Both the position numbers and the translations under genes were made by a program. Under the pieces are notes generated by a model. That model saw only the letters and a program-made list of their open reading frames with translations. It was not told where the DNA came from and searched no databases. From an uncultured Candidatus Saccharibacteria bacterium (GTDB taxonomy: Bacteria; Patescibacteriota; Minisyncoccia; Phycocordibacterales; CALRHW01), in assembly GCA_964407105.1 (NCBI GenBank), contig CAYOUG010000004.1, positions 6,936 through 70,935 of the forward strand: a DNA stretch of 64,000 nt, written 5' to 3'. This document shows positions 1-64,000 of the stretch, one piece after another. Within the stretch, counting starts at the first letter, position 1. Every line of letters starts with the position of its first letter.

Positions 1-208
1 CAAACGCGAAAGTGAGCGAATGATACGTGATGAGGATTATTTTCATCGAGAACTTTATTGGGGTACTTTTTCACGCACCATAATGCTTCCTCAAGAGGTG
101 GAAATAGAAGAAGCAGAAGCTGTAGAAAAACATGGCCTACTTATTATCAAACTCCCGAAGTTAGATAAAACCAAGCAAACAAAACTTCGAGTAAAAAATA
201 ATAGCTAA
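1..208 (+). CDS. Small heat-shock protein (Hsp20/alpha-crystallin family), C-terminal part; the gene starts upstream of the window
   Basis: The frame is open from position 2 with no stop. The translated C-terminus ...YFHRELYWGTFSRTIMLPQEVEIEEAEAVEKHGLLIIKLPKLDK... matches the conserved Hsp20 C-terminal pattern (G.F.R...LP..V......A....GvL.i.lPK). Confidence 0.6.
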   Translation, partial: KRESERMIRDEDYFHRELYWGTFSRTIMLPQEVEIEEAEAVEKHGLLIIKLPKLDKTKQTKLRVKNNS

Positions 209-212
209 AACA

Positions 213-246
213 AAAAAACCGCATCATGTGATGCGGTTTTTTTCTG
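213..246 (+). terminator. Rho-independent terminator after the Hsp20 gene
   Basis: GC-rich inverted repeat ccgcat / atgcgg (219-236) followed by an 8-nt T-run (237-244), directly after the stop at 206-208. Confidence 0.6.
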
Positions 247-320
247 GTGCCGAGGGGCGGACTCGAACCGCCGACCCCATCCTCTTCAGGGACATGCTCT
301 ACCAACTGAGCTACCTCGGC
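245..320 (-). tRNA. tRNA-Phe (anticodon GAA) with encoded CCA
   Basis: The reverse complement reads GCCGAGGTAGCTCAGTTGGTAGAGCATGTCCCTGAAGAGGATGGGGTCGGCGGTTCGAGTCCGCCCCTCGGCACCA. It shows a 7-bp acceptor stem (GCCGAGG/CCTCGGC), D-arm GCTC/GAGC, anticodon loop CTGAAGA (U33, GAA, purine 37), T-arm GGCGG-TTCGAGT-CCGCC and a CCA end. Confidence 0.88.
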
Positions 321-374
321 ATATTGTTTTCAAACTAAACTATTCTTTCACAAACCGATGCATTCTGCCAAGAC

Positions 375-398
375 AGCTACCTCGGCATATTGTTTTCA
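375..398. repeat. 24-bp perfect direct repeat of the tRNA-Phe 5' end plus 12 nt of its upstream flank (copy of 309-332)
   Basis: agctacctcggcatattgttttca occurs at 309-332 (12 nt inside the tRNA 5' acceptor/D region and 12 nt upstream) and again at 375-398. Confidence 0.75.
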
Positions 399-422
399 CA
401 TTATTTTCAAACTTTTTTAAAC

Positions 423-695
423 CTATTTCGGCACAAATAAATTATTTATTTTAATCAAACCGCTATTCACCTTTCCTACACTTTCCTGAAAAGCACCATA
501 TGTAGACCAAAGCTGTTCTAGGTACGGCTGAATATAATAATACGCACCCACAGAAGCCCCAATAAGAATAATCCAATATATGATCCGCGCAACACGAGCC
601 CACCGCTCAATACTGAGCATCTTTCGAAGAATCTTATTGTTTTCTCTTGAAAGGGCAACAGACTCTTCTAGGAGCTGTTTTTCTTGCGGATTCAT
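423..695 (-). CDS. Hypothetical small membrane protein (90 aa)
   Basis: ORF between the two tRNAs with one strongly hydrophobic segment (IIYWIILIGASVGAYYYI). No recognisable family. Confidence 0.4.
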   Translation of the reverse strand: MNPQEKQLLEESVALSRENNKILRKMLSIERWARVARIIYWIILIGASVGAYYYIQPYLEQLWSTYGAFQESVGKVNSGLIKINNLFVPK

Positions 696-771
696 ATGAA
701 GGATTATAGCAGAAAAAGGTCAAAAGACAATAAATACAACGTTTTGTTAACGAAAATTTAGATCTTCAATG

Positions 772-843
772 TGCCACCGGCAGGAATTGAACCTGCAACT
801 ATCCCTTAGGACGGGACTGTTATATCCGTTTAACTACAGCGGC
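772..843 (-). tRNA. tRNA-Arg (anticodon CCT), no encoded CCA
   Basis: The reverse complement reads GCCGCTGTAGTTAAACGGATATAACAGTCCCGTCCTAAGGGATAGTTGCAGGTTCAATTCCTGCCGGTGGCA. It shows an acceptor stem GCCGCTG/CGGTGGC with two G-U pairs, D-stem GTTA/TAAC, anticodon stem GTCCC/GGGAT, loop GTCCTAA (U33, CCT, A37) and T-arm GCAGG-TTCAATT-CCTGC. Confidence 0.75.
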
Positions 844-888
844 AAAACCTTGGCATTATCACCACACCCCATATCCAAGGTTTTTTAT

Positions 889-1128
889 TTAAGCAGGAAG
901 GCCTAGAAGTTGTGCGAGAAGTGGCTTGTTGAAGCCTATCACAAGCTCATCATCAACACGAATGACTGGAACACCCATTTGACCCGTGAGATCAAGCATT
1001 TCTTCTCGCTTTTTTGTATCTTCAGCAACATTAAAATTTTCAAACGGCACATTATTTGCTTGAAAATATTCTTTTGCAAGATTGCAATAATGACACGTTG
1101 GAGTTGAATAAATAGATACTTTTTTCAT
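889..1128 (-). CDS. Glutaredoxin-like protein (NrdH/Grx family, CxxC redox protein)
   Basis: 79 aa with TPTCHYCNLAKEYF active-site motif and GVPVI...G motif typical of the glutaredoxin/NrdH thioredoxin fold. Confidence 0.8.
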   Translation of the reverse strand: MKKVSIYSTPTCHYCNLAKEYFQANNVPFENFNVAEDTKKREEMLDLTGQMGVPVIRVDDELVIGFNKPLLAQLLGLPA

Positions 1129-1221
1129 TAAATTGTGTTTATTATTCGTAAAGTAGGATAATTATACCAACAAAGACAAAAGTGGCAATTGTCGTGTAAT
1201 AAAAAAAATGTTTCTATTAAA

Positions 1222-1614
1222 TTATTCAAATACGGACAAGAAACCAGACCATACTTTTTTTAAAAAACTTTTTTCTTCAATCGGCGCTGGTGGTACTGCA
1301 GACTCGTGCTCTATCAAAAAAACGACTGTTTCCCCCTCTTTTGCAACACTAAATTTTTTCCGAATCTCTTCTTCTGTACCCTTTTCTGTTTTTAAGCGAT
1401 CAATATCTGATACAAGTGCTTTTTGTCGATTTTGTAAATCAACAAGTGTGGCGGAAACACGTTCGAAATCAGCCTGACCTTGTGCTTTGGTACGATACAT
1501 ACTCCACGTGGCGCGCCCCAAAATTATTATCATAAAAAACAATAGAACAACTGTTGTCTTTGAGTATATTATGTTGCGTATTTTACGTTTTTTTTGAAAA
1601 TCTCGCTCAAGCAT
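1222..1614 (-). CDS. FtsB/DivIC-like septum formation initiator (membrane anchor plus coiled coil)
   Basis: N-terminal single TM segment (VVLLFFMIIILG) followed by a heptad-like charged coiled coil (DLQNRQKALVSDIDRLKTEKGTEEEIRKK). Architecture typical of the FtsB/DivIC family. Confidence 0.5.
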   Translation of the reverse strand: MLERDFQKKRKIRNIIYSKTTVVLLFFMIIILGRATWSMYRTKAQGQADFERVSATLVDLQNRQKALVSDIDRLKTEKGTEEEIRKKFSVAKEGETVVFLIEHESAVPPAPIEEKSFLKKVWSGFLSVFE

Positions 1615-1785
1615 GATATGTATAGTATGATATCATTATAGCCATAAAACATATATGTTATTCCACAAAAAAAGCAAAAAAGTGATTGGTATAATTTGGA
1701 TGGTATTGTGCATACTCATCATTATTAGCATGATACTTCTCTACACGCCGTTTTGGAGATAAAAAGGTAAGTTTTGATAATTTGA

Positions 1786-1818
1786 ATAAAAAAAGCAAAA
1801 ATGGTATTTTTGCTTTTT
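1786..1818 (-). terminator. Putative intrinsic terminator of lepA
   Basis: AT-rich hairpin agcaaaaat/atttttgct (1794-1814) flanked by A/T runs, immediately downstream (minus strand) of the lepA stop at 1819. Confidence 0.4.
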
Positions 1819-3606
1819 TTATTCCGACTTCACCATTTTTAAAAACACATCATTTGGAATATTTACTGATCCTCGATCTTTCATTTTCTTCTTTCCTTTT
1901 TTCTGCTTTTCACGAAGTTTCATTTTTCGAGTAATATCACCTCCATACATATGCTGAGTCACGTCTTTTTTCATCGCCGAAAGAGTGCGTGAAGAAATAA
2001 TACGGCCAAGCGCTTTGCCTTGAATTTTTGTGGTAAACATTTGTCGAGGTAAAATATTGAAAAGTTTTTCTACCGCCTGTTCTGCTTCCTGCTCTACCGT
2101 GCGACGAGACGTAACACGCGCAAACGCGGGCACGGCTTCATCTGCCACAAGTATTTCTAGTTTTACAACGTCCGCCGGTCTCATTTCTTTTATCTCATAA
2201 GAAAGTGATGCAAAACCAGAAGAAATACTTTTTATTGTGTCAAAAAAATTCCGCATAAGCTCTCGAAGAGGCATCTCCATATGAATTTGCACACGATTGT
2301 CTCCAAAAGCGTGCGTATCACCCACCACAGCTTCATGTTCGTAAAGCATCTGCATAATTGCTCCGAGATAATCTGATGGGGTTATAATAACAACATTAAC
2401 CCATGGCTCAAGAATGCTTTCTACTAAATGTTCTTCTGGAAATTTTGCCGGTGAATAAATCATTTCTTTTTTTCCGTCTTTGTAAGTAACCTCATAAGTA
2501 ATACTTGGTGTTGTTATTACAAGTTCTAGATTAAATTCTCTACGTAAACGTTCTGAAATAATTTCAAGATGAAGCATTCCCAAAAAACCACAACGAAAAC
2601 CACGACCAAGTGTACCGGAAGATTCTTCTTCATATGTAAATGACGAATCAGAAAGACGGAGTTTGCCAAGAGCTTGTTTTAAAAGAATAAAATCATCTTG
2701 ACTCTCAGGATAAATAGATGACCATACCACTGGACGCGGACTCATATAACCCGAAAGTGCCGGCATTGTGTCGTTTTGTGAGGCAACCGTGTCTCCCACC
2801 GAAGCAATACCCGATTCTTTTATACCCGTGACGATGTATCCAATCTCACCAGCAGAAAGAGATTCTGTTGGCGTTTGTATTGGTGAAAATGTCCCGACCT
2901 CAAGCGCATTAAATGTTCCGCCCGCGATTTTAAATTGAAGTGGACTATTTTTCGCTACAGAACCATTCATAACACGCACATACACCACCACCCCTTTGTG
3001 ATTTGAATATTGGAAATCAAAAACAAGAGAACGAAACGCATTGGATTGTTCTGGAATTTGTGGTGGTGGTATTCGATGAATTACTTCTTGTAAAAGAGCG
3101 TCCACACCATCGCCCGTTTTTCCTGACACTTCAAGAATTTCTTCTGTGGAACAATCAAGTAATTTTGCAACCTCCTCTTTTACTTTTTCGGGTTGTGCTA
3201 GAGGAGAATCAATTTTTGTGATTACTGGAATAATTTTTAAATGTGATTCACGTGCCATACTAAGCGTGGTAAGTGTTTGTGCTTGCACACCCTGGGTGGC
3301 ATCTATGAGCAAAAGTGAACCCTCTACCGCTTTGAGCGCCCGTGATACTTCATATGAAAAATCAATATGTCCGGGAGTATCAATAAGATTTAAAATGTAT
3401 TCTTGTCCATTTAACGTATATTTCATACGTACTGGTTGCATTTTTATGGTAATGCCACGCTCTCGCTCAAGCTCCATAGAATCAAGCACCTGATTCATCA
3501 TTTTGCGCTTTTCTATGGTATGAGTAATTTCAAGCATACGATCAGCAAGTGTTGATTTCCCGTGATCTATATGAGCAATAATAGAAAAATTGCGAATGTG
3601 TTGCAT
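1819..3606 (-). CDS. lepA: Elongation factor 4 (LepA), translational GTPase
   Basis: 595 aa. N-terminal IRNFSIIAHIDHGKSTLADR (G1), DTPGHIDF (G3), and full LepA-specific C-terminal domain including the conserved Lys-rich tail. Confidence 0.95.
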   Translation of the reverse strand: MQHIRNFSIIAHIDHGKSTLADRMLEITHTIEKRKMMNQVLDSMELERERGITIKMQPVRMKYTLNGQEYILNLIDTPGHIDFSYEVSRALKAVEGSLLLIDATQGVQAQTLTTLSMARESHLKIIPVITKIDSPLAQPEKVKEEVAKLLDCSTEEILEVSGKTGDGVDALLQEVIHRIPPPQIPEQSNAFRSLVFDFQYSNHKGVVVYVRVMNGSVAKNSPLQFKIAGGTFNALEVGTFSPIQTPTESLSAGEIGYIVTGIKESGIASVGDTVASQNDTMPALSGYMSPRPVVWSSIYPESQDDFILLKQALGKLRLSDSSFTYEEESSGTLGRGFRCGFLGMLHLEIISERLRREFNLELVITTPSITYEVTYKDGKKEMIYSPAKFPEEHLVESILEPWVNVVIITPSDYLGAIMQMLYEHEAVVGDTHAFGDNRVQIHMEMPLRELMRNFFDTIKSISSGFASLSYEIKEMRPADVVKLEILVADEAVPAFARVTSRRTVEQEAEQAVEKLFNILPRQMFTTKIQGKALGRIISSRTLSAMKKDVTQHMYGGDITRKMKLREKQKKGKKKMKDRGSVNIPNDVFLKMVKSE

Positions 3607-3659
3607 TGCGTTATATTAACAGAAACTAGCCTTTTTTCCAGTTTAAAATATCTTAGAAA

Positions 3660-5339
3660 CTAACTCACCTCCGGATCAGGACCAATGACTTTCGCTTTCC
3701 AAAACTTTCGATGAAGAGCTTTCCACATTTCATCAACCTCTTTATTTTTAAGTAATTTGAGTAACACCACACCACAAAAAATTCCTATAATTCCAGAAAA
3801 AAGACCTTGAAGGAAAATACCAAGTAAAGTATTTATATTAAAAATGTCATCAAAAATATTTAGATATTTATACGCCACAAAGCCCATAATTATTGATGCG
3901 GAAAAACTTTGAAACGCAGTGCCAAGCACCGGCTCAGCAAAAGTTTTAAATTCCCTCTGAAACAAAAACCAATAAATAAGAAAACCAAACCATGAACCCA
4001 AAGAGTATGCCAACGGCAACACAAGTACAATACTTCCCGACAAATCTTCTACTTTAAAAAGTGATTCTATAAAAAACTGAAAAAATTGAATATTTTTAAA
4101 TAAATAAATTAAAAATGCACCACTTATAATCATACAAATCGCAGAAGCAAAATTGACCAACAAAGGAATGCGGGTGTTACCTTTTGAATAATAAGCACGC
4201 GCAAATAAAAGTATGAGAGATTGTGGAATAAGAGAAATGGTAAAAATAGCAAGACATGCGGCGGTGAGTTTTGTATCCGTCCAAGTAAATTGTCCTGACC
4301 CTAAAATTGTTCGAATTATTTGAGCGCGGAGTACGATAAAAAGTGCCATTATCGGCATTGATAAAAAAATCACATGACGAGTGCCAGCAATCATTTGTTC
4401 AATAAATTTTTCTTTTTGACCCGCAACAATGTGTCTGGTGAGAATTGGAAATGCGGCAAGTGAATAACTCACTCCAATAATACTAAGGGGTACAGACTGA
4501 AGATTGCTCGCAAAAGTAAAAACAGAAATCGAACCGGCAGTCATCATGCCCGCAAAAGCCACAAGAGCAAAACGCGCAAGCTCTGGTGCAGAAACACTAA
4601 ATGCACGCGGAATAGAGACGAGCATTACCCTCCACACCTCTTTAAAATGCACACTTAATGTAATGCGTGGCAAAAACCCCTGATTTATAACAAATGGAAT
4701 TTGAATAAGCACATGCAACACGGCACCAGCAATAACTCCCGCAATAAGCCCGCGCACACCATATATCGGCGACAAAAAAACAGCGCCGGCAATAATTCCT
4801 AAATTATAAAGTATTGGACTGAGCGCATAAACAAAAAAACGATTCGCCATTTGCGTAATACTTCCGAGAATACTTGAAATACCAAGCAAAACCGGTGAAA
4901 GTAAAAGGACTCGTGTTAACAAAATAATTTCTGAGGCATTTCCCGCCTCCACAAGATCGGGGAAAAATGACGACACAAGACTTGGCACAAAAAAGAATAC
5001 GACAACACAAACCAAAATAACGAGTCCACAAAAAACCGTAAATAATGAGTTTATAAACTTTCTTGCTTCCTCTTTGTTGTGTTCCGTTTTTTCAATCAAA
5101 AAAGGAATGAGTATCGACATGGAAACAAGTGACGCTACCGTCACAAAGATTAAATCTGGAATACGAAATGAGGCGTAGTAAATATCAAGCTGTTGACCAG
5201 CACCAAAATAATTAGCAAAAAGACGATCTCTCACAAGGGCAAGAAGCTGAGAAAGAATTGCAAAAAAACCAAGCAGATAAGCTGCCTCATGAAGACCTGA
5301 GATTTCTTTATTTAGAAACTGAATAATTTTACTAACCAT
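3660..5339 (-). CDS. murJ: Lipid II flippase MurJ (MviN family)
   Basis: 559 aa polytopic membrane protein. N-terminus LGFFAILSQLLALVRDRLFANYFGAGQQLDIYYASFRIPDLIF matches the MurJ signature (srvlGfvRd...FGag...DafyvAfkiPnl). Confidence 0.85.
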   Translation of the reverse strand: MVSKIIQFLNKEISGLHEAAYLLGFFAILSQLLALVRDRLFANYFGAGQQLDIYYASFRIPDLIFVTVASLVSMSILIPFLIEKTEHNKEEARKFINSLFTVFCGLVILVCVVVFFFVPSLVSSFFPDLVEAGNASEIILLTRVLLLSPVLLGISSILGSITQMANRFFVYALSPILYNLGIIAGAVFLSPIYGVRGLIAGVIAGAVLHVLIQIPFVINQGFLPRITLSVHFKEVWRVMLVSIPRAFSVSAPELARFALVAFAGMMTAGSISVFTFASNLQSVPLSIIGVSYSLAAFPILTRHIVAGQKEKFIEQMIAGTRHVIFLSMPIMALFIVLRAQIIRTILGSGQFTWTDTKLTAACLAIFTISLIPQSLILLFARAYYSKGNTRIPLLVNFASAICMIISGAFLIYLFKNIQFFQFFIESLFKVEDLSGSIVLVLPLAYSLGSWFGFLIYWFLFQREFKTFAEPVLGTAFQSFSASIIMGFVAYKYLNIFDDIFNINTLLGIFLQGLFSGIIGIFCGVVLLKLLKNKEVDEMWKALHRKFWKAKVIGPDPEVS

Positions 5340-5344
5340 ACAAA

Positions 5345-7777
5345 CTATTTTTTCTTTTCTTCAATCGGTAAATCAGCTCGTTTTTCTGGTTTATCGTCTA
5401 CAGGTGGTTCAGCGTTTACAAATGGCGCACGACCCGCATTTAAGTTTTCAAGAATAAGCATAACCTCTGGATTGCCTGGATTTAATGCTAAAATTTCTTC
5501 CATTTGCTTAACGGCGAGCTGTCGTTTGTTTATTTTTTCATAACTCAAACCAAGAAAATACTTTGCATTTGAATATTCTGGCAAAAGCGAAATTGCACGT
5601 TCAAAAGATTTCACTGCACCAACATAATCTTTGTAATTGTATTTGAGTAATCCTAGCTCAAAAAACACACCGACATCATTTGGAGAAATGACAGAAATGT
5701 TTTCAACAGAAGCAATCGCCGACTTTATATCTCCCTGACTCACTTCTATTTTAGATTTTAAGAAAATAGCTTCACTGTAATTTGATTTTTTAGATAACGC
5801 TTGAGCAATATATTCTTTTGCTTTTACAAAATCCTGTTTTGTTGCCTCAAGACGAGCCAAAATAAAGTAAATTTGTGGGTTTGCCGAACTTCTTTTTGAC
5901 GCCTCTTCATATGCATTTTTTGCGTTCTCATAAGCCTGATCCAAACCAAGGGGCATCACCGATTCATAAACCCTACCAAGTGCCACCCAATTTTCATAAT
6001 TTGTATTATTAAATTCAATTGCTTTTTGGGCGCTTACTATTGCATTTCCAAGTATTCTTTGAAATTCTTGCTGCACCGCTTCTGTTACTTCACCGGTAGT
6101 AACAGAAGAAACAATAACACCGAGACGATTGATTTGTAACGCGGAATACTCTCGATAAAACGCATCATTTGCACCATACGTAATGGCTTGTCCAATATTT
6201 TTTTCAGCAAAATCAAGATTACCTCCTGCACGCAAAGTGGATGCACCGCGTTCAAAAAAGTAAGCAGATACCATTTTTTGACTAAAACCATACAAAAACG
6301 CAAGACTCACTATACAGATCAATACAAAAGCAAGAACAAAAACGAAACTTGCCTTTGGGAAAGAGGCGAAAGCAAAAGTTTTAGATTTCAAAACCCCCTG
6401 CATGTGTGCGGTAGCAAAAAACAATCCTGTCATAAAAAACGTAAGCACAATAATTGCTGTGCTCGGAACATAAAATATACACATAATCCAGAAATAAAGG
6501 GAAACAAAAAACGATGTGGTTGAAGCATAACGCACAATACTTCTCTGTTCACGAGTAAAAAGTGATATAAAACCAACATAAACAAAAAGCGCCAAAAAGA
6601 CCAACCACGATAATATACCAAATATTCCTGTGGTCACTAAAAATGTAGGAACAAAACCAATGCCAGAAATAAAATCTAGGTTCCAAAACTGTGTTGTGTT
6701 TATGTCAATTGGTTTAAATTGTTGCCATGCTGTAGAAAAATTGTTTGGGCCTATTCCAAATGCTGGGTTTTCTTTTAGTACATTTTTGGAAATGTTAAAC
6801 GTCGCTGTCCATGATGGGCGCACCTGAATATTAGACGCGCCAAGCATTGAGGAAATTGAATTGCTAAACACACTACCTAAAGGCAATAAAAACATAATGG
6901 AAATAACAAGAACCACTAGTGATCGAATAGATACTTTTCTTGTATTATTTCTTCCTTTTGCAATATGAACAACCTCACCATTTGGACTCGTCTCAATTTT
7001 TTTCTCATAATTCGAAACGCCTTCAATTGAAAAGAAATAAACAAAAAACACCAGAGAAAGACACGCTAACACAATCCAAAGAAGTGAAAAATTGGTGATA
7101 ACCAAAAAACAAATTGCCAACACAAAAATCCCATACATAAACATCTTTAAAACTTTTGAAATCGGCAAAAGTTCTATGGTCATAAGTGAAATAATGAGTG
7201 TAGAACCATACAAAATAGCAAGATCATACCATCCACCCACAGGAGTAGCATCTTGAGTAGTAAACATTCCAAAAGAAAGAAAATTTGGACCAAAAAGAAA
7301 ACGAACGAGATGAAAAAGTGAAACTATTATCACAGAAAATAAAATTGCACCAAAAGCATAAACTAATCTTTTTTCAGATCTAAATAAAAGAGAAACTAAA
7401 AAAGTACAAATTGAAACAATAAACAAAAAACTAAATGTACCAACCTCAAAACCATATCCCATGAATGATCGCGCTGAAGAACTACTAAAAATAGAAGCGA
7501 TCAAAGCAATAAGGGGTATAGAAGCAAGCGCTATGTAAATATAGCTAGTTGGCAACTCAAACTGTCCCCTTTTTAATAAATAAACTATGTAGAGACAAAA
7601 AGAAATAATTACAGTAAAAAATACAAGTGCGACCTTACTAAATTGAAAAGTTATAAAAGCCGATGGAATAAAAAAGAATGAAACACAAGTAAGTAAAATA
7701 AATACGCCCAAAAGTGGTAGTTTTTCCAATGTAAATATCGCTCGAATACCTCTTTTATTAACAGTGTTTTCTTCCAT
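5345..7777 (-). CDS. Polytopic membrane protein with O-antigen-ligase/Wzy_C-like core fused to C-terminal TPR repeats
   Basis: 810 aa. About 12 TM helices with a large periplasmic loop in the Wzy_C position, then about 300 aa of TPR-like repeats (AYENAKNAYEEA..., YFLGLSYEKINKRQLAVKQMEEILALNP). Paralogous to 31645-33843. Confidence 0.6.
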   Translation of the reverse strand: MEENTVNKRGIRAIFTLEKLPLLGVFILLTCVSFFFIPSAFITFQFSKVALVFFTVIISFCLYIVYLLKRGQFELPTSYIYIALASIPLIALIASIFSSSSARSFMGYGFEVGTFSFLFIVSICTFLVSLLFRSEKRLVYAFGAILFSVIIVSLFHLVRFLFGPNFLSFGMFTTQDATPVGGWYDLAILYGSTLIISLMTIELLPISKVLKMFMYGIFVLAICFLVITNFSLLWIVLACLSLVFFVYFFSIEGVSNYEKKIETSPNGEVVHIAKGRNNTRKVSIRSLVVLVISIMFLLPLGSVFSNSISSMLGASNIQVRPSWTATFNISKNVLKENPAFGIGPNNFSTAWQQFKPIDINTTQFWNLDFISGIGFVPTFLVTTGIFGILSWLVFLALFVYVGFISLFTREQRSIVRYASTTSFFVSLYFWIMCIFYVPSTAIIVLTFFMTGLFFATAHMQGVLKSKTFAFASFPKASFVFVLAFVLICIVSLAFLYGFSQKMVSAYFFERGASTLRAGGNLDFAEKNIGQAITYGANDAFYREYSALQINRLGVIVSSVTTGEVTEAVQQEFQRILGNAIVSAQKAIEFNNTNYENWVALGRVYESVMPLGLDQAYENAKNAYEEASKRSSANPQIYFILARLEATKQDFVKAKEYIAQALSKKSNYSEAIFLKSKIEVSQGDIKSAIASVENISVISPNDVGVFFELGLLKYNYKDYVGAVKSFERAISLLPEYSNAKYFLGLSYEKINKRQLAVKQMEEILALNPGNPEVMLILENLNAGRAPFVNAEPPVDDKPEKRADLPIEEKKK

Positions 7778-7865
7778 GGTAAATGTTCGTTATTCTTTTA
7801 TTATTAATCGATAATACTTGCCATTATATAAGATTTTTTGACCCCACTCAACGAACAACTTTTAC

Positions 7866-7895
7866 ACACAAAAACCCGCTTTAGGCGGGTTTTTG
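7866..7895 (-). terminator. Bidirectional intrinsic terminator downstream of rnpB
   Basis: aaaacccgc-tttag-gcgggtttttg; GC stem flanked by A-run and T-run, directly 3' of the rnpB end. Confidence 0.6.
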
Positions 7896-7903
7896 TAATT
7901 TTT

Positions 7904-8248
7904 TTGTCTTGTGTCTATAAGCCGAATTCTGTATCTTTTCAGACGATGATTATTTATCTGTTCTGCTTGTTACCAAGCGAATCAAGCGGCACTCTCTGCT
8001 TTCGCAGAGCACGGCCTTGCATACACGTAAGGATTTAGCCGTTGCAATTTATGTGTTACCACACAAACTTATCCGATTACTCGGATACCGTATTCTTTCG
8101 AAATCCGGCGTCTCTGTTCGCACCTCGCAAGTTACCTTGGACGGGTGTTACCCGCTACGCTCTCCCGCGCGTCCGAAGGCGCGCGGGCTGTATGTTCGGA
8201 CTTTCCTCTATATGCTTTCGCATACAGCAATCATCCAACACAAGACCA
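7904..8248 (-). ncRNA. rnpB: RNase P RNA (bacterial type A)
   Basis: The minus-strand sequence contains the universally conserved P4 region GAGGAAAGTCCGAAC, followed by ...GCCCGCGCGCCTTCGGACGCGCGGGAG...GCGGGTAACACCCGT (cf. E. coli GGGUAACGCCUGGG). The 3' P4 strand ACAGAATTCGGCTTATAG matches E. coli ACAGAACCCGGCUUAUCG. A P1 helix pairs GTCTTGTGT (5' end) with ACACAAGAC (3' end). The region is a GC-rich island in AT-rich DNA. Confidence 0.87.
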
Positions 8249-8283
8249 CAATACTATATCACATTTTAAATTTTATTTCAACC

Positions 8284-11200
8284 TTAGATTTCTGGCTCAA
8301 CCGGAGAAGAATTTTCTGGGGCTGATTCACCCTCAGGTTGTACTTGATCAACAGAAGAAGAATCGTTTGGTGGATTTACATCAGCATCAGCACTAGCATC
8401 TCCAGAAATTTCATCTCCGCCAGTTTGGGCTTGTGTCTGTGGGGGTTGCACTTCGCTAGTAGGCACCTCAACATTATTATTTTGACCACACTCACCAGCG
8501 ACAGAAAGCATTTTTCCATTAGACATCTTCAAACAATAAGGTTCGCCTGTAACCTCATCATAAAGTGTAATTCCTGTTGGCTTTTCACTACTTCCCACTG
8601 TAAATGTTTCTACTATCACATTTTTAAATTGAGCAACATCTTGTGCAATATTTACACCAAAATTTTTCAAATAATTCATTATCGCAACAATCAAAGATTC
8701 TGAATTTACAATTCCAGTAGAGGTTGCAGAGCTTGTTGCGGTAGTAGATGCAACACCAAGCTGATTTTCCAAAGCGGTGACTCGCATTTCTAGATTATCA
8801 AACTTATGTTGAAGTGCTTTTACGCCACCAAGCGTAAACACCGCGAGCTTATATGCATCTATATCTTTACCACCAACAGAAAGAATTTCACTTGGTGCTT
8901 CATCAGCAACAATTCCAAGTCGAAGTGGCGCCGACTCATCTTCATTTTTGTATCGATAAGTTGAAATTGTTGTACCTTTTATTTTATCAAGATACGTATC
9001 TAGATCAGTCTCAGTAAGTGATGTCACTGAATCAAGTTTGTTGCGATCACCAAATACTGAAAATCCGTAGCCAGCAACATCACCTGACACCGTAAGCTTG
9101 AACGAAGGACTTGTAGTACCAATACCTACGTTACCAAACGTGTCTTGTACCAACATATTTCCATAGTAGTAGGTTGGCTCAACTTTCATCATCACTGTTT
9201 TTGTGTAAAGTTTTGAATTTTCATCATATGATTGAATAGCTCGACCAATTACAGGACCAGAGGCTGTTGCTTTCATGGCCACACCAGAAATAGATGAGGA
9301 AGTGAGATAATCTCCTGGTTTAATATCTCCATTTTCAAGAGAGATAAGTACTGGCACACGTCCGGACATTGCTACGTTCACAGTATGTTCATTTGTTTCT
9401 CCAAGATTTTGTACACTTGTCATACCCACCACACCAAAAACATTTGCGTCATAAATTTTATTACTCAAACGCACACGTGAGGTGTCTTTTTCGTGGAAAG
9501 CAACCACCGAGCCCTCAACAAATTGAGTTGGATCTCCCACTAAATATGGCGCGGTAATAGCAGCCGCAGAAACAGAATTATAATTTTTAATATCATCTTC
9601 ACTAAGTGACGCCACACCACCCACTTCTTCAGATTGAGCAATCATTGGTGTAGAAAGAGATCCTGGTGGATCATCCATCCAAAAACGAATAAGAGAAACA
9701 AGTAGACTTGGATTTGCGTTGGCTGTAACACTAGCACCAGCAAAATTTGCAACGAGTGTTATTGGCTGAAGTGTCGCCGAAGGAATGGTTGTATTGTGTA
9801 CCGCCACCACAGCACCATTTATCAAATATGTTGCTGAGGTAGTAGAAAGTTCAATACGCATTTTTAGAAAATTTGTGGTCGAAGTCGCTACGTTTGTATT
9901 AGTAAATGTTTCTCCACTTCTATTTTTAGTAACCATTATCCAATTTGGCCCAGAGGTTGCTGTAAAAAATGCGCCCTGTGTTGGTACGGTTCCTGTATCA
10001 GCACCAAAAGCGGCGTCTGTAAGACCTACAACATAAAGAGGTGTGGTAGTAGCTGTCGCAGTACGTGTAGCTTGTACCCATGCTTCAAATATTGGACTTG
10101 ATGTTGCAGAACTAGTAAAAACCGCTGTGCGAAGTGCGCTTCCGTCTCCAACGGTTGGATTTGTTGCGCCGGCTTGCAATTGAATAGCGGGAGGGTATGT
10201 GTTCCTTGTTAAAATCGCGGTGCCGTCTGTATCTAAGTCGAAAGCAAAATCTCCACAGGCACCAGCAGCATCAGAAGACCAAGCACCTCCTCCAGAACCA
10301 CCCACATCGCAAGAAAGATATCGCCACGTTGTATATACACGACCAGCTACAGTAAGCTGATCTCGAAGTCCACCAGCACCCCACGTGGTTGTTGTACCGA
10401 TAGCTACACGAGCATAATCTAGAAGACCTGTGGTTGTGGAAGTTACATAAAAGAGTGGTTGCTGTCCTCCGTTATTCCAATCACTTGTGGTCGCCACTAT
10501 AAAAGACGGGAGAATACTGTCCGTTCCACCACCCACCACAGAAAGTTTTGCATATGCTGATGTGGTGCCGATTCCAAAATTTCCAACAGAACTTAATGTT
10601 GCTTTTGTTGCATTATTTACTCTAAATCCCATCGATTTTCCTGATGGTGTATTAAATATTGTTCCTTCACCAGCATCCCACAAAAATGAATAACTATTCG
10701 TGTCTGGTGCAACCGTGTTTGCTCCAAACCATATTCCGGGATATGTGGTGTCTCCCACGATATTTCCCAACAAAACCCCCCTTCCAGCTCCAGCGTTAGA
10801 AAATCCAGCAACCAAATTACCAGCAACGTCTAATTTTTGTACTGGTGAGCTAGTACCAATTCCTACATTTCCAATATTATTTACCAAAAAATATGTTGAT
10901 GTGGCGTTTGAAACAGATGATGATGCGATTGCAAATAAAGGAATTTGAGATGAAGCGTTTACGCTTGTTATGGAAAGTTTTGCATATGGTGTAGTTGTAC
11001 CGATTCCAACAAGTCCAGTAGAAGTGATGCGCATACGTTCATTTGATGAAAGTGTGCCAGCTGTATGGAAAATAATATTTGCATTGCCTGTGGTAGACGC
11101 AGTACCAATGGCAAGATTGCTATCTGAACTATAAAGATAGGCATCATTTGCGCCGGTGATAGAAAACGCTGCTTGATTGTATGTAGAACTATTGATACCA

Positions 11201-14200
11201 AGATCTACATAATATTTTGTATCTGAACCCAAATCATTTGTTGCTATCCAGTCAGAAGAAGCTGCACTTCCTGAACTTGAATTTTGAATATTTGCTTGAA
11301 GATATCCATCTGTAGATGAGCCAATATTTAACATTGCGCCAGGAAACAATGATCCTGATCCGATAATTGTCTGTGAAAGATACGAAGTACTCGACGCATA
11401 TATTCCTGCCTTTGCCCACAGTGCTGTGGTGGTAGCTGAGGTATTTACTCCGTAGTTTGTAAGTGGTGTGAATGGGAAAGCACCTCCTGATGCAGTAATA
11501 GCTCCACAGGTTACTACCCCTGATGAATCGGTAGTAAGTGCACTTGATCCACTACAACCAGAGATACCTGAAATATTGAGTGCTGTGGTGGAAGCTGTGC
11601 CTGAGACGGTGATTGCGGTGGTTGAAGCGTATGGGAAGGTGGAGGCAGAGCTTGAGGTAGAGGTAATAGCACCACCAACAAAAAGAGTACTTGAGATGTA
11701 ACCCGCACCGTGTACTGAAAAAAGTTTCCCAGGTGTACTTGTAGCGACTCCCACATTTCCAAAAGCCGAAACACTATTATGACCAAGAACTACATTTCCA
11801 TTAGCGTTTCCTTGACCCGCATAAATAAAGACACTACCACCAGAAGCCTGAGCTTCTGTATCACTACCAGCCCCAATAAACACATCTCCTCCTTGAGTAG
11901 TTACAGTGTCCGCACCCAAAATAGAAAGTCGCCCACCTCCAGCAGTATCAAAACCGATTGTTCTGTTTGTGGCGGCCGATGTAAAATACAAATCACCATT
12001 TACTTCAAGTCTTGCGTTTGGACTCAATGTACCAACCCCAATAAATCCACTTGAATTCCATATTCCAGAACCTGGGAAGTAGGCTGTACCAGAAACAGAA
12101 AGTGCGGTAGTGGTTGCATTTGTTGTGGTTGAGTTATCAAAGATTGCGTTTGCAAAATATGAGGTTGATGATGCAAATATCCCAGACTGTGCCCACAGTG
12201 CTGTGGTGGTAGCTGAGGTATTTACTCCGTAGTTTGTAAGTGGTGTGAATGGGAAAGCTCCTCCTCCACCCACAATAGCTCCACAGGCTACTACTCCTGA
12301 TGCGTTGGTAGTAAGTGCGTTTGATCCACTACAACCCGAGATACCTGAAATATTGAGTGCTGTGGTAGAAGCTGTACCTGTGACAGTGATTGCGGTAGTT
12401 GAAGCGTATGGGAAGGTGGAGGCAGAGCTTGAAGTAGAGGTGATGGTGCCGCCGACAAAGAGAGTACTTGAGATGTAACCCGCGCCCTGAACAGCAAATT
12501 TTGTGCTTGGGGTTGCAGTAGCCACTCCAACATTTCCAAAAATATCAACGATAAATTGTGTCGAGGTTGCAATACCTGTTGAAGAAGAGGCTACTACAAA
12601 TTGTGGTATGAGACTGTTGTGAGAACTAACGGAAAGTTTTGCCCATGGAGTACTTGTACCAACACCAACTCTTCCTCCAGTATCAGCAATAATTACATTT
12701 CCATCGTAAGCAGGAACCCCTCCACTTGAAGCACCACCACGTATGTATATGTTCCCGCCACTTGTTGATCCGCCCACATCTTCATTTCCAGCAGCACCCG
12801 CCGCCAACAAAAGATGACTTCCTGCAACATCAGATGCACTTTGTCCAATAAATATTCTTCTTGTAGCAATTGAAGCTATACCTGGAAAAGAGATATCGCC
12901 AGCAACCAAAAGCTGAGGTAAACCGCTTGGATTTAGATCAGAATTTGATGTAGTAAATCTTTGGTAAGAACCAATTTGTACATACTGATTGTATACAGCG
13001 AGAACATCTCTATCTGATGATGTTGCTACAGTGAGTAGTTTCAAGCCGGGTTCATTATTTCCAAATCCAGTTATTGTTGAACCTACGATAGCAAGTTTCG
13101 CCTTTGCCGAGGTGGTACCTATATAAAGACCTGTTGCAAATGTACTTGTGGCAGAAAAATTCGCAGCCACAAATTGTGAAGTACTCGACGCAAATATTCC
13201 AGACTGTGCCCACAGTGCTGTGGTGGTAGCTGAGGTATTTACTCCGTAGTTTGTAAGTGGTGTGAATGGGAAAGCTCCTCCTCCACCCACAATAGCTCCA
13301 CAGGCTACTACTCCTGATGCGTTGGTAGTAAGTGCACTTGATCCACTACATCCTGAGATACCTGAAATATTGAGTGCAGTGGTGGAAGCTGTGCCTGAGA
13401 CGGTGATTGCTGTGGTTGAAGCGTATGGAAATACTGAAGCTGTTGATGTAGTAGCGGTGAAGTATGCGGATACGGTCTCTCCCACCACAGAAAGTTTTGC
13501 GTATGGTGAGGTGGTGCCGACTCCGACATTGCCGCCATTCAAAACTATTTTTCCATTAGCACCAGCAGAAGCGTTTGCGCCAGATGTGCCCGCAGTAATA
13601 TAAACACTACCTCCCGCACCACCAGTATCTGGACCGCCACTACCAGCTCCGCCATTACCTGCAGTAAGAGTTAAATCTCCACCAACACCCGCTGGACCAC
13701 CTGATCCACCAGCACCACCAGTACCTGTGGTTATGGTTATAGCACCACCCGCTCCACCAGCACCACCTGCTCCAGTTCCAGTTCCACCAGTTCCAGCAAA
13801 AAGAAGCATTTTGCCACCGACACCAGCCGTTGCTCCAGATCCACCCGTTCCACCAAGAACTGAAAACACTGTTGATGCACTAATACCAGAAGATTGATCG
13901 TTTCCTTTTACTGAAAACTTAGCAAATGGCGAACTTGTTCCCACTCCTACATTTCCAATAACATCAACAATAAAATCTGTTGTTGTTGCAAATACACCAG
14001 CAGTAGAAGAAGCAATTACAAATTGTGGTTGTGTTCCTCCGTTTGAACTAACAGAAAGTTTTGCCCATGGAGTAGTTGATGATACACCGATATTTCCAGT
14101 AGAGGTTACTCTTAAATATTCATTGCCTCCAGTAGAAAATCCAACAACATCAGCACTAGGAGAAAATACTCCAGTATTAGTATCACCACTAAATGAAAGA

Positions 14201-15777
14201 CCTGGGGTAGCGGCATTACCAGCACCAGCAATACCTAGAGTTTGAGTAGTATTAATTCTAGCTGTACCAGCAATCCAAAATTGTGTTGAAGCATTAACTA
14301 CACCGTCAGCTCGCCAATAATCGTTGGTGTTATTAAACATGAAATAATCTGTCGCTCCAGAAATTGCAGACGCCGCAAGATTTATACCATATACCGCCGC
14401 AGCACCAAGATTTGAAATATTAAGTCCTGCAAGACCAAGTCCTCCTCCGTCTATAGTAAGTCGTGAACTAGAACCGCTTGAAGCTCCGGGTGTTGATGTA
14501 CCAATACCAATAGATCCATTAAACGAAGATGTCGCGGTAGATGTACCGACAAAAGTTTCTCCTACCACCTGTCCCGCCACAGAAAGTTTTGCATAAGGTG
14601 AGGTGGTGCCGATTCCCACACTTCCAGTAGATGTCCATATTCCAGAACCTGGGAAATAAGCAGTACCAGAAACAGAAAGTGCGGTAGTGGTTGCATTTGT
14701 TGTGGTTGAGTTATCAAAGATTGCGTTTGCAAAATATGAGGTTGATGATGCAAATATCCCAGACTGTGCCCACAGTGCTGTGGTGGTAGCTGAGGTATTT
14801 ACTCCGTAGTTTGTAAGTGGTGTGAATGGGAAAGCTCCTCCTCCACCCACAATAGCTCCACAGGCTACTACTCCTGATGCGTTGGTAGTAAGTGCGTTTG
14901 ATCCACTACAACCCGAGATACCTGAAATATTGAGTGCTGTGGTAGAAGCTGTACCTGTGACAGTGATTGCGGTAGTTGAAGCGTATGGGAAGGTGGAGGC
15001 AGTAGATGTGGTAGCGGTGAAGTATGCGGATACTGTTTGACCAACAACAGAAAGTTTTGCATAAGGTGAGGTGGTGCCGATTCCTACATTTCCTCCACTT
15101 TTTAATGTAAGTACCGATGCAGAACTTGGACCAATAAAGTTTGCAATGTCACCCGCTCCGTTTTGTGTAATCGTCAAAAATGTTGATGCAGTATTTGTAG
15201 CGTTTGTTGCATCAGCGCGCAAAAATTGCTCGCTTGAAAGACCATCTAAGGTATCTGCAACAAACGCTGCCGGCACAGCACCAAGTTTTTTTCGAGGTGT
15301 CATTTCCCCATCCCAAACCGCACCACCACCAGATCCTCCCACCTCAACCCCGAGGTAAAGCGTTTGATTGAAATCTACACTCGTCAGCGGTGTAGAGCTT
15401 CCAAGCATAACACTGAAAAGACCGTTGGTAAGGGTGATACGATCACCTGCCGCAGTACTCCTGTCTTCATCCCAAATACTCGCTCCACCTGTTGCAACAG
15501 TGTAGAGCTTAAATCTCATGTGATACGTGCCATCAGCGACAGCAACATTGCTTGAATTAGTAAGCTTTCCCTGATAATTAATTTCTTTATTAAATGCAGC
15601 GTTTGCACTTTTTGTTTGGCCTAGAAACAAAAGTTGCGGCGATAAAAGAGATACGAGTACAACAAACACAACAGCTGTTGTATATACGCGTAGAAAACGA
15701 CGTGTGCATGCAAAAGCCGTCGTGCGCATTGTGACCGCATTTCTTATATCTATGATGTTTTTAATAAGCGTACGCAT
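8284..15777 (-). CDS. Giant secreted fibre/adhesin-like protein (2497 aa). Repetitive Gly/Thr/Ser-rich tail-fibre-like beta-helical repeats, Gly-rich block, C-terminal Peptidase_S74 intramolecular chaperone domain plus acidic C-terminal extension
   Basis: N-terminal signal/TM (VVFVVLVSLLSPQLLFLGQ). At least 10 copies of G(I/V)GT(T/S)SP(Y/W/F)AKLSV(V/S)G-type repeats. Four copies of a roughly 130-aa module (SAYFTATTSTAS...CSGS...ACGAIVGGGGAFPFTPLTNYGVNTSATTTALWAQSGIFASSTS). Near the C-terminus ...FGDRNKLDSVTSLTETDLDTYLDKIKGTTISTYRYKNEDESAPLRLGIVADEAPSEIL...YKLAVFTLGGVKALQHKFDNLEMRVTALENQL matches the endosialidase-chaperone (S74) domain consensus (SDRRLKenI...l..v.Y.yk......r.GfIAqEv..v.Pe.v........y.l...i.A.kel....eeLe). 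Confidence 0.85.
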   Translation of the reverse strand: MRTLIKNIIDIRNAVTMRTTAFACTRRFLRVYTTAVVFVVLVSLLSPQLLFLGQTKSANAAFNKEINYQGKLTNSSNVAVADGTYHMRFKLYTVATGGASIWDEDRSTAAGDRITLTNGLFSVMLGSSTPLTSVDFNQTLYLGVEVGGSGGGAVWDGEMTPRKKLGAVPAAFVADTLDGLSSEQFLRADATNATNTASTFLTITQNGAGDIANFIGPSSASVLTLKSGGNVGIGTTSPYAKLSVVGQTVSAYFTATTSTASTFPYASTTAITVTGTASTTALNISGISGCSGSNALTTNASGVVACGAIVGGGGAFPFTPLTNYGVNTSATTTALWAQSGIFASSTSYFANAIFDNSTTTNATTTALSVSGTAYFPGSGIWTSTGSVGIGTTSPYAKLSVAGQVVGETFVGTSTATSSFNGSIGIGTSTPGASSGSSSRLTIDGGGLGLAGLNISNLGAAAVYGINLAASAISGATDYFMFNNTNDYWRADGVVNASTQFWIAGTARINTTQTLGIAGAGNAATPGLSFSGDTNTGVFSPSADVVGFSTGGNEYLRVTSTGNIGVSSTTPWAKLSVSSNGGTQPQFVIASSTAGVFATTTDFIVDVIGNVGVGTSSPFAKFSVKGNDQSSGISASTVFSVLGGTGGSGATAGVGGKMLLFAGTGGTGTGAGGAGGAGGAITITTGTGGAGGSGGPAGVGGDLTLTAGNGGAGSGGPDTGGAGGSVYITAGTSGANASAGANGKIVLNGGNVGVGTTSPYAKLSVVGETVSAYFTATTSTASVFPYASTTAITVSGTASTTALNISGISGCSGSSALTTNASGVVACGAIVGGGGAFPFTPLTNYGVNTSATTTALWAQSGIFASSTSQFVAANFSATSTFATGLYIGTTSAKAKLAIVGSTITGFGNNEPGLKLLTVATSSDRDVLAVYNQYVQIGSYQRFTTSNSDLNPSGLPQLLVAGDISFPGIASIATRRIFIGQSASDVAGSHLLLAAGAAGNEDVGGSTSGGNIYIRGGASSGGVPAYDGNVIIADTGGRVGVGTSTPWAKLSVSSHNSLIPQFVVASSSTGIATSTQFIVDIFGNVGVATATPSTKFAVQGAGYISSTLFVGGTITSTSSSASTFPYASTTAITVTGTASTTALNISGISGCSGSNALTTNASGVVACGAIVGGGGAFPFTPLTNYGVNTSATTTALWAQSGIFASSTSYFANAIFDNSTTTNATTTALSVSGTAYFPGSGIWNSSGFIGVGTLSPNARLEVNGDLYFTSAATNRTIGFDTAGGGRLSILGADTVTTQGGDVFIGAGSDTEAQASGGSVFIYAGQGNANGNVVLGHNSVSAFGNVGVATSTPGKLFSVHGAGYISSTLFVGGAITSTSSSASTFPYASTTAITVSGTASTTALNISGISGCSGSSALTTDSSGVVTCGAITASGGAFPFTPLTNYGVNTSATTTALWAKAGIYASSTSYLSQTIIGSGSLFPGAMLNIGSSTDGYLQANIQNSSSGSAASSDWIATNDLGSDTKYYVDLGINSSTYNQAAFSITGANDAYLYSSDSNLAIGTASTTGNANIIFHTAGTLSSNERMRITSTGLVGIGTTTPYAKLSITSVNASSQIPLFAIASSSVSNATSTYFLVNNIGNVGIGTSSPVQKLDVAGNLVAGFSNAGAGRGVLLGNIVGDTTYPGIWFGANTVAPDTNSYSFLWDAGEGTIFNTPSGKSMGFRVNNATKATLSSVGNFGIGTTSAYAKLSVVGGGTDSILPSFIVATTSDWNNGGQQPLFYVTSTTTGLLDYARVAIGTTTTWGAGGLRDQLTVAGRVYTTWRYLSCDVGGSGGGAWSSDAAGACGDFAFDLDTDGTAILTRNTYPPAIQLQAGATNPTVGDGSALRTAVFTSSATSSPIFEAWVQATRTATATTTPLYVVGLTDAAFGADTGTVPTQGAFFTATSGPNWIMVTKNRSGETFTNTNVATSTTNFLKMRIELSTTSATYLINGAVVAVHNTTIPSATLQPITLVANFAGASVTANANPSLLVSLIRFWMDDPPGSLSTPMIAQSEEVGGVASLSEDDIKNYNSVSAAAITAPYLVGDPTQFVEGSVVAFHEKDTSRVRLSNKIYDANVFGVVGMTSVQNLGETNEHTVNVAMSGRVPVLISLENGDIKPGDYLTSSSISGVAMKATASGPVIGRAIQSYDENSKLYTKTVMMKVEPTYYYGNMLVQDTFGNVGIGTTSPSFKLTVSGDVAGYGFSVFGDRNKLDSVTSLTETDLDTYLDKIKGTTISTYRYKNEDESAPLRLGIVADEAPSEILSVGGKDIDAYKLAVFTLGGVKALQHKFDNLEMRVTALENQLGVASTTATSSATSTGIVNSESLIVAIMNYLKNFGVNIAQDVAQFKNVIVETFTVGSSEKPTGITLYDEVTGEPYCLKMSNGKMLSVAGECGQNNNVEVPTSEVQPPQTQAQTGGDEISGDASADADVNPPNDSSSVDQVQPEGESAPENSSPVEPEI
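11377..11706. repeat. Intragenic DNA repeat copy 1 (most divergent) inside the giant fibre gene
   Basis: Shares tgcccacagtgctgtggtggtagctgaggtatttactccgtagtttgtaagtggtgtgaatgggaaagc... through ...gagtacttgagatgtaacccgc with the copy at 12058-12486. The antisense ORF 11468-11701 translates nearly identically to the ORFs at 12245, 13262 and 14822. Confidence 0.75.
12058..12486. repeat. Intragenic DNA repeat copy 2 (about 430 bp), near-identical to copy 4
   Basis: 12058-12426 is essentially identical to 14635-15003 (about 369 bp), and then continues like copy 1. Confidence 0.8.
13166..13436. repeat. Intragenic DNA repeat copy 3
   Basis: agactgtgcccacagtgctgtggtggtagctgaggtatttactccgtagtttgtaagtggtgtgaatgggaaagctcctcctccacccacaatagctccacaggctactactcctgatgcgttggtagtaagtgc... 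is shared with copies 2 and 4. Confidence 0.8.
14635..15003. repeat. Intragenic DNA repeat copy 4, near-identical to copy 2
   Basis: See copy 2. The identity runs from ccatattccagaacctggg... through ...gcgtatgggaaggtggaggcag. Confidence 0.8.
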
Positions 15778-15780
15778 TAA

Positions 15781-17349
15781 TTATTTTTTGAGAAGCGCTC
15801 GGACAAATTTATATCCGAGAAAAAGCAACACAAAGATAAGTATTAGAACAAGAAGAACAGGAATATTTTCTGAAACAAGAACAAACAAACCGTGAAGTGA
15901 TAAATCTGTATTTGATGCAACATTTGGCATCAAAGACACGATCACACCTGCAAGTTTTTTTAATCCTTGATTTTTGTAATCAAGAATCGTTACACCAAAC
16001 TCAAACTTTCCTGAACGACCAAGCGGTGCAATGAGTGCCTCATAAGCTGTTTTCTCTTTATTTACTCGAAGCAAAAACGAAAATGTTTTAGAGTGATCTT
16101 CTGGGTCTCGCATTGTTACCGTAATCGTCTTTAGAATTTCTGGAACTTTTTTGTAATCAAGAGAAATTGTAAGTTCTCGATCTCCTTCTATTTCAACTGA
16201 GTGAGAAGTAACAGAAAGTTTTTTACCATTTTGAAAGAAATCTAAATCAAGCACCGTGAGTCCCGCAATCATTGGATGAACTTTTGATTGAGGTAACTCT
16301 TGTATTTCTCCAAAAAGATCTTCTGAATCATGTGGCTCGCCTATTTTATAGAGTCGGCCTTTTGTAACCGCTCCAGATGAATAGTTACCAAACTCATCGC
16401 GAGCAAAAACTGTGTAGTAATAAACTTTTCCATACTCCACATCTGTGTCTACTAGAAATTCAGCATTTCCTTCATAAACCACTTTTCCATCAAACAAATC
16501 TTTTGGATAAAATTTGTCAGATCGCACTACACGTACAGATTCAAAATCCACAAGAGGATTTTTCCAAGAGAGTGTGATTTTTTTATCATCACCCACCGCT
16601 TTTAAATTTGTAACGTTACTCGGCGGATTTGTATCAGGTAATGATGTAGTTACAAATTGTTGATTGTCTATCACAAGTTTTCGTCCATATGCATCAATAA
16701 GCTCGATTCTGAAATAATATGTCGTACCCGGTGTAAGACTTTCTATACTAATAGAGTGATTTGTGAGAAAGAGCTGTTCGGCAAGAGTACCGATCTCATA
16801 ATCTGGAGTTTCTCCCCACGACACAATCGCTTGTGTGTAGATGTTTGTCTCAAAATTTATGACAGAACTTGTAACGTCTGGTTGCACCGACATGCCAAGC
16901 AATTTAAGCAACAAAGTTCCCGATATGTTTCCATCACTGGTTGTTGGTGGTGGAACTGAGGCTTCAAGTGTTGTCGCAGTAGCGGTTGCTGATGTTGGTG
17001 AATAGTTGAACGATGAATCAAATGCGGTCACTGTATAGTCGTATGTTGTTTCCGGAGAAAGACCAGTATTTGAATATGTCGTTGCGGTAGATGTTGCAAT
17101 AAACACTAGATCACGAAAGACTTGATATCCTGCAACACCATAATTATCTGTTGATGCAGTCCATGAAAGATTTATCTGCGAACTCGATACTGCAGTAGCT
17201 GTAAGATTTGTGGGAGTAGATGGGGCGACACCGTCAACGACCGTTATTGATTGCTCTACTTGAAACGTATCTTCTGCCGCTTGTATAGATAGCACCGCAC
17301 CACAAAGTGTGACGGTGAAAACCATAAAAATGTATAGAAGTTTTTTCAT
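15781..17349 (-). CDS. Cell-surface protein with fibronectin type III domains, N-terminal signal peptide and C-terminal TM anchor
   Basis: 522 aa. Signal peptide (MKKLLYIFMVFTVTLCGAVLSIQA). FN3 hallmark motifs (NLTATAVSSSQINLSWTASTDNYGVAGYQVFRD; KKITLSWKNPLVDFESVRVVRSDKFYP...YYYTVFARDEFGN). C-terminal hydrophobic anchor IPVLLVLILIFVLLFLGYKFVRALLKK. The stop lies 3 nt from the giant gene start. Confidence 0.7.
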   Translation of the reverse strand: MKKLLYIFMVFTVTLCGAVLSIQAAEDTFQVEQSITVVDGVAPSTPTNLTATAVSSSQINLSWTASTDNYGVAGYQVFRDLVFIATSTATTYSNTGLSPETTYDYTVTAFDSSFNYSPTSATATATTLEASVPPPTTSDGNISGTLLLKLLGMSVQPDVTSSVINFETNIYTQAIVSWGETPDYEIGTLAEQLFLTNHSISIESLTPGTTYYFRIELIDAYGRKLVIDNQQFVTTSLPDTNPPSNVTNLKAVGDDKKITLSWKNPLVDFESVRVVRSDKFYPKDLFDGKVVYEGNAEFLVDTDVEYGKVYYYTVFARDEFGNYSSGAVTKGRLYKIGEPHDSEDLFGEIQELPQSKVHPMIAGLTVLDLDFFQNGKKLSVTSHSVEIEGDRELTISLDYKKVPEILKTITVTMRDPEDHSKTFSFLLRVNKEKTAYEALIAPLGRSGKFEFGVTILDYKNQGLKKLAGVIVSLMPNVASNTDLSLHGLFVLVSENIPVLLVLILIFVLLFLGYKFVRALLKK

Positions 17350-17355
17350 TACGTT

Positions 17356-18120
17356 TTAAAGGGGTAGTGCAGTAACTGTTGTTGTGGCTAGATATACTCC
17401 TTCTGGTTGAAGATGTGCAGTGCCAGATTGAGCACGAAATTTTAGTGTTGTAGCGGTACCTGATGGATGATTTGGAGAAGTACTTCTACTTATTACTTCA
17501 TTCGCAGTTGAGAGATTGTACCAACACGCATCTGCTGTATCGGTTGTGTCAACATTGCATGTGTTAGATCCATTGTCTTTAAACTTTTGAACAATGTGTG
17601 AACCTTCAGGTGTAAAAGCAAATTCTGATGCAGAAGCAGCGATTGAAAAGGTGAAATCTGGATTTGCACCAGCTGGTGTATAATCCGCAAAACTATTTGC
17701 ACCACTCACAAGCGCTGGTGAAGAACTTGCTTTGATACTAAGTTCATAACCAGAAGGACTGTCGGTAATAACCGTCACAACCGCGGATCCATTTGAAGTA
17801 CCGCCGGTCACACCACCAATATTTGGACTCATAACCACATCAGAAACAGAAGTAATTGCGATATACACTTCTTGCATCTGTTGATACCCTGCTTTTATTT
17901 TGTAGAGTGTGCCTGAAGATTCGCCAGTAGCTACTTCTCCAGCAGTACTTTCTTGCGTATAACTTGTAGAAGTAGAAAGTCCTCCTCCAAAATTAACGCT
18001 GTCGCTTTGAATTTTGTATAACGTACCGGTCATTTGAGCAAAAGAAACATTGCCAAATGTTGATACCACATACAAAGAAACTGAAACAAATAAAGCTGTA
18101 TACAGATAAGCCTTAAACAT
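17356..18120 (-). CDS. Secreted Ser/Thr-rich protein, paralog A of 19104-19808
   Basis: 254 aa with signal peptide. Shares with 19104-19808 the motifs VTGGTS.G, GY...IKASSSPA, KFKDNGSNTCN, two conserved Cys (..NTCN... ..CW..LST) and a T/A-rich C-terminus (TATATLTAVT / ATTTVTALPL). Confidence 0.55.
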   Translation of the reverse strand: MFKAYLYTALFVSVSLYVVSTFGNVSFAQMTGTLYKIQSDSVNFGGGLSTSTSYTQESTAGEVATGESSGTLYKIKAGYQQMQEVYIAITSVSDVVMSPNIGGVTGGTSNGSAVVTVITDSPSGYELSIKASSSPALVSGANSFADYTPAGANPDFTFSIAASASEFAFTPEGSHIVQKFKDNGSNTCNVDTTDTADACWYNLSTANEVISRSTSPNHPSGTATTLKFRAQSGTAHLQPEGVYLATTTVTALPL

Positions 18121-18122
18121 GA

Positions 18123-19094
18123 TTATGATTTCTTTCGAATTTCAAACCGAGTAACAATAAATCGAATTACAAAGAGCAAGATTATAATGATCACACACGC
18201 AAGAACGAGAAGTTTTATTGGAATTACCCAAAAAGTAAATTCCATTGTGTCTACAATGTTGTCATAACCCCTATTTATAGAAGCTACGGCCGTGTATTTT
18301 CCGAGAAGAAAACCACTATTCCATTGCACCTCTCGAAGTCTCAGCGAGTCAGGCATCGCAAACCAAGGAGCCACTTCTACATTTCCAATTTCCTTTCCAA
18401 GAATATTTTTTATACTGATTTCTCCATAAGGATTTTCGTGCACACTTCCTTTGTTTTCATAAAGAAGTTCAAACTGCACTGGACCAGCACCATAAATTTT
18501 CTTTGTATTTTTTGTTTGGAATTGTGTAAGTTTTCCTTCTTGTTTTACCTCACCCGGTACTCGAATAAAAAACAATGTTCCTATGCGAGTAACTATTGCA
18601 CTTGATGGACCTTTGGCGCCCGTTGGTTTTGAAGCGGTACTTACAAGAACACTTCCATACAAACCACCCGGCTGTGCATCTGCTGGAACAAACACAGTCA
18701 CAGGAATAATTGCTCTCTGTGCGTGCATGAGTTCAAAACTTTTTTCTGGAAAAGAAATATAATCTTTTAGAGAATATGGACCGTGATCTTCACCAAGAAG
18801 AACAACTGTATCTGAGGTATTTTTAGAACCACTAAAATCTTCGGTATCAAGATAAAAGATACGAGTATCTCCCATTCTGTTACTTACTGAAATATTTACT
18901 GTTTTACTTTCTCCGGGTTTTATTTCAAGTTCCTGTTTTCCAGGACCAACCACGAAGTCACTTCGCACAATATCGTCAGGAAGCGCTTCTATCGTGTAAG
19001 AAAAAACTTTAGAAAAAGGAAAAAGAGACACTAAACAAAAAAACATAATGACACCAACCTTCCAGGATATGTAATTTTTTTCTGTAGACGTCAT
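18123..19094 (-). CDS. Surface protein with N-terminal signal peptide, beta-rich ectodomain and C-terminal TM anchor
   Basis: 323 aa. Hydrophobic N-terminal segment, ectodomain beginning YTIEALPDDIVRSDFVVGPGKQELEIKPGESKTVNISVSN, C-terminal TM LLVLACVIIIILLFVIRFIV followed by basic residues. Flanked by the two paralogous secreted proteins. Confidence 0.5.
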   Translation of the reverse strand: MTSTEKNYISWKVGVIMFFCLVSLFPFSKVFSYTIEALPDDIVRSDFVVGPGKQELEIKPGESKTVNISVSNRMGDTRIFYLDTEDFSGSKNTSDTVVLLGEDHGPYSLKDYISFPEKSFELMHAQRAIIPVTVFVPADAQPGGLYGSVLVSTASKPTGAKGPSSAIVTRIGTLFFIRVPGEVKQEGKLTQFQTKNTKKIYGAGPVQFELLYENKGSVHENPYGEISIKNILGKEIGNVEVAPWFAMPDSLRLREVQWNSGFLLGKYTAVASINRGYDNIVDTMEFTFWVIPIKLLVLACVIIIILLFVIRFIVTRFEIRKKS

Positions 19095-19103
19095 ACGGTT
19101 AAT

Positions 19104-19808
19104 TTAGTTTGTAACTGCTGTGAGGGTGGCTGTAGCTGTGTATGTGTCTTGAGCAAGACCTGAATTTGAACCAACAGAAACTCTAAAATAAACACTTGAT
19201 GTCGAACCAGATGCTGTTGTTTCGCTAGAAGATACTATGGTTGATGTTGCCGAAGTAGAAAGACCCATCCAACATGATCCAGATCCACCAGTATCGGCCG
19301 ATCCCGTATTGCATGTATTTGAACCATTATCTTTAAACTTTGTTGCAAGTTCTGCTGTAGTACTTGCAGAAACACTAAAACCAAATTTATGTGTACCCGC
19401 ACCCGCTGCTGAATAAGCATAATCAGGAACACCAGTAACCGCAGGAGAATAATCTGATATTGATCCACCTTGAGAATCTGCTTGCATTGCGGGCGAACTA
19501 CTTGCTTTTATTGTCATGGTATAACCAGCAGCATTGTTGGTTGTAACAATTGCTGTTGTTGTACCGTATGACGTACCTCCAGTAACACCGGCAATAGAAC
19601 CGTTCATTGTGACGTTGTTTGCTCCGGTTAAGAAAGCAATTTCTGAGGTGATTGATTGAGTAACTGTAAATTGATCTTCAACCGCTCGACTTAGTGTGGG
19701 TTCAATAACCACAAAAGCCAACGCAAGTGTAAGAGTCAAAAAGAAACTCGCTGCAATCGCCTGTCTTACATTTATTTTTTTAATCATAATTTTTAATTTA
19801 ACTTTCAA
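19104..19808 (-). CDS. Secreted Ser/Thr-rich protein, paralog B of 17356-18120
   Basis: 234 aa. Signal peptide (start possibly at an internal Met, MIKKINV...). Homology to 17356-18120 through the IKASSSPA / KFKDNGSNTCN / CW.GLST motifs. Confidence 0.55.
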   Translation of the reverse strand: MKVKLKIMIKKINVRQAIAASFFLTLTLALAFVVIEPTLSRAVEDQFTVTQSITSEIAFLTGANNVTMNGSIAGVTGGTSYGTTTAIVTTNNAAGYTMTIKASSSPAMQADSQGGSISDYSPAVTGVPDYAYSAAGAGTHKFGFSVSASTTAELATKFKDNGSNTCNTGSADTGGSGSCWMGLSTSATSTIVSSSETTASGSTSSVYFRVSVGSNSGLAQDTYTATATLTAVTN

Positions 19809-19836
19809 ACTTTAATAATATTTCGACCTTTACAGA

Positions 19837-19889
19837 CTTACGTCTGTTCTCGAGGCTCGCTTACTACAAGCGCCGAGAACAGACGTAAG
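19837..19889. other. GC-rich perfect 16-bp inverted repeat (stem-loop) between two minus-strand genes
   Basis: cttacgtctgttctcg (19837-19852) and cgagaacagacgtaag (19874-19889) around a 21-nt loop. Followed on the plus strand by tatttatttttt. Unusually GC-rich for this window. Confidence 0.5.
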
Positions 19890-19899
19890 TATTTATTTT

Positions 19900-20799
19900 T
19901 TAATCATCAACCGGTACAAGAACATATAAATATTCTTGATCATTTGTATTTTTAAATATTGGTTTTATCACACCAGAAGAACCTGTTTCGTCTGGTACGA
20001 CCTGTGTTTGATCAGAAAATGAATTCTTAATTCTCTGTTTTACTTTTTCATTTTTAAATTCATCTCCTGTACCTGGCACCACAATCATTCCCGTCTTTGA
20101 ATCTTGCGATACAGAATTTCGATGGTTTATATCATCACGCACAACCACTGTTTTATTTATATTCATACGCAACAAAGATGAAATAAATCTGTATGAATTT
20201 AAAGCGATTGAATCAAATTTGTTACGCAACGAATGCGTAAGATCACGAACACTAATCTGGATATTATTTACATTTGAAACACTTGCGGAATCTCGCACAA
20301 GTGCAAGTGTTTTAGATGTTTTAGAAACAAAAGAAGTTATAAATATTTTTTCTGAAGAAATAAAATGTTCTGAAACAACAGCAATATTTGTTTGATATTG
20401 TTTGTTGTTTGAACCATAAGCAAAAAAAGCTATTGCAGAAATTACAATAAACAAAAGGGCATAAAACATTCCTGAATGTGAAAGAAAAGAAAATACTTCA
20501 GAGGGAGCAAATTCTTTTTTGTTCGTTTTTAGGTTTTCTGACGCTTTAAAAACCGAAGCATTTTGTGACACAACACTGACTGGAGGAAATACGATTGTTC
20601 CACGAATTTTTTCAGATGCATCTTTTTGGTGTTCGATGATCGAATCTTCGCTCACAAACCAACCCCTTCCCACCTGTCGGCACTCAAGTTTGCCAGATCG
20701 ACAAAGTTGACCGATATAATCCGAATTATAGCCAGATATTTCTGAACCTCGTTTTGCCGAGATATATTTTTTTCCGTTGAAATAGAGCTCGCTATTCAT
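19900..20799 (-). CDS. Membrane-anchored protein with N-terminal excisionase/MerR-like HTH, single TM and extracytoplasmic C-terminal domain
   Basis: 299 aa. The N-terminal about 60 aa (KKYISAKRGSEISGYNSDYIGQLCRSGKLECRQVGRGWFVSEDSI) has the HTH_17/Xis-MerR pattern (helix...G.L...R.G...W.v.e..i). TM segment MFYALLFIVISAIAFFAYG. Ser/Asn-rich C-terminal domain. Confidence 0.45.
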   Translation of the reverse strand: MNSELYFNGKKYISAKRGSEISGYNSDYIGQLCRSGKLECRQVGRGWFVSEDSIIEHQKDASEKIRGTIVFPPVSVVSQNASVFKASENLKTNKKEFAPSEVFSFLSHSGMFYALLFIVISAIAFFAYGSNNKQYQTNIAVVSEHFISSEKIFITSFVSKTSKTLALVRDSASVSNVNNIQISVRDLTHSLRNKFDSIALNSYRFISSLLRMNINKTVVVRDDINHRNSVSQDSKTGMIVVPGTGDEFKNEKVKQRIKNSFSDQTQVVPDETGSSGVIKPIFKNTNDQEYLYVLVPVDD

Positions 20800-21133
20800 T
20801 GGTAATATTATAGCTTTTTGAGTCGCATAAAAGAACGATTTTTTTGTGGATAACTAAGGTTTTTTTAAGATTATTTTTTTATTCAAAAAAGATCAAAAAT
20901 ATTTATAAAAATATGTAGATATAACAACAAATGATCTATTTTTTATTACCAAAAAATTCTATAAACAAAATTTGGTTGGTAAATAAACAAAAAAATTACG
21001 TTAGAATAAATTAATACAAAAAAAGTCACTTTATAAAAATATAAGTTATCAACATATACAAACCTTGATAAATAGAAGTAATAAACTTATAATTATTACT
21101 AATGTTTATAAAGGTTTAGTAATGTTATGCACA

Positions 21134-21376
21134 ATGAATAATTCATTCTTAACAATCAAACAAGTATCTAAAATTCTAGGTGTAACACCACTTACACTTA
21201 GAAATTGGGACAACTCTGGTAAGTTTGAAGCTACCCGACACCCCATAAATAACTACAGAGTATACAAGCGTGAAGACGTGGAAGCATTCATTCATAAAAT
21301 GGGCACAAAAAACTCCACAACACGACAAAAGAGAAATCAAGTTAAAAAGCTCAATATACTGCATTTGGATGATTAA
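21134..21376 (+). CDS. Small standalone excisionase/MerR-family HTH DNA-binding protein (about 80 aa)
   Basis: LTIKQVSKILGVTPLTLRNWDNSGKFEATRHPINNYRVYKREDVEAFI is a textbook HTH_17 (excisionase/MerR-type) domain. The tabulated ORF starts at 21065 but MNNSFLTIKQ at 21134 (or MLCTM at 21122) is the more plausible start. Basic C-terminal tail. Confidence 0.6.
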   Translation: MNNSFLTIKQVSKILGVTPLTLRNWDNSGKFEATRHPINNYRVYKREDVEAFIHKMGTKNSTTRQKRNQVKKLNILHLDD

Positions 21377-21420
21377 AAATTTATAACTATTTGTAATCTG
21401 AAGAAACAAAATTAACCATT

Positions 21421-21455
21421 AAAAAATCACTTCAGAAAACGAAGTGATTTTTTAA
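21421..21455. terminator. Bidirectional intrinsic terminator between the HTH gene and gatB
   Basis: aaaaaatcacttc-agaaaac-gaagtgatttttt; 12-bp stem flanked by A-run and T-run. Serves the + strand HTH gene and the minus strand gatB (stop at 21474). Confidence 0.65.
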
Positions 21456-21473
21456 TGGTTAATTAATTTATTT

Positions 21474-22916
21474 TTATTTAAGTAAAGACACAAGAACTTC
21501 TTTTAACACTGATGGATTCGCTGAACCCTTTGTTGCTTTCATTCCCTGCCCCACCAAAAATTGCAACGCAGTTTCTTTTCCTTTTTTATAATCAGCGACA
21601 ACGTTTGGATTATCAATAATAATTTTTTCAATAATAATTTTTAATTCTTCCGTGTTACTTTGTTGTAATAAATTTCTAGACGAAGCAATCTCTTCCGGTT
21701 TACCCCCCTCCTCAAACATAATCTTCAAAATATCTTTTGCTCCACGAGATGAGATTTTTTGATCATTTACCATACTCATAAGGAGTGAAAAATTTTCTGG
21801 GCTTATGGTCGGCACAACACCAAACACATCTTCTATATTGGTGTTGGTTGATTTTATTAAACCAAGAAAATCTGAGGAAATATAATTTGAAGTAAGTTTT
21901 ATAAGTTTTATATCACCAACAAAAAAACGGATCACATCTTCAAAATATTTACTAATCAATGGTGTGCTCACATATACAAACGCGTCTTCCCTCTTCATAC
22001 CATACTCACTTATGTATCTCTCCCGCTTCTTCCACGGAAGCTCTGGCATATCACTCATCAACTCATCATAAGAAAATTCTTTTATTTTCGAGATATATAA
22101 TTTAGGAAGATCTGGATCTGGAAAATATCTATAGTCGTGAGATTCTTCTTTTAGACGCTGTGAGAAAGTTATTTCCTTTTTTTCGTCCCATCCGCGTGTT
22201 TCTTGCACAACCTTCTCTCCCGCTTCTAGTAATTCTATGTGTCGTTTCATTTCAAACGCAATAGCTTTTTCAACCGCCCTAAAAGAATTTAGATTTTTCA
22301 CTTCTACCTTGGTGCCCATTTTCCCACTTACTTTTGATACAGAAATATTTGCTTCTACACGCATTTCTCCTTTTTCCATATTTGCTTCTCCAGCACCAAG
22401 ATACTGAAGTAAGAGCTGTAGCTCACGTGCAAAATTTGAAGCATCTTCAGCACTGTGTATCACAGGTTCTGTTACAAGCTCCATAAGTGGCACACCAGCA
22501 CGATTAAAATCAACGAGACTATAATCCCCCACATTGTGAGATGATTTAGCTGTATCTTCTTCTAAATGTATTCGAGTTAAAGCTATTCCTGACACCGATC
22601 CTCCTTCTACAAGTGGATGTTTGTATTGACTAATCTGATAACCTTTTGGAATATCTGGATAAAAATAGTTTTTGCGATCAAACTCAGTAAAGTCTGCTAT
22701 CTTGCCTCCAACAGCAAGACCCATACGAAGAACATGTCGGACCGCCTCTTTGTTTATAACAGGTAGTGTACCGGGGTGTCCCATACATACTGGACATACA
22801 TTTACATTAGGACGTTTTTCTTCTGGATCATTTTTTGAATTACAAAACATCTTACTCTTTGTGTTGAGTTCGGCATGAATTTCAAGACCTACAGTGAGTT
22901 TGTATTCCGATTCCAT
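21474..22916 (-). CDS. gatB: Asp-tRNA(Asn)/Glu-tRNA(Gln) amidotransferase subunit B
   Basis: 480 aa. N-terminus KLTVGLEIHAELNTKSKMFC...CPVCMGHPGTLPVINKEAV and the C-terminal GatB/YqeY domain are diagnostic for GatB. Confidence 0.92.
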   Translation of the reverse strand: MESEYKLTVGLEIHAELNTKSKMFCNSKNDPEEKRPNVNVCPVCMGHPGTLPVINKEAVRHVLRMGLAVGGKIADFTEFDRKNYFYPDIPKGYQISQYKHPLVEGGSVSGIALTRIHLEEDTAKSSHNVGDYSLVDFNRAGVPLMELVTEPVIHSAEDASNFARELQLLLQYLGAGEANMEKGEMRVEANISVSKVSGKMGTKVEVKNLNSFRAVEKAIAFEMKRHIELLEAGEKVVQETRGWDEKKEITFSQRLKEESHDYRYFPDPDLPKLYISKIKEFSYDELMSDMPELPWKKRERYISEYGMKREDAFVYVSTPLISKYFEDVIRFFVGDIKLIKLTSNYISSDFLGLIKSTNTNIEDVFGVVPTISPENFSLLMSMVNDQKISSRGAKDILKIMFEEGGKPEEIASSRNLLQQSNTEELKIIIEKIIIDNPNVVADYKKGKETALQFLVGQGMKATKGSANPSVLKEVLVSLLK

Positions 22917-22944
22917 AAAGAGATTATTAGTACTTGTTATAGTA

Positions 22945-23913
22945 TCATTTTGAAAGCACTTGTGTCAGTGAGTCTACAAGGTTTTTGATAGATACATCAT
23001 CAATTGTGGAAACCGTCAAAATATCTGGATTACATTTTAAAAGAGCTTTCTTTTTTTTCAAAACTTGATCTGGAGTAGATGTGTCTGTTTTAGTCAAAAG
23101 AATTAATTCTTTTTTCGCCACAAGCTCAGCGCTATAATCACCGAGTTCTTTTCGAATGGTTTTGTAAGCCCCAACAACATCTTCATTTTCTACTGAAATA
23201 CAATGTAAAAGTATTCGAGTACGTTTTATGTGACGCAAAAATTTATGTCCAAGACCGCGACCTTCTGATGCGCCCTCTATAAGTCCTGGGATATCTGCAA
23301 TTATAAATCCATACATGTCACCGAGATTTGGTTCGAGTGTAGTAAAAGCATAACTACCCACCGCTGCTTTTGCATTTGTAAGAGCGTTAAGTAAACTAGA
23401 TTTTCCTGCATTTGGAAGTCCAACAAGACCGAGATCAGCCACAAGCTCAAGTTCAATATAAAAATCTGCTTGCTCACCTTCTTTACCAGTAGTAGATTCA
23501 CGTGGTCGTACATTTGTAGACGCCTTAAAATGTTCATTACCCAAACCACCTCGTCCACCCTGAAGTATTAAAATTTTTTCTCCATCGTGTAATAAATTAA
23601 ATTTTTTGCCGGTAGAAAGATTTGTGAGTACGCTACCAATAGGAAGATCCATGATTAAATCTTCACCGTTTTTTCCATGCATACTATTTTTCATACCCGG
23701 ACCACCATTTTCTGCAAGAATCTCTTTTATGTGTTTATATTTTCTAAACAACGCAAGATCACGTACTGCGTGCACATACACGCTACCACCGCCACCACCA
23801 TTACCTCCAGCGGGGCCACCTTTGTCTTTACCTTTTTCTTGAAGCCAGCGTACAACACCGCTTCCACCATCACCAGCTTTTATATGAAGTTGTATTTCGT
23901 CAATGAATGCCAT
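22945..23913 (-). CDS. obg: GTPase Obg/CgtA
   Basis: 322 aa. MAFIDEIQLHIKAGDGGSGVVRWLQEKGKDKGGPAGGNGGGGGSVYV (Gly-rich Obg fold), then G-domain motifs GLVGLPNAGKSSLL and DIPGLIEGA. Short form lacking a TGS/C-terminal extension. Confidence 0.92.
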   Translation of the reverse strand: MAFIDEIQLHIKAGDGGSGVVRWLQEKGKDKGGPAGGNGGGGGSVYVHAVRDLALFRKYKHIKEILAENGGPGMKNSMHGKNGEDLIMDLPIGSVLTNLSTGKKFNLLHDGEKILILQGGRGGLGNEHFKASTNVRPRESTTGKEGEQADFYIELELVADLGLVGLPNAGKSSLLNALTNAKAAVGSYAFTTLEPNLGDMYGFIIADIPGLIEGASEGRGLGHKFLRHIKRTRILLHCISVENEDVVGAYKTIRKELGDYSAELVAKKELILLTKTDTSTPDQVLKKKKALLKCNPDILTVSTIDDVSIKNLVDSLTQVLSK

Positions 23914-23940
23914 TACAGCCTTGATACTATATTATTTTAG

Positions 23941-24834
23941 CTAGTTTTCAAGGGCGAGATGTGCAAGAGCAAGTGCTCCCTCTTTAGAACGTGCAGCAGA
24001 AGTAAAACGTTTATTATGACAAAAAACCGCATCTGAAACCCCTGTAACCATTTGCAACTCAGCGTCTTTTTTTCCAGCCCACGCTTCAGGTAAATCTTTC
24101 CGACTTTTATACGAAAATCGATCTTGCTGAATCGTTTTAAGTCTCCACATATCTTTGGCACTATTTGGATACACCACAAAAAGTGGTTCTGAATATTTTA
24201 AAACAACGTTGTACCAATTATAATCATTATCAAGGATTATTAATCTTTTATCTTCAGCTAATTCATAAGCTTCTTGTACATATTTTTCACCCTCTTTCAC
24301 ATCACGTATTACAGCAATTTCTCTCAACAAAAGAGTTTGAGCAAAAGCAACCATCTGCATAAATGATTGATCGGCTGCCGCATCGTCTTCTTTCCATGTT
24401 GGATTAAAAGAACTTATAAAATTTTGAACAAGATATGGAAAAACATTATCTATACGGGGAGTATAAGTATCAACCCCATTATCACTAGCATCAAGTGGTG
24501 AAATAATTTTTTCATCTATATGCAATGCCACTTCTTCACTACCCGCAATTTGTTTTCCATACGCTTTCCAAACAAGACCACACGATGCATAAGGTACTCC
24601 GTTTTCTCTAATCCCCGCTCCCCCTATCTGATGATGATCAAATCTTTTTAATGTCTCATCGTACATTCCCCCAACATCTACCACATAATCACCAGTCTGT
24701 ATAACAGATTCATCACGTGTACGGATGATATTACTCTTCACACCTTTTCCGAGCATAAGTAAAAGTATGGCCACGGCAAAAACTTCATCTGTATGAAAAT
24801 CTGCATTGTGCGTAATAATATTTACAACTTTCAT
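23941..24834 (-). CDS. MYG1/UPF0160 family metal-dependent hydrolase
   Basis: 297 aa. N-terminal ITHNADFHTDEVFAVAILLLM and DHHQ motif are characteristic of the MYG1 (UPF0160) family. Confidence 0.75.
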   Translation of the reverse strand: MKVVNIITHNADFHTDEVFAVAILLLMLGKGVKSNIIRTRDESVIQTGDYVVDVGGMYDETLKRFDHHQIGGAGIRENGVPYASCGLVWKAYGKQIAGSEEVALHIDEKIISPLDASDNGVDTYTPRIDNVFPYLVQNFISSFNPTWKEDDAAADQSFMQMVAFAQTLLLREIAVIRDVKEGEKYVQEAYELAEDKRLIILDNDYNWYNVVLKYSEPLFVVYPNSAKDMWRLKTIQQDRFSYKSRKDLPEAWAGKKDAELQMVTGVSDAVFCHNKRFTSAARSKEGALALAHLALEN

Positions 24835-24844
24835 TTTTATATTT

Positions 24845-25894
24845 TTATTGAACTGGTTTTATTATCACTGGATAAATATCGAGTAAAGCAAAAAGTAAAC
24901 TAAGCGCGACTGGACCAGCAACAAAACCAACTGGACCAAAAAGTGCGATACCACCAAGTACTGACAAAAGAATAATAAATGGATGAATTTTTACTCCACG
25001 TTCTATAAGAATCGGTCCTAGAAAATTATCTATTAGACCCACAGCACAGACACCCCAAATCAGAAGACCCACAACGCCAAACATATCATTTTTAAAAAAC
25101 AAAAAAGCAATTGCTGGAATAAACACCAAACTCGTACCTATTGATGGTATCAAAGAAGATACGGCAGCAAATGAAGCCCAAATAATCGGATTTGGAACAT
25201 CAAACAAATAAAAACCTACACCCGTTAAAATACCCTGAATAATTGATATCGCGAGCTGTCCCCGAATCACAGAATTTACCGCAAGTTTTATTTTACTAAT
25301 TATTTTTCCATCATACACATCAAATAATGGACTTAACGCTACAAGAGACGCAAGAAAACGTTTTCCGTCTCGAAAAAAATAAAATAAAGCAAGTATCATT
25401 AAGAAAAAACCAATGAGACCACGCAGTACACTTGAAAAAAATATTGCCAAATGGTTTGAAAGCCAACCAAGAAACTTTCCAGCATATTGATTTAAATTAA
25501 CATGATCCCTTAAATCAAAAGATAGTTTTGGGAAAAAACCATGAATAAAATCATCAGTTGTTTGTATTCCTCTGTTTGCTATTTCTATTAAACTACTGTT
25601 TCCAGATGATATTTTTATATATACATCACTTGATTCTTGAAATAAAAGTAAGCCAAAAATTACAAGAGGAGTAAATATAAAAATAAGAACCATAAACACC
25701 GAAAATAAAGCCGAAAGTGTGGTCCTTCCACTAAAAAACTTTAAAATACTTTTATGTAGTGGCTCAAAAATTATCGCAAAAATACCGGCCAAAAAAATGA
25801 TACTGAAATATGGTAAAAATATAAAAAAGTTGAGCGCGAGTGCGCCAGCAATAAAAGTAATAAAAAAGGTAAGTTGTATTTTGTGTATATTCAT
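24845..25894 (-). CDS. AI-2E family transporter (UPF0118/PerM-like) membrane protein
   Basis: 349 aa with about 8 TM helices. C-terminal LIWGVCAVGLIDNFLGPILIERGVKIHPFIILLSVLGGIALFGPVGFVAGPVALSL matches the AI-2E family signature. Confidence 0.7.
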   Translation of the reverse strand: MNIHKIQLTFFITFIAGALALNFFIFLPYFSIIFLAGIFAIIFEPLHKSILKFFSGRTTLSALFSVFMVLIFIFTPLVIFGLLLFQESSDVYIKISSGNSSLIEIANRGIQTTDDFIHGFFPKLSFDLRDHVNLNQYAGKFLGWLSNHLAIFFSSVLRGLIGFFLMILALFYFFRDGKRFLASLVALSPLFDVYDGKIISKIKLAVNSVIRGQLAISIIQGILTGVGFYLFDVPNPIIWASFAAVSSLIPSIGTSLVFIPAIAFLFFKNDMFGVVGLLIWGVCAVGLIDNFLGPILIERGVKIHPFIILLSVLGGIALFGPVGFVAGPVALSLLFALLDIYPVIIKPVQ

Positions 25895-25900
25895 ATTTTT

Positions 25901-26440
25901 TTAAACAATACTAGAAAGACGATATGTTTTTCGTGCCGCCAAACACACTGCTACAATACACGCAAAAAGTGTTAAAGACATCATTGGAATAGTAATGTAA
26001 CCGAATTCAAGCACAAATATTTTTGAACATGCTCCACCAAATGAGGTGCATGGAGTAAAAGAATGCCCACCAAGCTGTGTAAAAGAATGATAAAGTGCGA
26101 CAGCTCCACCAAAAAGCGACAAAATATAAATATAAGGCAAAATATGTCTTTCTCTACGCCACAAAGCAAGACCCAACAAAGCTACCTGTGGATACAAAAA
26201 CAATCTTTGAACCCAACACAAAACACAAGGCTCAAAACCAATCGCTTCTGAATACACCAAACTTCCCACCAAGCCAGCTAAAGATAAAAAAAATGCAACA
26301 CTAATAGCTCTTTCCCCCACCCATCTCACGATCCTGTCATTTAGTGTCGCACGAACGGAAAGAGCAACGACAAACAAAACGAGTAGTATCTGTAAAAAAA
26401 GTGTGGACCAAACAAAAACTGAAGTTATTAATTCTGACAT
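25901..26440 (-). CDS. Disulfide bond formation protein B (DsbB/BdbC family)
   Basis: 179 aa, 4 TM. First-loop motif EPCVLCWVQRLFLYPQ matches BdbC (PCxLCWYQRIxMYP), with a second Cys pair in the distal loop (PCTSFGGAC). Confidence 0.78.
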   Translation of the reverse strand: MSELITSVFVWSTLFLQILLVLFVVALSVRATLNDRIVRWVGERAISVAFFLSLAGLVGSLVYSEAIGFEPCVLCWVQRLFLYPQVALLGLALWRRERHILPYIYILSLFGGAVALYHSFTQLGGHSFTPCTSFGGACSKIFVLEFGYITIPMMSLTLFACIVAVCLAARKTYRLSSIV

Positions 26441-26452
26441 TTTTATAATAAA

Positions 26453-26848
26453 TTATTTTGGTAACTCACATTGAGTGATGCTCGACAATTCTGCAAGTGG
26501 CAATACACCCTCTTTTCTTGTACCGTCAGAAAATTCCCACGTTGGATATGTTTTTATGTTTTTATCCTTGCATACTTGTAATTGAGATTGACCATCTGGT
26601 GTAGAACATTCTGTGTAAGGAAGCGTTGACTGTGATTTACCAAACAAAGCTTTTTGCTCCCTACAATGTGGACACCAAAACGCACCGTAAAACACTGTCC
26701 CTTTATCCTTTAAACACTGAGCAAATTGATCAAATTCCCCTGATTTTCCTGGGGTTTTTATCAAAAAAATTGAAAAGCCTATAAGCAATAACACCACCAA
26801 AATCGTGATAATTGTTCCCTTATGTTTCATATGCGCCCAGTATATCAC
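26453..26848 (-). CDS. Membrane-anchored thioredoxin-fold thiol-disulfide oxidoreductase (DsbA/BdbA-like partner)
   Basis: 131 aa. N-terminal TM anchor then FYGAFWCPHCREQK (CxxC thioredoxin active site). Gene overlaps the DedA gene end and lies adjacent to the DsbB homolog. Confidence 0.72.
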   Translation of the reverse strand: MIYWAHMKHKGTIITILVVLLLIGFSIFLIKTPGKSGEFDQFAQCLKDKGTVFYGAFWCPHCREQKALFGKSQSTLPYTECSTPDGQSQLQVCKDKNIKTYPTWEFSDGTRKEGVLPLAELSSITQCELPK

Positions 26849-27483
26849 ATCGTTTTTCTTTTGTAGATTTTATATCCAATAAAAAATAAGACACAAATTA
26901 CAATGATTATAAAAATATCTTTCTCAATAGACGCAATGGTTTTAGCATATGTATAATAAAAAGCACCGACCTGCCAACCCACAAGCGCTAAAATAATAGC
27001 TCTAACAAAAGTACCGAGTATCGTAAATAAAATATATTTTTTCAAACCAAAACGAACAATTCCATACCAAGCAGAAATGGCAACGCTCGGAATTATTGGT
27101 ATAGCACGTAATGAAAAAAGTGCTAATTCATCTACTTTTCTTGTATCAAACTTTTTTTGAAGTTTTTCAATATCTGCCCAAGACAATCCCATCCATTTAC
27201 CCCATTTTTCTAACGCTGGTTTACCAAAATAATAAGCTATACCGTAAATAAATAAAGAACCGACTGTGATACCTATAGAAGCTGGTAATGCCACCACAAA
27301 AAAAAGTTTTAAAATAAGAGCAAGAGAAAAAGATCCTTTTAAAAATAAAAATCCGGAAAGTGTAATAACAAGGGCCGAAGGAATGGGAGCAATGACCTCT
27401 TCAATAACAGAAGCAAAAAAAACACCCCAACCACCAAGTGGTAAAAGCACATGCTCTATAAAATTAATTGCCAGATCAATCAT
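26845..27483 (-). CDS. DedA/VTT-domain family membrane protein
   Basis: 212 aa. EEVIAPIPSALVITLSGFLF matches the DedA motif (E..i.PiPg..ll...G). Confidence 0.7.
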   Translation of the reverse strand: MIDLAINFIEHVLLPLGGWGVFFASVIEEVIAPIPSALVITLSGFLFLKGSFSLALILKLFFVVALPASIGITVGSLFIYGIAYYFGKPALEKWGKWMGLSWADIEKLQKKFDTRKVDELALFSLRAIPIIPSVAISAWYGIVRFGLKKYILFTILGTFVRAIILALVGWQVGAFYYTYAKTIASIEKDIFIIIVICVLFFIGYKIYKRKTM

Positions 27484-27503
27484 AGATAAATAAGATCATA
27501 AGT

Positions 27504-30035
27504 TTAGTGATTTATCATTTTTTGCTTGTGTTCTTCTGTGTTTAAAAGACCACACTGTTTATATTTTTTTCCACTACCACAAGGACACTGGTCATTACGC
27601 CCAATTTTTTCTCCATTTTTATTTCTCAAAGAAATACTCGCTTCAGATTTAACGCGACTATCACCATCACCCCCACCAATAACCAAAGCTTGATCGTGTA
27701 TTTCTTTTAAATTTTCTGGTTCATTAAAATACATCTCAATGGCAATATTTGGCAAGATTTTTATAATCTCCTGTTCTATCGACATTTCCATATCTTTAAA
27801 AAGTCGAAGTCCTTCTTTTTTGTATTCTACCAATGGATCGCGTTGACCATAAGCACGCAAATTAACACTTGAACGCATATAATCCATAATTTCCAAATGA
27901 TCAATCCAAAACATATCTATTGTTTGAAGTACAACACGACGCACTACGTTTGCAAACGCATCATCGCTAAGATGTTTTGATTTTTCAATAAATAAATCCT
28001 TTTGTTTTTCATCATCAATATTTTCAGTGAGATCTTGAATATATTTTACAAGCTCATCTTTTGTACTAAAAAGCATATCTCGACGACGTTTGTAAACAAT
28101 TTTTCTCTGATGATTTAAAACGTCATCAAATTCAAGCACGTGTTTGCGTGCATCAAAATTAAAACCTTCTATTTTTGTTTGAGCTGATTCAAGTGAACGA
28201 GTAATGAGACTGTTTTGTATTGGTTCATCTTCTGGAATTCCAAAACGTCCCATCAATTTTTTTATTGTATCAGACGCAAAAATACGCATAAGTGAATCCT
28301 CAAGTGAAACAAAAAATTGTGTTTCTCCGGGATCACCCTGACGACCAGATCGCCCTCGAAGCTGATTGTCTATACGTCTAGCATCATGACGCTCGGTACC
28401 AAGAACAAAAAGACCGCCAAGTTTTTTTATCTCTTCAGACTCCTCTACTGTCGCTGGATTACCACCAAGCTTAATGTCCACTCCTCTGCCCGCCATGTTT
28501 GTAGCAATAGTTACCGCATTCTTTTTTCCAGCCTGTGAAATAATTTCTCCCTCCTTTTCGTGGTTTTTCGCATTAAGAAGCTGGTGAATAATTCCTTCCT
28601 GCGACAAATATTTTGAGAGAAGCTCGTTTTTATCAATAGATGCAGTACCTATAAGCACGGGGCGACCATTAGCATTAAGCTCTTTTACTTTTCTGGCCAC
28701 CGCCTTAAACTTTCCTTGTTCTGTTTGAAAAATAAAATCACCTCTATCTGTTCTTTGTGATGGTTTGTGTGTTGGCACAGCAATGGTCTGCAAACCATAA
28801 ACTTTATAAAACTCTTCGGCGGACGTCATAGCAGTACCGGTCATACCAGCAAGTTTTGTGTAAAGACGAAAATAATTTTGAAATGTTATAGACGCAAAAG
28901 TACGAGATTCTTTTTGAATACTTACACCCTCTTTTGCTTCTATGGCTTGATGTAAACCCTCAGACCATCGTCGTCCGGGCTGAAGTCGACCGGTAAATTC
29001 ATCGACGATCACCACCTCTCCGTCGCGTACCACATATTCTGTATCACGTACAAAAAGTGCTTTCGCACGCACGGCCGTTTCAAGATGGTGTACATATTTA
29101 ATACCTCGTTCTGTATAAATATTTTCAACTCCAAGAAGTTTTTCAGCAAAAGTAATACCTTCATCTGTAAGAGAAATGGCTCGCATTTTTTCATCCACAG
29201 TAAAATGAATATCTTTTTGCATTTTTTCTGCAATCCCAGAAAAAACAGTATATAAATTTTCAGAATTAGTTGTGGGTGAAGAAATAATAAGTGGAGTACG
29301 CGCTTCATCAATCAAAATTGAGTCAACTTCGTCGACTATTGCAAAGTTGTGCCCACGTTGTCGCAATTTTGCTGAATCATATTCAATATTGTCACGCAAA
29401 TAATCAAAACCAAATTCATTATTGGTACCATAAGTAATATCAGCTAAGTAAGCTTCTTTACGAGTTACTGGACGTAAAAATTCATATACAACCTTAAAAG
29501 AACCTTTCTCGTCACGCTCGGCATCAAGTTCTTTATGTGATGCATCATACAAAAAAGAACTTTCGTGATTGATAACACCCACGGTCAAACCAAGAAGTGA
29601 ATATATTTGTCCCATCCACGCGGCATCACGCCTTGAAAGATAATCATTAACCGTCACCACGTGCACACCCTTACTAGTAAGTGCATTCAAATATGTTGGA
29701 AGTGTTGCTACAAGTGTTTTTCCTTCACCTGTACGCATTTCTGTGCAACTACCACGATGAAGCATAATGCCTCCTATCATCTGAACGTCAAAATGGCGCT
29801 GGTTTAACGTTCTTTTTGCTGATTCACGCACCACAGCAAAAGCTTCTGGGAGAATATCTTCAAGTGTCTCTCCCTTTTCTAAACGTGCCTTAAATTCATC
29901 TGTTTTTGCTTTTAGTTGGTCGTTTGAAAGAGATAAGATACTGGCTTCAAAATCGTTAATTTGCGCCACTAAAGGAACGATTTTTTTAATCGCTTTGTCA
30001 TTTTGAGAGCCAAAAATTGTATCAACTAAAAACAT
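27504..30035 (-). CDS. secA: Preprotein translocase ATPase SecA
   Basis: 843 aa. DEAD-motor motifs (MRTGEGKTLVATLPTYLNAL; IVDEVDSILIDEARTPLIIS), preprotein cross-linking domain, helical scaffold and C-terminal zinc finger CPCGSGKKYKQCG. Confidence 0.96.
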   Translation of the reverse strand: MFLVDTIFGSQNDKAIKKIVPLVAQINDFEASILSLSNDQLKAKTDEFKARLEKGETLEDILPEAFAVVRESAKRTLNQRHFDVQMIGGIMLHRGSCTEMRTGEGKTLVATLPTYLNALTSKGVHVVTVNDYLSRRDAAWMGQIYSLLGLTVGVINHESSFLYDASHKELDAERDEKGSFKVVYEFLRPVTRKEAYLADITYGTNNEFGFDYLRDNIEYDSAKLRQRGHNFAIVDEVDSILIDEARTPLIISSPTTNSENLYTVFSGIAEKMQKDIHFTVDEKMRAISLTDEGITFAEKLLGVENIYTERGIKYVHHLETAVRAKALFVRDTEYVVRDGEVVIVDEFTGRLQPGRRWSEGLHQAIEAKEGVSIQKESRTFASITFQNYFRLYTKLAGMTGTAMTSAEEFYKVYGLQTIAVPTHKPSQRTDRGDFIFQTEQGKFKAVARKVKELNANGRPVLIGTASIDKNELLSKYLSQEGIIHQLLNAKNHEKEGEIISQAGKKNAVTIATNMAGRGVDIKLGGNPATVEESEEIKKLGGLFVLGTERHDARRIDNQLRGRSGRQGDPGETQFFVSLEDSLMRIFASDTIKKLMGRFGIPEDEPIQNSLITRSLESAQTKIEGFNFDARKHVLEFDDVLNHQRKIVYKRRRDMLFSTKDELVKYIQDLTENIDDEKQKDLFIEKSKHLSDDAFANVVRRVVLQTIDMFWIDHLEIMDYMRSSVNLRAYGQRDPLVEYKKEGLRLFKDMEMSIEQEIIKILPNIAIEMYFNEPENLKEIHDQALVIGGGDGDSRVKSEASISLRNKNGEKIGRNDQCPCGSGKKYKQCGLLNTEEHKQKMINH

Positions 30036-30059
30036 ATCTGTGGGCGTATTCTAACACAA

Positions 30060-30097
30060 AAAAACAATCTCCCAAAATGGAGAGATTGTTTTTTATA
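30060..30097 (-). terminator. Intrinsic terminator (bidirectional hairpin) upstream of secA, after a small ORF
   Basis: aaaaacaatctccc-aaaatg-ggagagattgtttttt hairpin flanked by runs, immediately after the stop (30101) of the small basic ORF on the minus strand. Confidence 0.6.
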
Positions 30098-30100
30098 TTA

Positions 30101-30190
30101 CTATCGTCGGCGAGAAGCTTTTCGTTTTGTTGTCTTCTTCGCTTTTTTTGTAGTTCGTTTCTTAGTAGATTTTCGTTTTTTTGCAGCCAT
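30101..30190 (-). CDS. Tiny Lys/Arg-rich ORF (29 aa, MAAKKRKSTKKRTTKKAKKTTKRKASRRR)
   Basis: ATG at 30190 (minus), stop at 30101-30103, immediately followed by a terminator hairpin. 22 of 29 residues are K/R. Not in the supplied ORF track (below the size cutoff). Confidence 0.3.
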   Translation of the reverse strand: MAAKKRKSTKKRTTKKAKKTTKRKASRRR

Positions 30191-30352
30191 AGTATTTTTT
30201 TAATTTTTAAAGTGACTTTGTACAACGACCTTTCTCTTACTGACAAAGATTACATATTCATTATCATACAAATATTTTTCAAACACAATAATTTTTTACA
30301 CACATGTGTGGATAACAAATTATTTTATTTTTTTATTAATAAAAAAATAAAA

Positions 30353-31384
30353 TTAAAAACCAAGCATTACAACTTCAGTCTCAAGATTAATGTGTGTATT
30401 TTTTTTCACACAAGCGCGCATTGATTCAGCGAGTTCTAAAATTTCCTGTGCTGTTCCATTACTAAAATTTATTAATACAAGGGGTTGGTGTTCATAAACA
30501 CCCACATTACCCGCACGATATCCTTTATATTTACATACATAATCAAGAATCCATGCAGCAGGAATTTTTTTCTTTCCATCTTGAGTATCAAAAGAAGGCA
30601 TCGTGGGAAACATACCTTTCAACATGTCATGATGATCTGTAGAAATAATTGGATTTTTAAAAAATGAACCAGCTGTACCAAATATCGAAAGATCTGGAAG
30701 TTTTGATTTACGTATAGCAAGCACAGCTTCACGTACTTCTTTGGTTGATGGATTTAATTTGTTATTTTGTGCAAAAAAATCTTTTAAATCTTTATAAGAA
30801 ATATCAGATACACCACCTAAAGAAAGAATGAAAGCGACACGTGTAATAATATATTTTTTTCCTTCATTTTGTTTAAAAATACTGTCTCTATATCCAAATT
30901 TACAATCTTGCGCTTGAAAAATTTTAAAAATCATTGATTCTGTGTCAAAAACCTCAACCCAAGAAAACATATCTTTTATTTCTTTTCCATAAGCGCCAAT
31001 ATTTTGCACAGGCGAAGCTCCCACTGTGCCAGGAATACCAGATAAATTTTCAAAACCAAATAAACCACGTTCAACACTAAGCGCTACCACATCATCCCAA
31101 CGCTCACCAGCACCCACAACAACCTCCACACACCCACCAGAAATAGTGTTCCATTCTACTCCCCTAATTTCCATTTTAAACACAGCCCCAGCAAAACCAT
31201 CGTCTGAAACAAGAATATTTGATCCTTCTCCAAGTACAAACCAAGGAAGTTTTTTTTCACAAACAAAAGTAACGGCTTCAGTAAGTTGGTCTTTAGATTG
31301 AATTGGAATAAAATACTGAGCCTTACCACCAATACGAAATGTAGTATAAAAAGAAAGAGGAACCTGTAACTGCAACGACTTCAT
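30353..31384 (-). CDS. murB: UDP-N-acetylenolpyruvoylglucosamine reductase MurB
   Basis: 343 aa. FAD-binding N-terminal motifs FRIGGKAQYF and LGEGSNILVSDDGFAGAVFKM, and the MurB C-terminal domain. Confidence 0.9.
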   Translation of the reverse strand: MKSLQLQVPLSFYTTFRIGGKAQYFIPIQSKDQLTEAVTFVCEKKLPWFVLGEGSNILVSDDGFAGAVFKMEIRGVEWNTISGGCVEVVVGAGERWDDVVALSVERGLFGFENLSGIPGTVGASPVQNIGAYGKEIKDMFSWVEVFDTESMIFKIFQAQDCKFGYRDSIFKQNEGKKYIITRVAFILSLGGVSDISYKDLKDFFAQNNKLNPSTKEVREAVLAIRKSKLPDLSIFGTAGSFFKNPIISTDHHDMLKGMFPTMPSFDTQDGKKKIPAAWILDYVCKYKGYRAGNVGVYEHQPLVLINFSNGTAQEILELAESMRACVKKNTHINLETEVVMLGF

Positions 31385-31399
31385 ATAGAATCGTATTAC

Positions 31400-31620
31400 A
31401 TCAAATCACGGCCGGCGGTGCAAACTCCAAAACAAATGTCTATGTGAGCGCAATCGCCGGCCACGGCTTGATACAATACGTTCTATTATTATATTGCCAG
31501 ATCAACATAAACGCAAAACCCCACACGAGGTGGGGGCTTACGTAGACATTTGTTTGTTTTGGCGCAAGCACATGCTCACGCTCACAAACACAACATTATC
31601 AGTTATTGCAACAAAAGTCA
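31400..31620 (-). other. GC-rich structured leader/intergenic element upstream of murB (candidate cis-regulatory RNA or small ncRNA)
   Basis: Local GC spike in AT-rich DNA. Nested inverted repeats: ggccggcg/cgccggcc (31409-31456), cccaca-cgag-gtggg (31527-31542), caaatgtcta(31427-31436)/tagacatttg(31548-31557), gtgagcg(31439-31445)/cgctcac(31580-31592). The swapped arm order suggests mutually exclusive helices. Confidence 0.3.
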
Positions 31621-31644
31621 AATAAACGCTGTGTATTGTTTTTG

Positions 31645-33843
31645 CTATGGATTTCTGCCAGCTTTTATTTCTTTGATGTAAAACTCTCCCTGCTCTTTAA
31701 ATTTTACTGGATCAAGAGCAATAAAATCTTCCAAAGTTTTTATCGCTAAGTCGCGCTGTCCCGCCTCAATGTATCCCGCCGCAAGTGACAATCTATACTG
31801 CGGATTAACCGGATTAATTTCAACACGCTTCTTAAGCATTCCGATCATTGTGTCAAATTGTTTTGTTTGTAAAAACAACATAATAGCCTGATCGTTGAAA
31901 ATTAAGGTGTTTGGATCAATGGTAGCAAATAGTTCTTTAGTAAGTGGTATATTGCCATTTTCAAACGCAGACAACGTATACAACAAACGAACCTGTACAA
32001 ATGTTGGATCTAAATCAAACGCTTCTTTCAAAATAGCGAAAGCTTCAGGAAACTTTTTTTGAATTCTGTATACTTCCGCAATTTCAATCAAAATCGATTG
32101 TTTTTTAGGGCTTAGTTTGTTTGCCTCTTTCAAATACTTAAGTGCGTCATCAAACGCACCATAACGTGATAAAAGAGAACCTAGGAAAAGAGCGTAGCGT
32201 GCATCTGGCTCTGGATTTTCATCAATCTGTTTTTTCATTTCCATACTTGCAGCCTCAAACGCTTTCATACGAATATCTTGTGGAACATCTGGTAAATTTA
32301 TACGTTGTGAAAGAAGTACGAGTTGTTCTCGAGCTTCCGCTTTTCCAAATGTGTTATAACCAATAGATCTTTTAAGTGATTCTACATTTTTAAGATAATC
32401 CTTACTACCGTTTGCCTCTGCAGCAAGACCGTCAAGAATTGCCATGTTTGCCTTCATTGGTTTAACGTTTACAAAATACAAAGTACAAAGAGTCGCTAAA
32501 CTCACAAACACAATGATGCTTTGAAAAACTACGGGCGCAACAAGTGGTTTTTGAGATATTAGAGTAGGAGCATCTGACGGTGTTCGTATAGCATAAACAT
32601 ATGCTACAAGTATCATAAAAAGAATATAACTTGTGAGATTATCGAACACAAAAAGATTTTGGAAAAAATAAGCAGAAATTAAACCAGTAAGAAGAGCTTT
32701 GTCTGTAACAGAAAACAATCCTCCACGACCACGCCAAATGTAATAAAGTAATGCGATAAAAATAGAGAGATAAGAAATAAGTCCCAATAATCCTCCAGCA
32801 ATAAGCCAATCTAGTATTACGTTGTGTGTGCGATCAAACCATTGTTCTTGACCCCACATAAGCGGATCATAATTTTTATTAAAAACATAATTAAAATTTT
32901 CCTGACCCCAACCAAGTATTGGTCTTTCTTTAAAACCCTTAATAGCCATTGGCCATATGTAATAACGTCCCTGACTTTTCAAGAAATTTTCAGACAAAGA
33001 AATTTGGGCAAAACGAAGCATGGTTGGACTTTTTTGTACAAAAGCAGTGTCTTTTATAAGAAAAAACGTAAAAATAACCACAACAATCAAACCAATACCA
33101 CCAAATGCAATTTTTCTAAAAACTTTTCTCTCTCGTTCAAAGATGGCTACAAGTATGGTAGCGATACAAAGACCACCAATAAGTCCAAGGAGCGCACCTC
33201 TTGTTTGTGTAAAATACAATAAATAAAGCTGAAGTGCGATACTTAGTCCATAAAGTATTCTTTCGTAAATTTTTCCTGAACGTGCAAGTAAAAACAGTGC
33301 AATAAATATGTGTATCATCAAATAAGCAGCAAAATATGTAGCATTACCAAGTGTTGCATCCAAACGATCAATGCTTTGATGAACCGCTGTTTTACCAAAT
33401 ATTTGTGGTAGACCATAAAACAAACACAAAATAGTATTTGCACCCAAAGCAATATTAAAAAAATAATGCCATAGTTTTTCTGTAGAAATTATCGTTCCGA
33501 GCATCAAGAAATATACGTATAGATGAAGTAGTGTTACCAAACCTTCCATGCGTTCATAGTTACTCCAAAAACTTCTATAAAAATTAACACCGAAAAAATC
33601 TGCGATTGCAATAACTACAACAAAAATACCAAAACTATAAAGTAACCATGATTTCTTGGGTCGATAAGAAACATCTATGAGTGCAAGCAGAATCCACAAA
33701 GCAAAAGCTAGCTCAATAATAATTTTAAAGACAAAACCTTTGGCAGTTATAAATGGAAAGAAAAACTGATTTAGTACTATAAACGGCACAAACAGTGTTG
33801 CACACAAACCGCACAAGATACTGATTTTAAGAACTTTGGTCAT
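31645..33843 (-). CDS. Polytopic membrane protein with O-antigen-ligase/Wzy_C-like core fused to C-terminal TPR repeats (paralog of 5345-7777)
   Basis: 732 aa. About 12 TM helices, then about 270 aa of TPR-like repeats (AEVYRIQKKFPEAFAILKEAFDLDP; AAGYIEAGQRDLAIKTLEDFIALDP). Same architecture as 5345-7777. Confidence 0.6.
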   Translation of the reverse strand: MTKVLKISILCGLCATLFVPFIVLNQFFFPFITAKGFVFKIIIELAFALWILLALIDVSYRPKKSWLLYSFGIFVVVIAIADFFGVNFYRSFWSNYERMEGLVTLLHLYVYFLMLGTIISTEKLWHYFFNIALGANTILCLFYGLPQIFGKTAVHQSIDRLDATLGNATYFAAYLMIHIFIALFLLARSGKIYERILYGLSIALQLYLLYFTQTRGALLGLIGGLCIATILVAIFERERKVFRKIAFGGIGLIVVVIFTFFLIKDTAFVQKSPTMLRFAQISLSENFLKSQGRYYIWPMAIKGFKERPILGWGQENFNYVFNKNYDPLMWGQEQWFDRTHNVILDWLIAGGLLGLISYLSIFIALLYYIWRGRGGLFSVTDKALLTGLISAYFFQNLFVFDNLTSYILFMILVAYVYAIRTPSDAPTLISQKPLVAPVVFQSIIVFVSLATLCTLYFVNVKPMKANMAILDGLAAEANGSKDYLKNVESLKRSIGYNTFGKAEAREQLVLLSQRINLPDVPQDIRMKAFEAASMEMKKQIDENPEPDARYALFLGSLLSRYGAFDDALKYLKEANKLSPKKQSILIEIAEVYRIQKKFPEAFAILKEAFDLDPTFVQVRLLYTLSAFENGNIPLTKELFATIDPNTLIFNDQAIMLFLQTKQFDTMIGMLKKRVEINPVNPQYRLSLAAGYIEAGQRDLAIKTLEDFIALDPVKFKEQGEFYIKEIKAGRNP

Positions 33844-33919
33844 ATTCTGAATTTTAGTTTGTTAATAATGACAAATTAATGACTAAATAACTATAACCCA
33901 CAATCAACCTAATGGAAAA

Positions 33920-35815
33920 TCACAGGGATTGTATTTTTGTGACCAATGAATCACAGTCAAAACCGTAGTACGCGAGTGTTTCGTGGTTTAAACCACAAAC
34001 AGGTACCTCTGTTAAACCAAAAGAAATTACTGTTGGAAAATCTTTCTTTTGCGCACACTTAGCAGAAAAAACGTTGCCCTGACCAAATAAAACATAATGA
34101 TTATCAAATGTGACAATTTTTTTATATTTTGCAAGATTTTTTTCAAACCAATTATCATTTAATTTATTGAGCCAAGGAAAATTAAACACAGCAACAGAAA
34201 CGCCTTTTTGTTCAAGTTTTGTAGCAGCTTTGTATATTTCTGAAAGCATAATTGGCCCATAGGAAATAATCGCAAGATCTTTTCCCTCTTTTAAACAAGT
34301 TCCCTCTCCCTCTTCAAATCGAGCTTCTGGTGGTAACCTAAAGGGTATATCGTATGGTATAGAAACCAATCTTATATAAGTACTATTTTTATTTTTTTCA
34401 ACTGCCCAACGTATAGCTTTTCTGGTTTCTTCTTCATTACAAGGCTCAATTAAAGTAAGTTTGGGAATTGAACCGAGACATGAAATATCTCGGACAGATT
34501 GGTGAGAATGCCCTGGACCAGAAGGCAACATTCCAGCCAAAGAACCCACATAAATGATTTTTGTCTGTTCTGTAGCGTTGTTATAAATTTGTTCATTTGG
34601 ACGAGTAGAAAGAAAACAAGCAAACGAGTGAACCACCGGAAGCATATTTTTTATTGCAAATCCACCAGCTTGAGATACCATGTCTTGCTCGGCAATACCA
34701 CACTCTACAAATCTTTCAGGAAATTTATTTTTAAATGGAATAAGTCCGGTATCAAGCACAAGATCAGCATCTAAAGCAACAATATCTTTTCTTTCTTCAG
34801 CTATTTTCAAAAGTTCATCACCGTATGCAGAAACTAATTTTTCTGGATTTGATGCAGTTATTTTTACAGGTCGTTCTACTTCTTCTATTACAAGAGTCGG
34901 TAATGAGTAATCTAAAAAATATTTTTGTATTCTTTGAATAATTTCTTCAATTCCTTTTTTGTACAATTCCACACTTGGTGCACCACTATGAAATTTGTAA
35001 TATCCGTCATCAGACATAAGTTCCATAAAAGAAACACCCGCTCCTTTCTTTGTATCAGCAATAATAATCTGTGGGCGGTCTTTTATTGTTTTTGAATAAG
35101 CAATACTGTCTCTTATAGATTCAAAAGAATGTCCATCACATTTAGATACAGCCCAACCAAATGATGCAAATTTCTTTTCAAGATCACCCAGATCACTTAC
35201 TGATTCTACATAAGTGTCTGATTGAATTTTGTTATGATCAACAATAACAGTTATTTCAAAAAGTTTTTCGTTTGCCGCTTGCTGAAGAGATTCCCAAATC
35301 TGACCCTCCTGAAGTTCTCCATCACCAGTCAAAACAAAAAACCTGCCTTCTTTACCATTTAAACGATTTGCCTTCAACATCCCCTTTGCTTTTGAAATAC
35401 CCATTCCTAGTGGTCCGGTATTTGTAATTAAAAATGGAATTGTAATGTCTGGGTGGCCTGGTAAACCACCAAGTCGTCTTAATTGTTTTAAATATGTACT
35501 ATCAAGTTTTCCTAGACCAATCAATAAAGAATACAAACCCGGAACATCATGTCCTTTTGAAGAAAAATATGTATCAGAATTGTTTTCCTTTCCGTTTGGA
35601 TTATTTAATTCTTCTGTCCAAAGCCAAGTAATAATATCCATTGCGCTAAAACTTGATCCAATATGACCAGATCCAGCGTACATGATCATGGAAAGGGTGT
35701 TGAATCTAAAAATATCAGATAAGATACTTGCTCTTTTTATTGGATCAGACACACCAGCAATCACTTTCTGAGTTTCTGATGGCGGAATAAAACAAATATT
35801 TTTTTCTAAATTCAT
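33920..35815 (-). CDS. Transketolase-family thiamine-diphosphate-dependent enzyme (full-length, N-terminal TPP domain plus Pyr domain plus C-terminal domain)
   Basis: 631 aa. MYAGSGHIGSSFSAMDI (cf. transketolase GSGHpG...s..di), GDGELQEGQIWE (TPP-binding GDG...EG motif), central Pyr domain (FIECGIAEQDMVSQAGGFA). Confidence 0.7.
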   Translation of the reverse strand: MNLEKNICFIPPSETQKVIAGVSDPIKRASILSDIFRFNTLSMIMYAGSGHIGSSFSAMDIITWLWTEELNNPNGKENNSDTYFSSKGHDVPGLYSLLIGLGKLDSTYLKQLRRLGGLPGHPDITIPFLITNTGPLGMGISKAKGMLKANRLNGKEGRFFVLTGDGELQEGQIWESLQQAANEKLFEITVIVDHNKIQSDTYVESVSDLGDLEKKFASFGWAVSKCDGHSFESIRDSIAYSKTIKDRPQIIIADTKKGAGVSFMELMSDDGYYKFHSGAPSVELYKKGIEEIIQRIQKYFLDYSLPTLVIEEVERPVKITASNPEKLVSAYGDELLKIAEERKDIVALDADLVLDTGLIPFKNKFPERFVECGIAEQDMVSQAGGFAIKNMLPVVHSFACFLSTRPNEQIYNNATEQTKIIYVGSLAGMLPSGPGHSHQSVRDISCLGSIPKLTLIEPCNEEETRKAIRWAVEKNKNSTYIRLVSIPYDIPFRLPPEARFEEGEGTCLKEGKDLAIISYGPIMLSEIYKAATKLEQKGVSVAVFNFPWLNKLNDNWFEKNLAKYKKIVTFDNHYVLFGQGNVFSAKCAQKKDFPTVISFGLTEVPVCGLNHETLAYYGFDCDSLVTKIQSL

Positions 35816-35826
35816 ATGTTTATTTT

Positions 35827-37479
35827 TTATTTATCAAAATTACCACCAGATTGAAATCTTTTAAATGCAACGGTTGTGTCTCCGGCATTTGTCACCCTTG
35901 CTTTATCATGAAAATCAACATAAACCTGTTTTATATATGTTACTTCATCGATACTACCAGCTTCACGACCAAAACCAGAATCTTTTATACCACCAAAAGG
36001 TTTTCCTTCTTCTGCTCCGGTGGTTCCACGTCCAATATAAAACACACCAGTTTTTACACGTTCCATACATCGCATTGCAAGAGGAATATTATGCGTGAGA
36101 ATTGCATTACTCAAACCGTAACGAGATTTATGTACCATATCAAGAGCATTCATTAATGCCTTCTCATTTGTTTCACCATCAAATGACATCACTGAAATAA
36201 TAGGACCAAACACCTCATCAGACATGGTCGGACTATTAAATTTTGTCTCAGTAAGAATGGTTGGGGTACAATAATTACCATTTTTATTTTCTATTTTACC
36301 GCCACACAAAATTTTAGCGCCGGTTTTTACACTTTTATCTATTGCAGATTTTATATTTTTTAAAGAAGATTTATTTATGACCGGACCCATATCGGTTTTT
36401 TCTTCTGATGGATCTCCTACTGTATATTTTTGAGACTGATCCACCAATCGAGAAATAAAATTTTTATATATATTTTTGTGAACAAAAATAGCACGGAGAG
36501 CAACACATCTCTGTCCAGAATCACCAAATCCAGCAATTATTGATTCAGATACTGCTCTTTCGATATCAAAATCATCCATTAAAATAATTGATGCGTGTCC
36601 ACCAAGTTCAAGACTAACCGGTTTTATGCGGGCACCAGCTTTTTGTGCTATTAATGCTCCTGTAGCTCTAGACCCTGTAAACAAAATTTTGTCATAATCC
36701 CCCTTCTCAACAAGTATATTTCCAACGGTAGCACCGATACCGTGCACAACCTGAATAATATTTATAACTTCTTTTGCATGACCACCCAACACTTCTTCTA
36801 GAACTTTATGAAATAAGAAACAGAAAAAAGAAAGTGCAAGGGGTGTTTGTTCAGAATCCTTCAAAATAATTGCATTGCCACCAGCAAGCGCTGCAAACAT
36901 TTTGCGTGCTGGTAAAACCAAACTAGAATTCCATGGTGTTATTCCCAATATCACACCATAAGGTTCACGCGTTGAAATAGAACTCTTGTCTTTCATTTGA
37001 GAGCGAGAAAAAGAACCTTGTATACGAGAAATTTCTCCATGAAAATGCCACAAACTATTTAACATTCCTTGCACTTCTGCATCAGCAAATTTCCAAAGTC
37101 TACCACCCTCCTCCACTTGAATTTTTACAAAAGTGCCCCGATGTTCTTCAACAAGTTGAGCTGTTTTTTGAAAAATTTTTTCTTTTTCTTTTTGACTAAC
37201 CTGAAAATGCCAATATTCCTGAGCCTTACGTGCATCTTCACATAAAATTTTTATCTGTCTTTCTGAAAGATCTTTAATAAAATATATAGATTTTTGGTTT
37301 GCTGGATTGATTATTTCAAATTCACTAGCGCCACCACCGTTTTGCCAAGACCCAGCAAAAAAACTTTGAACATATTTTTTGTTATTTTCTTTTTTAATTG
37401 AAAAAATCTTCTTTTCTGCTTCTTTAATAAGTGTCATAAAATTCATATTACCACGCAGTCCAACCGCCATCGACAACAA
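35827..37479 (-). CDS. Aldehyde dehydrogenase family protein
   Basis: 550 aa. SLELGGHASIILMDDFD (ELGG(K/N)) and GQRCVA (catalytic Cys) motifs. The real start may be an internal Met, since the 5' end overlaps the SDR gene by 32 nt. Confidence 0.8.
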   Translation of the reverse strand: MLSMAVGLRGNMNFMTLIKEAEKKIFSIKKENNKKYVQSFFAGSWQNGGGASEFEIINPANQKSIYFIKDLSERQIKILCEDARKAQEYWHFQVSQKEKEKIFQKTAQLVEEHRGTFVKIQVEEGGRLWKFADAEVQGMLNSLWHFHGEISRIQGSFSRSQMKDKSSISTREPYGVILGITPWNSSLVLPARKMFAALAGGNAIILKDSEQTPLALSFFCFLFHKVLEEVLGGHAKEVINIIQVVHGIGATVGNILVEKGDYDKILFTGSRATGALIAQKAGARIKPVSLELGGHASIILMDDFDIERAVSESIIAGFGDSGQRCVALRAIFVHKNIYKNFISRLVDQSQKYTVGDPSEEKTDMGPVINKSSLKNIKSAIDKSVKTGAKILCGGKIENKNGNYCTPTILTETKFNSPTMSDEVFGPIISVMSFDGETNEKALMNALDMVHKSRYGLSNAILTHNIPLAMRCMERVKTGVFYIGRGTTGAEEGKPFGGIKDSGFGREAGSIDEVTYIKQVYVDFHDKARVTNAGDTTVAFKRFQSGGNFDK

Positions 37480-38254
37480 TATTAGAACCCGTCATATATG
37501 ATGATGCGTCAGAAACAAGAAAAAGTAATGCACCGTTAAACTCATTTCTTTTTGCCATTCTACCCATTGGCACAAGTGAATTATAATTTTTCAAAAACTC
37601 TTCATCTTGATTATTGAATACTCCACCTGGAGTAAGTGTATTAACACGAACATTTTTTTTTGCCCAATAGGTTGCAAGATATCTAGTTAAATTCAAAACG
37701 CCTGATTTAGAAACACTGTACGCTACCGGTTTCACAAAAGGTACCGCTGTTTTTGCTTTTCGATATTCATAAATAGATTGATTTGGCGAAACCAATCCAT
37801 AAGTCGAGCAAATATTTACAATACTTCCACCACCTTTTTCTGACATTTTTCCACCTATAACCTGACAACATAAAAAAGTTCCTGTTAGCGTTACATTCAT
37901 AACAGTATTCCAGGTTTTAATAGAATAATTTTCAAAAGATTGATTTTCTTTTGGATTTGCACCGGGAGGAGAATCTACTGCGGCATTATTTACAAGAATG
38001 TTAGGTGTACCCCAATTAATTTCAATTTCTTTTAGAGCTTTTTCTATTTGTTTTTTATTAGTAATATCTAGTGTAAACAATTTTATTGGATATTTTTTTG
38101 AAAGTTTTTTCAATTCTTCATTTAAGATTTTTGTAACATCAAAAATAGCAACTTTTGTTCCAGACAACACCAGAGTTTTTACATACTCAGTGCCAAGCTG
38201 GCCATTTCCACCAGTTACCACGGCGATCTTTCCTTTTATATTAAATTCTTCCAT
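37448..38254 (-). CDS. Short-chain dehydrogenase/reductase (SDR) family oxidoreductase
   Basis: 268 aa. KIAVVTGGNGQLGTEYVKTL (TGxxxGxG Rossmann motif), NNAAV, and S...Y..AK catalytic motif (YSVSKSG). Confidence 0.85.
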   Translation of the reverse strand: MEEFNIKGKIAVVTGGNGQLGTEYVKTLVLSGTKVAIFDVTKILNEELKKLSKKYPIKLFTLDITNKKQIEKALKEIEINWGTPNILVNNAAVDSPPGANPKENQSFENYSIKTWNTVMNVTLTGTFLCCQVIGGKMSEKGGGSIVNICSTYGLVSPNQSIYEYRKAKTAVPFVKPVAYSVSKSGVLNLTRYLATYWAKKNVRVNTLTPGGVFNNQDEEFLKNYNSLVPMGRMAKRNEFNGALLFLVSDASSYMTGSNIVVDGGWTAW

Positions 38255-38277
38255 TTTTAATTAATTTTTAATAAAAA

Positions 38278-39426
38278 TTAAATCGAAATATGTTCTTTTG
38301 TAATAACAGAATCTTCTGAAATATCTACTTTTGCTTTTTTCCCAACAATTAAAGACAGTTGGTATGGTTTAAGGCCGTGACCAGGACTTTTAAATACAAT
38401 CATGTTTGCGGTAATTTTTGTTCCGGCAACAATATGATGTTTTGCCACAAGACTTTTGCTATGTTTTTCGCGTGCTGGCTTTTCTTCTTCAAGAATTTCT
38501 TTTATATGAACATGACCAATAGCTTTTTCAATACGTCGGGTGTGTTCTATCATTGTCTTAAATTCTTCAACATCCAAACTTACTGTAGCATGATCTGGTC
38601 CAGGAAGAGTTTTATCTATAGTAATATGACGTTCAATACATCTTGCTCCAAGTGTAGCTGCTGCAACAGAAGGCTCAAAACCTTTTTCGTGACCAGAATA
38701 TCCAACGGGTAATGGTGCATATCGCTCCGCTAGCATCTGCATAGTGGACAAACTAATCTTGTCGTCTGGAGTTGGATATATAGACACACAGTGAAGAATA
38801 GAAAGTTTGTTTGTATATTTTAAAACCGTCGCAATAGCATTATCAAGTTCCTCTAGAGTTGCCATGCCAGTAGAAAGAATTATTGGTTTCTCTTTTTTTG
38901 CAACATACTCAATAAGTGGAATGTTTGTAACATCAAAGGATGCAATCTTATAAACATCAACGCCAACTTTATCAAGAAAATCTGCACTTTTTTTATCAAA
39001 AGGTGTTGCAAAAAAAGTTATCTTTTCTTTTTCTGCAACTTTTTTTAAATTTACAAAATCATCAAAACTAAGCTCGAGGTGTTGGCGATATTCTCCGTAT
39101 GTTTTACCCAGCTCCAAATCTTTCACTTGTGGCTTGTTTCTAAGTTCTTTTGCAAAAACCTCTTCAATGTGTCGCTTTTGAAATTTAACGGCATTTGCAC
39201 CAATACGAGCAGATTCTTCAATAAGTTTTTTGGCGAGAAAAAAATCTCCATTATGGTTGTTGCCTATTTCTGCAATAAAATATGTGGGGCAATTCTCTCC
39301 AATATATGTTGACTTTATTTTTATTCTATTCGGCAATGCTTCTATATATTTTATGAGATTAGAGAACGCGGTGCTGAATATGTTGGTCATAAAATGCTGA
39401 GAATTATTGAAATAATAAACAGCCAC
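38278..39426 (-). CDS. NeuB-family nonulosonic acid (sialic-acid-like) synthase with C-terminal SAF domain
   Basis: 382 aa. YFIAEIGNNHNGDFFLAKKLIEESARIGANAVKFQKR matches the NeuB/PseI/LegI signature (IAEiG.NHnGd...A..mi..A...GadavKfQ). C-terminal SAF/antifreeze-like domain present. Confidence 0.85.
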   Translation of the reverse strand: MAVYYFNNSQHFMTNIFSTAFSNLIKYIEALPNRIKIKSTYIGENCPTYFIAEIGNNHNGDFFLAKKLIEESARIGANAVKFQKRHIEEVFAKELRNKPQVKDLELGKTYGEYRQHLELSFDDFVNLKKVAEKEKITFFATPFDKKSADFLDKVGVDVYKIASFDVTNIPLIEYVAKKEKPIILSTGMATLEELDNAIATVLKYTNKLSILHCVSIYPTPDDKISLSTMQMLAERYAPLPVGYSGHEKGFEPSVAAATLGARCIERHITIDKTLPGPDHATVSLDVEEFKTMIEHTRRIEKAIGHVHIKEILEEEKPAREKHSKSLVAKHHIVAGTKITANMIVFKSPGHGLKPYQLSLIVGKKAKVDISEDSVITKEHISI

Positions 39427-39465
39427 AGTATATGCAAAAACGACTTTTTACGCAACACAAAACGA

Positions 39466-40242
39466 TTAAGGCAAATGCTTGGTTGCTTCCACGTTTACAC
39501 CGGTTGCAAGCCACCAAAAAGATGTGGTTATAAGCCATTCAAATGTTTTAGATAGAAAAACTGAAACATAAGGAAACCAACCATCAAAAGGTCTCGGTAG
39601 TAAACGAATATTATATGCAACAATACGAACATTGATAAAACCGTTTTTCTCTAAAAGTTTTTTATATCTACTTGGTATATATTCTCTATGAAAAATATTT
39701 TTTGTTTTCTTTCCATTCAACAAACGCACAAATTTTGCTATTGGGGTAAGTACGTGACGATCCCACAAACGCACCGGACTAAATCTATTTGGTAAAGAAA
39801 CAATGAGTTTACCACCATTTTTTAAAACTCGAGACATTTCACGAATAGCAATTTCATCATCATCAACATATTCAACAAGTCCCATAGCAACCACAACATC
39901 AAAAGATTCATTTTCACTTGCAATATGTTCTACTGTACCTACCTGAAAATGTACCCACGGTAATTCTTCTGTTCTTTTTTTTGCCTCTTCTATCATTGCC
40001 AAAGAAATGTCTATTCCAACATATTTCCAACCCAAATCGGTTATTTCTTTTGTCATCACTGCTGGACCACAACCAATATCAAGCACAGCACCATTGCCAC
40101 CTCCAAGAGATTTTAAAAGTTGCTCCTTACGAATACGAAATGAATAACCCTCTGGGGTTTCTTTTTTGTAATGTTCAGCATATTCGAAAGGATTCTTGCT
40201 AAAATATTCTGTTACGGTTGATTGGTTTTTAGATATATTCAT
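39466..40242 (-). CDS. Class I SAM-dependent methyltransferase
   Basis: 258 aa. GAVLDIGCGPAVMTKEITDLGWKYVGIDIS (motif I) and VLKNGGKLIVSLP (motif post-II/III). Confidence 0.8.
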   Translation of the reverse strand: MNISKNQSTVTEYFSKNPFEYAEHYKKETPEGYSFRIRKEQLLKSLGGGNGAVLDIGCGPAVMTKEITDLGWKYVGIDISLAMIEEAKKRTEELPWVHFQVGTVEHIASENESFDVVVAMGLVEYVDDDEIAIREMSRVLKNGGKLIVSLPNRFSPVRLWDRHVLTPIAKFVRLLNGKKTKNIFHREYIPSRYKKLLEKNGFINVRIVAYNIRLLPRPFDGWFPYVSVFLSKTFEWLITTSFWWLATGVNVEATKHLP

Positions 40243-41276
40243 ATAAAGTGTTCAAACATTGATTTTATACTAGGAACCACATTTGAAACAAGGGCTACAA
40301 AACGAGCATGACCATATTTTGTGTAATCAAGACTTATTCTGGGTAATGCATATTTTAAAGAATTAGAAGATACTCGACCAGAAAGAGTCGCCCAAACAAG
40401 GGGTATTTTTTGTTCATTAAATACCCGAACCGTGTCTTCATTCCAATCGTCTTCTTGTCCATTTGGATGAGCAAAGTGAACACACTGTCCTATTTGGTTT
40501 TTTATAACAGAAAAACTATTAGAAATTTCTTGTGTTTGTTCAAAATAAGACTGTTGAGAAAGTATTGGATGTGTCACGGTGTGGGCGCCAATGGTTACGT
40601 TATGGTTTTGCATTTCTTTCATATCATCCCAAGTAAGTGGAGAAAAGTCGGTATTTTGTGACGATTCAAAATCTAATAATATTTTTGTCTGCAAAAACAA
40701 AGTAGAAAGTATCTCTTCGCGTATAGATACAGAATATTTTTTTAAGCGTTGACGAATATCGTTGTCAGCAACTTTTTTTTCTTCAATAGAATGAAGGGGG
40801 TAAATTATTTTTTGTTTAGGAAAAACAACAGTAATAGATGGTTTTGTGGTTTTACTTATCATATACTCAAGTCTATCTGGCCACAAAAAAGATTTTTTAT
40901 CAACAAAATCTGTTGTCACAAAGATTGTCGCTGGCACATCATATTTCTTTAAAACAGGAAAAGCTGTTGTGTAATTATTTTTATAACCATCATCAAAAGT
41001 AATGGCACAAATGTTTTTTTTAGTGTAATCATTTTCCTGCACCATTTTTTCAACCACAGACAAAGGAACAATTTCAAAATGTTTTTTAAGCCACTTTATT
41101 TCCCGCTCAAATTCTGAGACAAAAACATGTTTACCACGATAATTTAAAATACCATCTTGAATATCTTTATTGGTGACGCCGTGATATAAAACAACAAGAG
41201 GTTTGTATCTAAAAAACCAACACCCAAGTCGTGCAATTAATGATATTGCAAAAAAATTCATCAAAATACGTTTCAT
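40239..41276 (-). CDS. Polysaccharide deacetylase (NodB-homology, CE4) family protein
   Basis: 345 aa. ICAITFDDGYKNNYTTAFPVLKKYDVPATIFVTTDFV (TFDDG motif 1) and HTVTHPIL (His motif). Confidence 0.8.
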   Translation of the reverse strand: MKRILMNFFAISLIARLGCWFFRYKPLVVLYHGVTNKDIQDGILNYRGKHVFVSEFEREIKWLKKHFEIVPLSVVEKMVQENDYTKKNICAITFDDGYKNNYTTAFPVLKKYDVPATIFVTTDFVDKKSFLWPDRLEYMISKTTKPSITVVFPKQKIIYPLHSIEEKKVADNDIRQRLKKYSVSIREEILSTLFLQTKILLDFESSQNTDFSPLTWDDMKEMQNHNVTIGAHTVTHPILSQQSYFEQTQEISNSFSVIKNQIGQCVHFAHPNGQEDDWNEDTVRVFNEQKIPLVWATLSGRVSSNSLKYALPRISLDYTKYGHARFVALVSNVVPSIKSMFEHFI

Positions 41277-41288
41277 GTTTTAATACAA

Positions 41289-42143
41289 TTATTTTACTCT
41301 TTCAAAAACACAATTAAATAAAGTTGTGCTTTTTCCTTTTCCAAGCGGGTGTTTATCAACCAAAACAAAACCTGCTTCTAACATTATTTTTTGAATAATA
41401 TCGCTGTGTGCCTTTTGTGTTGTATCAATTTCAACAATGACCGAACGAAGTTGTGGCTTTTTAAGTGTATTACGAGCGCCTTCAAGTACCCCCAATTCCA
41501 CACCATCAACATCAATCTTTATTAAATTTGGTATTGGAATATTAAAAGTATTTATAAAATTATCCAAACTATAAGCTAATACTGGCTGAATATTTGTGTT
41601 TGAAATATCAAAATGATCAAAAAGCATGTGTTGTGCAGAACCAGCACCCATATCTGAATAATTAAATCCAGATATTTGTGTAACACCTGACAGTGCCACA
41701 CATAGGGGCACAATTTTTTGAGATAAATTATTGAGAATAATATTTTGACTTAATGAAACAAAAGTAAAAAAATTAGGCTCAAATGCGTAAACAATGCACT
41801 GTGTGTCTGCTTTGGCACTAGCAATAAAAGAATAAGCTCCAATATTTGCACCGATATCATAAAAAACATCTCCGGATTTTAAGTTTTCTTCAATCCACTG
41901 AACAGTTTTTGGTTCTTTTGTGCACGGTGTTAATCTGGCAATTTCTGTAAAAGAATTCAAAACAATCGGAATTTCTTTTTTAGAATAATCAAGAACACCT
42001 TTTGTTCCACCATATTCTTTTTTTGCAATTCTGATGACATCAAAAACACCGACACGCCCAACATCACGAAAACTATATGTTTTTATGTATCTAAAAGTGT
42101 TCCATAAAAAACTAGGAATAATGTGTTTAAAAAAAATTTTCAT
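41289..42143 (-). CDS. FkbM-family methyltransferase
   Basis: 284 aa. DIGANIGAYSFIASA...VYAFEPNFFTFVSL matches the FkbM domain (DiGAN.G.y......VyAFEP). Confidence 0.7.
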   Translation of the reverse strand: MKIFFKHIIPSFLWNTFRYIKTYSFRDVGRVGVFDVIRIAKKEYGGTKGVLDYSKKEIPIVLNSFTEIARLTPCTKEPKTVQWIEENLKSGDVFYDIGANIGAYSFIASAKADTQCIVYAFEPNFFTFVSLSQNIILNNLSQKIVPLCVALSGVTQISGFNYSDMGAGSAQHMLFDHFDISNTNIQPVLAYSLDNFINTFNIPIPNLIKIDVDGVELGVLEGARNTLKKPQLRSVIVEIDTTQKAHSDIIQKIMLEAGFVLVDKHPLGKGKSTTLFNCVFERVK

Positions 42144-42145
42144 AA

Positions 42146-42880
42146 TTATTTTGCACCCTCATTTCTTTTGTTAATCAAAATTTCTGCAAGCAAAAAATCT
42201 TCTAATGAGTCAATGTCTATAGACTCATTTTTTGGAACAATATGATATAAAACACGCTTCCCCGCCATTTCTTTTTTTTCTATAAGAGTGTTCCAACGAA
42301 GTGCTATTACATCTACGTGCTGATAGGCCTCAGGAAAAGATTGTCTTGGCATATTGTGCGCATCTTTCAAACCAGTAAATTTTTCTGATAAAAATGGAAC
42401 GATTGTATTATTTTCAATTTTCCACAATTTATAGGGGTGTTTTGAAGCTTTTATGATTGTTCTAGAAGAATCAGCACTTTCATCATTCATTAATAGTTCA
42501 ACACATGCGTCTATGTGTTCTGTTGTGCATAGTGGTGATGTGGGAGGCAAACGAAGTATGATATCTGCTTTAAAATTTTCATTTTCTTTCATCCGCATTG
42601 CGGCATGAAAAAGAAAATCAAAATCTGGAACAGAATCAAGAGCAAGCTCTGGTGGTCGAATAAAAGGTGCTTCTGCTCCATACTGTTTAGCAATATTTGC
42701 ATACTCTTCAGAATCAGTAGAAACAATAAGTTTATTAATATATTTAGATTTTAGACCAGCTTCAATAATCCAAGCCATGAGTGGTTTACCAGCAAAAAGT
42801 TTTATATTTTTATTCGGAATACCTTTTGAGCCAGATCTCGCTCCAACAACACCAAGTACATTATATTTCTTATTAGCCAT
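42146..42880 (-). CDS. Acylneuraminate cytidylyltransferase family (CMP-nonulosonic acid synthetase, NeuA/PseF/LegF-like)
   Basis: 244 aa. VLGVVGARSGSKGIPNKNIKLFAGKPLMAWIIEAGLKS matches the CTP_transf_3 N-terminal signature (iiPAR.gSkgipnKnl..l.gkPli.wti). Confidence 0.85.
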   Translation of the reverse strand: MANKKYNVLGVVGARSGSKGIPNKNIKLFAGKPLMAWIIEAGLKSKYINKLIVSTDSEEYANIAKQYGAEAPFIRPPELALDSVPDFDFLFHAAMRMKENENFKADIILRLPPTSPLCTTEHIDACVELLMNDESADSSRTIIKASKHPYKLWKIENNTIVPFLSEKFTGLKDAHNMPRQSFPEAYQHVDVIALRWNTLIEKKEMAGKRVLYHIVPKNESIDIDSLEDFLLAEILINKRNEGAK

Positions 42881-42889
42881 AAATTATTT

Positions 42890-44275
42890 CTAATCTTTAA
42901 GTGCGGACATCACAGCCAACGCAACGCGTTGTGCAGATTTTCCATCAAGTTTATATAGAAGTTTTTGTTGAAGCTCTTTTCGACCCAAAGTATCTTGAGA
43001 AGAATTTTTCAAATACAAATTAATATAAGAAACGAGTTCTTCTGGACTTTTTGCAATACGCACGCCTCCAGTTTTTATCACATTTGTATAATGATCTCTA
43101 TCATAATTTCTAATCATTGATCTCCAATAATCAAGTTTTTGAAAACCATCAAATCCCACCAAAACCACAGGCTTATCTAGTGCCGCAGCATCAAGGGTCA
43201 TTGTTGACTCTGTGTTTACGGTCACATCGCTATGTTTTATTGAATTTGCAAGATGAATAAGATCTTTATTTGTAAATGTCCACTGAAGAGCAACAGATGC
43301 AGAGGTGTCAATTGATCTCTCAGTATTAACACCGAAATATTTACCCGGACGATCCATAATAAAATGGTTCAGATTTTTTAAACCCTCACCCGTTGCTGGA
43401 TATTTGGGATGAAAACGCGCAAGCACCTGAACGGGTTCGTCAAATTTTCCTTGCTCAATAGCATTATTAAGACCAATCATCACCTCATGAGTATAAGGAT
43501 TTTTCCAATCACCCGGCACAGCAAATAAAATCAATTTTTTATTTATATCTGCACCAATTTCTTTGAAAAATTCTTCTCTAGAAACATAAATAGATTGATC
43601 TATATAAGCATCAAATTGGGGAAAGCCACAAATTATTATTTTGTTTGCATTATAATCTCCTATATCTATAGCCTCTTCTTTGTTGTATTCATTAAAAACA
43701 ATAAGTTTGTCGGCTTTTACTCGAGTAAAAGCTTTTGTTGTAAGCACATCCCAACTTTTTACAGTAGTGATAGTTTTTACACCGTGTTTTTTTGCGTATC
43801 GTACAAGTCTAAAATCTTCCGCTGAAAACATACTTGGCGAAAACAGTACGTCTGGATTATATTTTTTAAAAATATCGCCAGCATAATTGTCTGGTAAAAA
43901 ATAGTATGTTGCACGTATAAACTCACGCCACATACGAAATTTTCCCAAAAAACCACAAATTCGCTCTATTGCATAACGAATTTTCTTTTTATGCACCAAA
44001 TACATATCATGTCGACGTAAAAACACAGAGTATGTTGGAATGCTATTCCATCCCAAATGATGGAATATGCGCTCAGCTTTTGTAAGTGCGTATGGCAACA
44101 ACTCTATATAGACATTTTTATCTCCAAAATTTTCCTTATAATATTCAATTCTATCTTTTGAGCGCACGAGTAAAACAAGGGTGTGACCAGCATTTTTTAA
44201 TATAGGAAAAACGTTAGTGCGTAAAATATTTTTTTCCGTATCGCCATCGTAAAGAGATATGAAAATTGTGCTCAT
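42890..44275 (-). CDS. Hypothetical protein, possibly a GT-B-like (TagF/capsule-type) transferase
   Basis: 461 aa, soluble. Weak resemblance of the C-terminal half (ILFAVPGDW...; SDVTVNTESTMTLDAAALDKPVVLV) to glycerophosphotransferase/capsule-biosynthesis GT-B enzymes. Assignment is tentative. Confidence 0.35.
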   Translation of the reverse strand: MSTIFISLYDGDTEKNILRTNVFPILKNAGHTLVLLVRSKDRIEYYKENFGDKNVYIELLPYALTKAERIFHHLGWNSIPTYSVFLRRHDMYLVHKKKIRYAIERICGFLGKFRMWREFIRATYYFLPDNYAGDIFKKYNPDVLFSPSMFSAEDFRLVRYAKKHGVKTITTVKSWDVLTTKAFTRVKADKLIVFNEYNKEEAIDIGDYNANKIIICGFPQFDAYIDQSIYVSREEFFKEIGADINKKLILFAVPGDWKNPYTHEVMIGLNNAIEQGKFDEPVQVLARFHPKYPATGEGLKNLNHFIMDRPGKYFGVNTERSIDTSASVALQWTFTNKDLIHLANSIKHSDVTVNTESTMTLDAAALDKPVVLVGFDGFQKLDYWRSMIRNYDRDHYTNVIKTGGVRIAKSPEELVSYINLYLKNSSQDTLGRKELQQKLLYKLDGKSAQRVALAVMSALKD

Positions 44276-44315
44276 AATCGTTGTAGAAACATTAAACTAG
44301 TATATTATACATAGT

Positions 44316-45740
44316 GTGATTTCAGAAACAAATGCGTGGCTACGACGACATAAAATAGGTGTTGCTATCTTTTTTTTCGCACTGGCCATACGTCTATTTT
44401 TCATTTTATCAGCACCGCCAGAAAAAATTACTACTTTTGCTTTGGGTGCAGATGGTTCAGACTACGCAAACGAAGCTCTAAATATCGTAAATGGACACGG
44501 TTTTAGTAGAAATATTCAGACTCCGTTTTTGCCAGACATGATCCGTACACCCATTTACCCCCTCGTTCTGGCCTTAGTTTATGTGTTATTTAATAGTTTT
44601 TATCCAATACTTTTTTTACAAGCATTATTATCTTCGTGTATTCCGCTTATAGGAATGTCACTTATGAGACTTTTTAGTGATAAAAAAAGTAGTGTACTTG
44701 TGGCTGGTTTAGCTCTTGCAATAGAACCCCACATGGTTTTTTACACGATATTTTTTACATCAGAAACAATATTTGTTCCTTTGTTTTGTATTTTTATTTA
44801 TACGTTTGTTAAATGGATGATAAATCAAAAAATCTCTTATCTAGCTATCGCAAGTATAACGCTTGGCGTCGCAACCCTCACTCGTCCAATTTCTATACTT
44901 ATACCAATACTTTGTATTGGATGTGCTCTCATTTTGTATCAAACACACAAAAACAAAAATATCCTTGTTCACATTGGTATATTTATTTTAATATTTATTG
45001 CCACACTTTCTCCATGGATGATACGAAACAAAATCCAATTTAATACTTTTTCAATTTCAACGGTTGGTTGGTTTAATGTTTATACTCGTTTTACTACAGA
45101 CATAATGGCTACCCACAATAAAACAGATTTTTACACCTCATATCAACGCAATTTAGATATTCTATCCATAAAAGGATACGTAAAACATCCCCCACCCGTA
45201 AGTGAGCTAGAAATACAAAAAGCAGAATTTATGCCGATTTTGAAAAAAGAATCTATTGAAATTATTCAAAGATATCCAAAAGATTTTTTAATTGTATCTA
45301 CCCTTGCTGCACTTTCTGTTTTAACTCAAGACAACACCCTAAACATTCTTGAAACAAATTGGGAAATAAAAAGCAAACGACCCTCACTCTCACCAACACT
45401 TTATTTTGCGCAAAATGGTTTTAAAAAAACATTTTCCTATCTATTACCTTACATACATGGGACATATATAATTCCTTATATAGGAAGAGCCTTGTGGACA
45501 CTCGTATTTATAATGACTATTTACGGATTTTTTGTAATACAACAACATAATAAAGAAAAAAAAATACTCGCAACGTTCTTGTGTTCGATCATTATATACT
45601 TTATTATTTTTACTATTAACGCCAGCCCGCAAATAGATGGTCGTTATAGAACACAGTTTTTTATTTGTGAGCTTGTACTATGTTTGGTGGCTTTTGAACA
45701 TTTAATACAATATACAAAAAAACAAAAGAAAATTTCATGA
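44316..45740 (+). CDS. GT-C superfamily membrane glycosyltransferase (PMT_2/ArnT-like, GT39/GT83-type), paralog of 49336-50745
   Basis: 474 aa, about 11 TM. N-terminal region ...GADGSDYANEALNIVNGHGFS...TPFLPDMIRTPIYPLVLALVY is typical of dolichyl/undecaprenyl-phosphate-sugar dependent GT-C enzymes. Shares the F(L/I)PD..(R/N)TP.YP..LA motif with 49336-50745. Confidence 0.6.
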   Translation: MISETNAWLRRHKIGVAIFFFALAIRLFFILSAPPEKITTFALGADGSDYANEALNIVNGHGFSRNIQTPFLPDMIRTPIYPLVLALVYVLFNSFYPILFLQALLSSCIPLIGMSLMRLFSDKKSSVLVAGLALAIEPHMVFYTIFFTSETIFVPLFCIFIYTFVKWMINQKISYLAIASITLGVATLTRPISILIPILCIGCALILYQTHKNKNILVHIGIFILIFIATLSPWMIRNKIQFNTFSISTVGWFNVYTRFTTDIMATHNKTDFYTSYQRNLDILSIKGYVKHPPPVSELEIQKAEFMPILKKESIEIIQRYPKDFLIVSTLAALSVLTQDNTLNILETNWEIKSKRPSLSPTLYFAQNGFKKTFSYLLPYIHGTYIIPYIGRALWTLVFIMTIYGFFVIQQHNKEKKILATFLCSIIIYFIIFTINASPQIDGRYRTQFFICELVLCLVAFEHLIQYTKKQKKIS

Positions 45741-46444
45741 GTTATCGTACTATTATCGTCATACCGACATACAACGAAAGAGAAAATATTGCTGTTCTGA
45801 TACCGCAAATTTTTGAATATTTACCGAATACAAGAATTTTTGTTGTAGACGATAATTCACCAGACAACACTGCAGAAATGGTATTTTCATTACAAAAACA
45901 ATATCCACTTGTTTCACTCACAAGTCGATCTGAAAAAAATGGCCTTGGTTCAGCATATATTCATTCGTTTAATTTACTTAAAAAGGAAACTGATATTGAC
46001 TGGGTTATTACAATGGATGCCGACGGCTCACATCATCCAAAATATATCGCTGATTTTATTAAAAAATTTGATGAGGCAGATTTGGTTATTGGTTCGAGAT
46101 ATACAAAAGGTGGGGGCATTAAAGATTGGGAGTGGCATAGATATTTACTTAGTTTTTTTGGTAATTTATACGTCAGAACTCTACTAAGATTACCCATTAA
46201 AGATATTACTGCTGGTTATAATTGTTATAAAAAATCAACCCTTGATGAACTAAATTTTGATTTAATCAGAGCAAATGGTTATGCCTTTCAAATCGATATG
46301 AAAACGCATTATTCAAAACAGGGTAAAAATATAGTAGAGGTACCAATTATTTTTACAGGAAGAGTTGGTGGAGAAAGTAAAATTAGTGGTTCTATTATTT
46401 TAGAGGGTCTAAAATACCCCTTTCGATGGTTATGGAAAAAATAA
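45737..46444 (+). CDS. GT2 polyprenyl-phosphate sugar synthase (Dpm1/GtrB-like)
   Basis: 235 aa. IIVIPTYNERENIAVLIPQIF...RIFVVDDNSPDNT...DADGSHHP matches dolichol-phosphate mannose synthase-type GT2. Start overlaps the upstream GT-C gene by 4 nt. Confidence 0.85.
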   Translation: MSYRTIIVIPTYNERENIAVLIPQIFEYLPNTRIFVVDDNSPDNTAEMVFSLQKQYPLVSLTSRSEKNGLGSAYIHSFNLLKKETDIDWVITMDADGSHHPKYIADFIKKFDEADLVIGSRYTKGGGIKDWEWHRYLLSFFGNLYVRTLLRLPIKDITAGYNCYKKSTLDELNFDLIRANGYAFQIDMKTHYSKQGKNIVEVPIIFTGRVGGESKISGSIILEGLKYPFRWLWKK

Positions 46445-47319
46445 TATGCCCTGTTTGTAAAAATGAATCTACGTCACATTTGTTTCAAAAAAATAAATTT
46501 TATGTAAATGTGTGCTCTAAATGTACGTTGGTATTTATTTCAAACCCACCCGCTGACACCGGTATAATTTACGACCAAAGCTATTTTTGGGGCGGATCTA
46601 AAAACGGCGGTTATGTAAACTACGAAGAAGAAAAACAAGCGATGCGTTCGGTTTTTGAAGACTATCTTACACGTATTAATAAATATACCGAGACTGGAAA
46701 CATGCTTGATGTTGGTGCGGCTACAGGCTTTTTTTTACGAGTTGCTAGAGATCGGGGGTGGAATGTTGCTGGTGTAGAAATATCACCACAAGCCTCTGCA
46801 GAAGCGCAAAACAAAGGAATAAAAATGCATACCGGTAGTCTTGAAACTTCTACTTTTCCAAATAGCTATTTTGATTGTATTACAATGTTTGATCTCATAG
46901 AACATGTTACAAACCCTCACGCGGTAATTAAAAAAACTAGTGAAATATTAAAAACAAACGGTTTACTTGTAATTAATACACCAAACATAGGAAGTTTATA
47001 TGCACGCGTACTTGGTAAACAGTGGCATTTGTTATGTCCACCAGAACACTTGATTTTATTTAATAAAAAAAGTATTGAAACACTCCTCACAACATACGGC
47101 TTTAAAATACTTTGGTTTGGTAATATCGGAAAAACATTTACCATTCAATATATTATTCATCAAGCAATTCACTGGATTCCAGCTTTAAAATACTTATTTA
47201 AATTAATACCTTTAGAAAAAACTTTTCTAGGAAAAATTTCTATTCCACTTAATCTTCATGATAATATGTTTTTGATCGCTCAAAAACAAACACTTCCACA
47301 CACGCAAGACGTTCTATAA
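46426..47319 (+). CDS. Class I SAM-dependent methyltransferase with N-terminal Cys4 zinc ribbon
   Basis: 297 aa. CPVCKNES...CSKCTLVF zinc ribbon, LDVGAATGFFLRVARDRGWNVAGVEISPQA (motif I), LKTNGLLVINTPN. Confidence 0.75.
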   Translation: MVMEKIICPVCKNESTSHLFQKNKFYVNVCSKCTLVFISNPPADTGIIYDQSYFWGGSKNGGYVNYEEEKQAMRSVFEDYLTRINKYTETGNMLDVGAATGFFLRVARDRGWNVAGVEISPQASAEAQNKGIKMHTGSLETSTFPNSYFDCITMFDLIEHVTNPHAVIKKTSEILKTNGLLVINTPNIGSLYARVLGKQWHLLCPPEHLILFNKKSIETLLTTYGFKILWFGNIGKTFTIQYIIHQAIHWIPALKYLFKLIPLEKTFLGKISIPLNLHDNMFLIAQKQTLPHTQDVL

Positions 47320-47950
47320 AAGGTATTTTACCAACGACATCATTTATAAAAAATGACACAAGTGGGATATATTTTGGGAAAAGTAATCTCCATTCTCGAC
47401 CAACAAGCTGAAGTCTCTGCTTTTTTGCAATATTAATCAAACTACCGGCCGATATTCTATAATGTGGACCCTCAGGCATTTTCATGTGCAATTTTTCAGC
47501 AACCATTAAAATACCCTCCCACAAAGGATTCGCCATCGAAATAACCACAATACCATTTTCATTCACCGATCGATATAAGCCGGCAAGAATTTTTTCTGGA
47601 TATTGTACGTGTTCTATAACATCAAAAAAAATAACCACATCAAACTGACCAACGTTTATATCAGCTATATCTCCCTTTATAAAATCAATATTTGGTTCAG
47701 TGTGTCTTTTTTTAGCAATTTCTATCATTTCACCAGAAATATCTACCCCCAGACGCTTGGGTACATTTAACGCCTTAAGAATGGTACCCGTACCACAACC
47801 AGCATCAAGTACACTTTTAGCACTCACCGTATAACTACGAGCTATATCTTGAAGATTTTTATAATAAAACCAATTTTTAGATTTCCAATAATCGTAATTT
47901 TTTGCAACCTCATCAAAATGTTCTTCTACTCTTCTTTGTTCCATAAACAT
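47249..47950 (-). CDS. Class I SAM-dependent methyltransferase (Methyltransf_11/UbiE-like)
   Basis: 233 aa. VLDAGCGTGTILKALNVPKRLGVDISGEMIEIAKKR, DVVIFFDVIEHVQYP. The 3' end overlaps the convergent gene 46426-47319 by 71 nt. Confidence 0.8.
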   Translation of the reverse strand: MFMEQRRVEEHFDEVAKNYDYWKSKNWFYYKNLQDIARSYTVSAKSVLDAGCGTGTILKALNVPKRLGVDISGEMIEIAKKRHTEPNIDFIKGDIADINVGQFDVVIFFDVIEHVQYPEKILAGLYRSVNENGIVVISMANPLWEGILMVAEKLHMKMPEGPHYRISAGSLINIAKKQRLQLVGREWRLLFPKYIPLVSFFINDVVGKIPFIERLACVEVFVFERSKTYYHED

Positions 47951-47952
47951 TT

Positions 47953-49308
47953 TTATTGAATAAATTTTATTTTTTTAGCAGCAAAAACACACATCTGTAA
48001 CAACAACCATCCGTGACGAAAACGTTGAATTTGAGTTGTACCATAAACCCTGTCTTTATATCTAATTGGCAAATCAACAATTTTTAAATTAAGTTTTGAC
48101 GCACCAAACAACAAATCAAAATCACCAAACGGATCGAAGTCGCCAAAATATTTTCTACCTTCTTTTACGTGTTCATAATTTTTACGCGTCAAAACTTTTG
48201 TACCACAAAGCGTATCTTTTATTTTTTGAGACAATAACCAAGAAAACATGCTAGCAAAAAATTTGTTACCCAGAATGTTTAAAAAACGCATAGCTTGCGC
48301 CTCCATTTCATATACAAGACGTGAACCGTTTACAAAATCAGCACGACCAGACACAATTGTATTGTAAAATTTTGGCAATTCTTCTGGAGGTACGGTCATA
48401 TCAGCATCCAAAATCATCAGTATGTCCATTGTAGCCATAGAAAAGCCCTTTCGAACCGCATCCCCCTTTCCCTTTCCTTCTTGTTGAGCAAATAATATTT
48501 TATGAGTTGAGGCGTGCAATTTTGCTACCCTCTGTATTTCTTCCCACGTTCCATCAGATGAATGTCCTTCTATAAAAATGAGTTCTGTTGCTACACCCAT
48601 GTTTGGTGTGCGTTTTACAATTGATTCAATATTTCCCTTCTCATTACGAGCAGGAACGATAACAGAAACACCCAGTTCTTTTCTTTCAGCTTTTGGTATT
48701 TGTCGTGCAACAATATATTGTGTTATACAAAAAAGAGAAAAAAATGGTAGTTGAGAAACATAACGATTAAGAAAATTTGAAATAAGTGGAATATAAATAG
48801 GACAAATCATTCTTTTGCCTTTTTTTACCACCTCCAAATCAGCAAGATACAACAAATTTTCAACATCACTCACTGAAAGCCAATTTTGCACCTGTTGTAT
48901 TTCTTTTAAACCAATTTTTTCTGCCAAAGAAAAAATTGGTTGCCAAAGATGGTTGTGAAATGTAATAACCAAACGACTCTCTTTATGCATCATTTGATGC
49001 ATATTTTTAAAAGATGTTTCTATATCATGAAGTGTGTTTATTACATCAACACACAAAACATAATCAAACAGATCTTTTAACGACGTCTTTTCTATATTAT
49101 CTTTAAAAAATTTTATTGACGGATAAGATTTCTTTGCTTTTGCAACAAAAGAGGCGTTTGAATCAATACCAACCTTATTTTGGGTTTGAAGTGTATATAA
49201 TAAATCACCGCTACCACACCCAACATCAAGCACAGATGCATGTGTTGGAACCAAAAATGATAAGAGTTTTATTTTATCAGTATGATAATAGTGGTGTAAT
49301 TTGAGCAT
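47953..49308 (-). CDS. Bifunctional fusion: N-terminal SAM methyltransferase plus C-terminal GT2 glycosyltransferase
   Basis: 451 aa. VLDVGCGSGDLLYTL (methyltransferase motif I) in the N-terminal 200 aa. VSVIVPARNEKGNIESIV...ILDADMTVPPEELPKF (GT2 DxD region) in the C-terminal half. Confidence 0.75.
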   Translation of the reverse strand: MLKLHHYYHTDKIKLLSFLVPTHASVLDVGCGSGDLLYTLQTQNKVGIDSNASFVAKAKKSYPSIKFFKDNIEKTSLKDLFDYVLCVDVINTLHDIETSFKNMHQMMHKESRLVITFHNHLWQPIFSLAEKIGLKEIQQVQNWLSVSDVENLLYLADLEVVKKGKRMICPIYIPLISNFLNRYVSQLPFFSLFCITQYIVARQIPKAERKELGVSVIVPARNEKGNIESIVKRTPNMGVATELIFIEGHSSDGTWEEIQRVAKLHASTHKILFAQQEGKGKGDAVRKGFSMATMDILMILDADMTVPPEELPKFYNTIVSGRADFVNGSRLVYEMEAQAMRFLNILGNKFFASMFSWLLSQKIKDTLCGTKVLTRKNYEHVKEGRKYFGDFDPFGDFDLLFGASKLNLKIVDLPIRYKDRVYGTTQIQRFRHGWLLLQMCVFAAKKIKFIQ

Positions 49309-49335
49309 TGTAATTTATTAATAAATGCTCAATTA

Positions 49336-50745
49336 CTATACACGATTTTCTCTTACCAACAAAGAACGAATAAATTTAAACGATTTTTTATCATACAAAG
49401 CAAACAGTGTATAAATAGCCATAGGAAAAAGAAATAGAGTAATTGGTACTCTATAGCGAGCCTGCGCCACCGGACCAGTAATTAATCCGAAATATAGTAT
49501 TGATAAAATAGAAAACGTAAAAACCAAAAAAAGTAAACGCGAATCACGTTTATACCAAACAAAAAAAGGAGCGAAAATGGCACACAAATTAACAATAATC
49601 CAAAATAAAAATCCAAACAAAAACAACAAACCATTTAGTGGATCTGAATATAAATATTTTATTACACCAGAAACATCACCCCGAAATAAAAGCAAACTAA
49701 TATTTGGTAATGGTTTTGTAGAAATTCGCAATTCTCTCAAAAGCAAACGATATCCATCAGAAAAGAAAAGTGTTGCAAAAGAAACCGCGTGCATTTTTGC
49801 ATATAAAATCGGATCTTTTCCTATTATCTCAAATGTTTTTTGGGTAAGATATTTACCATAAAAAACATTTTTCAAATCATCTTTTTGTTGTACTTCAGGA
49901 TTATCTTTTTTGGCCTGATCTATAAGCATTCTCTCAGCCTCGCTTGCAAGTATACCTTTTTTGTAAACCAGAAACTGCCCGGCATCATAAAAATATAATG
50001 TGTACGCACCCTTAGTGGTAAGACTAAAACTATTAAAATGAATATAATTTCTAAAAGACCAACCACCCACCACAGAATACAGAGCCAAAAAACAAACAAG
50101 TGTGTACACAAAAAAATTCTTTTTTTGTTTTATCCAGAAATAAACACCATATGTAATGAAAAAGAGTGGTAAAAAGTAAAGTGTAACTGGTCGTATGATT
50201 GTTGCAATACTTAGTAAAAATCCAGCAAATAAAACATATCTTAAATTAAAAACAAAAAAAGAACGAACGAAAAAATATAATCCAGAAATAAAAAAAACAA
50301 GAAACATTGCCTCCGAAAGAACTGTATTTGATGTATAAACATTCCATGGTTCAACAGCAAACAAAATTGTAGAAACAAAAGAAACACGTTCAGAAAATAA
50401 ATAACTAAGGGTGCGATAAAATAAAACTGTAACAAAAGAAAGTAATACAATCTGTATTAAAATTGATAAAAATGCAGTATTAAACGGTATAGCGGTAATA
50501 GCAAGATAAAATGGATAACCCGGAGTGTTTAGGGCGTCTGGAATAAAAGGTGCTTCTGTTGCATCAGAAAAAATTTGTTCATGAACAATATTTCCAGCCA
50601 AACGCATATATCCCCAAGAATCATCTGTAGAGAAAAAACCATGCGTACCAAACATCATGTATATGGGAATAAAAAGTAGAATTTTAACCACCAACGCAAT
50701 AGTAAAAATTCTTTTTTCAACCTTGCTTAACGACACAAATTTCAT
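49336..50745 (-). CDS. GT-C superfamily membrane glycosyltransferase (PMT_2/ArnT-like), paralog of 44316-45740
   Basis: 469 aa, about 11 TM. ...STDDSWGYMRLAGNIVHEQIFSDATEAPFIPDALNTPGYPFYLAITAIP mirrors the N-terminal loop of 44316-45740. Confidence 0.6.
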   Translation of the reverse strand: MKFVSLSKVEKRIFTIALVVKILLFIPIYMMFGTHGFFSTDDSWGYMRLAGNIVHEQIFSDATEAPFIPDALNTPGYPFYLAITAIPFNTAFLSILIQIVLLSFVTVLFYRTLSYLFSERVSFVSTILFAVEPWNVYTSNTVLSEAMFLVFFISGLYFFVRSFFVFNLRYVLFAGFLLSIATIIRPVTLYFLPLFFITYGVYFWIKQKKNFFVYTLVCFLALYSVVGGWSFRNYIHFNSFSLTTKGAYTLYFYDAGQFLVYKKGILASEAERMLIDQAKKDNPEVQQKDDLKNVFYGKYLTQKTFEIIGKDPILYAKMHAVSFATLFFSDGYRLLLRELRISTKPLPNISLLLFRGDVSGVIKYLYSDPLNGLLFLFGFLFWIIVNLCAIFAPFFVWYKRDSRLLFLVFTFSILSILYFGLITGPVAQARYRVPITLFLFPMAIYTLFALYDKKSFKFIRSLLVRENRV

Positions 50746-52094
50746 GTTTGTTTTTTAAAATATTTTATTACAGAACCGACAATAAGCTCATCGTTTTCAT
50801 CATACGAAACAAGATCGCGTGCCTTAATATGAAATTCTGGTAGTCGATTTTTAATCACACGATACCTTTCAAACACAAAAATAACTGGATTTAAAACATA
50901 TTCGATAGCAATACCAAAAACACCAAAAAATGATATTCCCAACGGCAAAAGCACAACTACAGAAATAAATTTAAGAATGTTGGAAAAAAACAAATTTTTC
51001 TGAGCTTTGAGAGCGTAAAAGATTGGAGTAAAAACACTTGCTATGCTAAGCGGTATTAACGCCGGAAGTAAAGCACGGAAAAGTGGTACGGCTTCTTCAT
51101 ACTTTGGAAACAAGAAAATAATAAGTTGTGGCAATATCGCATAAGACAGTGCCAAAACAATTAGAGAATTTATAATTTGGTATTTTAAAGTTTTTTCAAT
51201 CAAAGTATAAAACTTATCTCGATATGAAATATATTGTGGAATAATTGGTGTGATAATTGACGTTAGTGGAAACAGTGAAAGTGTGTGAGAAAATAAACCG
51301 GAAGCAAGAGCAAAAAGTGCAACCGTCTCTGTACCGAGAAACATTTTTATGATAAATACTCTAGCGTTTTGAGTAAGTGTACCAAGATATGTTGAGAAAA
51401 TCCCCCATTTTCCATGATGTTTTAAAAGATGCCAACATGATGTATAAGAATTTGTTGGTGCATAAGAAAACAATCTATAAACACCCAGAAAAACAGGCAA
51501 CATAATCGTTAGTGCAATAAATTGAGACAATACTGCGGAAAGAGCAACACCATGCATTCTAAAATCAAAAATATAAAGAAATAAAATTATACAAAAGAGA
51601 CGACTGGCTTCTTCGGTAATTGTATAAAGTGCTTGAGAAGAAAACTTAAAATACACAGCATATATTGTCATCATACTTGATCTAATTGGTGATGTTAGAA
51701 AAATGAAAGACATTATTTTAAATAAAATACTTATGTGTGTATTGTAATAATACGCCAACAAATTTGAACCAAAAAAAACACACAAAAAAGCGCAAAAACC
51801 CAAAATAACCTGAAGTGAAAAAAATTGTTTAAAAATAACATGCACCTGTTCTATATTTCCCTCGCCTCTTTTAACCCCCATATCTGCAACGACCGTATTT
51901 CCAAAACCCGGTAATAAAAAAATATTAAACAAGGCTACGCCTGTAAGTGTAAGTTCCACAACGCCATATTCATAAAGTGTAAGTTTGTGAAGTACTAAAA
52001 AAACACTACATAAACCTATAATTTTTAATACAAAAACACTTGAGATCGACCACACTGCACCATTTCTCACTGTGTGTACAAAAGTTTTAGACAT
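50742..52094 (-). CDS. Wzx-like oligosaccharide flippase (polysaccharide biosynthesis protein, MOP superfamily)
   Basis: 450 aa, 12-14 TM. N-terminus TVRNGAVWSISSVFVLKIIGLCSVFLVLHKLTLYEYGVVELTLTGVALFNIF is typical of Wzx/PST-family flippases. Confidence 0.72.
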   Translation of the reverse strand: MSKTFVHTVRNGAVWSISSVFVLKIIGLCSVFLVLHKLTLYEYGVVELTLTGVALFNIFLLPGFGNTVVADMGVKRGEGNIEQVHVIFKQFFSLQVILGFCAFLCVFFGSNLLAYYYNTHISILFKIMSFIFLTSPIRSSMMTIYAVYFKFSSQALYTITEEASRLFCIILFLYIFDFRMHGVALSAVLSQFIALTIMLPVFLGVYRLFSYAPTNSYTSCWHLLKHHGKWGIFSTYLGTLTQNARVFIIKMFLGTETVALFALASGLFSHTLSLFPLTSIITPIIPQYISYRDKFYTLIEKTLKYQIINSLIVLALSYAILPQLIIFLFPKYEEAVPLFRALLPALIPLSIASVFTPIFYALKAQKNLFFSNILKFISVVVLLPLGISFFGVFGIAIEYVLNPVIFVFERYRVIKNRLPEFHIKARDLVSYDENDELIVGSVIKYFKKQT

Positions 52095-53268
52095 TGTTGT
52101 TTTCTAAATTAGAAAAAATTCTTTGTGCACGCCTACTCCACGTATACATTTTAACGCGCTCAAATGCATTATAAGCTCTTTTTTCTGCTTCCTCAGTATT
52201 CTCAATAGCTTGCACAATAGTACCAGCAAGTGCTTGTGGGTTATCGGCAGTGCATAAAAAAGCACTAGTATCATCTATAATTTCAACAATTGAAGGAATA
52301 CGTGAAGCAATAATTGGACGGTTGCTGGCCATATATTCAAATAATTTCATCGGAGAAGTATAGAATGCAGAAATATTTTCTTTTGCGGTATTTGGTAACA
52401 CCACAGCATCTGCCGCTTTTTGCCAAATGGGTATTTCTGTATATGGTTTATGCCCAGCCATAAAAATATTAGAAATATGTCCATATTTATTAGTAAAAAC
52501 AAAAATATCTGATTCGGTTCCTCCCACAAAAACAACAAGGAAATTTGGTGACAATAATGCTGATGCTTGAGCGAGAACATCTACACCTTTCCACCCATAA
52601 AGATGTCCAGTATAAACTATTATTTTTTTATCCAAAGGTAAATGAAGCTTTTTTCTTGCCTCGTCTTTTGAAATATCAATATCAAAAGTCTTCAATTCAA
52701 CCGCATTTGGTTCATAAAAGGCTTTTTTCATATCATTACCCATCAATTCTTTTAAACGCTGTAATTTCCATTTATTATGGACAAGAATTGATCGAACTCG
52801 TGAAAATAACCATTTATGAAAATAAAGTGAACGTTCTGGAAAATCATGCATTTCATAACAAGTACGAGAAAATAAAAAAGAAGTAAAAAAAAGTGGAACA
52901 CTTTCGTTTGAATAGAAAATATCGTTACGTTTTCCAACAACACATAAATACCAAAAACAACTAAAAGCAAATGACACGAAACTCATTCTAAATGCAATTT
53001 TTTTAAAAAAGGTGTAAGAAAAAAGATCTACAACCGGTAAATAGACGAGTTTAAAATTTTTATCCACACCATAATATTTAAACGGATCTTCGTTTATTCG
53101 ACCCCTTCTATTTGGAACCACGAGCGTTACATTCTTGCCGTATTTAGCAAAAGATTCAGCACTTTTTGCTGCAAAAATGGCCGCCGCTTTTTCACTGGGA
53201 AATCGGCCATGAAATATTATAAATACGCTATCGGTAGTAGTCATACTATTCGGTACGAATACGAGCAT
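52087..53268 (-). CDS. GT4 family glycosyltransferase
   Basis: 393 aa. IVYTGHLYGWKGVDVLAQA...SPMKLFEYMASNRPIIAS matches the Glycos_transf_1 E..g...lEAma.G.PvIas signature. Confidence 0.75.
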   Translation of the reverse strand: MLVFVPNSMTTTDSVFIIFHGRFPSEKAAAIFAAKSAESFAKYGKNVTLVVPNRRGRINEDPFKYYGVDKNFKLVYLPVVDLFSYTFFKKIAFRMSFVSFAFSCFWYLCVVGKRNDIFYSNESVPLFFTSFLFSRTCYEMHDFPERSLYFHKWLFSRVRSILVHNKWKLQRLKELMGNDMKKAFYEPNAVELKTFDIDISKDEARKKLHLPLDKKIIVYTGHLYGWKGVDVLAQASALLSPNFLVVFVGGTESDIFVFTNKYGHISNIFMAGHKPYTEIPIWQKAADAVVLPNTAKENISAFYTSPMKLFEYMASNRPIIASRIPSIVEIIDDTSAFLCTADNPQALAGTIVQAIENTEEAEKRAYNAFERVKMYTWSRRAQRIFSNLENNNV

Positions 53269-53307
53269 TATCTCATAAAAATGATAAAAATCCTAACAGA
53301 AAATTTC

Positions 53308-53745
53308 TTATAAAATTGTTTCCGACACCGTTTTAAATATAAAAAATTTGTAAATAAAAAAACTTACTATCGCCAAAACACCACTAATCAAAATCTGTGA
53401 CAACATATAGTGTAAATAAAAATGATCTACGAGAATATAAAGAGCGATTGTATTAATAACAAGGTTTACGAGACCCAAACAAAAATGGAGAATCATTTGA
53501 ATATGAATATTGTGTCTTGACATATCACGAAACGTCCAAAATTTTTGAAGAACAAAACTAGCAAAAAAAGCGACCATATACGCAATAATGGCTGAAAAAA
53601 TATACCAAACATAAATATACTCAACCAAAATATGAAGAAGAAGTAAATCTAAAAAAGCAGCAGTTCCACCCGACACTAAAAAACGAAATACTTTTTTATA
53701 CTTATCACTATGATTGTCTAAATGTCGGTTGATAAAATTAATCAT
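53308..53745 (-). CDS. GtrA-family membrane protein
   Basis: 145 aa, 4 TM. FRFLVSGGTAAFLDLLLLHILVEYI...AYMVAFFASFVLQKFWTFRD matches the GtrA signature. Confidence 0.8.
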   Translation of the reverse strand: MINFINRHLDNHSDKYKKVFRFLVSGGTAAFLDLLLLHILVEYIYVWYIFSAIIAYMVAFFASFVLQKFWTFRDMSRHNIHIQMILHFCLGLVNLVINTIALYILVDHFYLHYMLSQILISGVLAIVSFFIYKFFIFKTVSETIL

Positions 53746-53748
53746 ATT

Positions 53749-54786
53749 TTAAGATTGTGGCTTGTATCTAGATAAGGTTTCATTATTAAATACTTCTTTA
53801 ATAAAAGCTGGCATGAATAAATATTTTTCAAATATAATTCTAGCTTTTTTTTGTCGATCTTCATATTCATTAGATGACCAATTTTTATATAGGTTAACAA
53901 TAGTATCTGTTATCGATCGGATATTTTTATAATCAATGCGAATTATAATATCATCATAAGGAATTTTATCTTCAAGCGGCAATACCATATCAGTATCAAC
54001 AAGGATCGGTATTCTGCTCATAGAAAGAGTTTCATAAAATCTAAGTGAGTAGTTGCCATCCCCTTTTGGCGCAAGAGTAAAATCATTTTCTTGCATATTG
54101 TGTATATATTCTTTACGAGCCAAAACCGGATCAAGAGTAATGCTTTTTTTGTTGCCAGAGTACGACGACCGAGTAATAAAATTAGATTTTATTCTATGAT
54201 CACCAGACAAAATCCTCATAGCTTCCCTACGAAAATACAAACCATCTTTCAAAGGACCTCGTTTTAATATTGTGTTTTTATATAAAAAACGTAAGTGATG
54301 CTGAAAATTTTCAAAATCAGCCTTACCCACAAAACCCACAGAAGGCGTAGCGGTTTTTTCTTTTAATGATATTCCGTACAACACACCAAGATCTTCCACA
54401 AAGGCCGGCATAATAATTTCGTTTAAAGCTAAGGTTTTTTTGTATTGAGAGGGTCTAAAAATGATTGTGTTTGGAATATCTATTTTTTCTGCACCATCTT
54501 GATAAGCGAAAAGTAAAAGAGTTTTCGAGTATTTTTTTGATAGATCAACACACCTCTCTAAATACGATGGCTCTCTTTTAAGTCGTGCGTACATATGAGG
54601 AATTAAAAAATAATCTGCATCTGTGGGGTTATCTACGATAGTAAAAATATCTTTATAAGAAGTGGGGTCAATATTCTGAAAAAGATTGTTGGTAACACGT
54701 TCACCAAAAACAAAATCCAAAATAGGAATCCACGAAACATTTGGTAACAATGGGGTGCAGTAAACCTTAAGAATGTTTTTTTGCAT
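53749..54786 (-). CDS. Exostosin-like (GT47-type) putative glycosyltransferase
   Basis: 345 aa. FTLAPKGDGNYSLRFYETLSMSRIPILVDTDMVLP resembles the exostosin C-terminal motif (f.l.prG.g..s.Rl.Eal..GcIPVi). Tentative. Confidence 0.45.
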   Translation of the reverse strand: MQKNILKVYCTPLLPNVSWIPILDFVFGERVTNNLFQNIDPTSYKDIFTIVDNPTDADYFLIPHMYARLKREPSYLERCVDLSKKYSKTLLLFAYQDGAEKIDIPNTIIFRPSQYKKTLALNEIIMPAFVEDLGVLYGISLKEKTATPSVGFVGKADFENFQHHLRFLYKNTILKRGPLKDGLYFRREAMRILSGDHRIKSNFITRSSYSGNKKSITLDPVLARKEYIHNMQENDFTLAPKGDGNYSLRFYETLSMSRIPILVDTDMVLPLEDKIPYDDIIIRIDYKNIRSITDTIVNLYKNWSSNEYEDRQKKARIIFEKYLFMPAFIKEVFNNETLSRYKPQS

Positions 54787-55405
54787 AAAAAGTATATCCT
54801 AGTGGGTAGCGATCGATTATCTTCGGCCTTAATTTCAAAAATAATTTGTTCAGAAAAAAATAAGGAATAAACAATATTGGTCTAAAAAAGTTTGGAACAG
54901 AAAGCATGAGATTGTTGTAATTTACATAAAAAGCACTGCTACCCACTGTTTGTATTTTTATATTATCAAAACCGGCCTCAGAAAAAATCTTATAAAGAGT
55001 TTCACTAGTATATCTAAAGTAGTCATGTGGATCTGGATGATAATTTATCATGAATGGCACGAAGCCAATTAGCACACCAGATGGTTTTAATATTCTATTT
55101 ATTTCTCCCAATAAAAATCGATAGTTAAAAATATGCTCGAGAACGTTACATAAAACAACCGTGTCTATTGAATTATCAAAAAATGGCAGTGGATCTTTCT
55201 CAAAATCTATAGGCATAATAGATCCATCTACCGGAGTTATAAGAGAAACTTTCTTAGTATCAAAATATGAAAAATAATCCGGTTTACGACCCCCACCAAC
55301 ATCTACAACGTGTCCAAAAAGTTCAAATTTTTTAAAAGAAAAATTCATTAAAACACGCGCCAAACTTTGTCCCAATATTATTTTTTTAATAATTTCTAAA
55401 AACAT
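54767..55405 (-). CDS. Class I SAM-dependent methyltransferase
   Basis: 212 aa. GHVVDVGGGRKPDYF...VVLCNVLEHIFNYRFLLGEINRILKPSGVLI. Confidence 0.7.
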   Translation of the reverse strand: MFLEIIKKIILGQSLARVLMNFSFKKFELFGHVVDVGGGRKPDYFSYFDTKKVSLITPVDGSIMPIDFEKDPLPFFDNSIDTVVLCNVLEHIFNYRFLLGEINRILKPSGVLIGFVPFMINYHPDPHDYFRYTSETLYKIFSEAGFDNIKIQTVGSSAFYVNYNNLMLSVPNFFRPILFIPYFFLNKLFLKLRPKIIDRYPLGYTFYAKKHS

Positions 55406-56016
55406 TTTTTTTCAAGCACAAAAAAATGATGATACTGATTTTCAAAAGGAATAAAATGCTTTTTAACTAACATTTGTTTTGATAATTTTTCTAAAATTAA
55501 TGATAATTTATAACCACTCTTACCAACTTCCCAATAATGCTGACCGTTAAAAATATGTTTTTTATAAAATGGTATTTTAAATGCAAAACGTATTTCTGAT
55601 AAAAAAGGAATTTTGATACTAAACTTTATTGGTGGACCGAAATGTGGAATACTAATAATTACATGTTTTTTTGATACTCTTTTCATTTCTTCAATACATT
55701 TTTCAAGTTTTTCAAAAGGAAGATGTTCAAGTACTTCAAATGCACACACCACATCGAAGGAATTTTCCGGAACAGGAATAGATTCAACCGAACCAAGTAT
55801 GTCTGGGTGTAAATCATCAGCAATATCAATATTTTTATAATCTATAGAGGTATTGTTTTGTATATATTGTTTTATTACCCCATCCCCAACACCAACCTCA
55901 AGAATAGAGGATGGGCTACACTCTGTGAGGGTGTGAAGTTGATAATAATAACTAGCCCAGCGATCTGGGTAACAGTATTTTTCAAATTTATAATGTTCTT
56001 TATCTACTTGTTTCAT
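55396..56016 (-). CDS. Class I SAM-dependent methyltransferase
   Basis: 206 aa. ILEVGVGDGVIKQYI...DVVCAFEVLEHLPFEKLEKCIEEMKRVSKKHVIISIP. Confidence 0.7.
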   Translation of the reverse strand: MKQVDKEHYKFEKYCYPDRWASYYYQLHTLTECSPSSILEVGVGDGVIKQYIQNNTSIDYKNIDIADDLHPDILGSVESIPVPENSFDVVCAFEVLEHLPFEKLEKCIEEMKRVSKKHVIISIPHFGPPIKFSIKIPFLSEIRFAFKIPFYKKHIFNGQHYWEVGKSGYKLSLILEKLSKQMLVKKHFIPFENQYHHFFVLEKKCF

Positions 56017-57053
56017 ATCAGATTTATAATATTTTCAACAAGATTAGAGAGTGAATGATTTTGTACAACAATATTTCTTAATTTTAATGATATTTGTTGC
56101 ATATTATTTTGATTCTCAAACAGGTTTTTTATAATTTCTGAAATTTTTACTAAATCTATCCCATCAACAAATAAACCAAACGGTAAAAGCATATTTTTAA
56201 AAGCTTCATTTGATGTAACTACAACATTACCACAAGCCATAGCCTCAAGAACAGCTTTATCTAAACTTCCAGTATTACTCATGTTTATAAAAATATCCTG
56301 TTGAGAAATATACTCTGGGATATCGTCGTGTTTAATTTCTCCCACAAATACCACTTCGTTATTTAAATAATGCTCAGAAACAATCTCTTTCAACGTATTT
56401 AAATAATCACTGTCTTTTTCTGTTACTGGTCCACCCACAATTTTTAAAAAAACCAACATTCCAGATTTCTTCAAAAGATCAACCACTTCAATAATGCGGT
56501 GATGATTTTTAATTTTTGCTATACGTCCCACAGTTACAAGTCTTAATGTATCGGAAATATTTTTTGTGTGTGGAATAAAAACATCAGTATCAATACCATG
56601 ACCCATAACGTGTAACTTTTTACTTTTGAGTCTAAAGCTTTCTTTTGAAGCACTAAAAATTACGTTAGAAATTTTCTCAGCAATTCTAAGTTTTATATCT
56701 ACATGTTTATGTGTGTACCATAAAGATATTTTTTTACACCAAATTTTCCAAAAAAATCCACCCAATATTACATAAACAGGATTCATGTGTACAAAAACAC
56801 AATCATATTCTTTTCTTAATTTAAAAATATACAAATAAAACCTAAAAATATAGGTAAACCGCGAGACACCAAACTCTTTACCGAGAGAGAAAACTCGCAC
56901 ATTTTCAGGCAAATTATAATCCCCTTTTTCTAAACAAATAACAGTTACCTTGTCACACTTTCGAGCAAACTCTTCTATCCATCTATGAAAAAACCCCAAG
57001 ATGCTATCTTGGCGATTTACTTTTTGTGTAATTATTAGAATATTTTTTTTCAT
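56013..57053 (-). CDS. GT4 family glycosyltransferase
   Basis: 346 aa. LRLVTVGRIAKIKNHHRII...LEAMACGNVVVTSNEA. Confidence 0.8.
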   Translation of the reverse strand: MKKNILIITQKVNRQDSILGFFHRWIEEFARKCDKVTVICLEKGDYNLPENVRVFSLGKEFGVSRFTYIFRFYLYIFKLRKEYDCVFVHMNPVYVILGGFFWKIWCKKISLWYTHKHVDIKLRIAEKISNVIFSASKESFRLKSKKLHVMGHGIDTDVFIPHTKNISDTLRLVTVGRIAKIKNHHRIIEVVDLLKKSGMLVFLKIVGGPVTEKDSDYLNTLKEIVSEHYLNNEVVFVGEIKHDDIPEYISQQDIFINMSNTGSLDKAVLEAMACGNVVVTSNEAFKNMLLPFGLFVDGIDLVKISEIIKNLFENQNNMQQISLKLRNIVVQNHSLSNLVENIINLI

Positions 57054-57063
57054 AAATATTCGC

Positions 57064-58311
57064 CTATTTCTTTACCAAAAAATCATTTGCTGAATTTATT
57101 GAGGTTTTATATTCTTCAAGATAAACTGATTTTGATTGAAATGTTACTTTAGCCAAACGCAACATCGCTTCTTCAGCAAAAGTTTCTCGAAGCGCATTAT
57201 TTTCAATACAAAGTTTTATTTTTTCATATAAACAATAGTCATCTCCCACCGGACAAACAAACACGTCACCATCTGACAGAACATCACGAGCAATACCTAC
57301 GTCGGTAGCAATCGTTGGACAATGAGAAGCGAGCGCTTCAACGATAGTCATTCCATATCCCTCGTAGTTTGAGGTAACCAAAAAAAGATGTGCTGTTTTG
57401 TAGTAAGAAATAAGATCTTGTTGCCACGACTCAAACATAACATTTTTAGAAAGTCCTAAATTTTTCACTTCTTTTTTTAGTGAAAATTCTTCTCTACCGC
57501 TTCCCGCAATCACTAAACCCACACCGGGATATTGGGTGATGATACGACCGAGAGCCTTTAGTGCCAATGAAATATTTTTTTCTTTTGTAAGACGAGAAGC
57601 CACAAGCACAATAAATTTAAATTGTGGATATTTTTTCTTAAGATCAAAAGTAATTGGTGTTTGCTTTATTTTTTCAATATCAACAAAAATTGGTAAAACT
57701 TTTGGATCAACATGGATCAAATTTGTTTTTAAAAGACTTGTTTTTATTCTTTCTGAAACAACACGTACTGCATCTGCAAAAGGAAGTACTTTTTTAGCAA
57801 TACGAACACGAAACATATTAAAAAAACTTTCTTTTTTAAAAAATGGACTCAAAAAATCTGTGTGAATTTGAATGTGAAGAGCAATGTTCGTTTTTTTCTT
57901 AAGTCGCATACCAACGAGACCGCAACCAAAAGGATCCTCACAGGTCACAATAATATTATTGAGATTTTGATTTATTTTCTTATAAATATCGAAAGCTGTC
58001 TTTGTTGCATCTCTAACATACAAAAAACGTGAAAATGAATTTGTTGGATAAATCCACATATTTGGTGAAATTTTTTCTGGTTTGTATTTAGAAGATAGTT
58101 TTGTAAAAACAACAATATGCATTTCTTCAAAAAGCGCACCGTATTCCAAAATACGCGCCCGCACTACGCTTTCTTTATCAAATAAATTTCTATCTGTTCC
58201 AATACTTATGATTTTCATATGCTTATTGTATACGAGAATAGAGTGCAAGAAATTCACGAGCAATGTCTTCTGTGGTATGAACAAAAGAAAATGTTTGCGC
58301 GCGATCTGCAT
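57064..58311 (-). CDS. GT4 family glycosyltransferase (likely true start at the internal MKIISIG near 58218)
   Basis: FIVLVASRLTKEKNISLALKAL...GLVIAGSGREE...TSNYEGYGMTIVEALASHCPTIATDVGIARDVL. The tabulated 5' extension overlaps the upstream gene by 89 nt and is probably not translated. Confidence 0.8.
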   Translation of the reverse strand: MQIARKHFLLFIPQKTLLVNFLHSILVYNKHMKIISIGTDRNLFDKESVVRARILEYGALFEEMHIVVFTKLSSKYKPEKISPNMWIYPTNSFSRFLYVRDATKTAFDIYKKINQNLNNIIVTCEDPFGCGLVGMRLKKKTNIALHIQIHTDFLSPFFKKESFFNMFRVRIAKKVLPFADAVRVVSERIKTSLLKTNLIHVDPKVLPIFVDIEKIKQTPITFDLKKKYPQFKFIVLVASRLTKEKNISLALKALGRIITQYPGVGLVIAGSGREEFSLKKEVKNLGLSKNVMFESWQQDLISYYKTAHLFLVTSNYEGYGMTIVEALASHCPTIATDVGIARDVLSDGDVFVCPVGDDYCLYEKIKLCIENNALRETFAEEAMLRLAKVTFQSKSVYLEEYKTSINSANDFLVKK

Positions 58312-59257
58312 AAATTTTATAAATTTCTGGCTCGGCCATATTAAGTATTTTTTGTTCTATATCTTTTTGATCAAGCGGATCAATATAAAGTACCGTATCA
58401 TTTAAACGATCTTTGATACCGTTCTCTTTTGTCACGATACACGGTTTGCCAAAACCAATAGCTTCAAGTACAACGTTTGGACTCACATCAGAAAGCGATG
58501 GCAAAATAAAAGCATAACACTGGGCAATACGCGAATAAAGCTCTTCTTTTGAAACACCCGAAACAAGAGAAAGCTCAAGTGACGAATCTTTCTTTTGTGC
58601 CTCAGTAAACGCTTTTTTAAGACGTACTATATTTTTCAGCGTAATATCTCGCCCAGCCCAAAGATAAATCTTCTTTAGATTTTGTTCATTTTTAAAATTA
58701 CTATCAAGTGTTTTTTCATTTGATATTTTGTATTCATTTTCAATCACCACATTTTTTTCTGGATTAAGTCCATACGCTTTTGTCCAAATATCTTTTTGCC
58801 ATGATGTACTAAAAACACACACAGAAGAATTTTCAAGTGTAAAACGTGTGATAAGAAAAATTAATTTTTCTTTTAAATTAAGTTTTTTATAAAATGTTTT
58901 GTAAAAATCAGAAAGCGTCACATCTTCATGTGTACGCTCTACATATGATTCCCACAAAAAATCTCCGCCGATACGCAAAATATTTTTTTTACCAAATAGA
59001 CGCGAAGCCATCATCGATGGCCAACCCACAGAAAAAGTATCAAGTGCAATCACAAAATCAACACCAAAAAGACTAAAACACGTTCTAAGAAAAAAATAAA
59101 TATGACGAACAATCGGTGGTAATTTGCGTTCAAAACCATAAGTAAGGACCCTTACCGTATGTCCCTGTCTCCTAAACTCATTTTCAAGCCCCAGAGCATA
59201 GTAGGCCGGACCACCTATAGCTGGAGGATAAATGCCTGTACATATGAGTATCTTCAT
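58223..59257 (-). CDS. GT4-like glycosyltransferase
   Basis: 344 aa. MKILICTGIYPPAIGGPAYYALGL (GT4 N-terminal domain), ...FILPSLSDVSPNVVLEAIGFGKPCIVTKENG (C-terminal motif). Confidence 0.7.
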   Translation of the reverse strand: MKILICTGIYPPAIGGPAYYALGLENEFRRQGHTVRVLTYGFERKLPPIVRHIYFFLRTCFSLFGVDFVIALDTFSVGWPSMMASRLFGKKNILRIGGDFLWESYVERTHEDVTLSDFYKTFYKKLNLKEKLIFLITRFTLENSSVCVFSTSWQKDIWTKAYGLNPEKNVVIENEYKISNEKTLDSNFKNEQNLKKIYLWAGRDITLKNIVRLKKAFTEAQKKDSSLELSLVSGVSKEELYSRIAQCYAFILPSLSDVSPNVVLEAIGFGKPCIVTKENGIKDRLNDTVLYIDPLDQKDIEQKILNMAEPEIYKIYADRAQTFSFVHTTEDIAREFLALYSRIQ

Positions 59258-59330
59258 ACCCCTTACCCTAGCAAATTTTGGCTTTATTTTAAAGGAAAAA
59301 AGAAATAAAAAAAATACGACTTCTTTTATA

Positions 59331-60533
59331 CTAAAAAGTCTTAAAGATCTGAGAATTCATAGCAGAGGCAATATCTTTCCAATCATAACGCAAAACCACC
59401 ATTTTTAATGCATTTTTTATAATATTATTTCTCAATAATTCATCATCAATGAGTTTGTTTACACACATTGCGATACTTTCAGAATCATTCACTTTACAAA
59501 ATAGACCCGTCTCTTTATCAACAAGAAAATCTGGTATTCCACCCACAGGCGTAGCAATCACAGGAATACTAGAAGCCATTGCTTCAATAAAAGAATTACC
59601 CATACCTTCAGAAAGTGATGGTCGAATAAAAATATCAGAAATTTTTAGGTATCGAGGAATATCTTTATAATCCACAAAGCCTTGAAATATCACTCTTTTT
59701 TCTACACCAAGTTCGTGTGCGAGTTTTTTAAGTTCCGACTCAAGCTCACCCACACCAAGAATTAAAAATTTTACGCGATCAGAAAGAAGTGGTAATGATT
59801 TTATTACATCAGCCAAGCCGTTTTTTATCACAAGGCGTGACGTGGTCACCAAAAATATATCATTTGTTTCCTTATGAAGATTCCAACGCAACACACCGAG
59901 TTCTTGTTCACCATAACTACGTGTGAAAAGAGATATATCAACACCGTTTGGTATCACAAAAATATCTTTTTTGTGACCCATACTTTTACCAAAATCTGCT
60001 AGGTATGAAGATATTGCTTGCACCACATCAGCTTTTTTAAAAATTTGCTTAAAAATTGGATAAAAAATACCAACCCTTCTACGAATATGACTTATTGGAT
60101 CACCTTCTTGAAGAGTGAGTATAAAAGGCACATCTGGTTTTCGCCATTTAAAAAACAAAGCAGCAAAACCAGCATACGCTGCCATAATAGACCACGTAGC
60201 ATCAAAACGATATTTTTTATGTAAACGTAGTGCCTTAAAAAAACCAAAAAAAGGAAAAAGTGTTTTATTTATTTGGTGAAGTGTTGAGGAAAAATTTGAT
60301 ACAGTTTTTTTTCTATTCCATAAACCAATCCTATGTACATGCACATTACCCACCTTTTCATATTTAAGTAAATCTTTATGTGCACGCAAAGTAACCATAT
60401 GAAATTCAATATCAGACGGACTGATACGATCGGTGATTTCTTTCACAGCTACCTCTGCGCCCCCTATGTATCGAGGATAATATACAGTTGAAAATATAAG
60501 GATTTTTTTCATGTATACGCGTATTATGCACAC
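59331..60533 (-). CDS. GT4 family glycosyltransferase (likely start at MKKILIF near 60512)
   Basis: FLILGVGELESELKKLAHELGVEKRVIFQGFVDYKDIPRYLKISDIFIRPSLSEGMGNSFIEAMASSIPVIATPVGGIPDFL. Confidence 0.8.
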   Translation of the reverse strand: MCIIRVYMKKILIFSTVYYPRYIGGAEVAVKEITDRISPSDIEFHMVTLRAHKDLLKYEKVGNVHVHRIGLWNRKKTVSNFSSTLHQINKTLFPFFGFFKALRLHKKYRFDATWSIMAAYAGFAALFFKWRKPDVPFILTLQEGDPISHIRRRVGIFYPIFKQIFKKADVVQAISSYLADFGKSMGHKKDIFVIPNGVDISLFTRSYGEQELGVLRWNLHKETNDIFLVTTSRLVIKNGLADVIKSLPLLSDRVKFLILGVGELESELKKLAHELGVEKRVIFQGFVDYKDIPRYLKISDIFIRPSLSEGMGNSFIEAMASSIPVIATPVGGIPDFLVDKETGLFCKVNDSESIAMCVNKLIDDELLRNNIIKNALKMVVLRYDWKDIASAMNSQIFKTF

Positions 60534-60575
60534 ATCTGTACACTATCGCAACAAAACACAAACGATCAAAAATGT

Positions 60576-62459
60576 TTATTTAGAAACGTCAAGAATTTTA
60601 CGCAAAACATCCTCAGGAACTTCTTTTGGATCTTGTGGTGTGTTTTTGTGTGTAAAATTTTGTTGCGCAGGATTGTTTGGTTTTTCAGAAATAGGGTTTG
60701 TCTTTTGAGTAACAGCTGCGAGTGCTTCTTTTAAACTAGCCACATTTTCTTTTGTGGGCGCTTTTGGATCTGGTGCATCTTTTGATGTTTTTTGTCGAAG
60801 TGTTTGAAGTGATACCGTTTCTGGTGGCTTTTCTTCTTTTACGTGCAATTTTCCGTCAGAACCAACCGCAATTTCTTCAAATGGATTTTTTTGTGACACA
60901 TTAAATTCTGGCACATTAACATCTGGCGATTTTTCTCTAGAAAAAATAGCGGATGGGTGTTCGTGGGATTTTTCTGATGGTGATTTTCCAAAATGTGGGT
61001 GTTTTTCTTGAGGTGTTTGAGGTGTGTGTGGAGCTTGTGATGTTTGTGGCGCAGAAAATTGCTTATCGTGTCTTTGTCCACCATCGTTTTGCGGTCTTTC
61101 ATTTTGTGGCCTTTTCTGCCCACCATGACCACCTCCGCTATTTCCAGAACCAGGAGTCACAACAGGCTTATGCCACTCAACAATATCGTGCTCCACATCC
61201 TGTCTTGGACGAGCAAACATCTTCCTTGAATTTTCAATTATTTCGTCTCTATACATCACCTCAGGTTTTTTTATAGGCGGAAGAGTTGTCGCAGAAAAGG
61301 GTGGTGAGGTTACACCGTCAATCATGAGCTTTAAATAAATCTGCACAAAACCAAGATTTACCAAGTCTTCTGCGGTAAATGTAGGCATGAATTCTTTTTC
61401 AAGAACCTCAGCATCATACGCACCAACACGAAAAGCGACCATTGTTCCAACGTTACCAAAAACAGCAGCACGCACCTCCTCGGACATTTGTTCTATATAT
61501 TGATGCGCAACAGTAAGATTAAGTTTGTATTTTCGCGCCTCAGAAAGAATGTCAGCAAAAGATTCATTGGCAAAATTTTGAAACTCATCAACAAAAAGAT
61601 AAAATTGTGGCAATCCGTTTAATACTGTTTCATTTACGTCAGCGCGAGACATTGCACCAAGATAAATTTTGGTAATAAGCATACTTCCAAGAAGATTGGC
61701 GTTTGCCTCGCCCACTCTACCTTTTGAAAGATTGATAATCATAATCTTTCGCTCATCCATTAATTTACGAATATCAAAGGTAGATTTTGGCTGACCAATA
61801 ATATTACGTACAAGAGGATTGGCTACAAACTGACCAATTTTATTTTGAATAGCTGCACCCGCCTCCTGCATATATCTCTCACCATATTTTTCAAATTCAT
61901 CTACCCAAAAAGATTTTACAGAAGGATCAGAAATATTTGCTACCACTTTTTTGCGATAATCTTTGTCTGCAAGCATTCTGTTGACACCTATGAGTGTGGA
62001 GTCTGGATATTCCAAAAGAGCCAGAAGAATATTATTTAAAATATATTCCATACGAGCAGACCACGCGTCTACCCAAATCTTTTTAAACGCACTCATGAGA
62101 CCGTTGGCAACCAAATGTCTTTTGTCCACCCCCACGTCTTCCATCACATTAAATGAAATTGGATAATCTGTATCAAAAGGAGCAAAATAAACAATATCTT
62201 TTATTCTTTCTTTTGGAACATATTCTAGAAGAAGATCAGCCGTTTTTCCGTGTGGATCGATAAAAGCCATACCTTCACCATTTTGAATATCCTGCACAGC
62301 AAGATTTTCAAGCAGGGTTGATTTTCCCATGCCTGTTTTTCCGATGATATAAACATGACGAGAGCGATCTTTAGATTTTATGCCAAACGGCACCCGCTGA
62401 TTGCGCGCGTCAGTCTGAGCAAAATATGAAACAGTATTAGGATTCATATAGTGTTTCAA
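60576..62459 (-). CDS. Soluble VirD4/TraG/TraD-like (type IV coupling protein family, AAA-like/DUF87) P-loop NTPase with about 200-aa disordered Pro/Gln/Lys-rich C-terminal tail
   Basis: 627 aa. Walker A IIGKTGMGKSTLLENL followed by FIDPHG. Walker B-like LFVDEFQNF. LNLTVAHQYIEQMSEEVRAAVFGNVGTMVAFRVGAYDAEVL resembles the TraG-D_C region (Q.isQL...yG......il.n..t.i.lr..D.eta). No TM helices. The C-terminal 200 aa are low-complexity (GGGHGGQKRPQNERPQNDGGQ...). Confidence 0.6.
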   Translation of the reverse strand: MKHYMNPNTVSYFAQTDARNQRVPFGIKSKDRSRHVYIIGKTGMGKSTLLENLAVQDIQNGEGMAFIDPHGKTADLLLEYVPKERIKDIVYFAPFDTDYPISFNVMEDVGVDKRHLVANGLMSAFKKIWVDAWSARMEYILNNILLALLEYPDSTLIGVNRMLADKDYRKKVVANISDPSVKSFWVDEFEKYGERYMQEAGAAIQNKIGQFVANPLVRNIIGQPKSTFDIRKLMDERKIMIINLSKGRVGEANANLLGSMLITKIYLGAMSRADVNETVLNGLPQFYLFVDEFQNFANESFADILSEARKYKLNLTVAHQYIEQMSEEVRAAVFGNVGTMVAFRVGAYDAEVLEKEFMPTFTAEDLVNLGFVQIYLKLMIDGVTSPPFSATTLPPIKKPEVMYRDEIIENSRKMFARPRQDVEHDIVEWHKPVVTPGSGNSGGGHGGQKRPQNERPQNDGGQRHDKQFSAPQTSQAPHTPQTPQEKHPHFGKSPSEKSHEHPSAIFSREKSPDVNVPEFNVSQKNPFEEIAVGSDGKLHVKEEKPPETVSLQTLRQKTSKDAPDPKAPTKENVASLKEALAAVTQKTNPISEKPNNPAQQNFTHKNTPQDPKEVPEDVLRKILDVSK

Positions 62460-62480
62460 TCATTATACCACACGAATTAT

Positions 62481-63692
62481 TTATTCCTTAAGCAATGCTC
62501 CAGTTGTGTATTTATTACTTGGACTCCAAATCATCCAAGACATAACGCCCGCATCATAACTCGCTTTTATTTCCGCTTTTATTTCTGGAACATCATAATT
62601 TCCACCGTAATCAAAATCTTGTATCCAAGTGCGAAGTTTTTTTGCAGAATCATCTTTATACCATTCTGGTGCGAGACGCGGTGTGGTGGTAGAAATAGGA
62701 TTATCAAATTCTTGCGCTTTTTTTACAGCACTCAACATAGACATATATACCACCTCATAGACATGATCATTTGGATTACTCCAACCGTTGAAATTTTTAG
62801 GATAATGGGAAGGATAAACCATGGGGGCAACATAATCAAAATATGGAAATGTGTTTTCTATAACCTGACCAATATTAAGATCATCTTTATTGGTTGTGGT
62901 CATACCAAAAAGATCAACGGAGGTTTTCATACCTGTATCTTTTAATGCATTGTGTAAATATACAAAAAATTCCTTTAGGGCATCGGCTTTATTTTTTCCT
63001 GAAGAGTGTGTATATAAAGTATCGTCCATTTTTCCATCTGACGGAAAACGAATGTAATCAAAATTTATTTCATCAAAACCAATAGCGTAAGATTCTTTTG
63101 CTAATTCAATAATATAATCCCAATGTTCTTTGGCACCAACATCAATAAAACTTAAACCTTTAAAATCTTTCCAAACACCACCCGACTTGCTTTGCACCGC
63201 AAGATCTGGACGACGAGCCACCATGTGTGGATCCTGAAATACCGTAATCCGAGCGATAATATAAATTCCTTTTTCATGAAGTATCTCCAAAAAACCCTTC
63301 ATGTCTGATGCTCCGCATTTATTTGAAATCGCATGTGAAAGTTTTGGATTATCAGTATCAAAAGAAATCATACCGGTATAATCTTTTACATCAATCACGA
63401 TAGAATTGATTTCTGTCTCTTCAGCAATTTTTACAAGACTGTCTCGAAAAGATGGGGTTCCCACAACACATTGTGTCATATATATTGACTTTACTTGATT
63501 GGGTGTAGGTATATGCACCACAGCTTTTTGAGAAATTTGATTGATATTTGTGTCAGATTTAATTGAAACATTATCATTTGCCACAATATAATCAGAAGGG
63601 AAAAATTGTGGCGCAATATACATACCAAAAAGCAATCCTGTCGCCAAGATTGCTACGATTGCAAATTTTTTAGTCTTCGAAAATGCGACCAT
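62481..63692 (-). CDS. Secreted/anchored putative glycoside hydrolase (GHL/DUF4015-like TIM-barrel)
   Basis: 403 aa. N-terminal signal anchor (FAIVAILATGLLFGMYIA), FDEINFDYIRFP and Asp/Glu-rich barrel motifs resembling the YngK/DUF4015 putative glycosyl hydrolase family. Tentative. Confidence 0.45.
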   Translation of the reverse strand: MVAFSKTKKFAIVAILATGLLFGMYIAPQFFPSDYIVANDNVSIKSDTNINQISQKAVVHIPTPNQVKSIYMTQCVVGTPSFRDSLVKIAEETEINSIVIDVKDYTGMISFDTDNPKLSHAISNKCGASDMKGFLEILHEKGIYIIARITVFQDPHMVARRPDLAVQSKSGGVWKDFKGLSFIDVGAKEHWDYIIELAKESYAIGFDEINFDYIRFPSDGKMDDTLYTHSSGKNKADALKEFFVYLHNALKDTGMKTSVDLFGMTTTNKDDLNIGQVIENTFPYFDYVAPMVYPSHYPKNFNGWSNPNDHVYEVVYMSMLSAVKKAQEFDNPISTTTPRLAPEWYKDDSAKKLRTWIQDFDYGGNYDVPEIKAEIKASYDAGVMSWMIWSPSNKYTTGALLKE

Positions 63693-63695
63693 GCA

Positions 63696-63929
63696 TTATG
63701 TGTTATTAGATTTATCATCTAAAACGACTTCGTCTACTTTATCTGCAACACCATCTATATCAGAAACAGAAGGAACACCAAATAAATCTTCTCGACTTAT
63801 TTCTTCTTGCGTTTCTGGTATTAATGTTTCTTCTTCTGAAAAAGGCACGGATTCAACAATTTCCTTTTTTAAAATTTTGGGCGACATCAGTATTTCTTCT
63901 TCTTTTGTTTTTATTTTTTTAGAAGACAT
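63696..63929 (-). CDS. Small acidic hypothetical protein (77 aa)
   Basis: ORF directly upstream (3-nt gap) of the putative hydrolase. Glu/Asp-rich, no recognisable domain. Confidence 0.3.
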   Translation of the reverse strand: MSSKKIKTKEEEILMSPKILKKEIVESVPFSEEETLIPETQEEISREDLFGVPSVSDIDGVADKVDEVVLDDKSNNT

Positions 63930-64000
63930 TTTTCTATTGATACGTTTGTGTCGAGCAAGTAAAAAAGAAAATGTTGCGATAGCAAGACCAGAGACAACAT

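Follow-up and report, generated by a model that had tools for sequence, protein, structure and literature searches.

In the window (the whole stretch of 64,000 nucleotides that was analyzed, from an uncultured Candidatus Saccharibacteria bacterium), five co-directional ORFs on the minus strand lie upstream of a gene for a giant fiber-like protein (Table 1). In order, they encode a 299-aa protein, a small secreted protein (B), a 323-aa membrane-anchored protein, a second small secreted protein (A), and an FN3-repeat protein. The original prediction described these as five genes spaced by 3-10 nt, all encoding proteins with signal peptides. The ORFs and their shared orientation stand, and the downstream genes are tightly packed with gaps of 2-9 nt (9 nt for B/323-aa, 2 nt for 323-aa/A, 6 nt for A/FN3, and 3 nt for FN3/giant gene), but the 299-aa gene lies 91-112 nt from B. 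Moreover, the 299-aa product has no N-terminal signal peptide; it shows a weak HTH_17-like N terminus, and its TM segment is internal (residues ~102-127). The spacer upstream of B contains a 24-bp hairpin (MFE -38.8 kcal/mol, z=-7.3), for which an Rfam search returned no family, and hairpins of -25 kcal/mol or lower are found upstream of B in 26/71 loci, compared with 3/70, 6/59, and 0/71 in controls. Because its product lacks a signal peptide and a strong hairpin separates it from B, we place the 299-aa gene, a homolog of which lies upstream in 42/83 loci and often in duplicate, outside the cassette formed by the other four genes. The start codon of B is most likely the ATG at 19787 rather than the TTG at 19808, and the annotation of an identical contig uses the same ATG.

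Table 1. Coordinates of the genes and features of the locus, in window positions
Feature	Position	Strand	Description
299-aa protein gene	19900..20799	minus	HTH-like N terminus, internal TM segment; no secreted component
24-bp hairpin	19836..19890	minus	Between 299-aa gene stop and B start; 5' cassette boundary
Four-gene core cassette	15781-19787	minus	Order B, 323-aa chaperone, A, FN3 anchor
B, small secreted single-domain pilin	19104..19787	minus	227 aa from ATG (234 aa from TTG at 19808); proposed polymerizing rod subunit
B mature N-terminal strand	19647..19682	minus	VEDQFTVTQSIT; candidate donor strand
323-aa membrane-anchored chaperone-like protein	18123..19094	minus	DUF916/WxLIP family; signal peptide, two β-sandwich domains, C-terminal TM helix
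Chaperone domain-1 long β-hairpin, residues 143-179	18558..18668	minus	GGLYGSVLVST...SAIVTRIGTLFFIRV; candidate complementing strand, G1-strand analogue
Chaperone C-terminal TM helix	18147..18218	minus	Followed by basic tail EIRKKS
A, secreted PamT-like pilin, 254 aa	17356..18120	minus	N-terminal extension and pilin-type β-sandwich core; proposed tip/adhesin-carrying subunit
A N-terminal extension, residues 30-85	17866..18033	minus	Absent from B
522-aa FN3-repeat protein	15781..17349	minus	Signal peptide, N-terminal strand, C-terminal TM; proposed terminator and membrane anchor, PamR-like
FN3 anchor mature N-terminal strand	17239..17277	minus	AEDTFQVEQSITV; B-strand mimic
FN3 anchor C-terminal TM helix	15802..15858	minus	Followed by RALLKK
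2497-aa giant fiber-like protein	8284..15777	minus	Weak Peptidase_S74 domain; begins 3 nt past FN3 gene

The four-gene cassette is conserved in many CPR/Patescibacteria, which are ultrasmall bacteria. Synteny is strict: the order B, chaperone, A, FN3 is kept in ~70/83 related loci (median gaps, 16, 3, and -1 nt), and B is always the first gene and the FN3 anchor always the last. Since each cassette protein has >1500 homologs and gene order is conserved, the locus is far beyond what could be expected by chance.

According to the original prediction, no family could be assigned to these proteins, which no longer holds for the 323-aa protein (matched by a Pfam family) or for A (discussed below). 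The 323-aa protein, which has the expected architecture with a signal-like helix at the N terminus and a TM helix at residues 293-316 near the C terminus, had been suggested to be related to DUF916, and profile searches bear this out. Pfam PF06030 (WxLIP_PGBD, that is, DUF916) is matched by 49/50 members of its family (best 1.8e-7), the window's own protein scoring 20.1 bits, under the gathering score of 27.3, and the family profile retrieves from the PDB the solved WxLIP1 of E. faecium (EfmWxLIP1) with E=2.6e-8. A WxLIP consists of DUF916, DUF3324, and a TM helix, in gene clusters that also encode small and large WxL proteins (PMC10599100, PMC1534035). DUF3324 was not detected by Pfam in the 323-aa protein, which carries a C-terminal TM helix. 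On the strength of the profile matches, the protein is a homolog of WxLIP. Its predicted structure (pLDDT 89.7) shows two β domains between the signal helix and the C-terminal TM helix, a two-domain fold that in structural comparison also resembles the chaperones of chaperone-usher systems. The best-conserved stretch of the family is the long hairpin in domain 1, in which G143, G147, R170, and F176 are invariant and G172, L174, and F175 nearly so, while pLDDT drops at its tip. This hairpin aligns with that of WxLIP1, in which a strand is predicted by AlphaFold2 to fill a gap and thereby complete the WxL sandwich (PMC10599100). It is thus a candidate strand donor to the secreted subunits.

The second group of results concerns A and B, whose paralogy was correctly recognized at the outset. 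They are 41% identical over 155 aa (BLASTP, E=8e-22), their families align by hhalign with a probability of 100 (E=2.8e-58), and the motifs IKASSSPA, KFKDNGSNTCN, and CW..LST are conserved family-wide together with two invariant Cys (C188 and C199 of A). Both proteins are closed by a conserved C-terminal strand, right behind which they end. No further A/B-type genes were found elsewhere in the 64-kb window. The best matches of the predicted structure of A are pilins assembled by donor-strand exchange (CsuA/B, Fim, Pap), which suggests a pilin-like fold. At the sequence level, 48/49 A-family members match NCBIfam NF058579, "CPR-type pilus protein PamT" (best 9e-14), with A itself at 26.6 bits (E=3.4e-6), far under the equivalog cutoff of 240 bits. 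As judged from these scores, the A family is a significant remote homolog of PamT, not an equivalog member.

B, which is of steady length across loci (~220-260 aa), displays a signal-like hydrophobic segment, the two invariant Cys, and a C-terminal strand conserved as Y.AT.TLTA. Across 74 B-family proteins, its mature N-terminal strand follows the consensus D.FTVTQTIT.EISF, and a similar strand is found in the FN3-repeat protein. The latter, as predicted, combines FN3 repeats (Pfam fn3 at 9e-14) with a C-terminal TM anchor, a hydrophobic helix at residues 498-516. Within its family, fn3 is detected in 42/43 members and the FN3-like Pur_ac_phosph_N in 25/43, the family profile matches FN3 structures in the PDB, and the protein comprises ~three FN3-like domains and one further conserved domain, with the D.F N-terminal strand ahead of the first FN3 domain. 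The likeness between the two strands is apparent within individual genomes, for example, in L005 (B IEDQFTVKQTIT, anchor AEDQFTVKQLIG) and L013 (B IEDQFIVSQTIT, anchor AEDQFIVSQLID). The N termini of B and anchor from the same locus score on average 26.26, against 21.08 +/- 0.59 when permuted (0/5000 permutations reach 26.26), with three controls flat and the loci being phylogenetically non-independent; strand identity by column is 5.88 of 11 versus 4.37. This likeness and co-variation suggest that the two strands share one acceptor groove, although such likeness could also arise by gene conversion instead of selection for a common groove.

A differs from B by its N-terminal extension, the most conserved region of the A family, with ~20 nearly invariant positions within residues 35-82. 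It resembles three ~19-aa units, each opening x-Y-x-[IL] (YKIQSDSVNFGGG / YTQESTAGEVATG / YKIKAGYQQMQ), and it lies within the match to the PamT model, which covers residues 11-133. Extra N-terminal regions are found in 28 of the best 150 A-family representatives, at least 12 of which carry ConA-like lectin domains, and cassettes L014 and L058 provide in-cassette examples of A-type genes with such regions. The lectin-fused relatives keep the extension, internally, and in one relative a LamG domain is inserted within it. Fusions to lectin/adhesin domains occur on A-type modules only, and none was seen on B-type modules. Lectin-like domains are a feature that the relatives of A have in common with tip adhesins, so that A is the probable tip subunit; B would be the rod subunit. 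The roles might be swapped, A being the major polymerizing pilin with a donor strand from its extension and B a minor adaptor that joins an A rod to the FN3 anchor. In keeping with this, pLDDT falls below 50 at residues 43-77 of the AF2 monomer of A, and a segment that is the most conserved yet disordered in the monomer is typical of one that folds on a partner; hhalign also places KAGYQQMQEVY of A opposite the donor-like strand of B. We nevertheless regard a swap as quite improbable, since the gain of lectin/adhesin domains by A-type rather than B-type modules, and of a LamG domain inside one extension, suits a terminal better than a repeating subunit, A matches the model of a tip protein (PamT), and the N terminus of A co-varies with neither the anchor nor B. 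The position of B, first after the hairpin, is also the usual place of the major pilin gene in chaperone-usher operons, which is an analogy only.

Our preferred reading, to which we assign a probability of roughly two in three, is that 15781-19787 is a self-contained operon that builds a thin surface fiber by chaperone-assisted, usher-less donor-strand exchange, and that it represents a minimal relative of the Pam pilus. All four products would be exported by Sec. The 323-aa protein of DUF916/WxLIP type, anchored in the membrane through its C-terminal helix, would cap exported A and B by lending a strand of its domain-1 hairpin to their incomplete β-sandwich. The PamT-like A would be the distal, adhesin-type subunit, presenting in relatives the lectin domains carried by its N-terminal extension. 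B would polymerize beneath it, each N-terminal strand (D-x-F-x-V-x-Q-x-I-T) being inserted into the groove of the previously assembled subunit, until the mimic of this strand in the FN3 protein enters the last B subunit and ends growth. The FN3-type domain stalk and C-terminal TM helix would then tie the fiber to the membrane. The order would thus be tip, rod, and anchor, and the product probably a long filament rather than a short complex.

The Pam pilus, from the CPR bacterium Candidatus Mycosynbacter amalyticus (Saccharimonadia), is composed of PamA/B/E pilins, a PamT tip, PamC/D chaperones, and a PamR anchor; a "tail fibre-like protein" is co-localized with the operon, and the pilins occur mainly in Saccharimonadia and Microgenomatia (bioRxiv 10.64898/2026.03.03.709456). 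PamA, PamB, and PamE are two-domain major pilins (nine-strand β-sandwich NTD, linker strand, CTD) of solved filaments, while PamR combines FN3 domains with a TM helix at the C terminus and an additional strand at the N terminus (bioRxiv 10.64898/2026.03.03.709456). PamT has no donor strand according to the Pam authors (Troman et al. 2026, bioRxiv 10.64898/2026.03.03.709456). The two systems share a monoderm CPR host, Sec-dependent components, the lack of an usher, a nearby tail-fiber-like gene, and a pilin-type incomplete Ig-like fold, which is predicted for the cassette. They also share a PapD-like two-domain chaperone that keeps a C-terminal TM helix, as the 323-aa protein does, and an FN3/C-terminal-TM anchor with an extra N-terminal strand (PamR being compared by description). 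The overall operon layout matches, and homology between the A family and PamT is detectable. The differences are that the Pam pilins PamA/B/E are two-domain, whereas the presumed rod here, the 227-aa B, is single-domain; that there are two Pam chaperones, but one here; and that the Pam anchor has two FN3 domains, fewer than the larger anchor described above. The chaperone and FN3 families match no Pam-named NCBIfam model, and such models may not exist for these families. No ATP synthase genes, which are part of the Pam neighborhood, were found among the window ORFs at 1-34 kb. Among the observations that count against our main reading are the PamT score that is under cutoff, the description of PamT as having no donor strand, the missing Pam-named matches of the chaperone and FN3 families, and the lack of PamA/PamB/PamE-type two-domain pilins in the cassette and the 64-kb window, the cassette pilins being single-domain proteins of 227 and 254 aa. 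Moreover, filaments have been seen by cryo-EM for Pam but not for the present lineage.

The original prediction had likened the locus to the WxL/DUF916 loci of Firmicutes, which is right for the layout and for the DUF916 match of the 323-aa protein, but not for A and B. Comparison of A and B with WxL domains gave no PF13731 match in 49 A/B-family members even at E<=10, and instead of the dual W-x-L motif they carry a single CW..LST motif. The cassette therefore falls outside WxL clusters as defined by at least two PF13731 proteins within four genes of a WxLIP (Hassan, Chaudhuri and Williamson 2023). Still, WxLIP has the same architecture as the 323-aa protein, with two Ig-like domains and a TM helix at the C terminus; completion of a WxL sandwich by its hairpin strand in the published AF2 model is the step that we propose for the chaperone; and the lectin-fused relatives of A parallel the "large WxL proteins," in which N-terminal binding domains precede a WxL domain at the C terminus. 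In contrast to WxL loci, the cassette encodes no LPXTG partner, but an FN3/TM anchor with a donor-like N-terminal strand. The published interpretation of WxL clusters is that of peptidoglycan-bound complexes, not fibers (PMC10599100, PMC1534035). The cassette might likewise encode a static complex, in which the anchored DUF916 protein permanently holds A and B at the surface, as proposed for Firmicutes Csc/WxL, or a short, capped stack of 1:1:1 stoichiometry, with the anchor's strand inserted into B and that of B into A, that is not elongated further. WxLIP/DUF916 is the sole sequence-level assignment of the 323-aa protein, the layout most often seen in WxL clusters pairs one WxLIP with two small secreted paralogs (PMC10599100), fiber length is not set by anything in the sequence, and competition of B and anchor for one groove could make assemblies very short. 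This alternative is nonetheless unlikely: besides the missing WxL signal in A and B, whose predicted fold fits polymerizing pilins, the A family has a homolog among the components of an operon for which cryo-EM showed filaments (Pam preprint), and a dedicated FN3/TM protein with a copy of the B strand would be hard to explain were the chaperone the permanent anchor.

The giant gene was also suspected to be functionally linked to the locus, which had been described as a possible fiber-accessory or adhesion module. Co-occurrence is frequent, with a giant homolog within 10 kb in 38/83 loci, but of the 43 cassettes flanked on each side by 3 kb or more, only 18 have a giant homolog as direct neighbor, which may lie on either side, and 13/43 have no adjoining large same-strand ORF. 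The giant gene is therefore a frequent, not obligate, neighbor and no core part of the cassette. Adhesion is a plausible function, but the fiber-accessory role is weakly supported, considering this adjacency and the lack of co-variation. A scenario in which the four proteins fold, export, or anchor the 2497-aa S74-type protein without forming a structure of their own would account for the 3-nt gap and the neighboring homologs, and for the tail-fiber-like protein co-localized with pam operons (Pam preprint). It is very improbable, given the irregular adjacency, upstream or downstream, and the transposase gene that intervenes between giant gene and cassette in L001. Furthermore, the giant protein itself carries a signal sequence, its mature N terminus is highly conserved but shows no co-variation with any cassette protein, and the predicted models give the cassette proteins their own pilin and chaperone folds.

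Returning to a self-sufficient fiber built by donor-strand exchange, the most likely assembly principle is strand swapping as in E. coli pili, without an outer-membrane pore and with a chaperone of the WxL-locus family. Chaperone-usher pili (archaic Csu and CupE; Fim/Pap) share with the cassette an N-terminal donor-strand logic, and their two-domain adhesins (lectin and pilin domain) are paralleled by LamG-fused A-type proteins. By contrast, they depend on an usher and an outer membrane, both absent here (no outer-membrane usher and no large or barrel-like product in the conserved four-gene cassette), their chaperone is soluble rather than membrane-tethered, and termination is by a PapH-like pilin instead of an FN3/TM protein. 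No cassette protein or family matches PapD_N, PapD_C, or Fimbrial in Pfam, and PDB profile searches with the cassette families returned no chaperone-usher protein; the likeness, seen in predicted models, is structural only. TasA of Bacillus, archaeal bundling pili (AbpA), and Pyrodictium cannulae, which are among the weaker structural matches, differ in having no dedicated chaperone, no FN3 anchor, and jelly-roll subunit folds, but they too are donor-strand-complemented surface fibers of monoderms or archaea.

Four adjacent minus-strand genes, encoding in order the pilin B, a 323-aa chaperone, the pilin A, and an FN3 anchor protein, constitute a conserved surface-assembly module, which with high confidence combines a pair of pilin-fold proteins, a membrane-tethered WxLIP/PapD-like chaperone, and an FN3 anchor. 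A single scan for chaperone relatives, with each GTDB species represented by one genome, returned 226 genomes with such a locus, the best 80 of which were analyzed together with three others. The cassette is present in 74 of these 83 loci (all four genes in about 70), with the same gene order on one strand in essentially every locus uncut by a contig end and median intergenic gaps along the cassette of 16, 3, and −1 nt. The hosts, according to named records, are mostly Paceibacteria/Parcubacteria (Kaiserbacteria, Zambryskibacteria, Taylorbacteria, Nomurabacteria); the generic "Saccharibacteria" label of many TPA assemblies was distrusted for lineage. No further copies of the cassette genes were found within the 64-kb window.

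Coordinates of the cassette and neighboring features in the window
Feature	Position (nt)	Strand	Remarks
Giant fiber-like gene	8284-15777	-	2497 aa; weak Peptidase_S74
Repeats in giant gene	11252-11665, 12029-12442, 13046-13459, 14606-15019		dispersed, ~400 nt; 84-95% identical; spacings 777, 1017, 1560 nt
FN3 anchor gene	15781-17349	-	522 aa
A gene	17356-18120	-	PamT-like pilin
A N-terminal extension	17866-18033	-	55 residues, absent from B; apparently three ~19-aa units
Chaperone gene	18123-19094	-	323 aa; DUF916/WxLIP family
B gene	19104-19787	-	pilin; probable start
Perfect 24-bp hairpin	19836-19890	-	between 299-aa gene and B; -38.8 kcal/mol, z=-7.3
299-aa gene	19900-20799	-	upstream of B
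Sigma-70-like site	21065-21093		best of scanned region (11/12 matches); overlaps MerR/HTH_17-type gene
MerR/HTH_17-type gene	21065-21376	+	small, divergent; 103 aa
Terminator-like palindrome	21414-21460		20 bp, bidirectional; follows MerR/HTH_17-type gene, common to convergent gatB
DsbB-like gene	25901-26440	-	membrane protein, 179 aa; syntenic gene in related locus L002 annotated PF02600 DsbB
Thioredoxin-fold gene	26453-26848	-	131 aa, CPHC motif; adjoins DsbB-like gene

All the ORFs named in the original prediction were found on the minus strand at the coordinates claimed, and more than 1500 homologs per protein together with strict synteny rule out chance or non-coding ORFs. The paralogy proposed for A and B (the latter then delimited as 19104-19808, although its start is probably the ATG at 19787, matching the gene call on an identical contig) was borne out by BLASTP (41% identity over 155 aa, E=8e-22) and by hhalign comparison of the family profiles (probability 100, E=2.8e-58, 178 columns). 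The motifs that they share are kept throughout the family, and both of their cysteines are invariant, which suggests a stabilizing disulfide; the DsbB-like and thioredoxin-fold genes ~6 kb upstream of the cassette might, speculatively, be relevant to these cysteines. The C-terminal anchors of the FN3 and 323-aa proteins were likewise recovered, each a hydrophobic helix followed by basic residues, and both proteins start with a signal-like segment. Of the run of five closely spaced signal-peptide genes that had been described, with gaps of 3-10 nt, the tight junctions stand within the cassette and to the giant gene (3, 6, 2, and 9 nt for giant/FN3, FN3/A, A/chaperone, and chaperone/B), but B and the fifth gene are 91-112 nt apart and the 299-aa product of the latter has no signal peptide.

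B and the FN3 anchor start with a common strand. After its signal peptide, mature B opens with the conserved strand D-x-F-T-V-T-Q-T-I-T, whose alternating F-x-V-x-Q-x-I pattern has the appearance of a donor strand. In the anchor family, fn3 was detected in 42 of 43 members; the protein combines its FN3-type domains with one more conserved domain and the TM anchor, and it opens with D-x-F at the equivalent position. The two strands closely resemble each other in the same genome and change in step between genomes, as illustrated by B and anchor, respectively, in the window (VEDQFTVTQSIT and AEDTFQVEQSIT) and in two related loci, L005 (IEDQFTVKQTIT and AEDQFTVKQLIG) and L029 (IEDQFTVSVSVT and SESTFEVSVTVT). 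The best ungapped 10-mer score between same-locus N-termini averages 26.26 vs 21.08 +/- 0.59 when permuted (n=57), the same-locus value being reached by 0 of 5000 permutations, and no such excess was found in three controls (A/anchor, A/B, and B C-terminus/anchor). The simplest reading is that one acceptor groove suits both strands. Some loci have much enlarged FN3 anchors (L066, 1240 aa; L077, 1569 aa), and in a few cassettes (L012, L083) a separate B or A gene is apparently undetectable.

Our main reading, held with moderate confidence (probability about 0.5-0.7), is that the cassette encodes a donor-strand-exchange fiber with B as the rod, A as the tip, and the FN3 protein as the terminator. 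All four proteins would be exported via Sec, and the tethered DUF916 chaperone would cap A and B through donor-strand complementation. With the PamT-like A at the distal end of the fiber, B would polymerize, each new copy placing its N-terminal strand in the subunit that precedes it in assembly, until the FN3 protein inserted its own copy of that strand, stopping growth and anchoring the fiber through its stalk and TM helix. In this scheme the length of the fiber would depend on the B:anchor ratio.

The assignment of A to the tip draws on its family, which is large (1662 matches; 1451 at E<=1e-3 among 1.84 billion cluster representatives). The NCBIfam model NF058579, "CPR-type pilus protein PamT," is matched by 48 of 49 sampled A-family members (best 9e-14) and by A itself (3.4e-6), all A-family matches being far beneath the equivalog cutoff of 240 bits. 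The region of A covered by this model is the N-terminal extension, which is disordered and unconfident in the monomer AF2 model, yet is the best-conserved part of the family; the core (residues 85-254) is modeled confidently, with pLDDT above 90, and Foldseek again returned an enrichment in donor-strand-exchange pilins, with weak E-values. Extra N-terminal regions occur in 28 of the best 150 A-family cluster representatives and include ConA-like lectin (Laminin_G_3) domains in at least 12 of these. These lectin-bearing proteins, which sometimes also contain DUF2341 or FN3 repeats, reach 2187 aa, and in one relative the lectin domain lies within the A-type extension itself. Enlarged A genes also occur inside cassettes (426 aa in L014, 617 aa in L058). 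Extra domains are gained by A-type modules only, B genes being constant at ~220-260 aa. The lectin-fused proteins parallel both FimH/PapG, the adhesins with a lectin and a pilin domain at the tips of chaperone-usher pili, and the "large WxL proteins" of WxL clusters; they would mark the host-recognition end of the fiber and could be host-specificity markers. Fifteen of the best 150 representatives (P0243-P0245, P0250, P0251, P0255, and others) join the DUF916 chaperone, TM helix included, directly to an A-type signal peptide and body in a single ORF. Either the gene caller read through the 2-3-nt junction or the fusions are genuine, and in view of possible read-through they were left out of the evidence.

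The chaperone family is large in Patescibacteria (1546 matches at E<=1e-3), 49 of 50 sampled members match PF06030 (WxLIP_PGBD, formerly DUF916) in Pfam, and the family profile matches the Enterococcus faecium WxLIP1 structure (9i1y/9i25) with E=2.6e-8. The AlphaFold2 model (pLDDT 89.7) shows a signal helix, two β-sandwich domains, and a TM helix (293-316). A long hairpin in domain 1, ...SAIVTRIGTLFF..., is the best-conserved stretch of the family and aligns with the hairpin of WxLIP1, which in AlphaFold2 models sits in the gap of the WxL β-sandwich (PMC10599100). The kinship to WxL/DUF916 loci suspected in the original prediction is therefore upheld for the 323-aa protein, but not for A and B, in which a WxL domain was rejected at the sequence level (PF13731 in Pfam unmatched in 49 family members at E<=10); no WxL chains were among the PDB structure-search matches.

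CPR/Patescibacteria are presumed to lead a host-attached life, but to our knowledge little is known of their attachment organelles. A Pam pilus was first described in 2026, in a single cultured Saccharimonadia species, Ca. Mycosynbacter amalyticus, in a preprint in which two filaments were solved and the pam operon defined (10.64898/2026.03.03.709456). [quoted passage not shown] The cassette follows the same logic with fewer parts, but its proteins are not Pam equivalogs: A falls far short of the PamT cutoff, PamA/B/E-type pilins are lacking, and one chaperone takes the place of two. Pam-named NCBIfam models gave no match to the chaperone and FN3 families, which is uninformative because such models may not exist. 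Chaperone-usher pili work similarly, but the cassette has no usher and no sequence similarity to them, and the WxL domain that defines WxL clusters is lacking in A and B. Given a Pam-like working without Pam equivalogs, WxL domains, or an usher, we place the cassette with the CPR Pam-type pilus, itself described only recently, as a new and minimal variant of it. It would carry this kind of pilus into many Parcubacteria/Paceibacteria-labeled genomes, in a much simpler form (four genes, about 4 kb) that should be easily reconstituted.

WxL surface clusters, found in lactobacilli, enterococci, and Listeria, are themselves enigmatic. The DUF916 chaperone would tie the cassette to them, a link that is unreported: the Pam preprint mentions neither WxL nor DUF916 (10.64898/2026.03.03.709456), and none of the papers in the literature that was searched links WxL to donor-strand exchange. 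We consider it possible, albeit doubtful, that the cassette is the simplest monoderm usher-less donor-strand-exchange pathway, one that joins CPR Pam pili and Firmicutes WxL/Csc clusters in an evolutionary continuum. If so, WxLIP proteins would be pilus-type chaperones, WxL clusters, so far seen as static wall-bound complexes, would be assembled by donor-strand complementation or exchange, and termination would proceed by "donor-strand mimicry," the membrane anchor bearing a co-evolving copy of the rod strand. This mode of ending the fiber and the tie between CPR pili and WxL clusters are both testable ideas, new with respect to the searchable literature.

The cassette had also been proposed to be an accessory module of the giant fiber-like gene. 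Co-transcription in this genome is plausible because the gap is 3 nt, and no terminator-like site lies between them. Across genomes the two are loosely associated: the S74 giant has a homolog within 10 kb of the cassette in 38 of 83 loci, and one directly adjoins only 18 of 43 fully flanked cassettes (15 downstream, 3 upstream), while 13 of the 43 have no large same-strand ORF adjoining. The giant has a signal sequence of its own, and its mature N-terminus is near-invariant (AFN.(Q/E)INYQGKLT) and shows no same-locus excess similarity to the N-termini of B, anchor, or A, so that coupling to the cassette via a donor strand is unsupported. In view of the loose adjacency, the separate signal, and the non-co-varying N-terminus, we treat the giant as a frequent neighbor, possibly co-regulated, rather than as a client of the cassette. 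In L001, a 1.08-Mb Patescibacteria contig, the giant gene is upstream of the cassette, unlike its downstream position in the window, and a Y1 (IS200-like) transposase gene (8311-8952, minus strand) lies between the two. The four repeats of the giant gene encode a repeated module, ...FPYASTTAITVTGTASTTALNISGISGCSGS...GAFPFTPLTNYGVNTSATTTALWA..., and yield repeated spurious opposite-strand ORFs (12245, 13262, 14822).

At the upstream boundary, hairpins as strong as that preceding B but differing in sequence are found upstream of B in 26 of 71 loci; the corresponding counts were 3 of 70 within the cassette, 6 of 59 for positions 3.2 kb upstream, and 0 of 71 for shuffled sequence. The hairpin in the window has no Rfam match and lacks the T-tract of a canonical intrinsic terminator; its role may be that of a terminator, an insulator, or a stabilizer of the 5' end of the pilin mRNA. 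Directly upstream of B there is no convincing sigma-70-like promoter, the scan count being below that of shuffled sequence; the best site of the scanned region lies farther upstream, beyond the 299-aa gene (see the table). The 299-aa protein has a weak HTH_17 match at its N terminus and one internal TM segment (near residues 102-127), its C-terminal part being presumably extracytoplasmic, and could be a membrane-tethered regulator. In 42 of 83 loci (L002, L004-L021, and others) homologs of it directly precede the cassette, often as two tandem paralogs.

Follow-up and report, generated by a model that had tools for sequence, protein, structure and literature searches.

Patescibacteria (CPR) live attached to host cells. 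To our knowledge, their Pam attachment pili were described structurally only in 2026, and we know of no description of their regulation or of their anchoring on the cytoplasmic side. The pam operon was reported in Ca. Mycosynbacter amalyticus, Pam pilins being found mainly in Saccharimonadia and Microgenomatia, and in the proposed model a membrane-anchored terminator inserts a strand into the last pilin (bioRxiv 10.64898/2026.03.03.709456). The terms “helix-turn-helix”, “HTH”, “excisionase” and “transcription” do not appear in the main text of this preprint, which thus describes no HTH-TM protein or small MerR-like regulator.

The window analysed here, a whole stretch of 64 kb from an ultra-small Patescibacteria (CPR) bacterium, holds a pilus/fibre cluster whose parts list fits that of the pam operon. 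At its head lie two conserved genes, one for a membrane protein with a winged helix-turn-helix (wHTH) and one for a tiny protein of DNA-binding type, and both open reading frames were confirmed with the coordinates and orientations originally claimed for them:

8284–19808, minus strand: Pam-like surface cluster (Pfam and NCBIfam; parts list fitting the pam operon), composed of the next five genes
8284–15777, minus strand: 2497-aa fibre with a weak S74 chaperone signature
15781–17349, minus strand: FnIII protein with a C-terminal TM segment
17356–18120, minus strand: pilin-like protein of 254 aa
18123–19094, minus strand: TM-anchored chaperone-like protein of 323 aa
19104–19808, minus strand: pilin-like protein of 234 aa
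19900–20799, minus strand: gene of the 299-aa bitopic protein (ORF, 71 homologues, AF2 model, synteny)
21134–21376, plus strand: gene of the 80-aa soluble MerR/HTH_17 protein (Pfam, NCBIfam and 2jml match)

The likeness to the Pam system lies in this parts list, whereas sequence similarity is weak, the sole link being a PamT match below threshold (E 3.4e-6, 26.6 bits vs 240), and a search for PDB sequence relatives of the 234-aa pilin-like protein found none.

In Paceibacteria, a Pam-like pilus/fibre operon begins with a conserved gene, and the 299-aa protein is its product. Among 52 complete short forms of this protein, 50 are followed immediately downstream, in the same orientation, by Pam-like pilus or fibre genes, and the divergent small gene is present in 45 of 50 complete short forms. 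Genes of a related wHTH subfamily (B) also stand directly upstream of pilus genes and point the same way, though they lack the small gene. The synteny of the gene pair with fibre loci, on which the original prediction depended, therefore extends to dozens of species, far beyond chance, and the module, conserved in hundreds of species of Paceibacteria, always heads the pilus/fibre locus. The surrounding genes are of housekeeping type (gatB, obg) and conserved across species, and the two divergent genes are separated by a spacer of 334 bp (20800–21133). The two-gene module is probably a control or anchoring module of the host-attachment apparatus.

The 299-aa protein combines a wHTH, a TM helix, a helical stalk and a conserved C-terminal ectodomain, and its predicted start fits the family consensus MxxELxFEGKKYIS. 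Its parts are encoded as follows:

20611–20799, minus strand: N-terminal cytoplasmic excisionase/MerR-type winged HTH, residues 1–63 (AF2, Foldseek, HTH_17, invariant residues)
20407–20478, minus strand: single TM helix, residues ~108–131 (hydropathy, AF2 helix, positive-inside rule)
19903–20097, minus strand: conserved C-terminal ectodomain, residues ~235–299, 65 aa (family alignment, AF2)

By sequence profile the first of these domains is recognized in the family more clearly than in the window protein, whose full length matches HTH_17 (PF12728) with E=0.017 (15.8 bits) and whose isolated N-domain does so with E=0.0011 (19.7 bits), both below the cut-off of 27. Across the family, the same profile gives E<0.01 for 23 of the 61 relatives searched at full length and for 26 of the 32 N-domains searched alone, the lowest E being 6.4e-10. 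As modelled by AF2 (pLDDT ~97), residues 1–63 have the topology beta-beta-H-H-beta-beta-H, that is, three helices and a beta-hairpin wing superposable on Xis and on the MerR N-domain; in Foldseek the model overlays Pukovnik Xis with a TM-score of 0.68–0.70 and an rmsd of 1.6 A, other matches being RacA, RdfS, BldC and TraN. Hence, the original assignment of an excisionase/MerR-type fold to both proteins stands, for the 299-aa protein through these structural matches to Xis, RacA and BldC and for the 80-aa protein through Pfam thresholds that it passes. Among solved structures, the sequence profile comes closest to TraN of pIP501, a DNA-binding protein (E 0.018), and, as in TraN, the wHTH is tandemly duplicated in some family members; a whole-family profile retrieved only designed coiled coils from the PDB sequences, which is noise from the helical stalk. 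A recent common origin of the 299-aa N-domain and the 80-aa protein as paralogues was considered and rejected, as BLASTP gave no alignment between them.

Hydropathy reaches 2.23 in the TM segment, which AF2 models as a helix, and the K+R counts of 76 relatives (3.2 vs 1.45) orient the protein N-in/C-out under the positive-inside rule. The single pass, the cytoplasmic HTH and the external domain are thus as predicted, except that the external part measures ~170 aa instead of 190 and is rich in S, V and N. Its C-terminal domain, with the consensus G..VVP...DE..K..IK.SFSDE..V.PD..G.SGVIKP.FK....Q.YLYVLVPV, is the most conserved part of the family; it occurs in 749 cluster representatives, invariably at the C-terminus, and is common to wHTH subfamilies A, B and D, the carriers from other subfamilies likewise preceding pilus genes. 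That wHTH and ectodomain go together in no fewer than three divergent subfamilies speaks for a functional link between the two sides of the membrane.

From its fold, we infer that the N-domain binds DNA. That the 299-aa protein is a membrane-tethered DNA-binding regulator, through which transcription of its own operon would follow the state of the attachment apparatus, is an interpretation that we adopt tentatively and to which we give somewhat less than an even chance. The ectodomain would dock to, or sense, pilus or fibre components, the wHTH would contact DNA at the membrane, in a cell of very small size, and the state of the apparatus would in this way be transmitted to the operon. Conservation is concentrated on the recognition helix (SDYIGQLCRSGK) and on the wing, whose arginines, like the helix, are nearly invariant across ~400 species, as expected for nucleic-acid binding, and Y24, D27, R34 and G44 are invariant across the wHTH subfamilies. 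The same wHTH also has soluble relatives (subfamily C), a situation typical of families of DNA-binding domains, which we count in favour of a regulator, and these relatives have palindromic operator-like sites of their own. A literature search for HTH_17 transmembrane proteins in CPR bacteria yielded nothing about the 299-aa protein.

The original view of a membrane-tethered transcription factor sensing an external cue is thus sustained in its topology; a regulatory role is plausible and the sensing of a cue hypothetical, and the giant fusions described next fit an anchor as well as a regulator. Under the anchor explanation, the wHTH-TM module would be a membrane anchor or adaptor at the base of the surface fibre, and its wHTH a protein-binding handle, as the RodZ HTH binds MreB. 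What brings it forward is the fusion of the same module to giant fibre proteins of 1000–2700 aa in 25 loci of sister lineages, where fibre-like repeats (GNVGIGTTSP...) follow it and both the locus and the upstream promoter box are those of the short forms; such an arrangement comes naturally to an anchor but looks odd in a transcription factor. Pilin and chaperone genes are missing from the available flanks of these giant-fusion loci. In the giant forms the fibre would be fused directly to its anchor, while in the short forms the C-terminal domain and its free YLYVLVPV strand would dock non-covalently, possibly in a donor-strand-like manner. This tail is unpacked in both AF2 models and has the alternating hydrophobic pattern of a trans-pairing strand, although the C-terminal domain modelled alone reaches a low-confidence pLDDT of 57, and the published Pam terminator offers a precedent for strand insertion from the membrane. 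The N-domain is also nearly neutral to mildly basic (net charge 0 in the window protein, family mean +2.7), and CbpM and DafA appear among its fold matches, some proteins with this fold binding proteins and not DNA. Nevertheless, a PamR-like FnIII protein is already encoded in the locus and has a TM anchor at its C-terminus, the giant fibre of the window carries an N-terminal signal or anchor sequence of its own, and both the conservation of helix and wing and the operator-like sites of the soluble relatives speak for contacts with nucleic acid. We regard a purely structural role as somewhat less likely than a regulatory one, and as a serious contender.

A further reading is a fibre-coupled transmembrane transcription factor, where one TM helix would tether an excisionase-type domain to a conserved ectodomain that docks pili or, directly, to a giant fibre that binds the host. 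An ultra-small epibiont would thereby have a route, through a single protein, from contact with its host or the assembly state of its pili to gene expression, with the signal passing by mechanical or oligomeric signalling or by a Notch-like release of the N-domain, which would act on TTATC-type sites including the DnaA-box-like TTATCCACA. We consider this more specific proposal rather improbable. Less probable by far is a tether of the chromosome or nucleoid, in which the wHTH would attach the chromosome to the membrane at the attachment organelle with no transcriptional role, like a membrane-integral RacA. RacA indeed ranks with the best fold matches, architectural proteins (Xis and RacA, for example) have this fold, and the module is attached to polar-type surface structures; however, repeated chromosomal sites were not found, and a dedicated, conserved promoter architecture together with the position in the operon is typical of regulators.

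This promoter architecture comprises two elements upstream of the 299-aa gene:

20807–20812, minus strand: -10 box TATAAT, 7 nt before the ATG (sequence; leaderless-type promoter with no -35)
20845–20853, minus strand: TTATCCACA box, 32 nt upstream of the -10 (exact match, identical to the DnaA-box consensus)

The 299-aa gene would accordingly be transcribed from a leaderless-type promoter devoid of a -35, and a search of the literature for work on promoters or leaderless transcripts in Patescibacteria found nothing relevant. The distance from TATAAT to ATG is 6–9 nt in 46 of 61 loci and 14–17 nt in the other 15, and the box lies upstream of 71 of the 81 genes of the membrane-wHTH type, with a spacing to the -10 of 30–33 nt in 53/61 loci. 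The combination of box, ~31 nt and TATAAT is both conserved and specific (63 of its 82 matches in 1.13 Mb are upstream of these genes), and so is the box by itself, since 53 of 77 exact copies in 1.07 Mb sit at these promoters and 24 elsewhere. With three exact copies in 64 kb, TTATCCACA was rejected as a general promoter element of the genome.

Either DnaA or members of this wHTH family may bind the box. Candidate sites of the 299-aa protein are the TTATCCACA box, the TTATC-type dyads and a GGTCGA element described below. The window 9-mer agrees exactly with the DnaA-box consensus (TTATNCACA), and the box also precedes an unrelated 29-aa K/R-rich small ORF upstream of secA (9/16 loci); both facts weaken the regulator reading, for the box may not be the site of the 299-aa protein. 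They also raise the possibility of a genuine DnaA box, in which case DnaA, and neither HTH protein, would drive the promoter and link the attachment apparatus to the replication/division cycle, the two HTH proteins acting elsewhere or solely on the small-gene promoter. The exact 9-mer is found in 36 of the 61 loci and TTGTCCACA, the actinobacterial variant, in 7 more; genes with different wHTH recognition helices, among them those of subfamilies B and C, have the box in common, and in subfamily B the box occurs in either orientation. Against this, TTATCCCCA, which departs from the consensus and breaks its CACA core, replaces it in 13/61 loci, the box is tightly phased with the -10 and rare outside these promoters, and its TTATC core is also found in the subfamily-specific palindromes. 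Moreover, the wHTH is all that the three unrelated gene contexts have in common, and autoregulation by the family would be the simpler reading. A search for dnaA or oriC within the 64-kb window found neither. Control by DnaA is a real possibility in our judgement, well short of an even chance. As to autoregulation, no co-variation of the box with the recognition helix was detected across the subfamilies, which weakens it and still allows it, and the wHTH is duplicated with no matching duplication of the box.

Two further conserved elements lie between the 299-aa gene and the first pilin-like gene:

19836–19890, minus strand: conserved 24-bp stem-loop directly 3′ of the 299-aa stop codon (folding energy, covariation)
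19823–19830, minus strand: motif AAGGTCGA, with GGTCGA invariant and ATTATT after it, ahead of the first pilin-like gene

The stem-loop folds with -38.1 kcal/mol (z = -7) and shows compensatory changes in 15 of 16 pairs across 19 loci, while an Rfam search of 19000–22000 gave no match. In subfamily-B loci, AAAGGTCG also stands upstream of the pilin genes. Together, stem-loop and GGTCGA may separate expression of the regulator from that of the pilin genes.

On the other side of the spacer, the small gene is provided with its own transcription signals:

21046–21054, plus strand: TTATCAACA, left half of a TTATCAA-type dyad; the right half overlaps the small-gene -35
21065–21093, plus strand: sigma-70-type promoter of the small gene, TTGATA-17 nt-TATAAT (11/12 match, conserved -35 region AAACATTGATAA)
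21087–21128, plus strand: tandem 10-bp direct repeats TAnTAAnGTTTAnTAAnGTTTA (Gibbs motif, PWM, inverted repeat)
21410–21464, both strands: bidirectional intrinsic terminator between the small gene and gatB (perfect 24-bp inverted repeat)

The terminator ascribed to the small gene is thus real, and it is shared with gatB. The encoded 80-aa protein passes the thresholds of three Pfam families (MerR PF00376, 38.4 bits vs 28.2; HTH_17, 38.5 vs 27; PF13411, 37.6 vs 21.6), matches the CarA N-domain 2jml (E 1.1e-5) and has an invariant recognition helix, TPLTLRNWD. It consists of the wHTH and a 25-aa basic tail, with a net charge of +8. Of the hallmarks of canonical MerR proteins it retains the N-terminal wHTH, and it lacks the dimerisation coiled coil, the effector domain and the dyad in a spacer of 19–20 bp, its own promoter spacer being 17 bp long. 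Neither the NCBIfam model of BldC (NF033787; 22.2 bits, cut-off 77) nor that of excisionases (TIGR01764; 24.3, cut-off 28.8) is passed.

The repeats in its promoter extend over the -35, the -10 and the start site. Those in tandem, direct repeats of 10 bp in keeping with the ~9–10 bp of a BldC-type operator, begin at the -10, cover the start site and the leader, and include three PWM matches in a 10-bp register (21087, 21097 and 21107). The Gibbs motif is present in most of 62 such promoters (median PWM score 21.4, 10th percentile 14.9, minimum -0.1). The tandem repeats also form the right arm of a 34-nt imperfect palindrome (21051–21084 / 21093–21126) centred on the -10, and the inverted repeat noticed earlier at 21077–21100 is genuine and merely its inner part. 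We infer from this analysis that the 80-aa protein binds the tandem repeats, and this BldC/Xis-like, wHTH-only protein probably represses its own sigma-70 promoter through head-to-tail binding to these repeats, which lie around and over the -10 and the start site. A PWM scan found the operator motif confined to the small gene's own promoter, with none at pilus or fibre genes, so that what would connect the 80-aa protein with control of the fibre locus is its adjacency. Matches of the motif within a MYG1-like gene (24218–24249) were discarded, being explained by the conserved peptide IILDNDY.

The excisionase-type fold of both proteins and the palindromic sequences of the spacer speak for the possibility, raised originally, of DNA inversion, in which Xis-like recombination directionality factors would control an invertible promoter or phase-variable fibre expression. 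Such factors go with a partner recombinase and att sites or inverted repeats, and no integrase, invertase or transposase was found among the 41 predicted proteins scanned in the 64-kb window, a set that leaves out four ORFs of at least 150 aa (59331–63692). Inspection of the spacer revealed the repeat at 21077–21100 and no inverted repeats bracketing the promoter, only chance pairs of AT-rich sequence; the palindrome is a local operator-like element centred on the -10. In addition, the box and the -10 are oriented towards the gene in almost all of the 62 intergenic regions examined, and the locus sits amid housekeeping genes in all species. This part of the original prediction lacks support, and we judge inversion highly improbable and close to refuted.

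Several traits are new here: the fusion of the wHTH-TM module to giant fibres, a C-terminal domain combined with several wHTH subfamilies, the phased box, the tandem-repeat operator and the covarying stem-loop with GGTCGA. The locus thereby offers testable candidates for the control of attachment, namely two proteins of DNA-binding type, a precisely phased upstream box identical to a DnaA box, BldC-like repeats and an RNA stem-loop before the pilin genes. Should the membrane protein bind DNA, membrane-tethered regulators would gain a new class, and the surface fibre of some lineages would be physically continuous with a domain that binds DNA; should the protein be an anchor, it would fill the missing cytoplasmic and membrane base of a Pam-type filament.

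How, then, do these proteins compare with described ones? BldC of Streptomyces, whose binding mode has been described (PMC5859096), is, together with the phage/ICE excisionases Xis and RdfS, the counterpart of the 80-aa protein, a MerR-like wHTH with neither dimerisation nor effector domain, and the 10-bp tandem direct repeats of the small-gene promoter are the kind of site that BldC and Xis bind as head-to-tail multimers. The repeat itself (GTTTAnTAAn) differs from that of BldC (AATTnnnnC), binding being presumed here, and, in contrast to BldC and the excisionases, the 80-aa protein stays below the NCBIfam thresholds and lacks an integrase partner.

For the 299-aa protein there are several partial parallels. 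TraN (AM32, Enterococcus pIP501) has an excisionase-like wHTH, in two tandem copies, and binds dsDNA, but it is a soluble cytoplasmic accessory protein of a T4SS, with neither TM helix nor ectodomain. RacA, a fold match, uses a MerR-like wHTH to anchor DNA to a structure at the cell pole, yet it is soluble and has no link to a pilus locus. RodZ shares the order of cytoplasmic HTH, one TM helix and external domain, with an HTH used for protein binding, although this HTH is of the Xre type and, again, no pilus locus is involved. With regard to ToxR, CadC and TcpP, the DNA-binding-type domain of the 299-aa protein is of the excisionase/MerR (HTH_17) and not of the OmpR/PhoB type, its DNA binding is putative, and its ectodomain is unrelated and CPR-specific, in a module that is also fused to giant fibres. 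The likeness resides in the architecture, an N-terminal cytoplasmic winged helix, a single TM helix and an external C-terminal domain, and, for cadC, in a gene placed directly upstream of its operon and co-oriented with it, as the 299-aa gene is with the operon that it would control.

Two divergent genes flank an AT-rich spacer of 334 bp in the window, whose G+C content is 35.6%. The genes and the signals around them are arranged as follows:

19823-19890, minus strand: stem-loop and motifs, separating the HTH-TM gene from the first pilin gene
19900-20799, minus strand: HTH-TM gene, ORF of 299 aa
20807-20812: -10 of the HTH-TM gene, 7 nt from the ATG
20845-20853: box, a 9-mer in the HTH-TM promoter
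21065-21093, plus strand: small-gene promoter, near-consensus sigma-70 (TTGATA, 17 nt, TATAAT)
21134-21376, plus strand: small gene, ORF of 80 aa
21410-21464: bidirectional terminator, perfect 24-bp inverted repeat

The HTH domain and single TM helix originally predicted for the 299-aa protein are both borne out. Its own match to HTH_17 (Pfam) is below threshold (E 0.017), and the same family is matched by 23 of 61 relatives and 26 of 32 isolated N-domains (best E 6.4e-10). In an AlphaFold2 model with an input of 61 sequences, residues 1-63 adopt a beta-beta-H-H-beta-beta-H topology (pLDDT about 97). Next come a TM helix (108-131), which coincides with the only strongly hydrophobic segment (residues about 108-131), two long helices (133-209), a disordered linker and a small C-terminal domain of alpha/beta type; the last strand of this domain is its most conserved, yet unpacked. 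The top Foldseek match of the model in the PDB is Pukovnik Xis (TM 0.68-0.70, rmsd 1.6 A), followed by RacA-DNA, RdfS, BldC and TraN, whereas by N-domain profile the closest solved sequence is TraN/AM32 (E 0.018). Residues Y24, D27, R34 and G44 are invariant in the wHTH family, and the positive-inside rule places the N-terminus in the cytoplasm (76 relatives). Some family members (P0004, P0014, P0016, P0018 and P0019; alignment A1) carry two tandem N-terminal wHTH copies, as TraN likewise does, and the upstream box is not doubled in their loci.

Relatives of this protein number 71 in a set of 5.8 billion proteins, and 415 stretches encoding the family came up in a scan that took one genome from each species. 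The best 80 of these 415 loci all belong to Patescibacteria MAGs (Paceibacteria/Parcubacteria), including Zambryski-, Taylor-, Nomura- and Wolfebacteria. BLASTP of the window proteins against the ORFs of related loci revealed in most of them the order obg, gatB, small MerR-like gene (divergent), HTH-TM gene, pilin, chaperone-like, pilin, FnIII and giant protein. A C-terminal signature is present in 52 of 55 complete short forms; within 1.5 kb downstream, 50 of these 52 have a pilus- or fibre-type gene, and in the remaining two a second HTH-TM gene copy comes next. With the divergent small gene present in 45 of 50 short-form loci, the proposed synteny of the gene pair with fibre loci holds.

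In the window, gatB and obg lie upstream of the pair, and a MYG1-like gene and secA further upstream. Downstream, all on the HTH-TM strand, are two secreted pilin-like proteins of 234 and 254 aa (the latter a weak match to the NCBIfam 'CPR-type pilus protein PamT'), a protein of 323 aa that weakly matches WxLIP/DUF916 and an FnIII protein, both with a C-terminal TM helix, and a protein of 2497 aa that bears a weak S74 chaperone signature. This parts list matches that of the pam operon of Ca. Mycosynbacter amalyticus, which comprises pilins, TM-anchored PapD-like chaperones and the FnIII anchor PamR, with an associated tail-fibre-like protein; Pam pilins occur mainly in Saccharimonadia and Microgenomatia (bioRxiv 10.64898/2026.03.03.709456). 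The terms 'helix-turn-helix', 'HTH', 'excisionase' and 'transcription' are absent from the text of that preprint, and therefore no such protein or regulator is described there. Elsewhere the window is occupied by housekeeping genes and a large surface-glycan cluster (31645-33843 and 38278-59257) with a Wzy-like O-antigen ligase with TPR repeats, NeuB, a cytidylyltransferase, a flippase-like protein and many glycosyl- and methyltransferases. A second TPR membrane protein (5345-7777) adjoins MurJ, the giant fibre gene is followed directly by a class A RNase P RNA (108.5 bits, 7902-8246, minus strand), and tRNA-Phe and tRNA-Arg are near the window start (245-320 and 771-843, both minus strand).

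The C-terminal domain, of 70 aa, occurs in 749 cluster representatives, at the C-terminus every time, and pairs with at least three divergent wHTH versions: A (DYIGQLCR), B (YTRDHLGYLIRKG) and D (YSADYLKLRARQGKL). In metagenome loci, pilin, chaperone, FnIII and giant genes come after subfamily B genes, and the small MerR-like neighbour is absent. The conserved core therefore consists of a wHTH, a TM helix and the C-terminal domain, with the pilus operon after it; Paceibacteria have added the small divergent gene. Subfamily C (metagenome loci L095-L161; wHTH YTRDHLGLMIRQGKL) comprises soluble proteins, 170-210 aa long, that share the wHTH and lack the TM helix.

The 299-aa protein could plausibly, if tentatively, be read as a DNA-binding, membrane-tethered regulator, a reading favoured by the wHTH fold with its invariant recognition helix and wing, the existence of soluble relatives, the duplication of the wHTH in tandem, the place of the gene at the head of the operon and the coupling of N- and C-domains across subfamilies. 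In 25 loci, however, the wHTH, linker and TM helix form the N-terminus of very large proteins (complete ones of 1442, 1494 and 2717 aa) with fibre-type repeats, which have the locus position and promoter of the HTH-TM gene. These fusions to giant fibres, together with the weak positive charge of the N-domain and the unpacked C-terminal strand, argue for a structural anchor or adaptor, which we regard as only somewhat less likely. Both readings would be compatible in a fibre-coupled regulator. The fusions belong to sister lineages (loci L045-L080, e.g. L050:10001-18154, L063:10001-14329 and L064:6604-11088), with no separate pilin or chaperone genes in the available flanks.

At the promoter of the HTH-TM gene, k-mer enrichment over 62 intergenic regions singled out TTATCCACA, fixed at -54 or -62 from the ATG and oriented with the gene. 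TATAAT lies 30-33 nt downstream of this box in 53 of 61 loci, and its end is 6-9 nt from the ATG in 46 of the 61 and 14-17 nt in 15; no conserved -35 was found at the HTH-TM promoters of related loci. The box precedes 71 of 81 HTH-TM-type genes, among them giant fusions and genes whose locus lacks the small gene. Upstream of such genes are 53 of the 77 exact boxes in 1.07 Mb, as well as 63 of the 82 matches in 1.13 Mb to the composite of box, 29-34 nt and TAnnnT. The suggestion that fibre expression is subject to DNA inversion or phase variation finds no support: the window proteins scanned include no recombinase, no repeats bracket the promoter region, and box and -10 face the HTH-TM gene in nearly all 62 intergenic regions. 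Several other window genes have -10-like hexamers beside their start codons (5-12 nt before the start at, for example, 1819-3606, 27504-30035, 30353-31384 and 53749-54786) and no Shine-Dalgarno sequence, so that leaderless initiation seems to be a property of the source genome, in which leaderless or non-SD initiation may be widespread.

The 9-mer is the DnaA-box consensus, and no dnaA was found among the window proteins scanned. Either TTATCCACA or TTGTCCACA stands upstream of 13 of 13 subfamily B genes, in either orientation, and in 51 of 60 upstream regions of subfamily C genes; in those subfamily C examples that were checked, TATAAT follows after about 32 nt. Promoters of subfamily C (L095-L161) place TATAAT about 32 nt after TT(A/G)TCCACA, and a palindrome follows in the leader. 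A second TTATCCACA box (30307-30315, minus strand) precedes a 29-aa K/R-rich ORF (MAAKKRKSTKKRTTKKAKKTTKRKASRRR; 30101-30190, minus strand) upstream of secA, with a terminator in between; among 16 related loci, nine have a box upstream of secA, eight of them also with a K/R-rich ORF. The box does not co-vary with the recognition helix (subfamilies B and C compared) and is therefore a shared promoter element, independent of helix sequence, which removes one support for autoregulation. It would fit DnaA or another common factor, and also an autoregulating wHTH family that keeps Y24, D27, R34 and G44. Palindromes differ among groups: ATATCGCG-N3-CGCGATAT in subfamily C leaders, TTATCTCG...CGAGATAA in subfamily B and, in the giant-fusion clade, TCTCGG-N-CCGAGA shortly before the box; a TATC/TTATC core is common to the box and the first two. 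The last palindrome, as TCTCGG-N4-6-CCGAGA, directly abuts the box in several long-form loci and in L013 (L013, L046, L053, L069, L071, L077), and in another clade (L017, L022, L061, L072) CCGAGATA abuts the -10.

Directly 3′ of the HTH-TM stop codon there is a 24-bp stem-loop (-38.1 kcal/mol, z = -7), followed by AAGGTCGA and then ATTATT. Across 19 loci (alignment A4) the stem sequence varies and the structure is kept, with compensatory changes in 15 of 16 pairs, and GGTCGA is invariant; no Rfam family matches the element. In subfamily B loci, AAAGGTCG lies upstream of the first pilin gene, and it recurs in the leader of the 29-aa basic ORF. Candidate roles for the element are attenuation, processing or stabilisation, and that of an operator-promoter of the pilin genes.

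The 80-aa protein is indeed a soluble HTH_17 protein with its own terminator, as predicted: it exceeds the Pfam thresholds for MerR and HTH_17, matches the CarA N-domain 2jml and gives only weak matches to the NCBIfam excisionase and BldC models. A Gibbs search of 62 small-gene promoters found the motif TAnTAAnGTTTAnTAAnGTTTA, starting 2-4 nt past the -10 in most of them (PWM scores: median 21.4, 10th percentile 14.9, minimum -0.1). The window promoter has three matches in a 10-bp register (21087, 21097, 21107) and inverted copies of the unit in the -35 region, so that the whole promoter is enclosed by a 34-nt imperfect palindrome (21051-21084 / 21093-21126), of which the 8-bp palindrome noticed originally is the inner part. 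Matches are concentrated in small-gene promoters (74 versus 26 in the remaining 1.07 Mb), and the scan found none at pilus genes. An operator-like sequence inside the MYG1-like gene (24218-24249, plus strand, antisense; likewise in loci L045 and L068) was rejected as regulatory, being accounted for by the conserved peptide IILDNDY. The repeat arrangement resembles the tandem direct repeats that BldC, a wHTH-only MerR-like protein, binds head-to-tail (PMC5859096). We infer that the 80-aa protein represses its own gene; being adjacent to the fibre genes, it may control these too. Alternatively, the TTATCAA-type sites of this promoter may belong to the wHTH of the membrane protein.

In the literature searched and the Pam preprint, we found no wHTH of excisionase type that a TM helix joins to a CPR-specific ectodomain or to giant fibres, no HTH-TM gene heading Pam-like operons in Paceibacteria, and no description of the associated box, repeat operator or stem-loop. 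One-component regulators tethered to the membrane are already known, as are BldC-like proteins, and as a regulator the 299-aa protein would share the logic of ToxR/CadC.

Follow-up and report, generated by a model that had tools for sequence, protein, structure and literature searches.

A conserved NeuB and transketolase-like gene cassette in a Patescibacteria genome and its probable role in ulosonic acid biosynthesis

The genes for a NeuB-family synthase, an SDR, an aldehyde dehydrogenase (ALDH), a CMP-transferase and a transketolase-like (TK-like) protein were found to recur jointly in 37 loci from at least 10 phyla, and this widely conserved set probably makes a CMP-activated, tail-modified 3-deoxy-2-ulosonic acid. 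The cassette was analyzed in a 64-kb stretch of DNA (the window) from a genome of the Patescibacteria (candidate phyla radiation; ultra-small bacteria). No published description of it was found in the literature. If this reading holds, the cassette builds a sialic-acid-like sugar by an animal-type route, followed by transketolase-like remodelling. The first-pass annotation had proposed a NeuB and CMP-transferase module with a non-canonical enzyme set, which was borne out, and an unusual, carbon-rearranged ulosonic acid, which is still the best reading. Computational tools gave the domain identities, the synteny shared among loci, the residue signatures of the NANS-type synthase and the TK-like enzyme, and the link to a phosphatase seen in other phyla.

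Organization and Annotation of the Locus

Nine co-directional ORFs were confirmed on the minus strand between positions 33,920 and 44,275, separated by 2–39 bases or overlapping by a few bases (Table 1). Domains were assigned by Pfam and NCBIfam profile searches and match those given in the first-pass annotation. The Pfam scan covered each ORF in the window of 120 aa or more; each of 70 aa or more was searched by phmmer, with probes of the NeuC, PseB, PseC and HAD types drawn from related loci. In these scans of the 64 kb, no Epimerase_2/NeuC, Polysacc_synt_2/PseB-LegB or DegT/PseC-LegC homolog and no HAD phosphatase was detected, so that the absence of neuC, pseBC and legBC from the window, as noted before, was confirmed.

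Table 1. Genes and features of the cassette locus in the 64-kb window.
Feature	Position	Strand	Domains or basis
TagB/TagF-like GT-B glycosyltransferase, 461 aa	42890..44275	-	Glyphos_transf (weak) + BFO_1060-family domain
NeuA/PseF-type cytidylyltransferase, 244 aa	42146..42880	-	CTP_transf_3
FkbM-family SAM methyltransferase, 284 aa	41289..42143	-	Methyltransf_21, TIGR01444
CE4 deacetylase, 345 aa	40239..41276	-	Polysacc_deac_1
Class I SAM methyltransferase, 258 aa	39466..40242	-	Methyltransf_11/25/31
NANS-type NeuB-family synthase with SAF domain	38278..39426	-	NeuB + SAF
Classical SDR, 268 aa	37448..38254	-	adh_short_C2
Aldehyde dehydrogenase (ALDH)	35827..37479	-	Aldedh, full length
Transketolase-like (TK-like) ThDP enzyme, 631 aa	33920..35815	-	Transketolase_N + Transket_pyr + Transketolase_C
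Wzy_C (O-antigen ligase/polymerase-like) membrane protein, C-terminal TPR repeats	31645..33843	-	Wzy_C (81.5 bits) + TPR families (Pfam)
Terminator-like GC-rich hairpin, then T run	31519..31535	-	consensus match only

Two translation starts were revised. The true start of the ALDH gene is most likely the ATG at 37446, one base past the SDR stop, which gives a protein of 539 aa. That of NeuB is most likely at 39390 (370 aa), because an identical 370-aa database protein (P0001) begins there. The Wzy_C/TPR gene lies on the same strand as the TK-like gene after a gap of 76 bases, and a homolog of it follows the cassette in a Buchananbacteria locus (L001). The transcription unit probably extends through this gene, as its last, to the hairpin at 31535–31519, which would mark the 3′ end of the operon.

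Conservation of the Cassette Across Phyla

The set of 37 loci was defined by a TK-like gene scoring above 450 bits, and neighbors were counted on the same strand within 8 kb. Under this definition, the SDR was found in 28, the ALDH in 27, the CMP-transferase in 28 and NeuB in 26 of the 37 loci. A KdsC-like phosphatase is present in 13 of them, or in 15 when whole loci and either strand are considered. The usual gene order is NeuB-KdsC-SDR-ALDH-CMPt-TK, with the KdsC-type phosphatase typically immediately after NeuB. Hosts belong to the Melainabacteria, Chloroflexota, Gamma-, Alpha- and Deltaproteobacteria, Acidobacteriota, Actinomycetota, Verrucomicrobiota, Planctomycetota, Elusimicrobiota and Patescibacteria.

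None of the 46 ordinary split transketolase loci recovered in the same scan has cassette neighbors. Since the gene set recurs around the TK-like gene and not around these 46, the association is non-random, and this recurrence supports the earlier assignment of the TK-like enzyme, ALDH and SDR to the module as functional members. The conserved core consists of NeuB, (KdsC), SDR, ALDH, CMP-transferase and the TK-like protein. The nine genes had previously been treated as one enzyme set; this holds for the core, whereas the FkbM gene is a recurrent accessory and the CE4 and Methyltransf_11 genes are local.

Some loci depart from this pattern. In two from Chloroflexota (L031, L032), the SDR and TK-like genes are still paired and the ALDH is absent, which fits the ALDH as the last-acting enzyme. 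Against the pathway proposed below count some actinobacterial and Ignavibacteria loci, in which the TK-like gene occurs with or without NeuB and both SDR and ALDH are absent, as well as two loci in which the trio of SDR, ALDH and TK-like genes is accompanied by a NeuC-like epimerase with no NeuB nearby.

NANS-Like Synthase, Phosphatase, and CMP-Transferase

The NeuB of the window (Pfam NeuB 266.7 bits, plus SAF) scores under both NCBIfam equivalog cutoffs (NeuB_NnaB 328.7 versus 399.65; PseI 254 versus 340.25) and groups in a NANS-like clade instead; this clade placement, proposed earlier as a check, left the non-canonical reading standing. It carries D134/K288/S314 (N. meningitidis numbering), a combination common to the cassette NeuBs of other phyla. 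Human NANS, whose sequence was verified exactly for the comparison, has D/K/non-R at these positions and so has the three diagnostic residues in common with the window NeuB, whereas E/F(I,T,L)/R(K) is found in NmNeuB and in PseI-like paralogs. The window protein shares 36% identity with human NANS (231 bits, versus 152 bits for NmNeuB). E134D and the loss of R314 are hallmarks of eukaryotic NanS (PMC8208679). The window NeuB thus seems to be an animal-NANS-like, sugar-6-phosphate-using synthase. Such an enzyme needs none of neuC, pseBC and legBC, which accounts for the missing partner enzymes that had appeared as a puzzle in the first-pass annotation.

The phosphatase directly after NeuB in other loci resembles KdsC and KDN-9-P phosphatase. 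Most other phyla have a phosphatase of the KdsC type, and one related locus from Patescibacteria has one of the HAD_2 type. The window itself holds no phosphatase gene, so the dephosphorylation step would require an enzyme encoded elsewhere, which counts against the proposed pathway. The CMP-transferase (CTP_transf_3, 87 bits) reaches 134 bits with the NCBIfam PseF model, below its cutoff of 205.7, and at most 42 bits with the KdsB models; its closest solved relatives are CMP-NeuAc synthetases. It is predicted to perform the CMP activation of a 2-keto-3-deoxy sugar acid.

A conventional route to Neu5Ac, Pse, Leg or Kdn with its missing genes elsewhere, and with the TK-like enzyme, ALDH and SDR as housekeeping neighbors, is disfavored and very improbable. 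Only 64 kb of the genome are visible, compact Patescibacteria genomes often place unrelated genes in one operon, and a complete Pse-type set adjoins the cassette in the Buchananbacteria locus. However, a separate NeuB and CMP-transferase belong to that Pse set, which makes the cassette there a second, distinct pathway. In addition, the neighborhood recurs in at least 10 phyla and never around ordinary transketolases (0/46), the window NeuB lacks the N-acetyl-binding R314 and stays below both equivalog cutoffs, and the TK-like enzyme is without the phosphate clamp on which a transketolase of the pentose-phosphate pathway depends.

In the animal sialic-acid pathway (NANS, NANP, CMAS), the synthase is likewise of the NANS type with D134, K288 and no R314. 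The Kdn pathway of Bacteroides thetaiotaomicron, to which the likeness is by description only, consists of a Kdn-9-P synthase, a KdsC-type Kdn-9-P phosphatase and a CMP-Kdn synthetase. Like the cassette, both pathways use a NeuA-type CMP-transferase and need no UDP-sugar-modifying enzymes, and their phosphatase has its equivalent in the KdsC/KDN-9-P-phosphatase-like gene directly behind NeuB of most related loci, though not in the window itself. The SDR, ALDH and TK-like enzyme have no counterpart in either pathway, and all cassette proteins score below the curated cutoffs.

SDR, ALDH, and TK-Like Enzyme

The SDR (adh_short_C2, 161.5 bits) matched best, always below cutoff, the NCBIfam models PRK09186, D-mannonate oxidoreductase and gluconate 5-dehydrogenase, and its solved relatives include the NADP mannitol 2-dehydrogenases 3gdf and 7krg and the gluconate 5-dehydrogenase 1vl8. 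These relatives (mannitol 2-dehydrogenase, gluconate 5-dehydrogenase, mannonate oxidoreductase, KduD) oxidize the penultimate carbon of polyols or sugar acids to give ketols. A role as C8-OH dehydrogenase making a terminal ketol on a sugar acid is therefore proposed. The ALDH (Aldedh, 422 bits over the full length) has intact ELGG, GQRCVA (catalytic Cys) and EVFGP motifs. For its Methylobacter ortholog, the top score, 414 bits and under the cutoff, was to GucD, an alpha-ketoglutaric semialdehyde dehydrogenase and thus a 2-keto-acid omega-semialdehyde dehydrogenase, which counts in favor of the pathway proposed below. The proposed role of the ALDH is to turn the aldehyde that the TK-like enzyme would release into a carboxylate. 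Against these assignments, both enzymes have broad family matches, none of which reaches a curated cutoff, so that other substrates would fit too.

The TK-like protein falls under every transketolase and DXS cutoff of NCBIfam (NF004559, 365 bits versus 488), and its top solved match is human TKT (196 bits). As in human-type and split bacterial transketolases, three domains, the ThDP/Mg residues and the catalytic His and Glu are present, but the gene's neighbors encode NeuB and a CMP-transferase and not pentose-phosphate enzymes. Residues of 33 family members were compared with 46 ordinary split transketolases. H37, H77, H110, D155, N185, H258 and H(428) are kept in 33/33 and E366 in 32/33; these invariant residues bind the cofactor (ThDP/Mg), deprotonate the C3-OH and bind the C1-OH. 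The phosphate clamp is swapped (R318 to V/I/S, S345 to D, H416 to L/Y and R474 to S/I/N, in 32–33 of 33), and D424, the acceptor-binding Asp that binds the donor C4-OH, is replaced by P in 33/33, whereas the 46 ordinary enzymes retain the clamp residues and D424. K142, Y273 and R442 are invariant residues specific to the family, and the motif GPGHSHQSVR stands in place of GEDG(A/P)(T/S)HQ of transketolases. The loss of clamp and D424 with intact catalytic residues is what one would expect for a ketol donor that carries no phosphate and has its "C4" oxygen within a ring, and C7-C8 ketol cleavage of an 8-keto sugar acid is proposed as the reaction. Two points speak against this: with three basic residues lost and an Asp gained, the pocket is not an obvious binder of a substrate that has a carboxylate close by, a loss that K142 and R442 might offset; and a transketolase needs a C2 acceptor, none of which is evident, while a sugar phosphate would not be held as acceptor by the remodelled pocket. 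Glycolaldehyde release or another acceptor must therefore be assumed.

The same three enzymes would also allow the SDR and ALDH to oxidize the C9 alcohol via the aldehyde to a carboxylate, giving a nine-carbon ulosaric acid, with a different task for the TK-like enzyme, e.g., decarboxylating an 8-keto-9-carboxylate tail to one carbon shorter. This is unlikely, even though SDR, ALDH and ThDP enzyme are all present and conserved, alcohol to aldehyde to acid is a common two-enzyme logic and the ALDH ortholog resembles semialdehyde dehydrogenases. The nearest SDR relatives act on secondary (penultimate-carbon) alcohols, the SDR and TK-like genes remain paired in the ALDH-less Chloroflexota loci, and either extra oxidation steps are required or the TK-like enzyme is left without a role. 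Moreover, the invariance of the transketolase residues binding the donor C1-OH favors a ketol over an alpha-keto acid.

Chain extension, in which the SDR yields a C9 aldehyde that the TK-like enzyme lengthens by a C2 ketol from hydroxypyruvate or a ketose to form an eleven-carbon diulosonic acid, has a poor probability, below that of C9 oxidation. Transketolases are reversible, and irreversible in the synthetic direction with hydroxypyruvate; the catalytic machinery is intact, and two loci lack the ALDH. But the ALDH, present in 27/37 loci, would be left without a function and would draw on the same aldehyde, the SDR relatives use secondary alcohols, and none of the conserved cassette genes would supply a donor.

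The remodelled pocket also bears on a bypass of the ulosonic acid, by which the trio would make the aldose-phosphate substrate of NeuB or a small substituent, acyl or ether (of the glycolyl, glyceroyl or lactyl type), attached later. In some natural-product pathways, glycolyl groups are supplied by C2 units from a transketolase, and unusual acyl groups are frequent on nonulosonic acids, e.g., Pse5Am7Gra in Tannerella. Having lost all its sugar-phosphate-binding residues, however, the TK-like enzyme is a poor fit for the sugar phosphates of central metabolism; no acyltransferase, ligase, carrier protein or kinase occurs in the conserved set, and a Kdn-type sugar offers no amino group for acylation. 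We regard such a bypass as improbable, only slightly less so than chain extension.

Proposed Pathway

Tail truncation of a Kdn-type sugar is the best explanation, although as a whole pathway it is tentative and falls somewhat short of an even chance. The NANS-type NeuB would condense PEP with a sugar 6-phosphate of central metabolism, most simply mannose-6-P, to a Kdn-9-P-type product (step 1), from which a phosphatase would free the C9 hydroxyl (step 2). The SDR would then oxidize the C8-OH to a terminal, D-fructose-like (3S,4R) ketol HOCH2-CO-CHOH- (step 3). This is the configuration required of transketolase donors; the Kdn tail derives from mannose, and its C8 oxidation gives a D-fructose-like end, as from mannitol to fructose. 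The TK-like enzyme may split C7-C8, removing a two-carbon unit and leaving a C7 aldehyde (step 4), which the ALDH would convert to the carboxylate of a 3-deoxy-hept-2-ulosaric acid, a Dha-type diacid (step 5). This would be CMP-activated by the NeuA-type enzyme (step 6), transferred to a surface glycan by the TagB-like glycosyltransferase and probably O-methylated by FkbM (step 7). The glycan is presumably built by the adjacent Wzy_C/TPR protein and a neighboring large cluster of glycosyltransferases and methyltransferases.

For every family member, the product is predicted from the genes present and the residues of their proteins. We infer which sugar phosphate is used, in what order steps 3–5 occur, how the tail is truncated and what becomes of the C2 unit; the truncation, C7-C8 cleavage to a C7 ulosaric acid, is possible, at odds equal to or a little below those of the full pathway. 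By prediction alone, the product belongs to the same sugar class as Dha. Counting against the proposal, mannose-6-P as substrate would yield the L-arabino isomer and not the known D-lyxo Dha. The biosynthesis of Dha and its nucleotide-activated form are unknown (PMC12168206).

Conceptual precedents, which differ from the cassette in enzyme families and products, exist for both halves of the chemistry. The Shewanella Kdo8N pathway (KdnB alcohol dehydrogenase and KdnA aminotransferase) modifies the tail of an ulosonic acid via an oxidized intermediate, and in the sulfo-transketolase pathway of sulfoquinovose degradation, a transketolase acts on a ketose bearing a non-phosphate group. To our knowledge, neither joins ThDP cleavage to an ulosonic acid.

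Glycosyltransferase and Accessory Genes

The 461-aa protein, left unassigned in the first-pass annotation, can be placed among the CMP-ulosonate transferases of the TagB/F-like type. It matched Glyphos_transf weakly (36.7 bits) and the NCBIfam BFO_1060-family glycosyltransferase domain with 60.4 bits against a cutoff of 200, and by these matches is a distant TagB/TagF-like relative of the Tannerella forsythia transferases (Tanf_01245, TFUB4_00887, BFO_1060). BFO_1060/Tanf_01245 is a genetically proven transferase of Pse/Leg derivatives in T. forsythia (PMC5420450). The gene lies directly upstream of the CMP-transferase gene. Homologous glycosyltransferases flank the cassette in 10 of the 37 loci and Capsule_synth-type ones in 8 others, both families being known to use CMP-ulosonates. 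The protein is a putative transferase for a CMP-activated ulosonic or ulosaric acid.

The FkbM protein (Methyltransf_21 80.7 bits; TIGR01444 86 bits, above cutoff), a homolog of which adjoins the cassette in 7/37 loci, probably O-methylates the sugar acid or the glycan. The CE4 protein (Polysacc_deac_1, 83.5 bits) has the metal/catalytic motifs TFDDG and HTVTH, and no homolog was found in the other 36 TK-like loci. As its N-terminus is hydrophobic and its top NCBIfam matches are PgaB and IcaB (far under the cutoffs), it is probably a local accessory that de-N-acetylates the finished glycan rather than a precursor enzyme. The class I methyltransferase gave sub-threshold NCBIfam matches (UbiG, BioC, Tam) and weak matches of about 30–41 bits in other TK-like loci; it is a local accessory adjacent to the cassette in this window only.

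The operon and its gene calls

The nine genes of the operon follow one another in the same direction on the minus strand, with gaps of 2-39 bases or overlaps of a few bases. All domains named there by the first-pass annotation were borne out (see table), and the 461-aa protein, which it had left unassigned, can be assigned putatively: in addition to its TagB/F-like match, it is hit by the BFO_1060 family over nearly the whole domain, below the family cutoff (60.4 bits, cutoff 200, E = 1.6e-16). In the TagB/F-like family, CMP-nonulosonate transfer was shown genetically in Tannerella (PMC5420450).

The aldehyde dehydrogenase (ALDH) gene probably starts with the ATG at 37446 and neuB at 39390, and the operon probably runs on through the Wzy_C/TPR gene to a terminator-like hairpin. 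A promoter scan gave 58 sites versus a mean of 68 in shuffled controls, and no promoter is claimed. The start of the operon's glycosyltransferase (GT) gene at 44275 and the GTG start of a plus-strand PMT_2-type GT gene at 44316 are divergent and 40 bases apart, which leaves very little room for two promoters.

Features of the window with their positions and the basis of assignment
Feature	Position	Strand	Basis
tRNA-Phe(GAA)	245-320	-	
tRNA-Arg(CCT)	771-843	-	
Bacterial RNase P RNA class A	7902-8246	-	108.5 bits, slightly over the gathering score (100)
2497-aa ORF	8284-15777	-	no Pfam match
fn3-domain protein and four more ORFs without match (neighbouring stretch)	15781-20799	-	
Terminator-like hairpin (probable operon end)	~31519-31535		
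Wzy_C/TPR gene (probably in the operon)	31645-33843		
Transketolase-like (TK-like) ThDP protein, 631 aa	33920-35815	-	
Three-domain transketolase-family protein (the TK-like protein), full-length ALDH, classical SDR, NeuB+SAF synthase	33920-44275	-	Pfam, NCBIfam
Class I SAM methyltransferase, CE4 deacetylase, FkbM methyltransferase, CTP_transf_3 cytidylyltransferase	33920-44275	-	Pfam, NCBIfam
461-aa protein	33920-44275	-	matches to TagB/F-like (Glyphos_transf) and BFO_1060-family glycosyltransferases, weak though significant
Glycan-assembly cluster	44316-60533		
Methyltransferase-GT2 fusion	47953-49308		
HerA/TrwB-like (DUF87) ATPase	60576-62459	-	
DUF4015 putative glycosyl hydrolase	62481-63692	-	

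The window was searched for partner enzymes by a domain scan of every ORF of at least 120 aa and by comparing ORFs of at least 70 aa with NeuC-, PseB-, PseC- and HAD-type probes from related loci. Neither search revealed a NeuC, PseB/LegB or PseC/LegC homolog or a HAD phosphatase in the 64-kb window. The reported absence of the canonical partners thus holds throughout the window, and as far as the window reaches the operon does not group with the canonical Neu5Ac, Pse or Leg clusters in which these genes occur.

The cytidylyltransferase matches CTP_transf_3 with 87 bits and falls short of the PseF equivalog (134 versus a cutoff of 205.7); its closest solved relatives are CMP-NeuAc synthetases and not KdsB. 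The CE4 protein is a true family member (Polysacc_deac_1, 83.5 bits) with the motifs TFDDG and HTVTH of the Asp-His-His metal triad.

A synthase with the residues of animal NANS

The window NeuB belongs to the NeuB superfamily, with scores above the gathering cutoffs for NeuB (PF03102, 266.7 bits) and SAF (43.4 bits). It stays under both curated equivalog cutoffs (NeuB_NnaB 328.7 versus 399.65, PseI 254 versus 340.25) and, also by its loss of R314, does not classify as a bacterial Neu5Ac synthase (NeuB/NnaB equivalog) or as a PseI equivalog. The sequence was aligned to N. meningitidis NeuB (NmNeuB), which was taken from a PDB alignment and provides the numbering. Both the window protein and the other cassette NeuBs have the catalytic and metal-binding residues E25, K53, Q55, K129, Y186, H215, H236 and D247. 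Three positions are changed in the window NeuB, E134 to Asp, F288 to Lys and R314 to Ser, R314 being the residue that contacts the substrate N-acetyl group. These changes are common to nearly all cassette NeuBs, whatever the phylum. Other NeuB paralogs of these loci, including PseI-like ones, retain E134, a hydrophobic residue at 288 and Arg or Lys at 314.

Human NANS, whose query sequence was confirmed by an exact match to SIAS_HUMAN, has Asp, Lys and no Arg at these three positions. It matches the window NeuB with 231 bits and 36% identity, versus 152 bits for NmNeuB, and groups with the cassette NeuB clade in a neighbour-joining tree. E134D and the loss of R314 are hallmarks of the eukaryotic NanS clade, which contained no bacterial sequence in a survey from 2021 (PMC8208679). 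The window NeuB is therefore of the NANS type by residues and similarity. An adjacent phosphatase gene is a feature of other loci and is absent from the window: in many of them a KdsC/KDN-9-P-phosphatase-like gene directly follows neuB (13 of 26 loci on the same strand), and a HAD phosphatase gene does so in a Niyogibacteria locus.

The NANS-type residues, the similarity to NANS and the KdsC-like gene after neuB together indicate that the cassette synthase would use a sugar-6-phosphate. With such a substrate, NeuC, PseBC and LegBC would be unneeded, so that the partners absent from the window would lose the oddity ascribed to them. Since the cassette contains no amino-sugar genes, mannose-6-P would be the simplest substrate, giving Kdn-9-P.

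A remodelled transketolase-like enzyme

The TK-like protein has human TKT as its best solved relative and carries the three transketolase domains as well as the ThDP/Mg-binding and catalytic residues. The best transketolase model, however, scores 365 versus a cutoff of 488, and the protein does not qualify as a sugar-phosphate transketolase (EC 2.2.1.1). In an alignment of 33 TK-like members, 46 ordinary split transketolases and human TKT, the residues H37, H77, H110, D155, N185, H258 and His428 are kept in all 33 TK-like members and E366 in 32. Five further positions, which in transketolases bind the sugar phosphate (R318, S345, H416, R474) or the acceptor (D424), differ both in the window protein and across the family (32-33 of the 33 members): R318 is replaced by V/I/S, H416 by L/Y, R474 by S/I/N, S345 by Asp (32/33) and D424 by Pro (33/33). 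The ordinary split enzymes keep R318 and R474 in 46/46, H416 and D424 in 42/46 and S345 in 39/46 cases. Invariant residues specific to the TK-like family include K142, Y273 and R442.

Judged from these residues, the enzyme would retain ThDP chemistry on a ketol donor, and it is no pentose-phosphate transketolase, as it has lost the phosphate clamp along with the Asp for reading the C4 hydroxyl of the donor. A housekeeping transketolase was rejected on account of the lost phosphate-binding residues together with the conserved synteny. Current annotations call the cassette proteins merely 'transketolase' and 'N-acetylneuraminate synthase'; they can be told apart by the loss of R318, H416 and R474 with D424 changed to Pro in the former, and by D134/K288/S314 in the latter.

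Conservation of the cassette across phyla

Close named homologs of the window NeuB and TK-like protein are mostly from Patescibacteria/Parcubacteria (Buchanan-, Niyogi-, Sung-, Kaiser- and Colwellbacteria). Around two Patescibacteria NeuB homologs, NeuB, SDR, transketolase and ALDH occur together with a CMP-transferase, FkbM and TagF-like GTs. TK-like homologs with 56-62% identity were also found in Vampirovibrio, Vicinamibacterales and Curtissbacteria, the order in Vampirovibrio being Capsule_synth GT, NeuB, KdsC-type phosphatase, SDR, ALDH, CMP-transferase, TK-like.

Scanning a single genome from each species yielded 80 loci, which were annotated by phmmer with the window proteins and whose ORFs were clustered. 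For the 37 loci with a TK-like gene above 450 bits, neighbours were counted on the same strand within 8 kb. SDR and CMP-transferase genes were each found at 28 of them, ALDH at 27 and NeuB at 26, followed by the KdsC-like phosphatase (13, or 15 counting whole loci and either strand), TagF-like GT (10), Capsule_synth-like GT (8) and FkbM (7). The commonest gene order is NeuB-KdsC-SDR-ALDH-CMPt-TK, where CMPt stands for the CMP-transferase. None of the 46 ordinary split transketolases in the same scan had cassette neighbours; that SDR, TK-like protein and ALDH are chance neighbours of an ordinary pathway is highly improbable. The hosts belong to at least ten phyla and include Melainabacteria, Chloroflexota (incl. 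SAR202), Gamma-, Alpha- and Deltaproteobacteria, Acidobacteriota, Actinomycetota, Verrucomicrobiota, Planctomycetota, Elusimicrobiota and Patescibacteria.

The CE4 and Methyltransf_11 genes are not conserved with the cassette in the compared loci. Of the nine-gene enzyme set put forward by the first-pass annotation, these two are local accessories. Its reading is partly supported, and the direction, towards an unusual ulosonic acid, stands. The CE4 protein was rejected as a sign of an N-acetylated precursor, as its gene is not a conserved companion of the cassette and the protein itself looks membrane-anchored and resembles PgaB/IcaB.

Several loci depart from the common arrangement. In Dehalococcoidales and SAR202 (loci L031, 6854-11887, and L032, 6879-11899) a variant without ALDH is found, NeuB-KdsC-SDR-CMPt-TK, and no enzyme replacing ALDH adjoins it in either locus, for instance an aminotransferase, whose presence would have confirmed that an aldehyde is formed on the way. 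TK-like genes with 42-51% identity in Gaiellales and Solirubrobacterales (L035, L036, L060, L083) and in Ignavibacteria (L030) have no SDR, ALDH or CMP-transferase nearby, and NeuB adjoins only in L036 and L083. In place of replacement oxidoreductases, only methyltransferases and proteins without Pfam match were found there.

A contig of ~1.3 Mb (ERZ25039492, locus L006) and a Cyanobacteriota MAG (L010) carry SDR-TK-ALDH, behind which lie genes for a NeuC-like Epimerase_2 protein and a CMP-transferase; NeuB is absent from the surrounding 10 kb. The pairing with a NeuC-like epimerase without NeuB suggests that the trio of SDR, TK-like protein and ALDH may act on more than one backbone, possibly an N-acetylated one too. 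A trio that supplies a substituent or a substrate is improbable; the heptose genes beside the Niyogibacteria cassette were rejected as a substrate supply, as they form their own complete GDP-heptose set.

Directly upstream of the cassette in a Buchananbacteria genome (GCA_013359225.1, locus L001, 1504-7944), a complete separate Pse-type set was observed with PseB-, PseC- and PseF-like genes, DUF218, NeuB, GNAT and a Capsule_synth-like GT; its NeuB and CMP-transferase are its own. This one genome thus seems to produce two distinct ulosonic acids in CMP-activated form.

Proposed pathway

The residues and gene neighbourhoods make it fairly likely that a CMP-activated ulosonic acid arises through a NANS-type synthase and is then modified by SDR, TK-like protein and ALDH. 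For the trio, a truncation of the side chain is proposed tentatively. NeuB would perform the PEP-dependent step from mannose-6-P to Kdn-9-P, and a phosphatase step before SDR and TK-like protein would leave a Kdn-type acid with a mannitol-like polyol tail (C6-C9). The phosphatase would have to act first because the donor would need a free C9 hydroxyl; the absence of a phosphatase gene from the window is a weak point of the route.

The SDR would oxidise C8 to give a HOCH2-CO-CHOH- end. Among its closest characterised relatives are NADP mannitol 2-dehydrogenases, gluconate 5-dehydrogenase, mannonate oxidoreductase and KduD; these relatives oxidise polyol-like chains at the penultimate carbon. 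Transketolase donors need the D-fructose-like (3S,4R) configuration, which, by textbook stereochemistry, a Kdn-type tail would attain on C8 oxidation because it derives from mannose. The TK-like enzyme would then cleave the 8-keto acid between C7 and C8; the role of the donor 'C4' oxygen would fall to that of the pyranose ring, which fits the D424P change. The scheme leaves the acceptor or fate of the C2 unit unaccounted for, and the pocket is less basic although the proposed substrate bears a carboxylate. An extension of the chain by the same enzyme is still less probable than a supply role of the trio.

ALDH would oxidise the C7 aldehyde and so pull the reversible cleavage forward, to give 3-deoxy-hept-2-ulosaric acid. 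Its catalytic motifs are intact, and the pairing of SDR and TK-like protein in the two Chloroflexota loci where ALDH is missing fits its acting last. The top match of the Methylobacter ortholog is a 2-keto-acid omega-semialdehyde dehydrogenase, and the family matches of SDR and ALDH are broad and sub-threshold. An oxidation at C9 to a nine-carbon diacid is unlikely, if less so than the extension. The truncated ulosaric acid would be CMP-activated by the NeuA-type enzyme and transferred by the TagB/F-like or Capsule_synth-type GT. A further weak point of truncation is that in some actinobacterial loci the TK-like gene occurs in the absence of SDR and ALDH, whether NeuB is present or not.

Relation to known systems

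Nonulosonic and related ulosonic acids are major bacterial surface determinants. Four routes of biosynthesis are usually distinguished for them: Neu5Ac, Pse, Leg and Kdn. The front end of the cassette is similar to the animal NANS/NANP/CMAS route and to the Bacteroides Kdn route. For the part made up of SDR, TK-like protein and ALDH, no counterpart is described. In full-text searches, no paper was found to link transketolase with nonulosonic-acid or sialic acid synthase clusters or with sugar-acid biosynthesis, and nothing relevant on the biosynthesis of bacterial '-ulosaric' acids or on nonulosonic acids in Patescibacteria.

We regard the locus as a pathway to a CMP-activated ulosonic acid that includes a new, conserved module for its modification. 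It points to a further widely distributed route that is begun in bacteria by an animal-type phosphate-dependent synthase and also recruits a remodelled transketolase. It is possible, if less likely than not, that the trio is a new side-chain-truncating module converting a nine-carbon ulosonic acid to the seven-carbon 3-deoxy-2-heptulosaric acid; the TK-like protein would then be the first ThDP enzyme known to cleave a nonulosonic side chain, and the cassette the first route described for a sugar of the type of 3-deoxy-heptulosaric acid (Dha). Were the truncation true, such sugars would for the first time become accessible to genetics. For Dha, known from plant rhamnogalacturonan-II, reviews list biosynthesis and activated form as unknown (PMC12168206), as does PMC3355719.

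Surroundings of the operon

The glycan-assembly cluster upstream holds glycosyltransferase, methyltransferase and flippase genes, among them the PMT_2-type GT, a GtrA-like protein and a GT47-like protein. SAM methyltransferase domains are unusually frequent in it, with at least seven counted, the one fused to GT2 among them; this suggests a heavily methylated surface glycan. The locus also indicates that genome-reduced Patescibacteria put resources into an acidic and elaborate glycan at their surface, a point relevant to host-cell attachment.

At the other end of the window, the RNase P RNA sits between a TPR protein gene and the giant 2497-aa ORF. The latter and the fn3 region that follows may form a large surface/adhesion module of a type common in Patescibacteria. 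Beyond the glycan-assembly cluster, the HerA/TrwB-like ATPase gene adjoins that of the putative glycosyl hydrolase.
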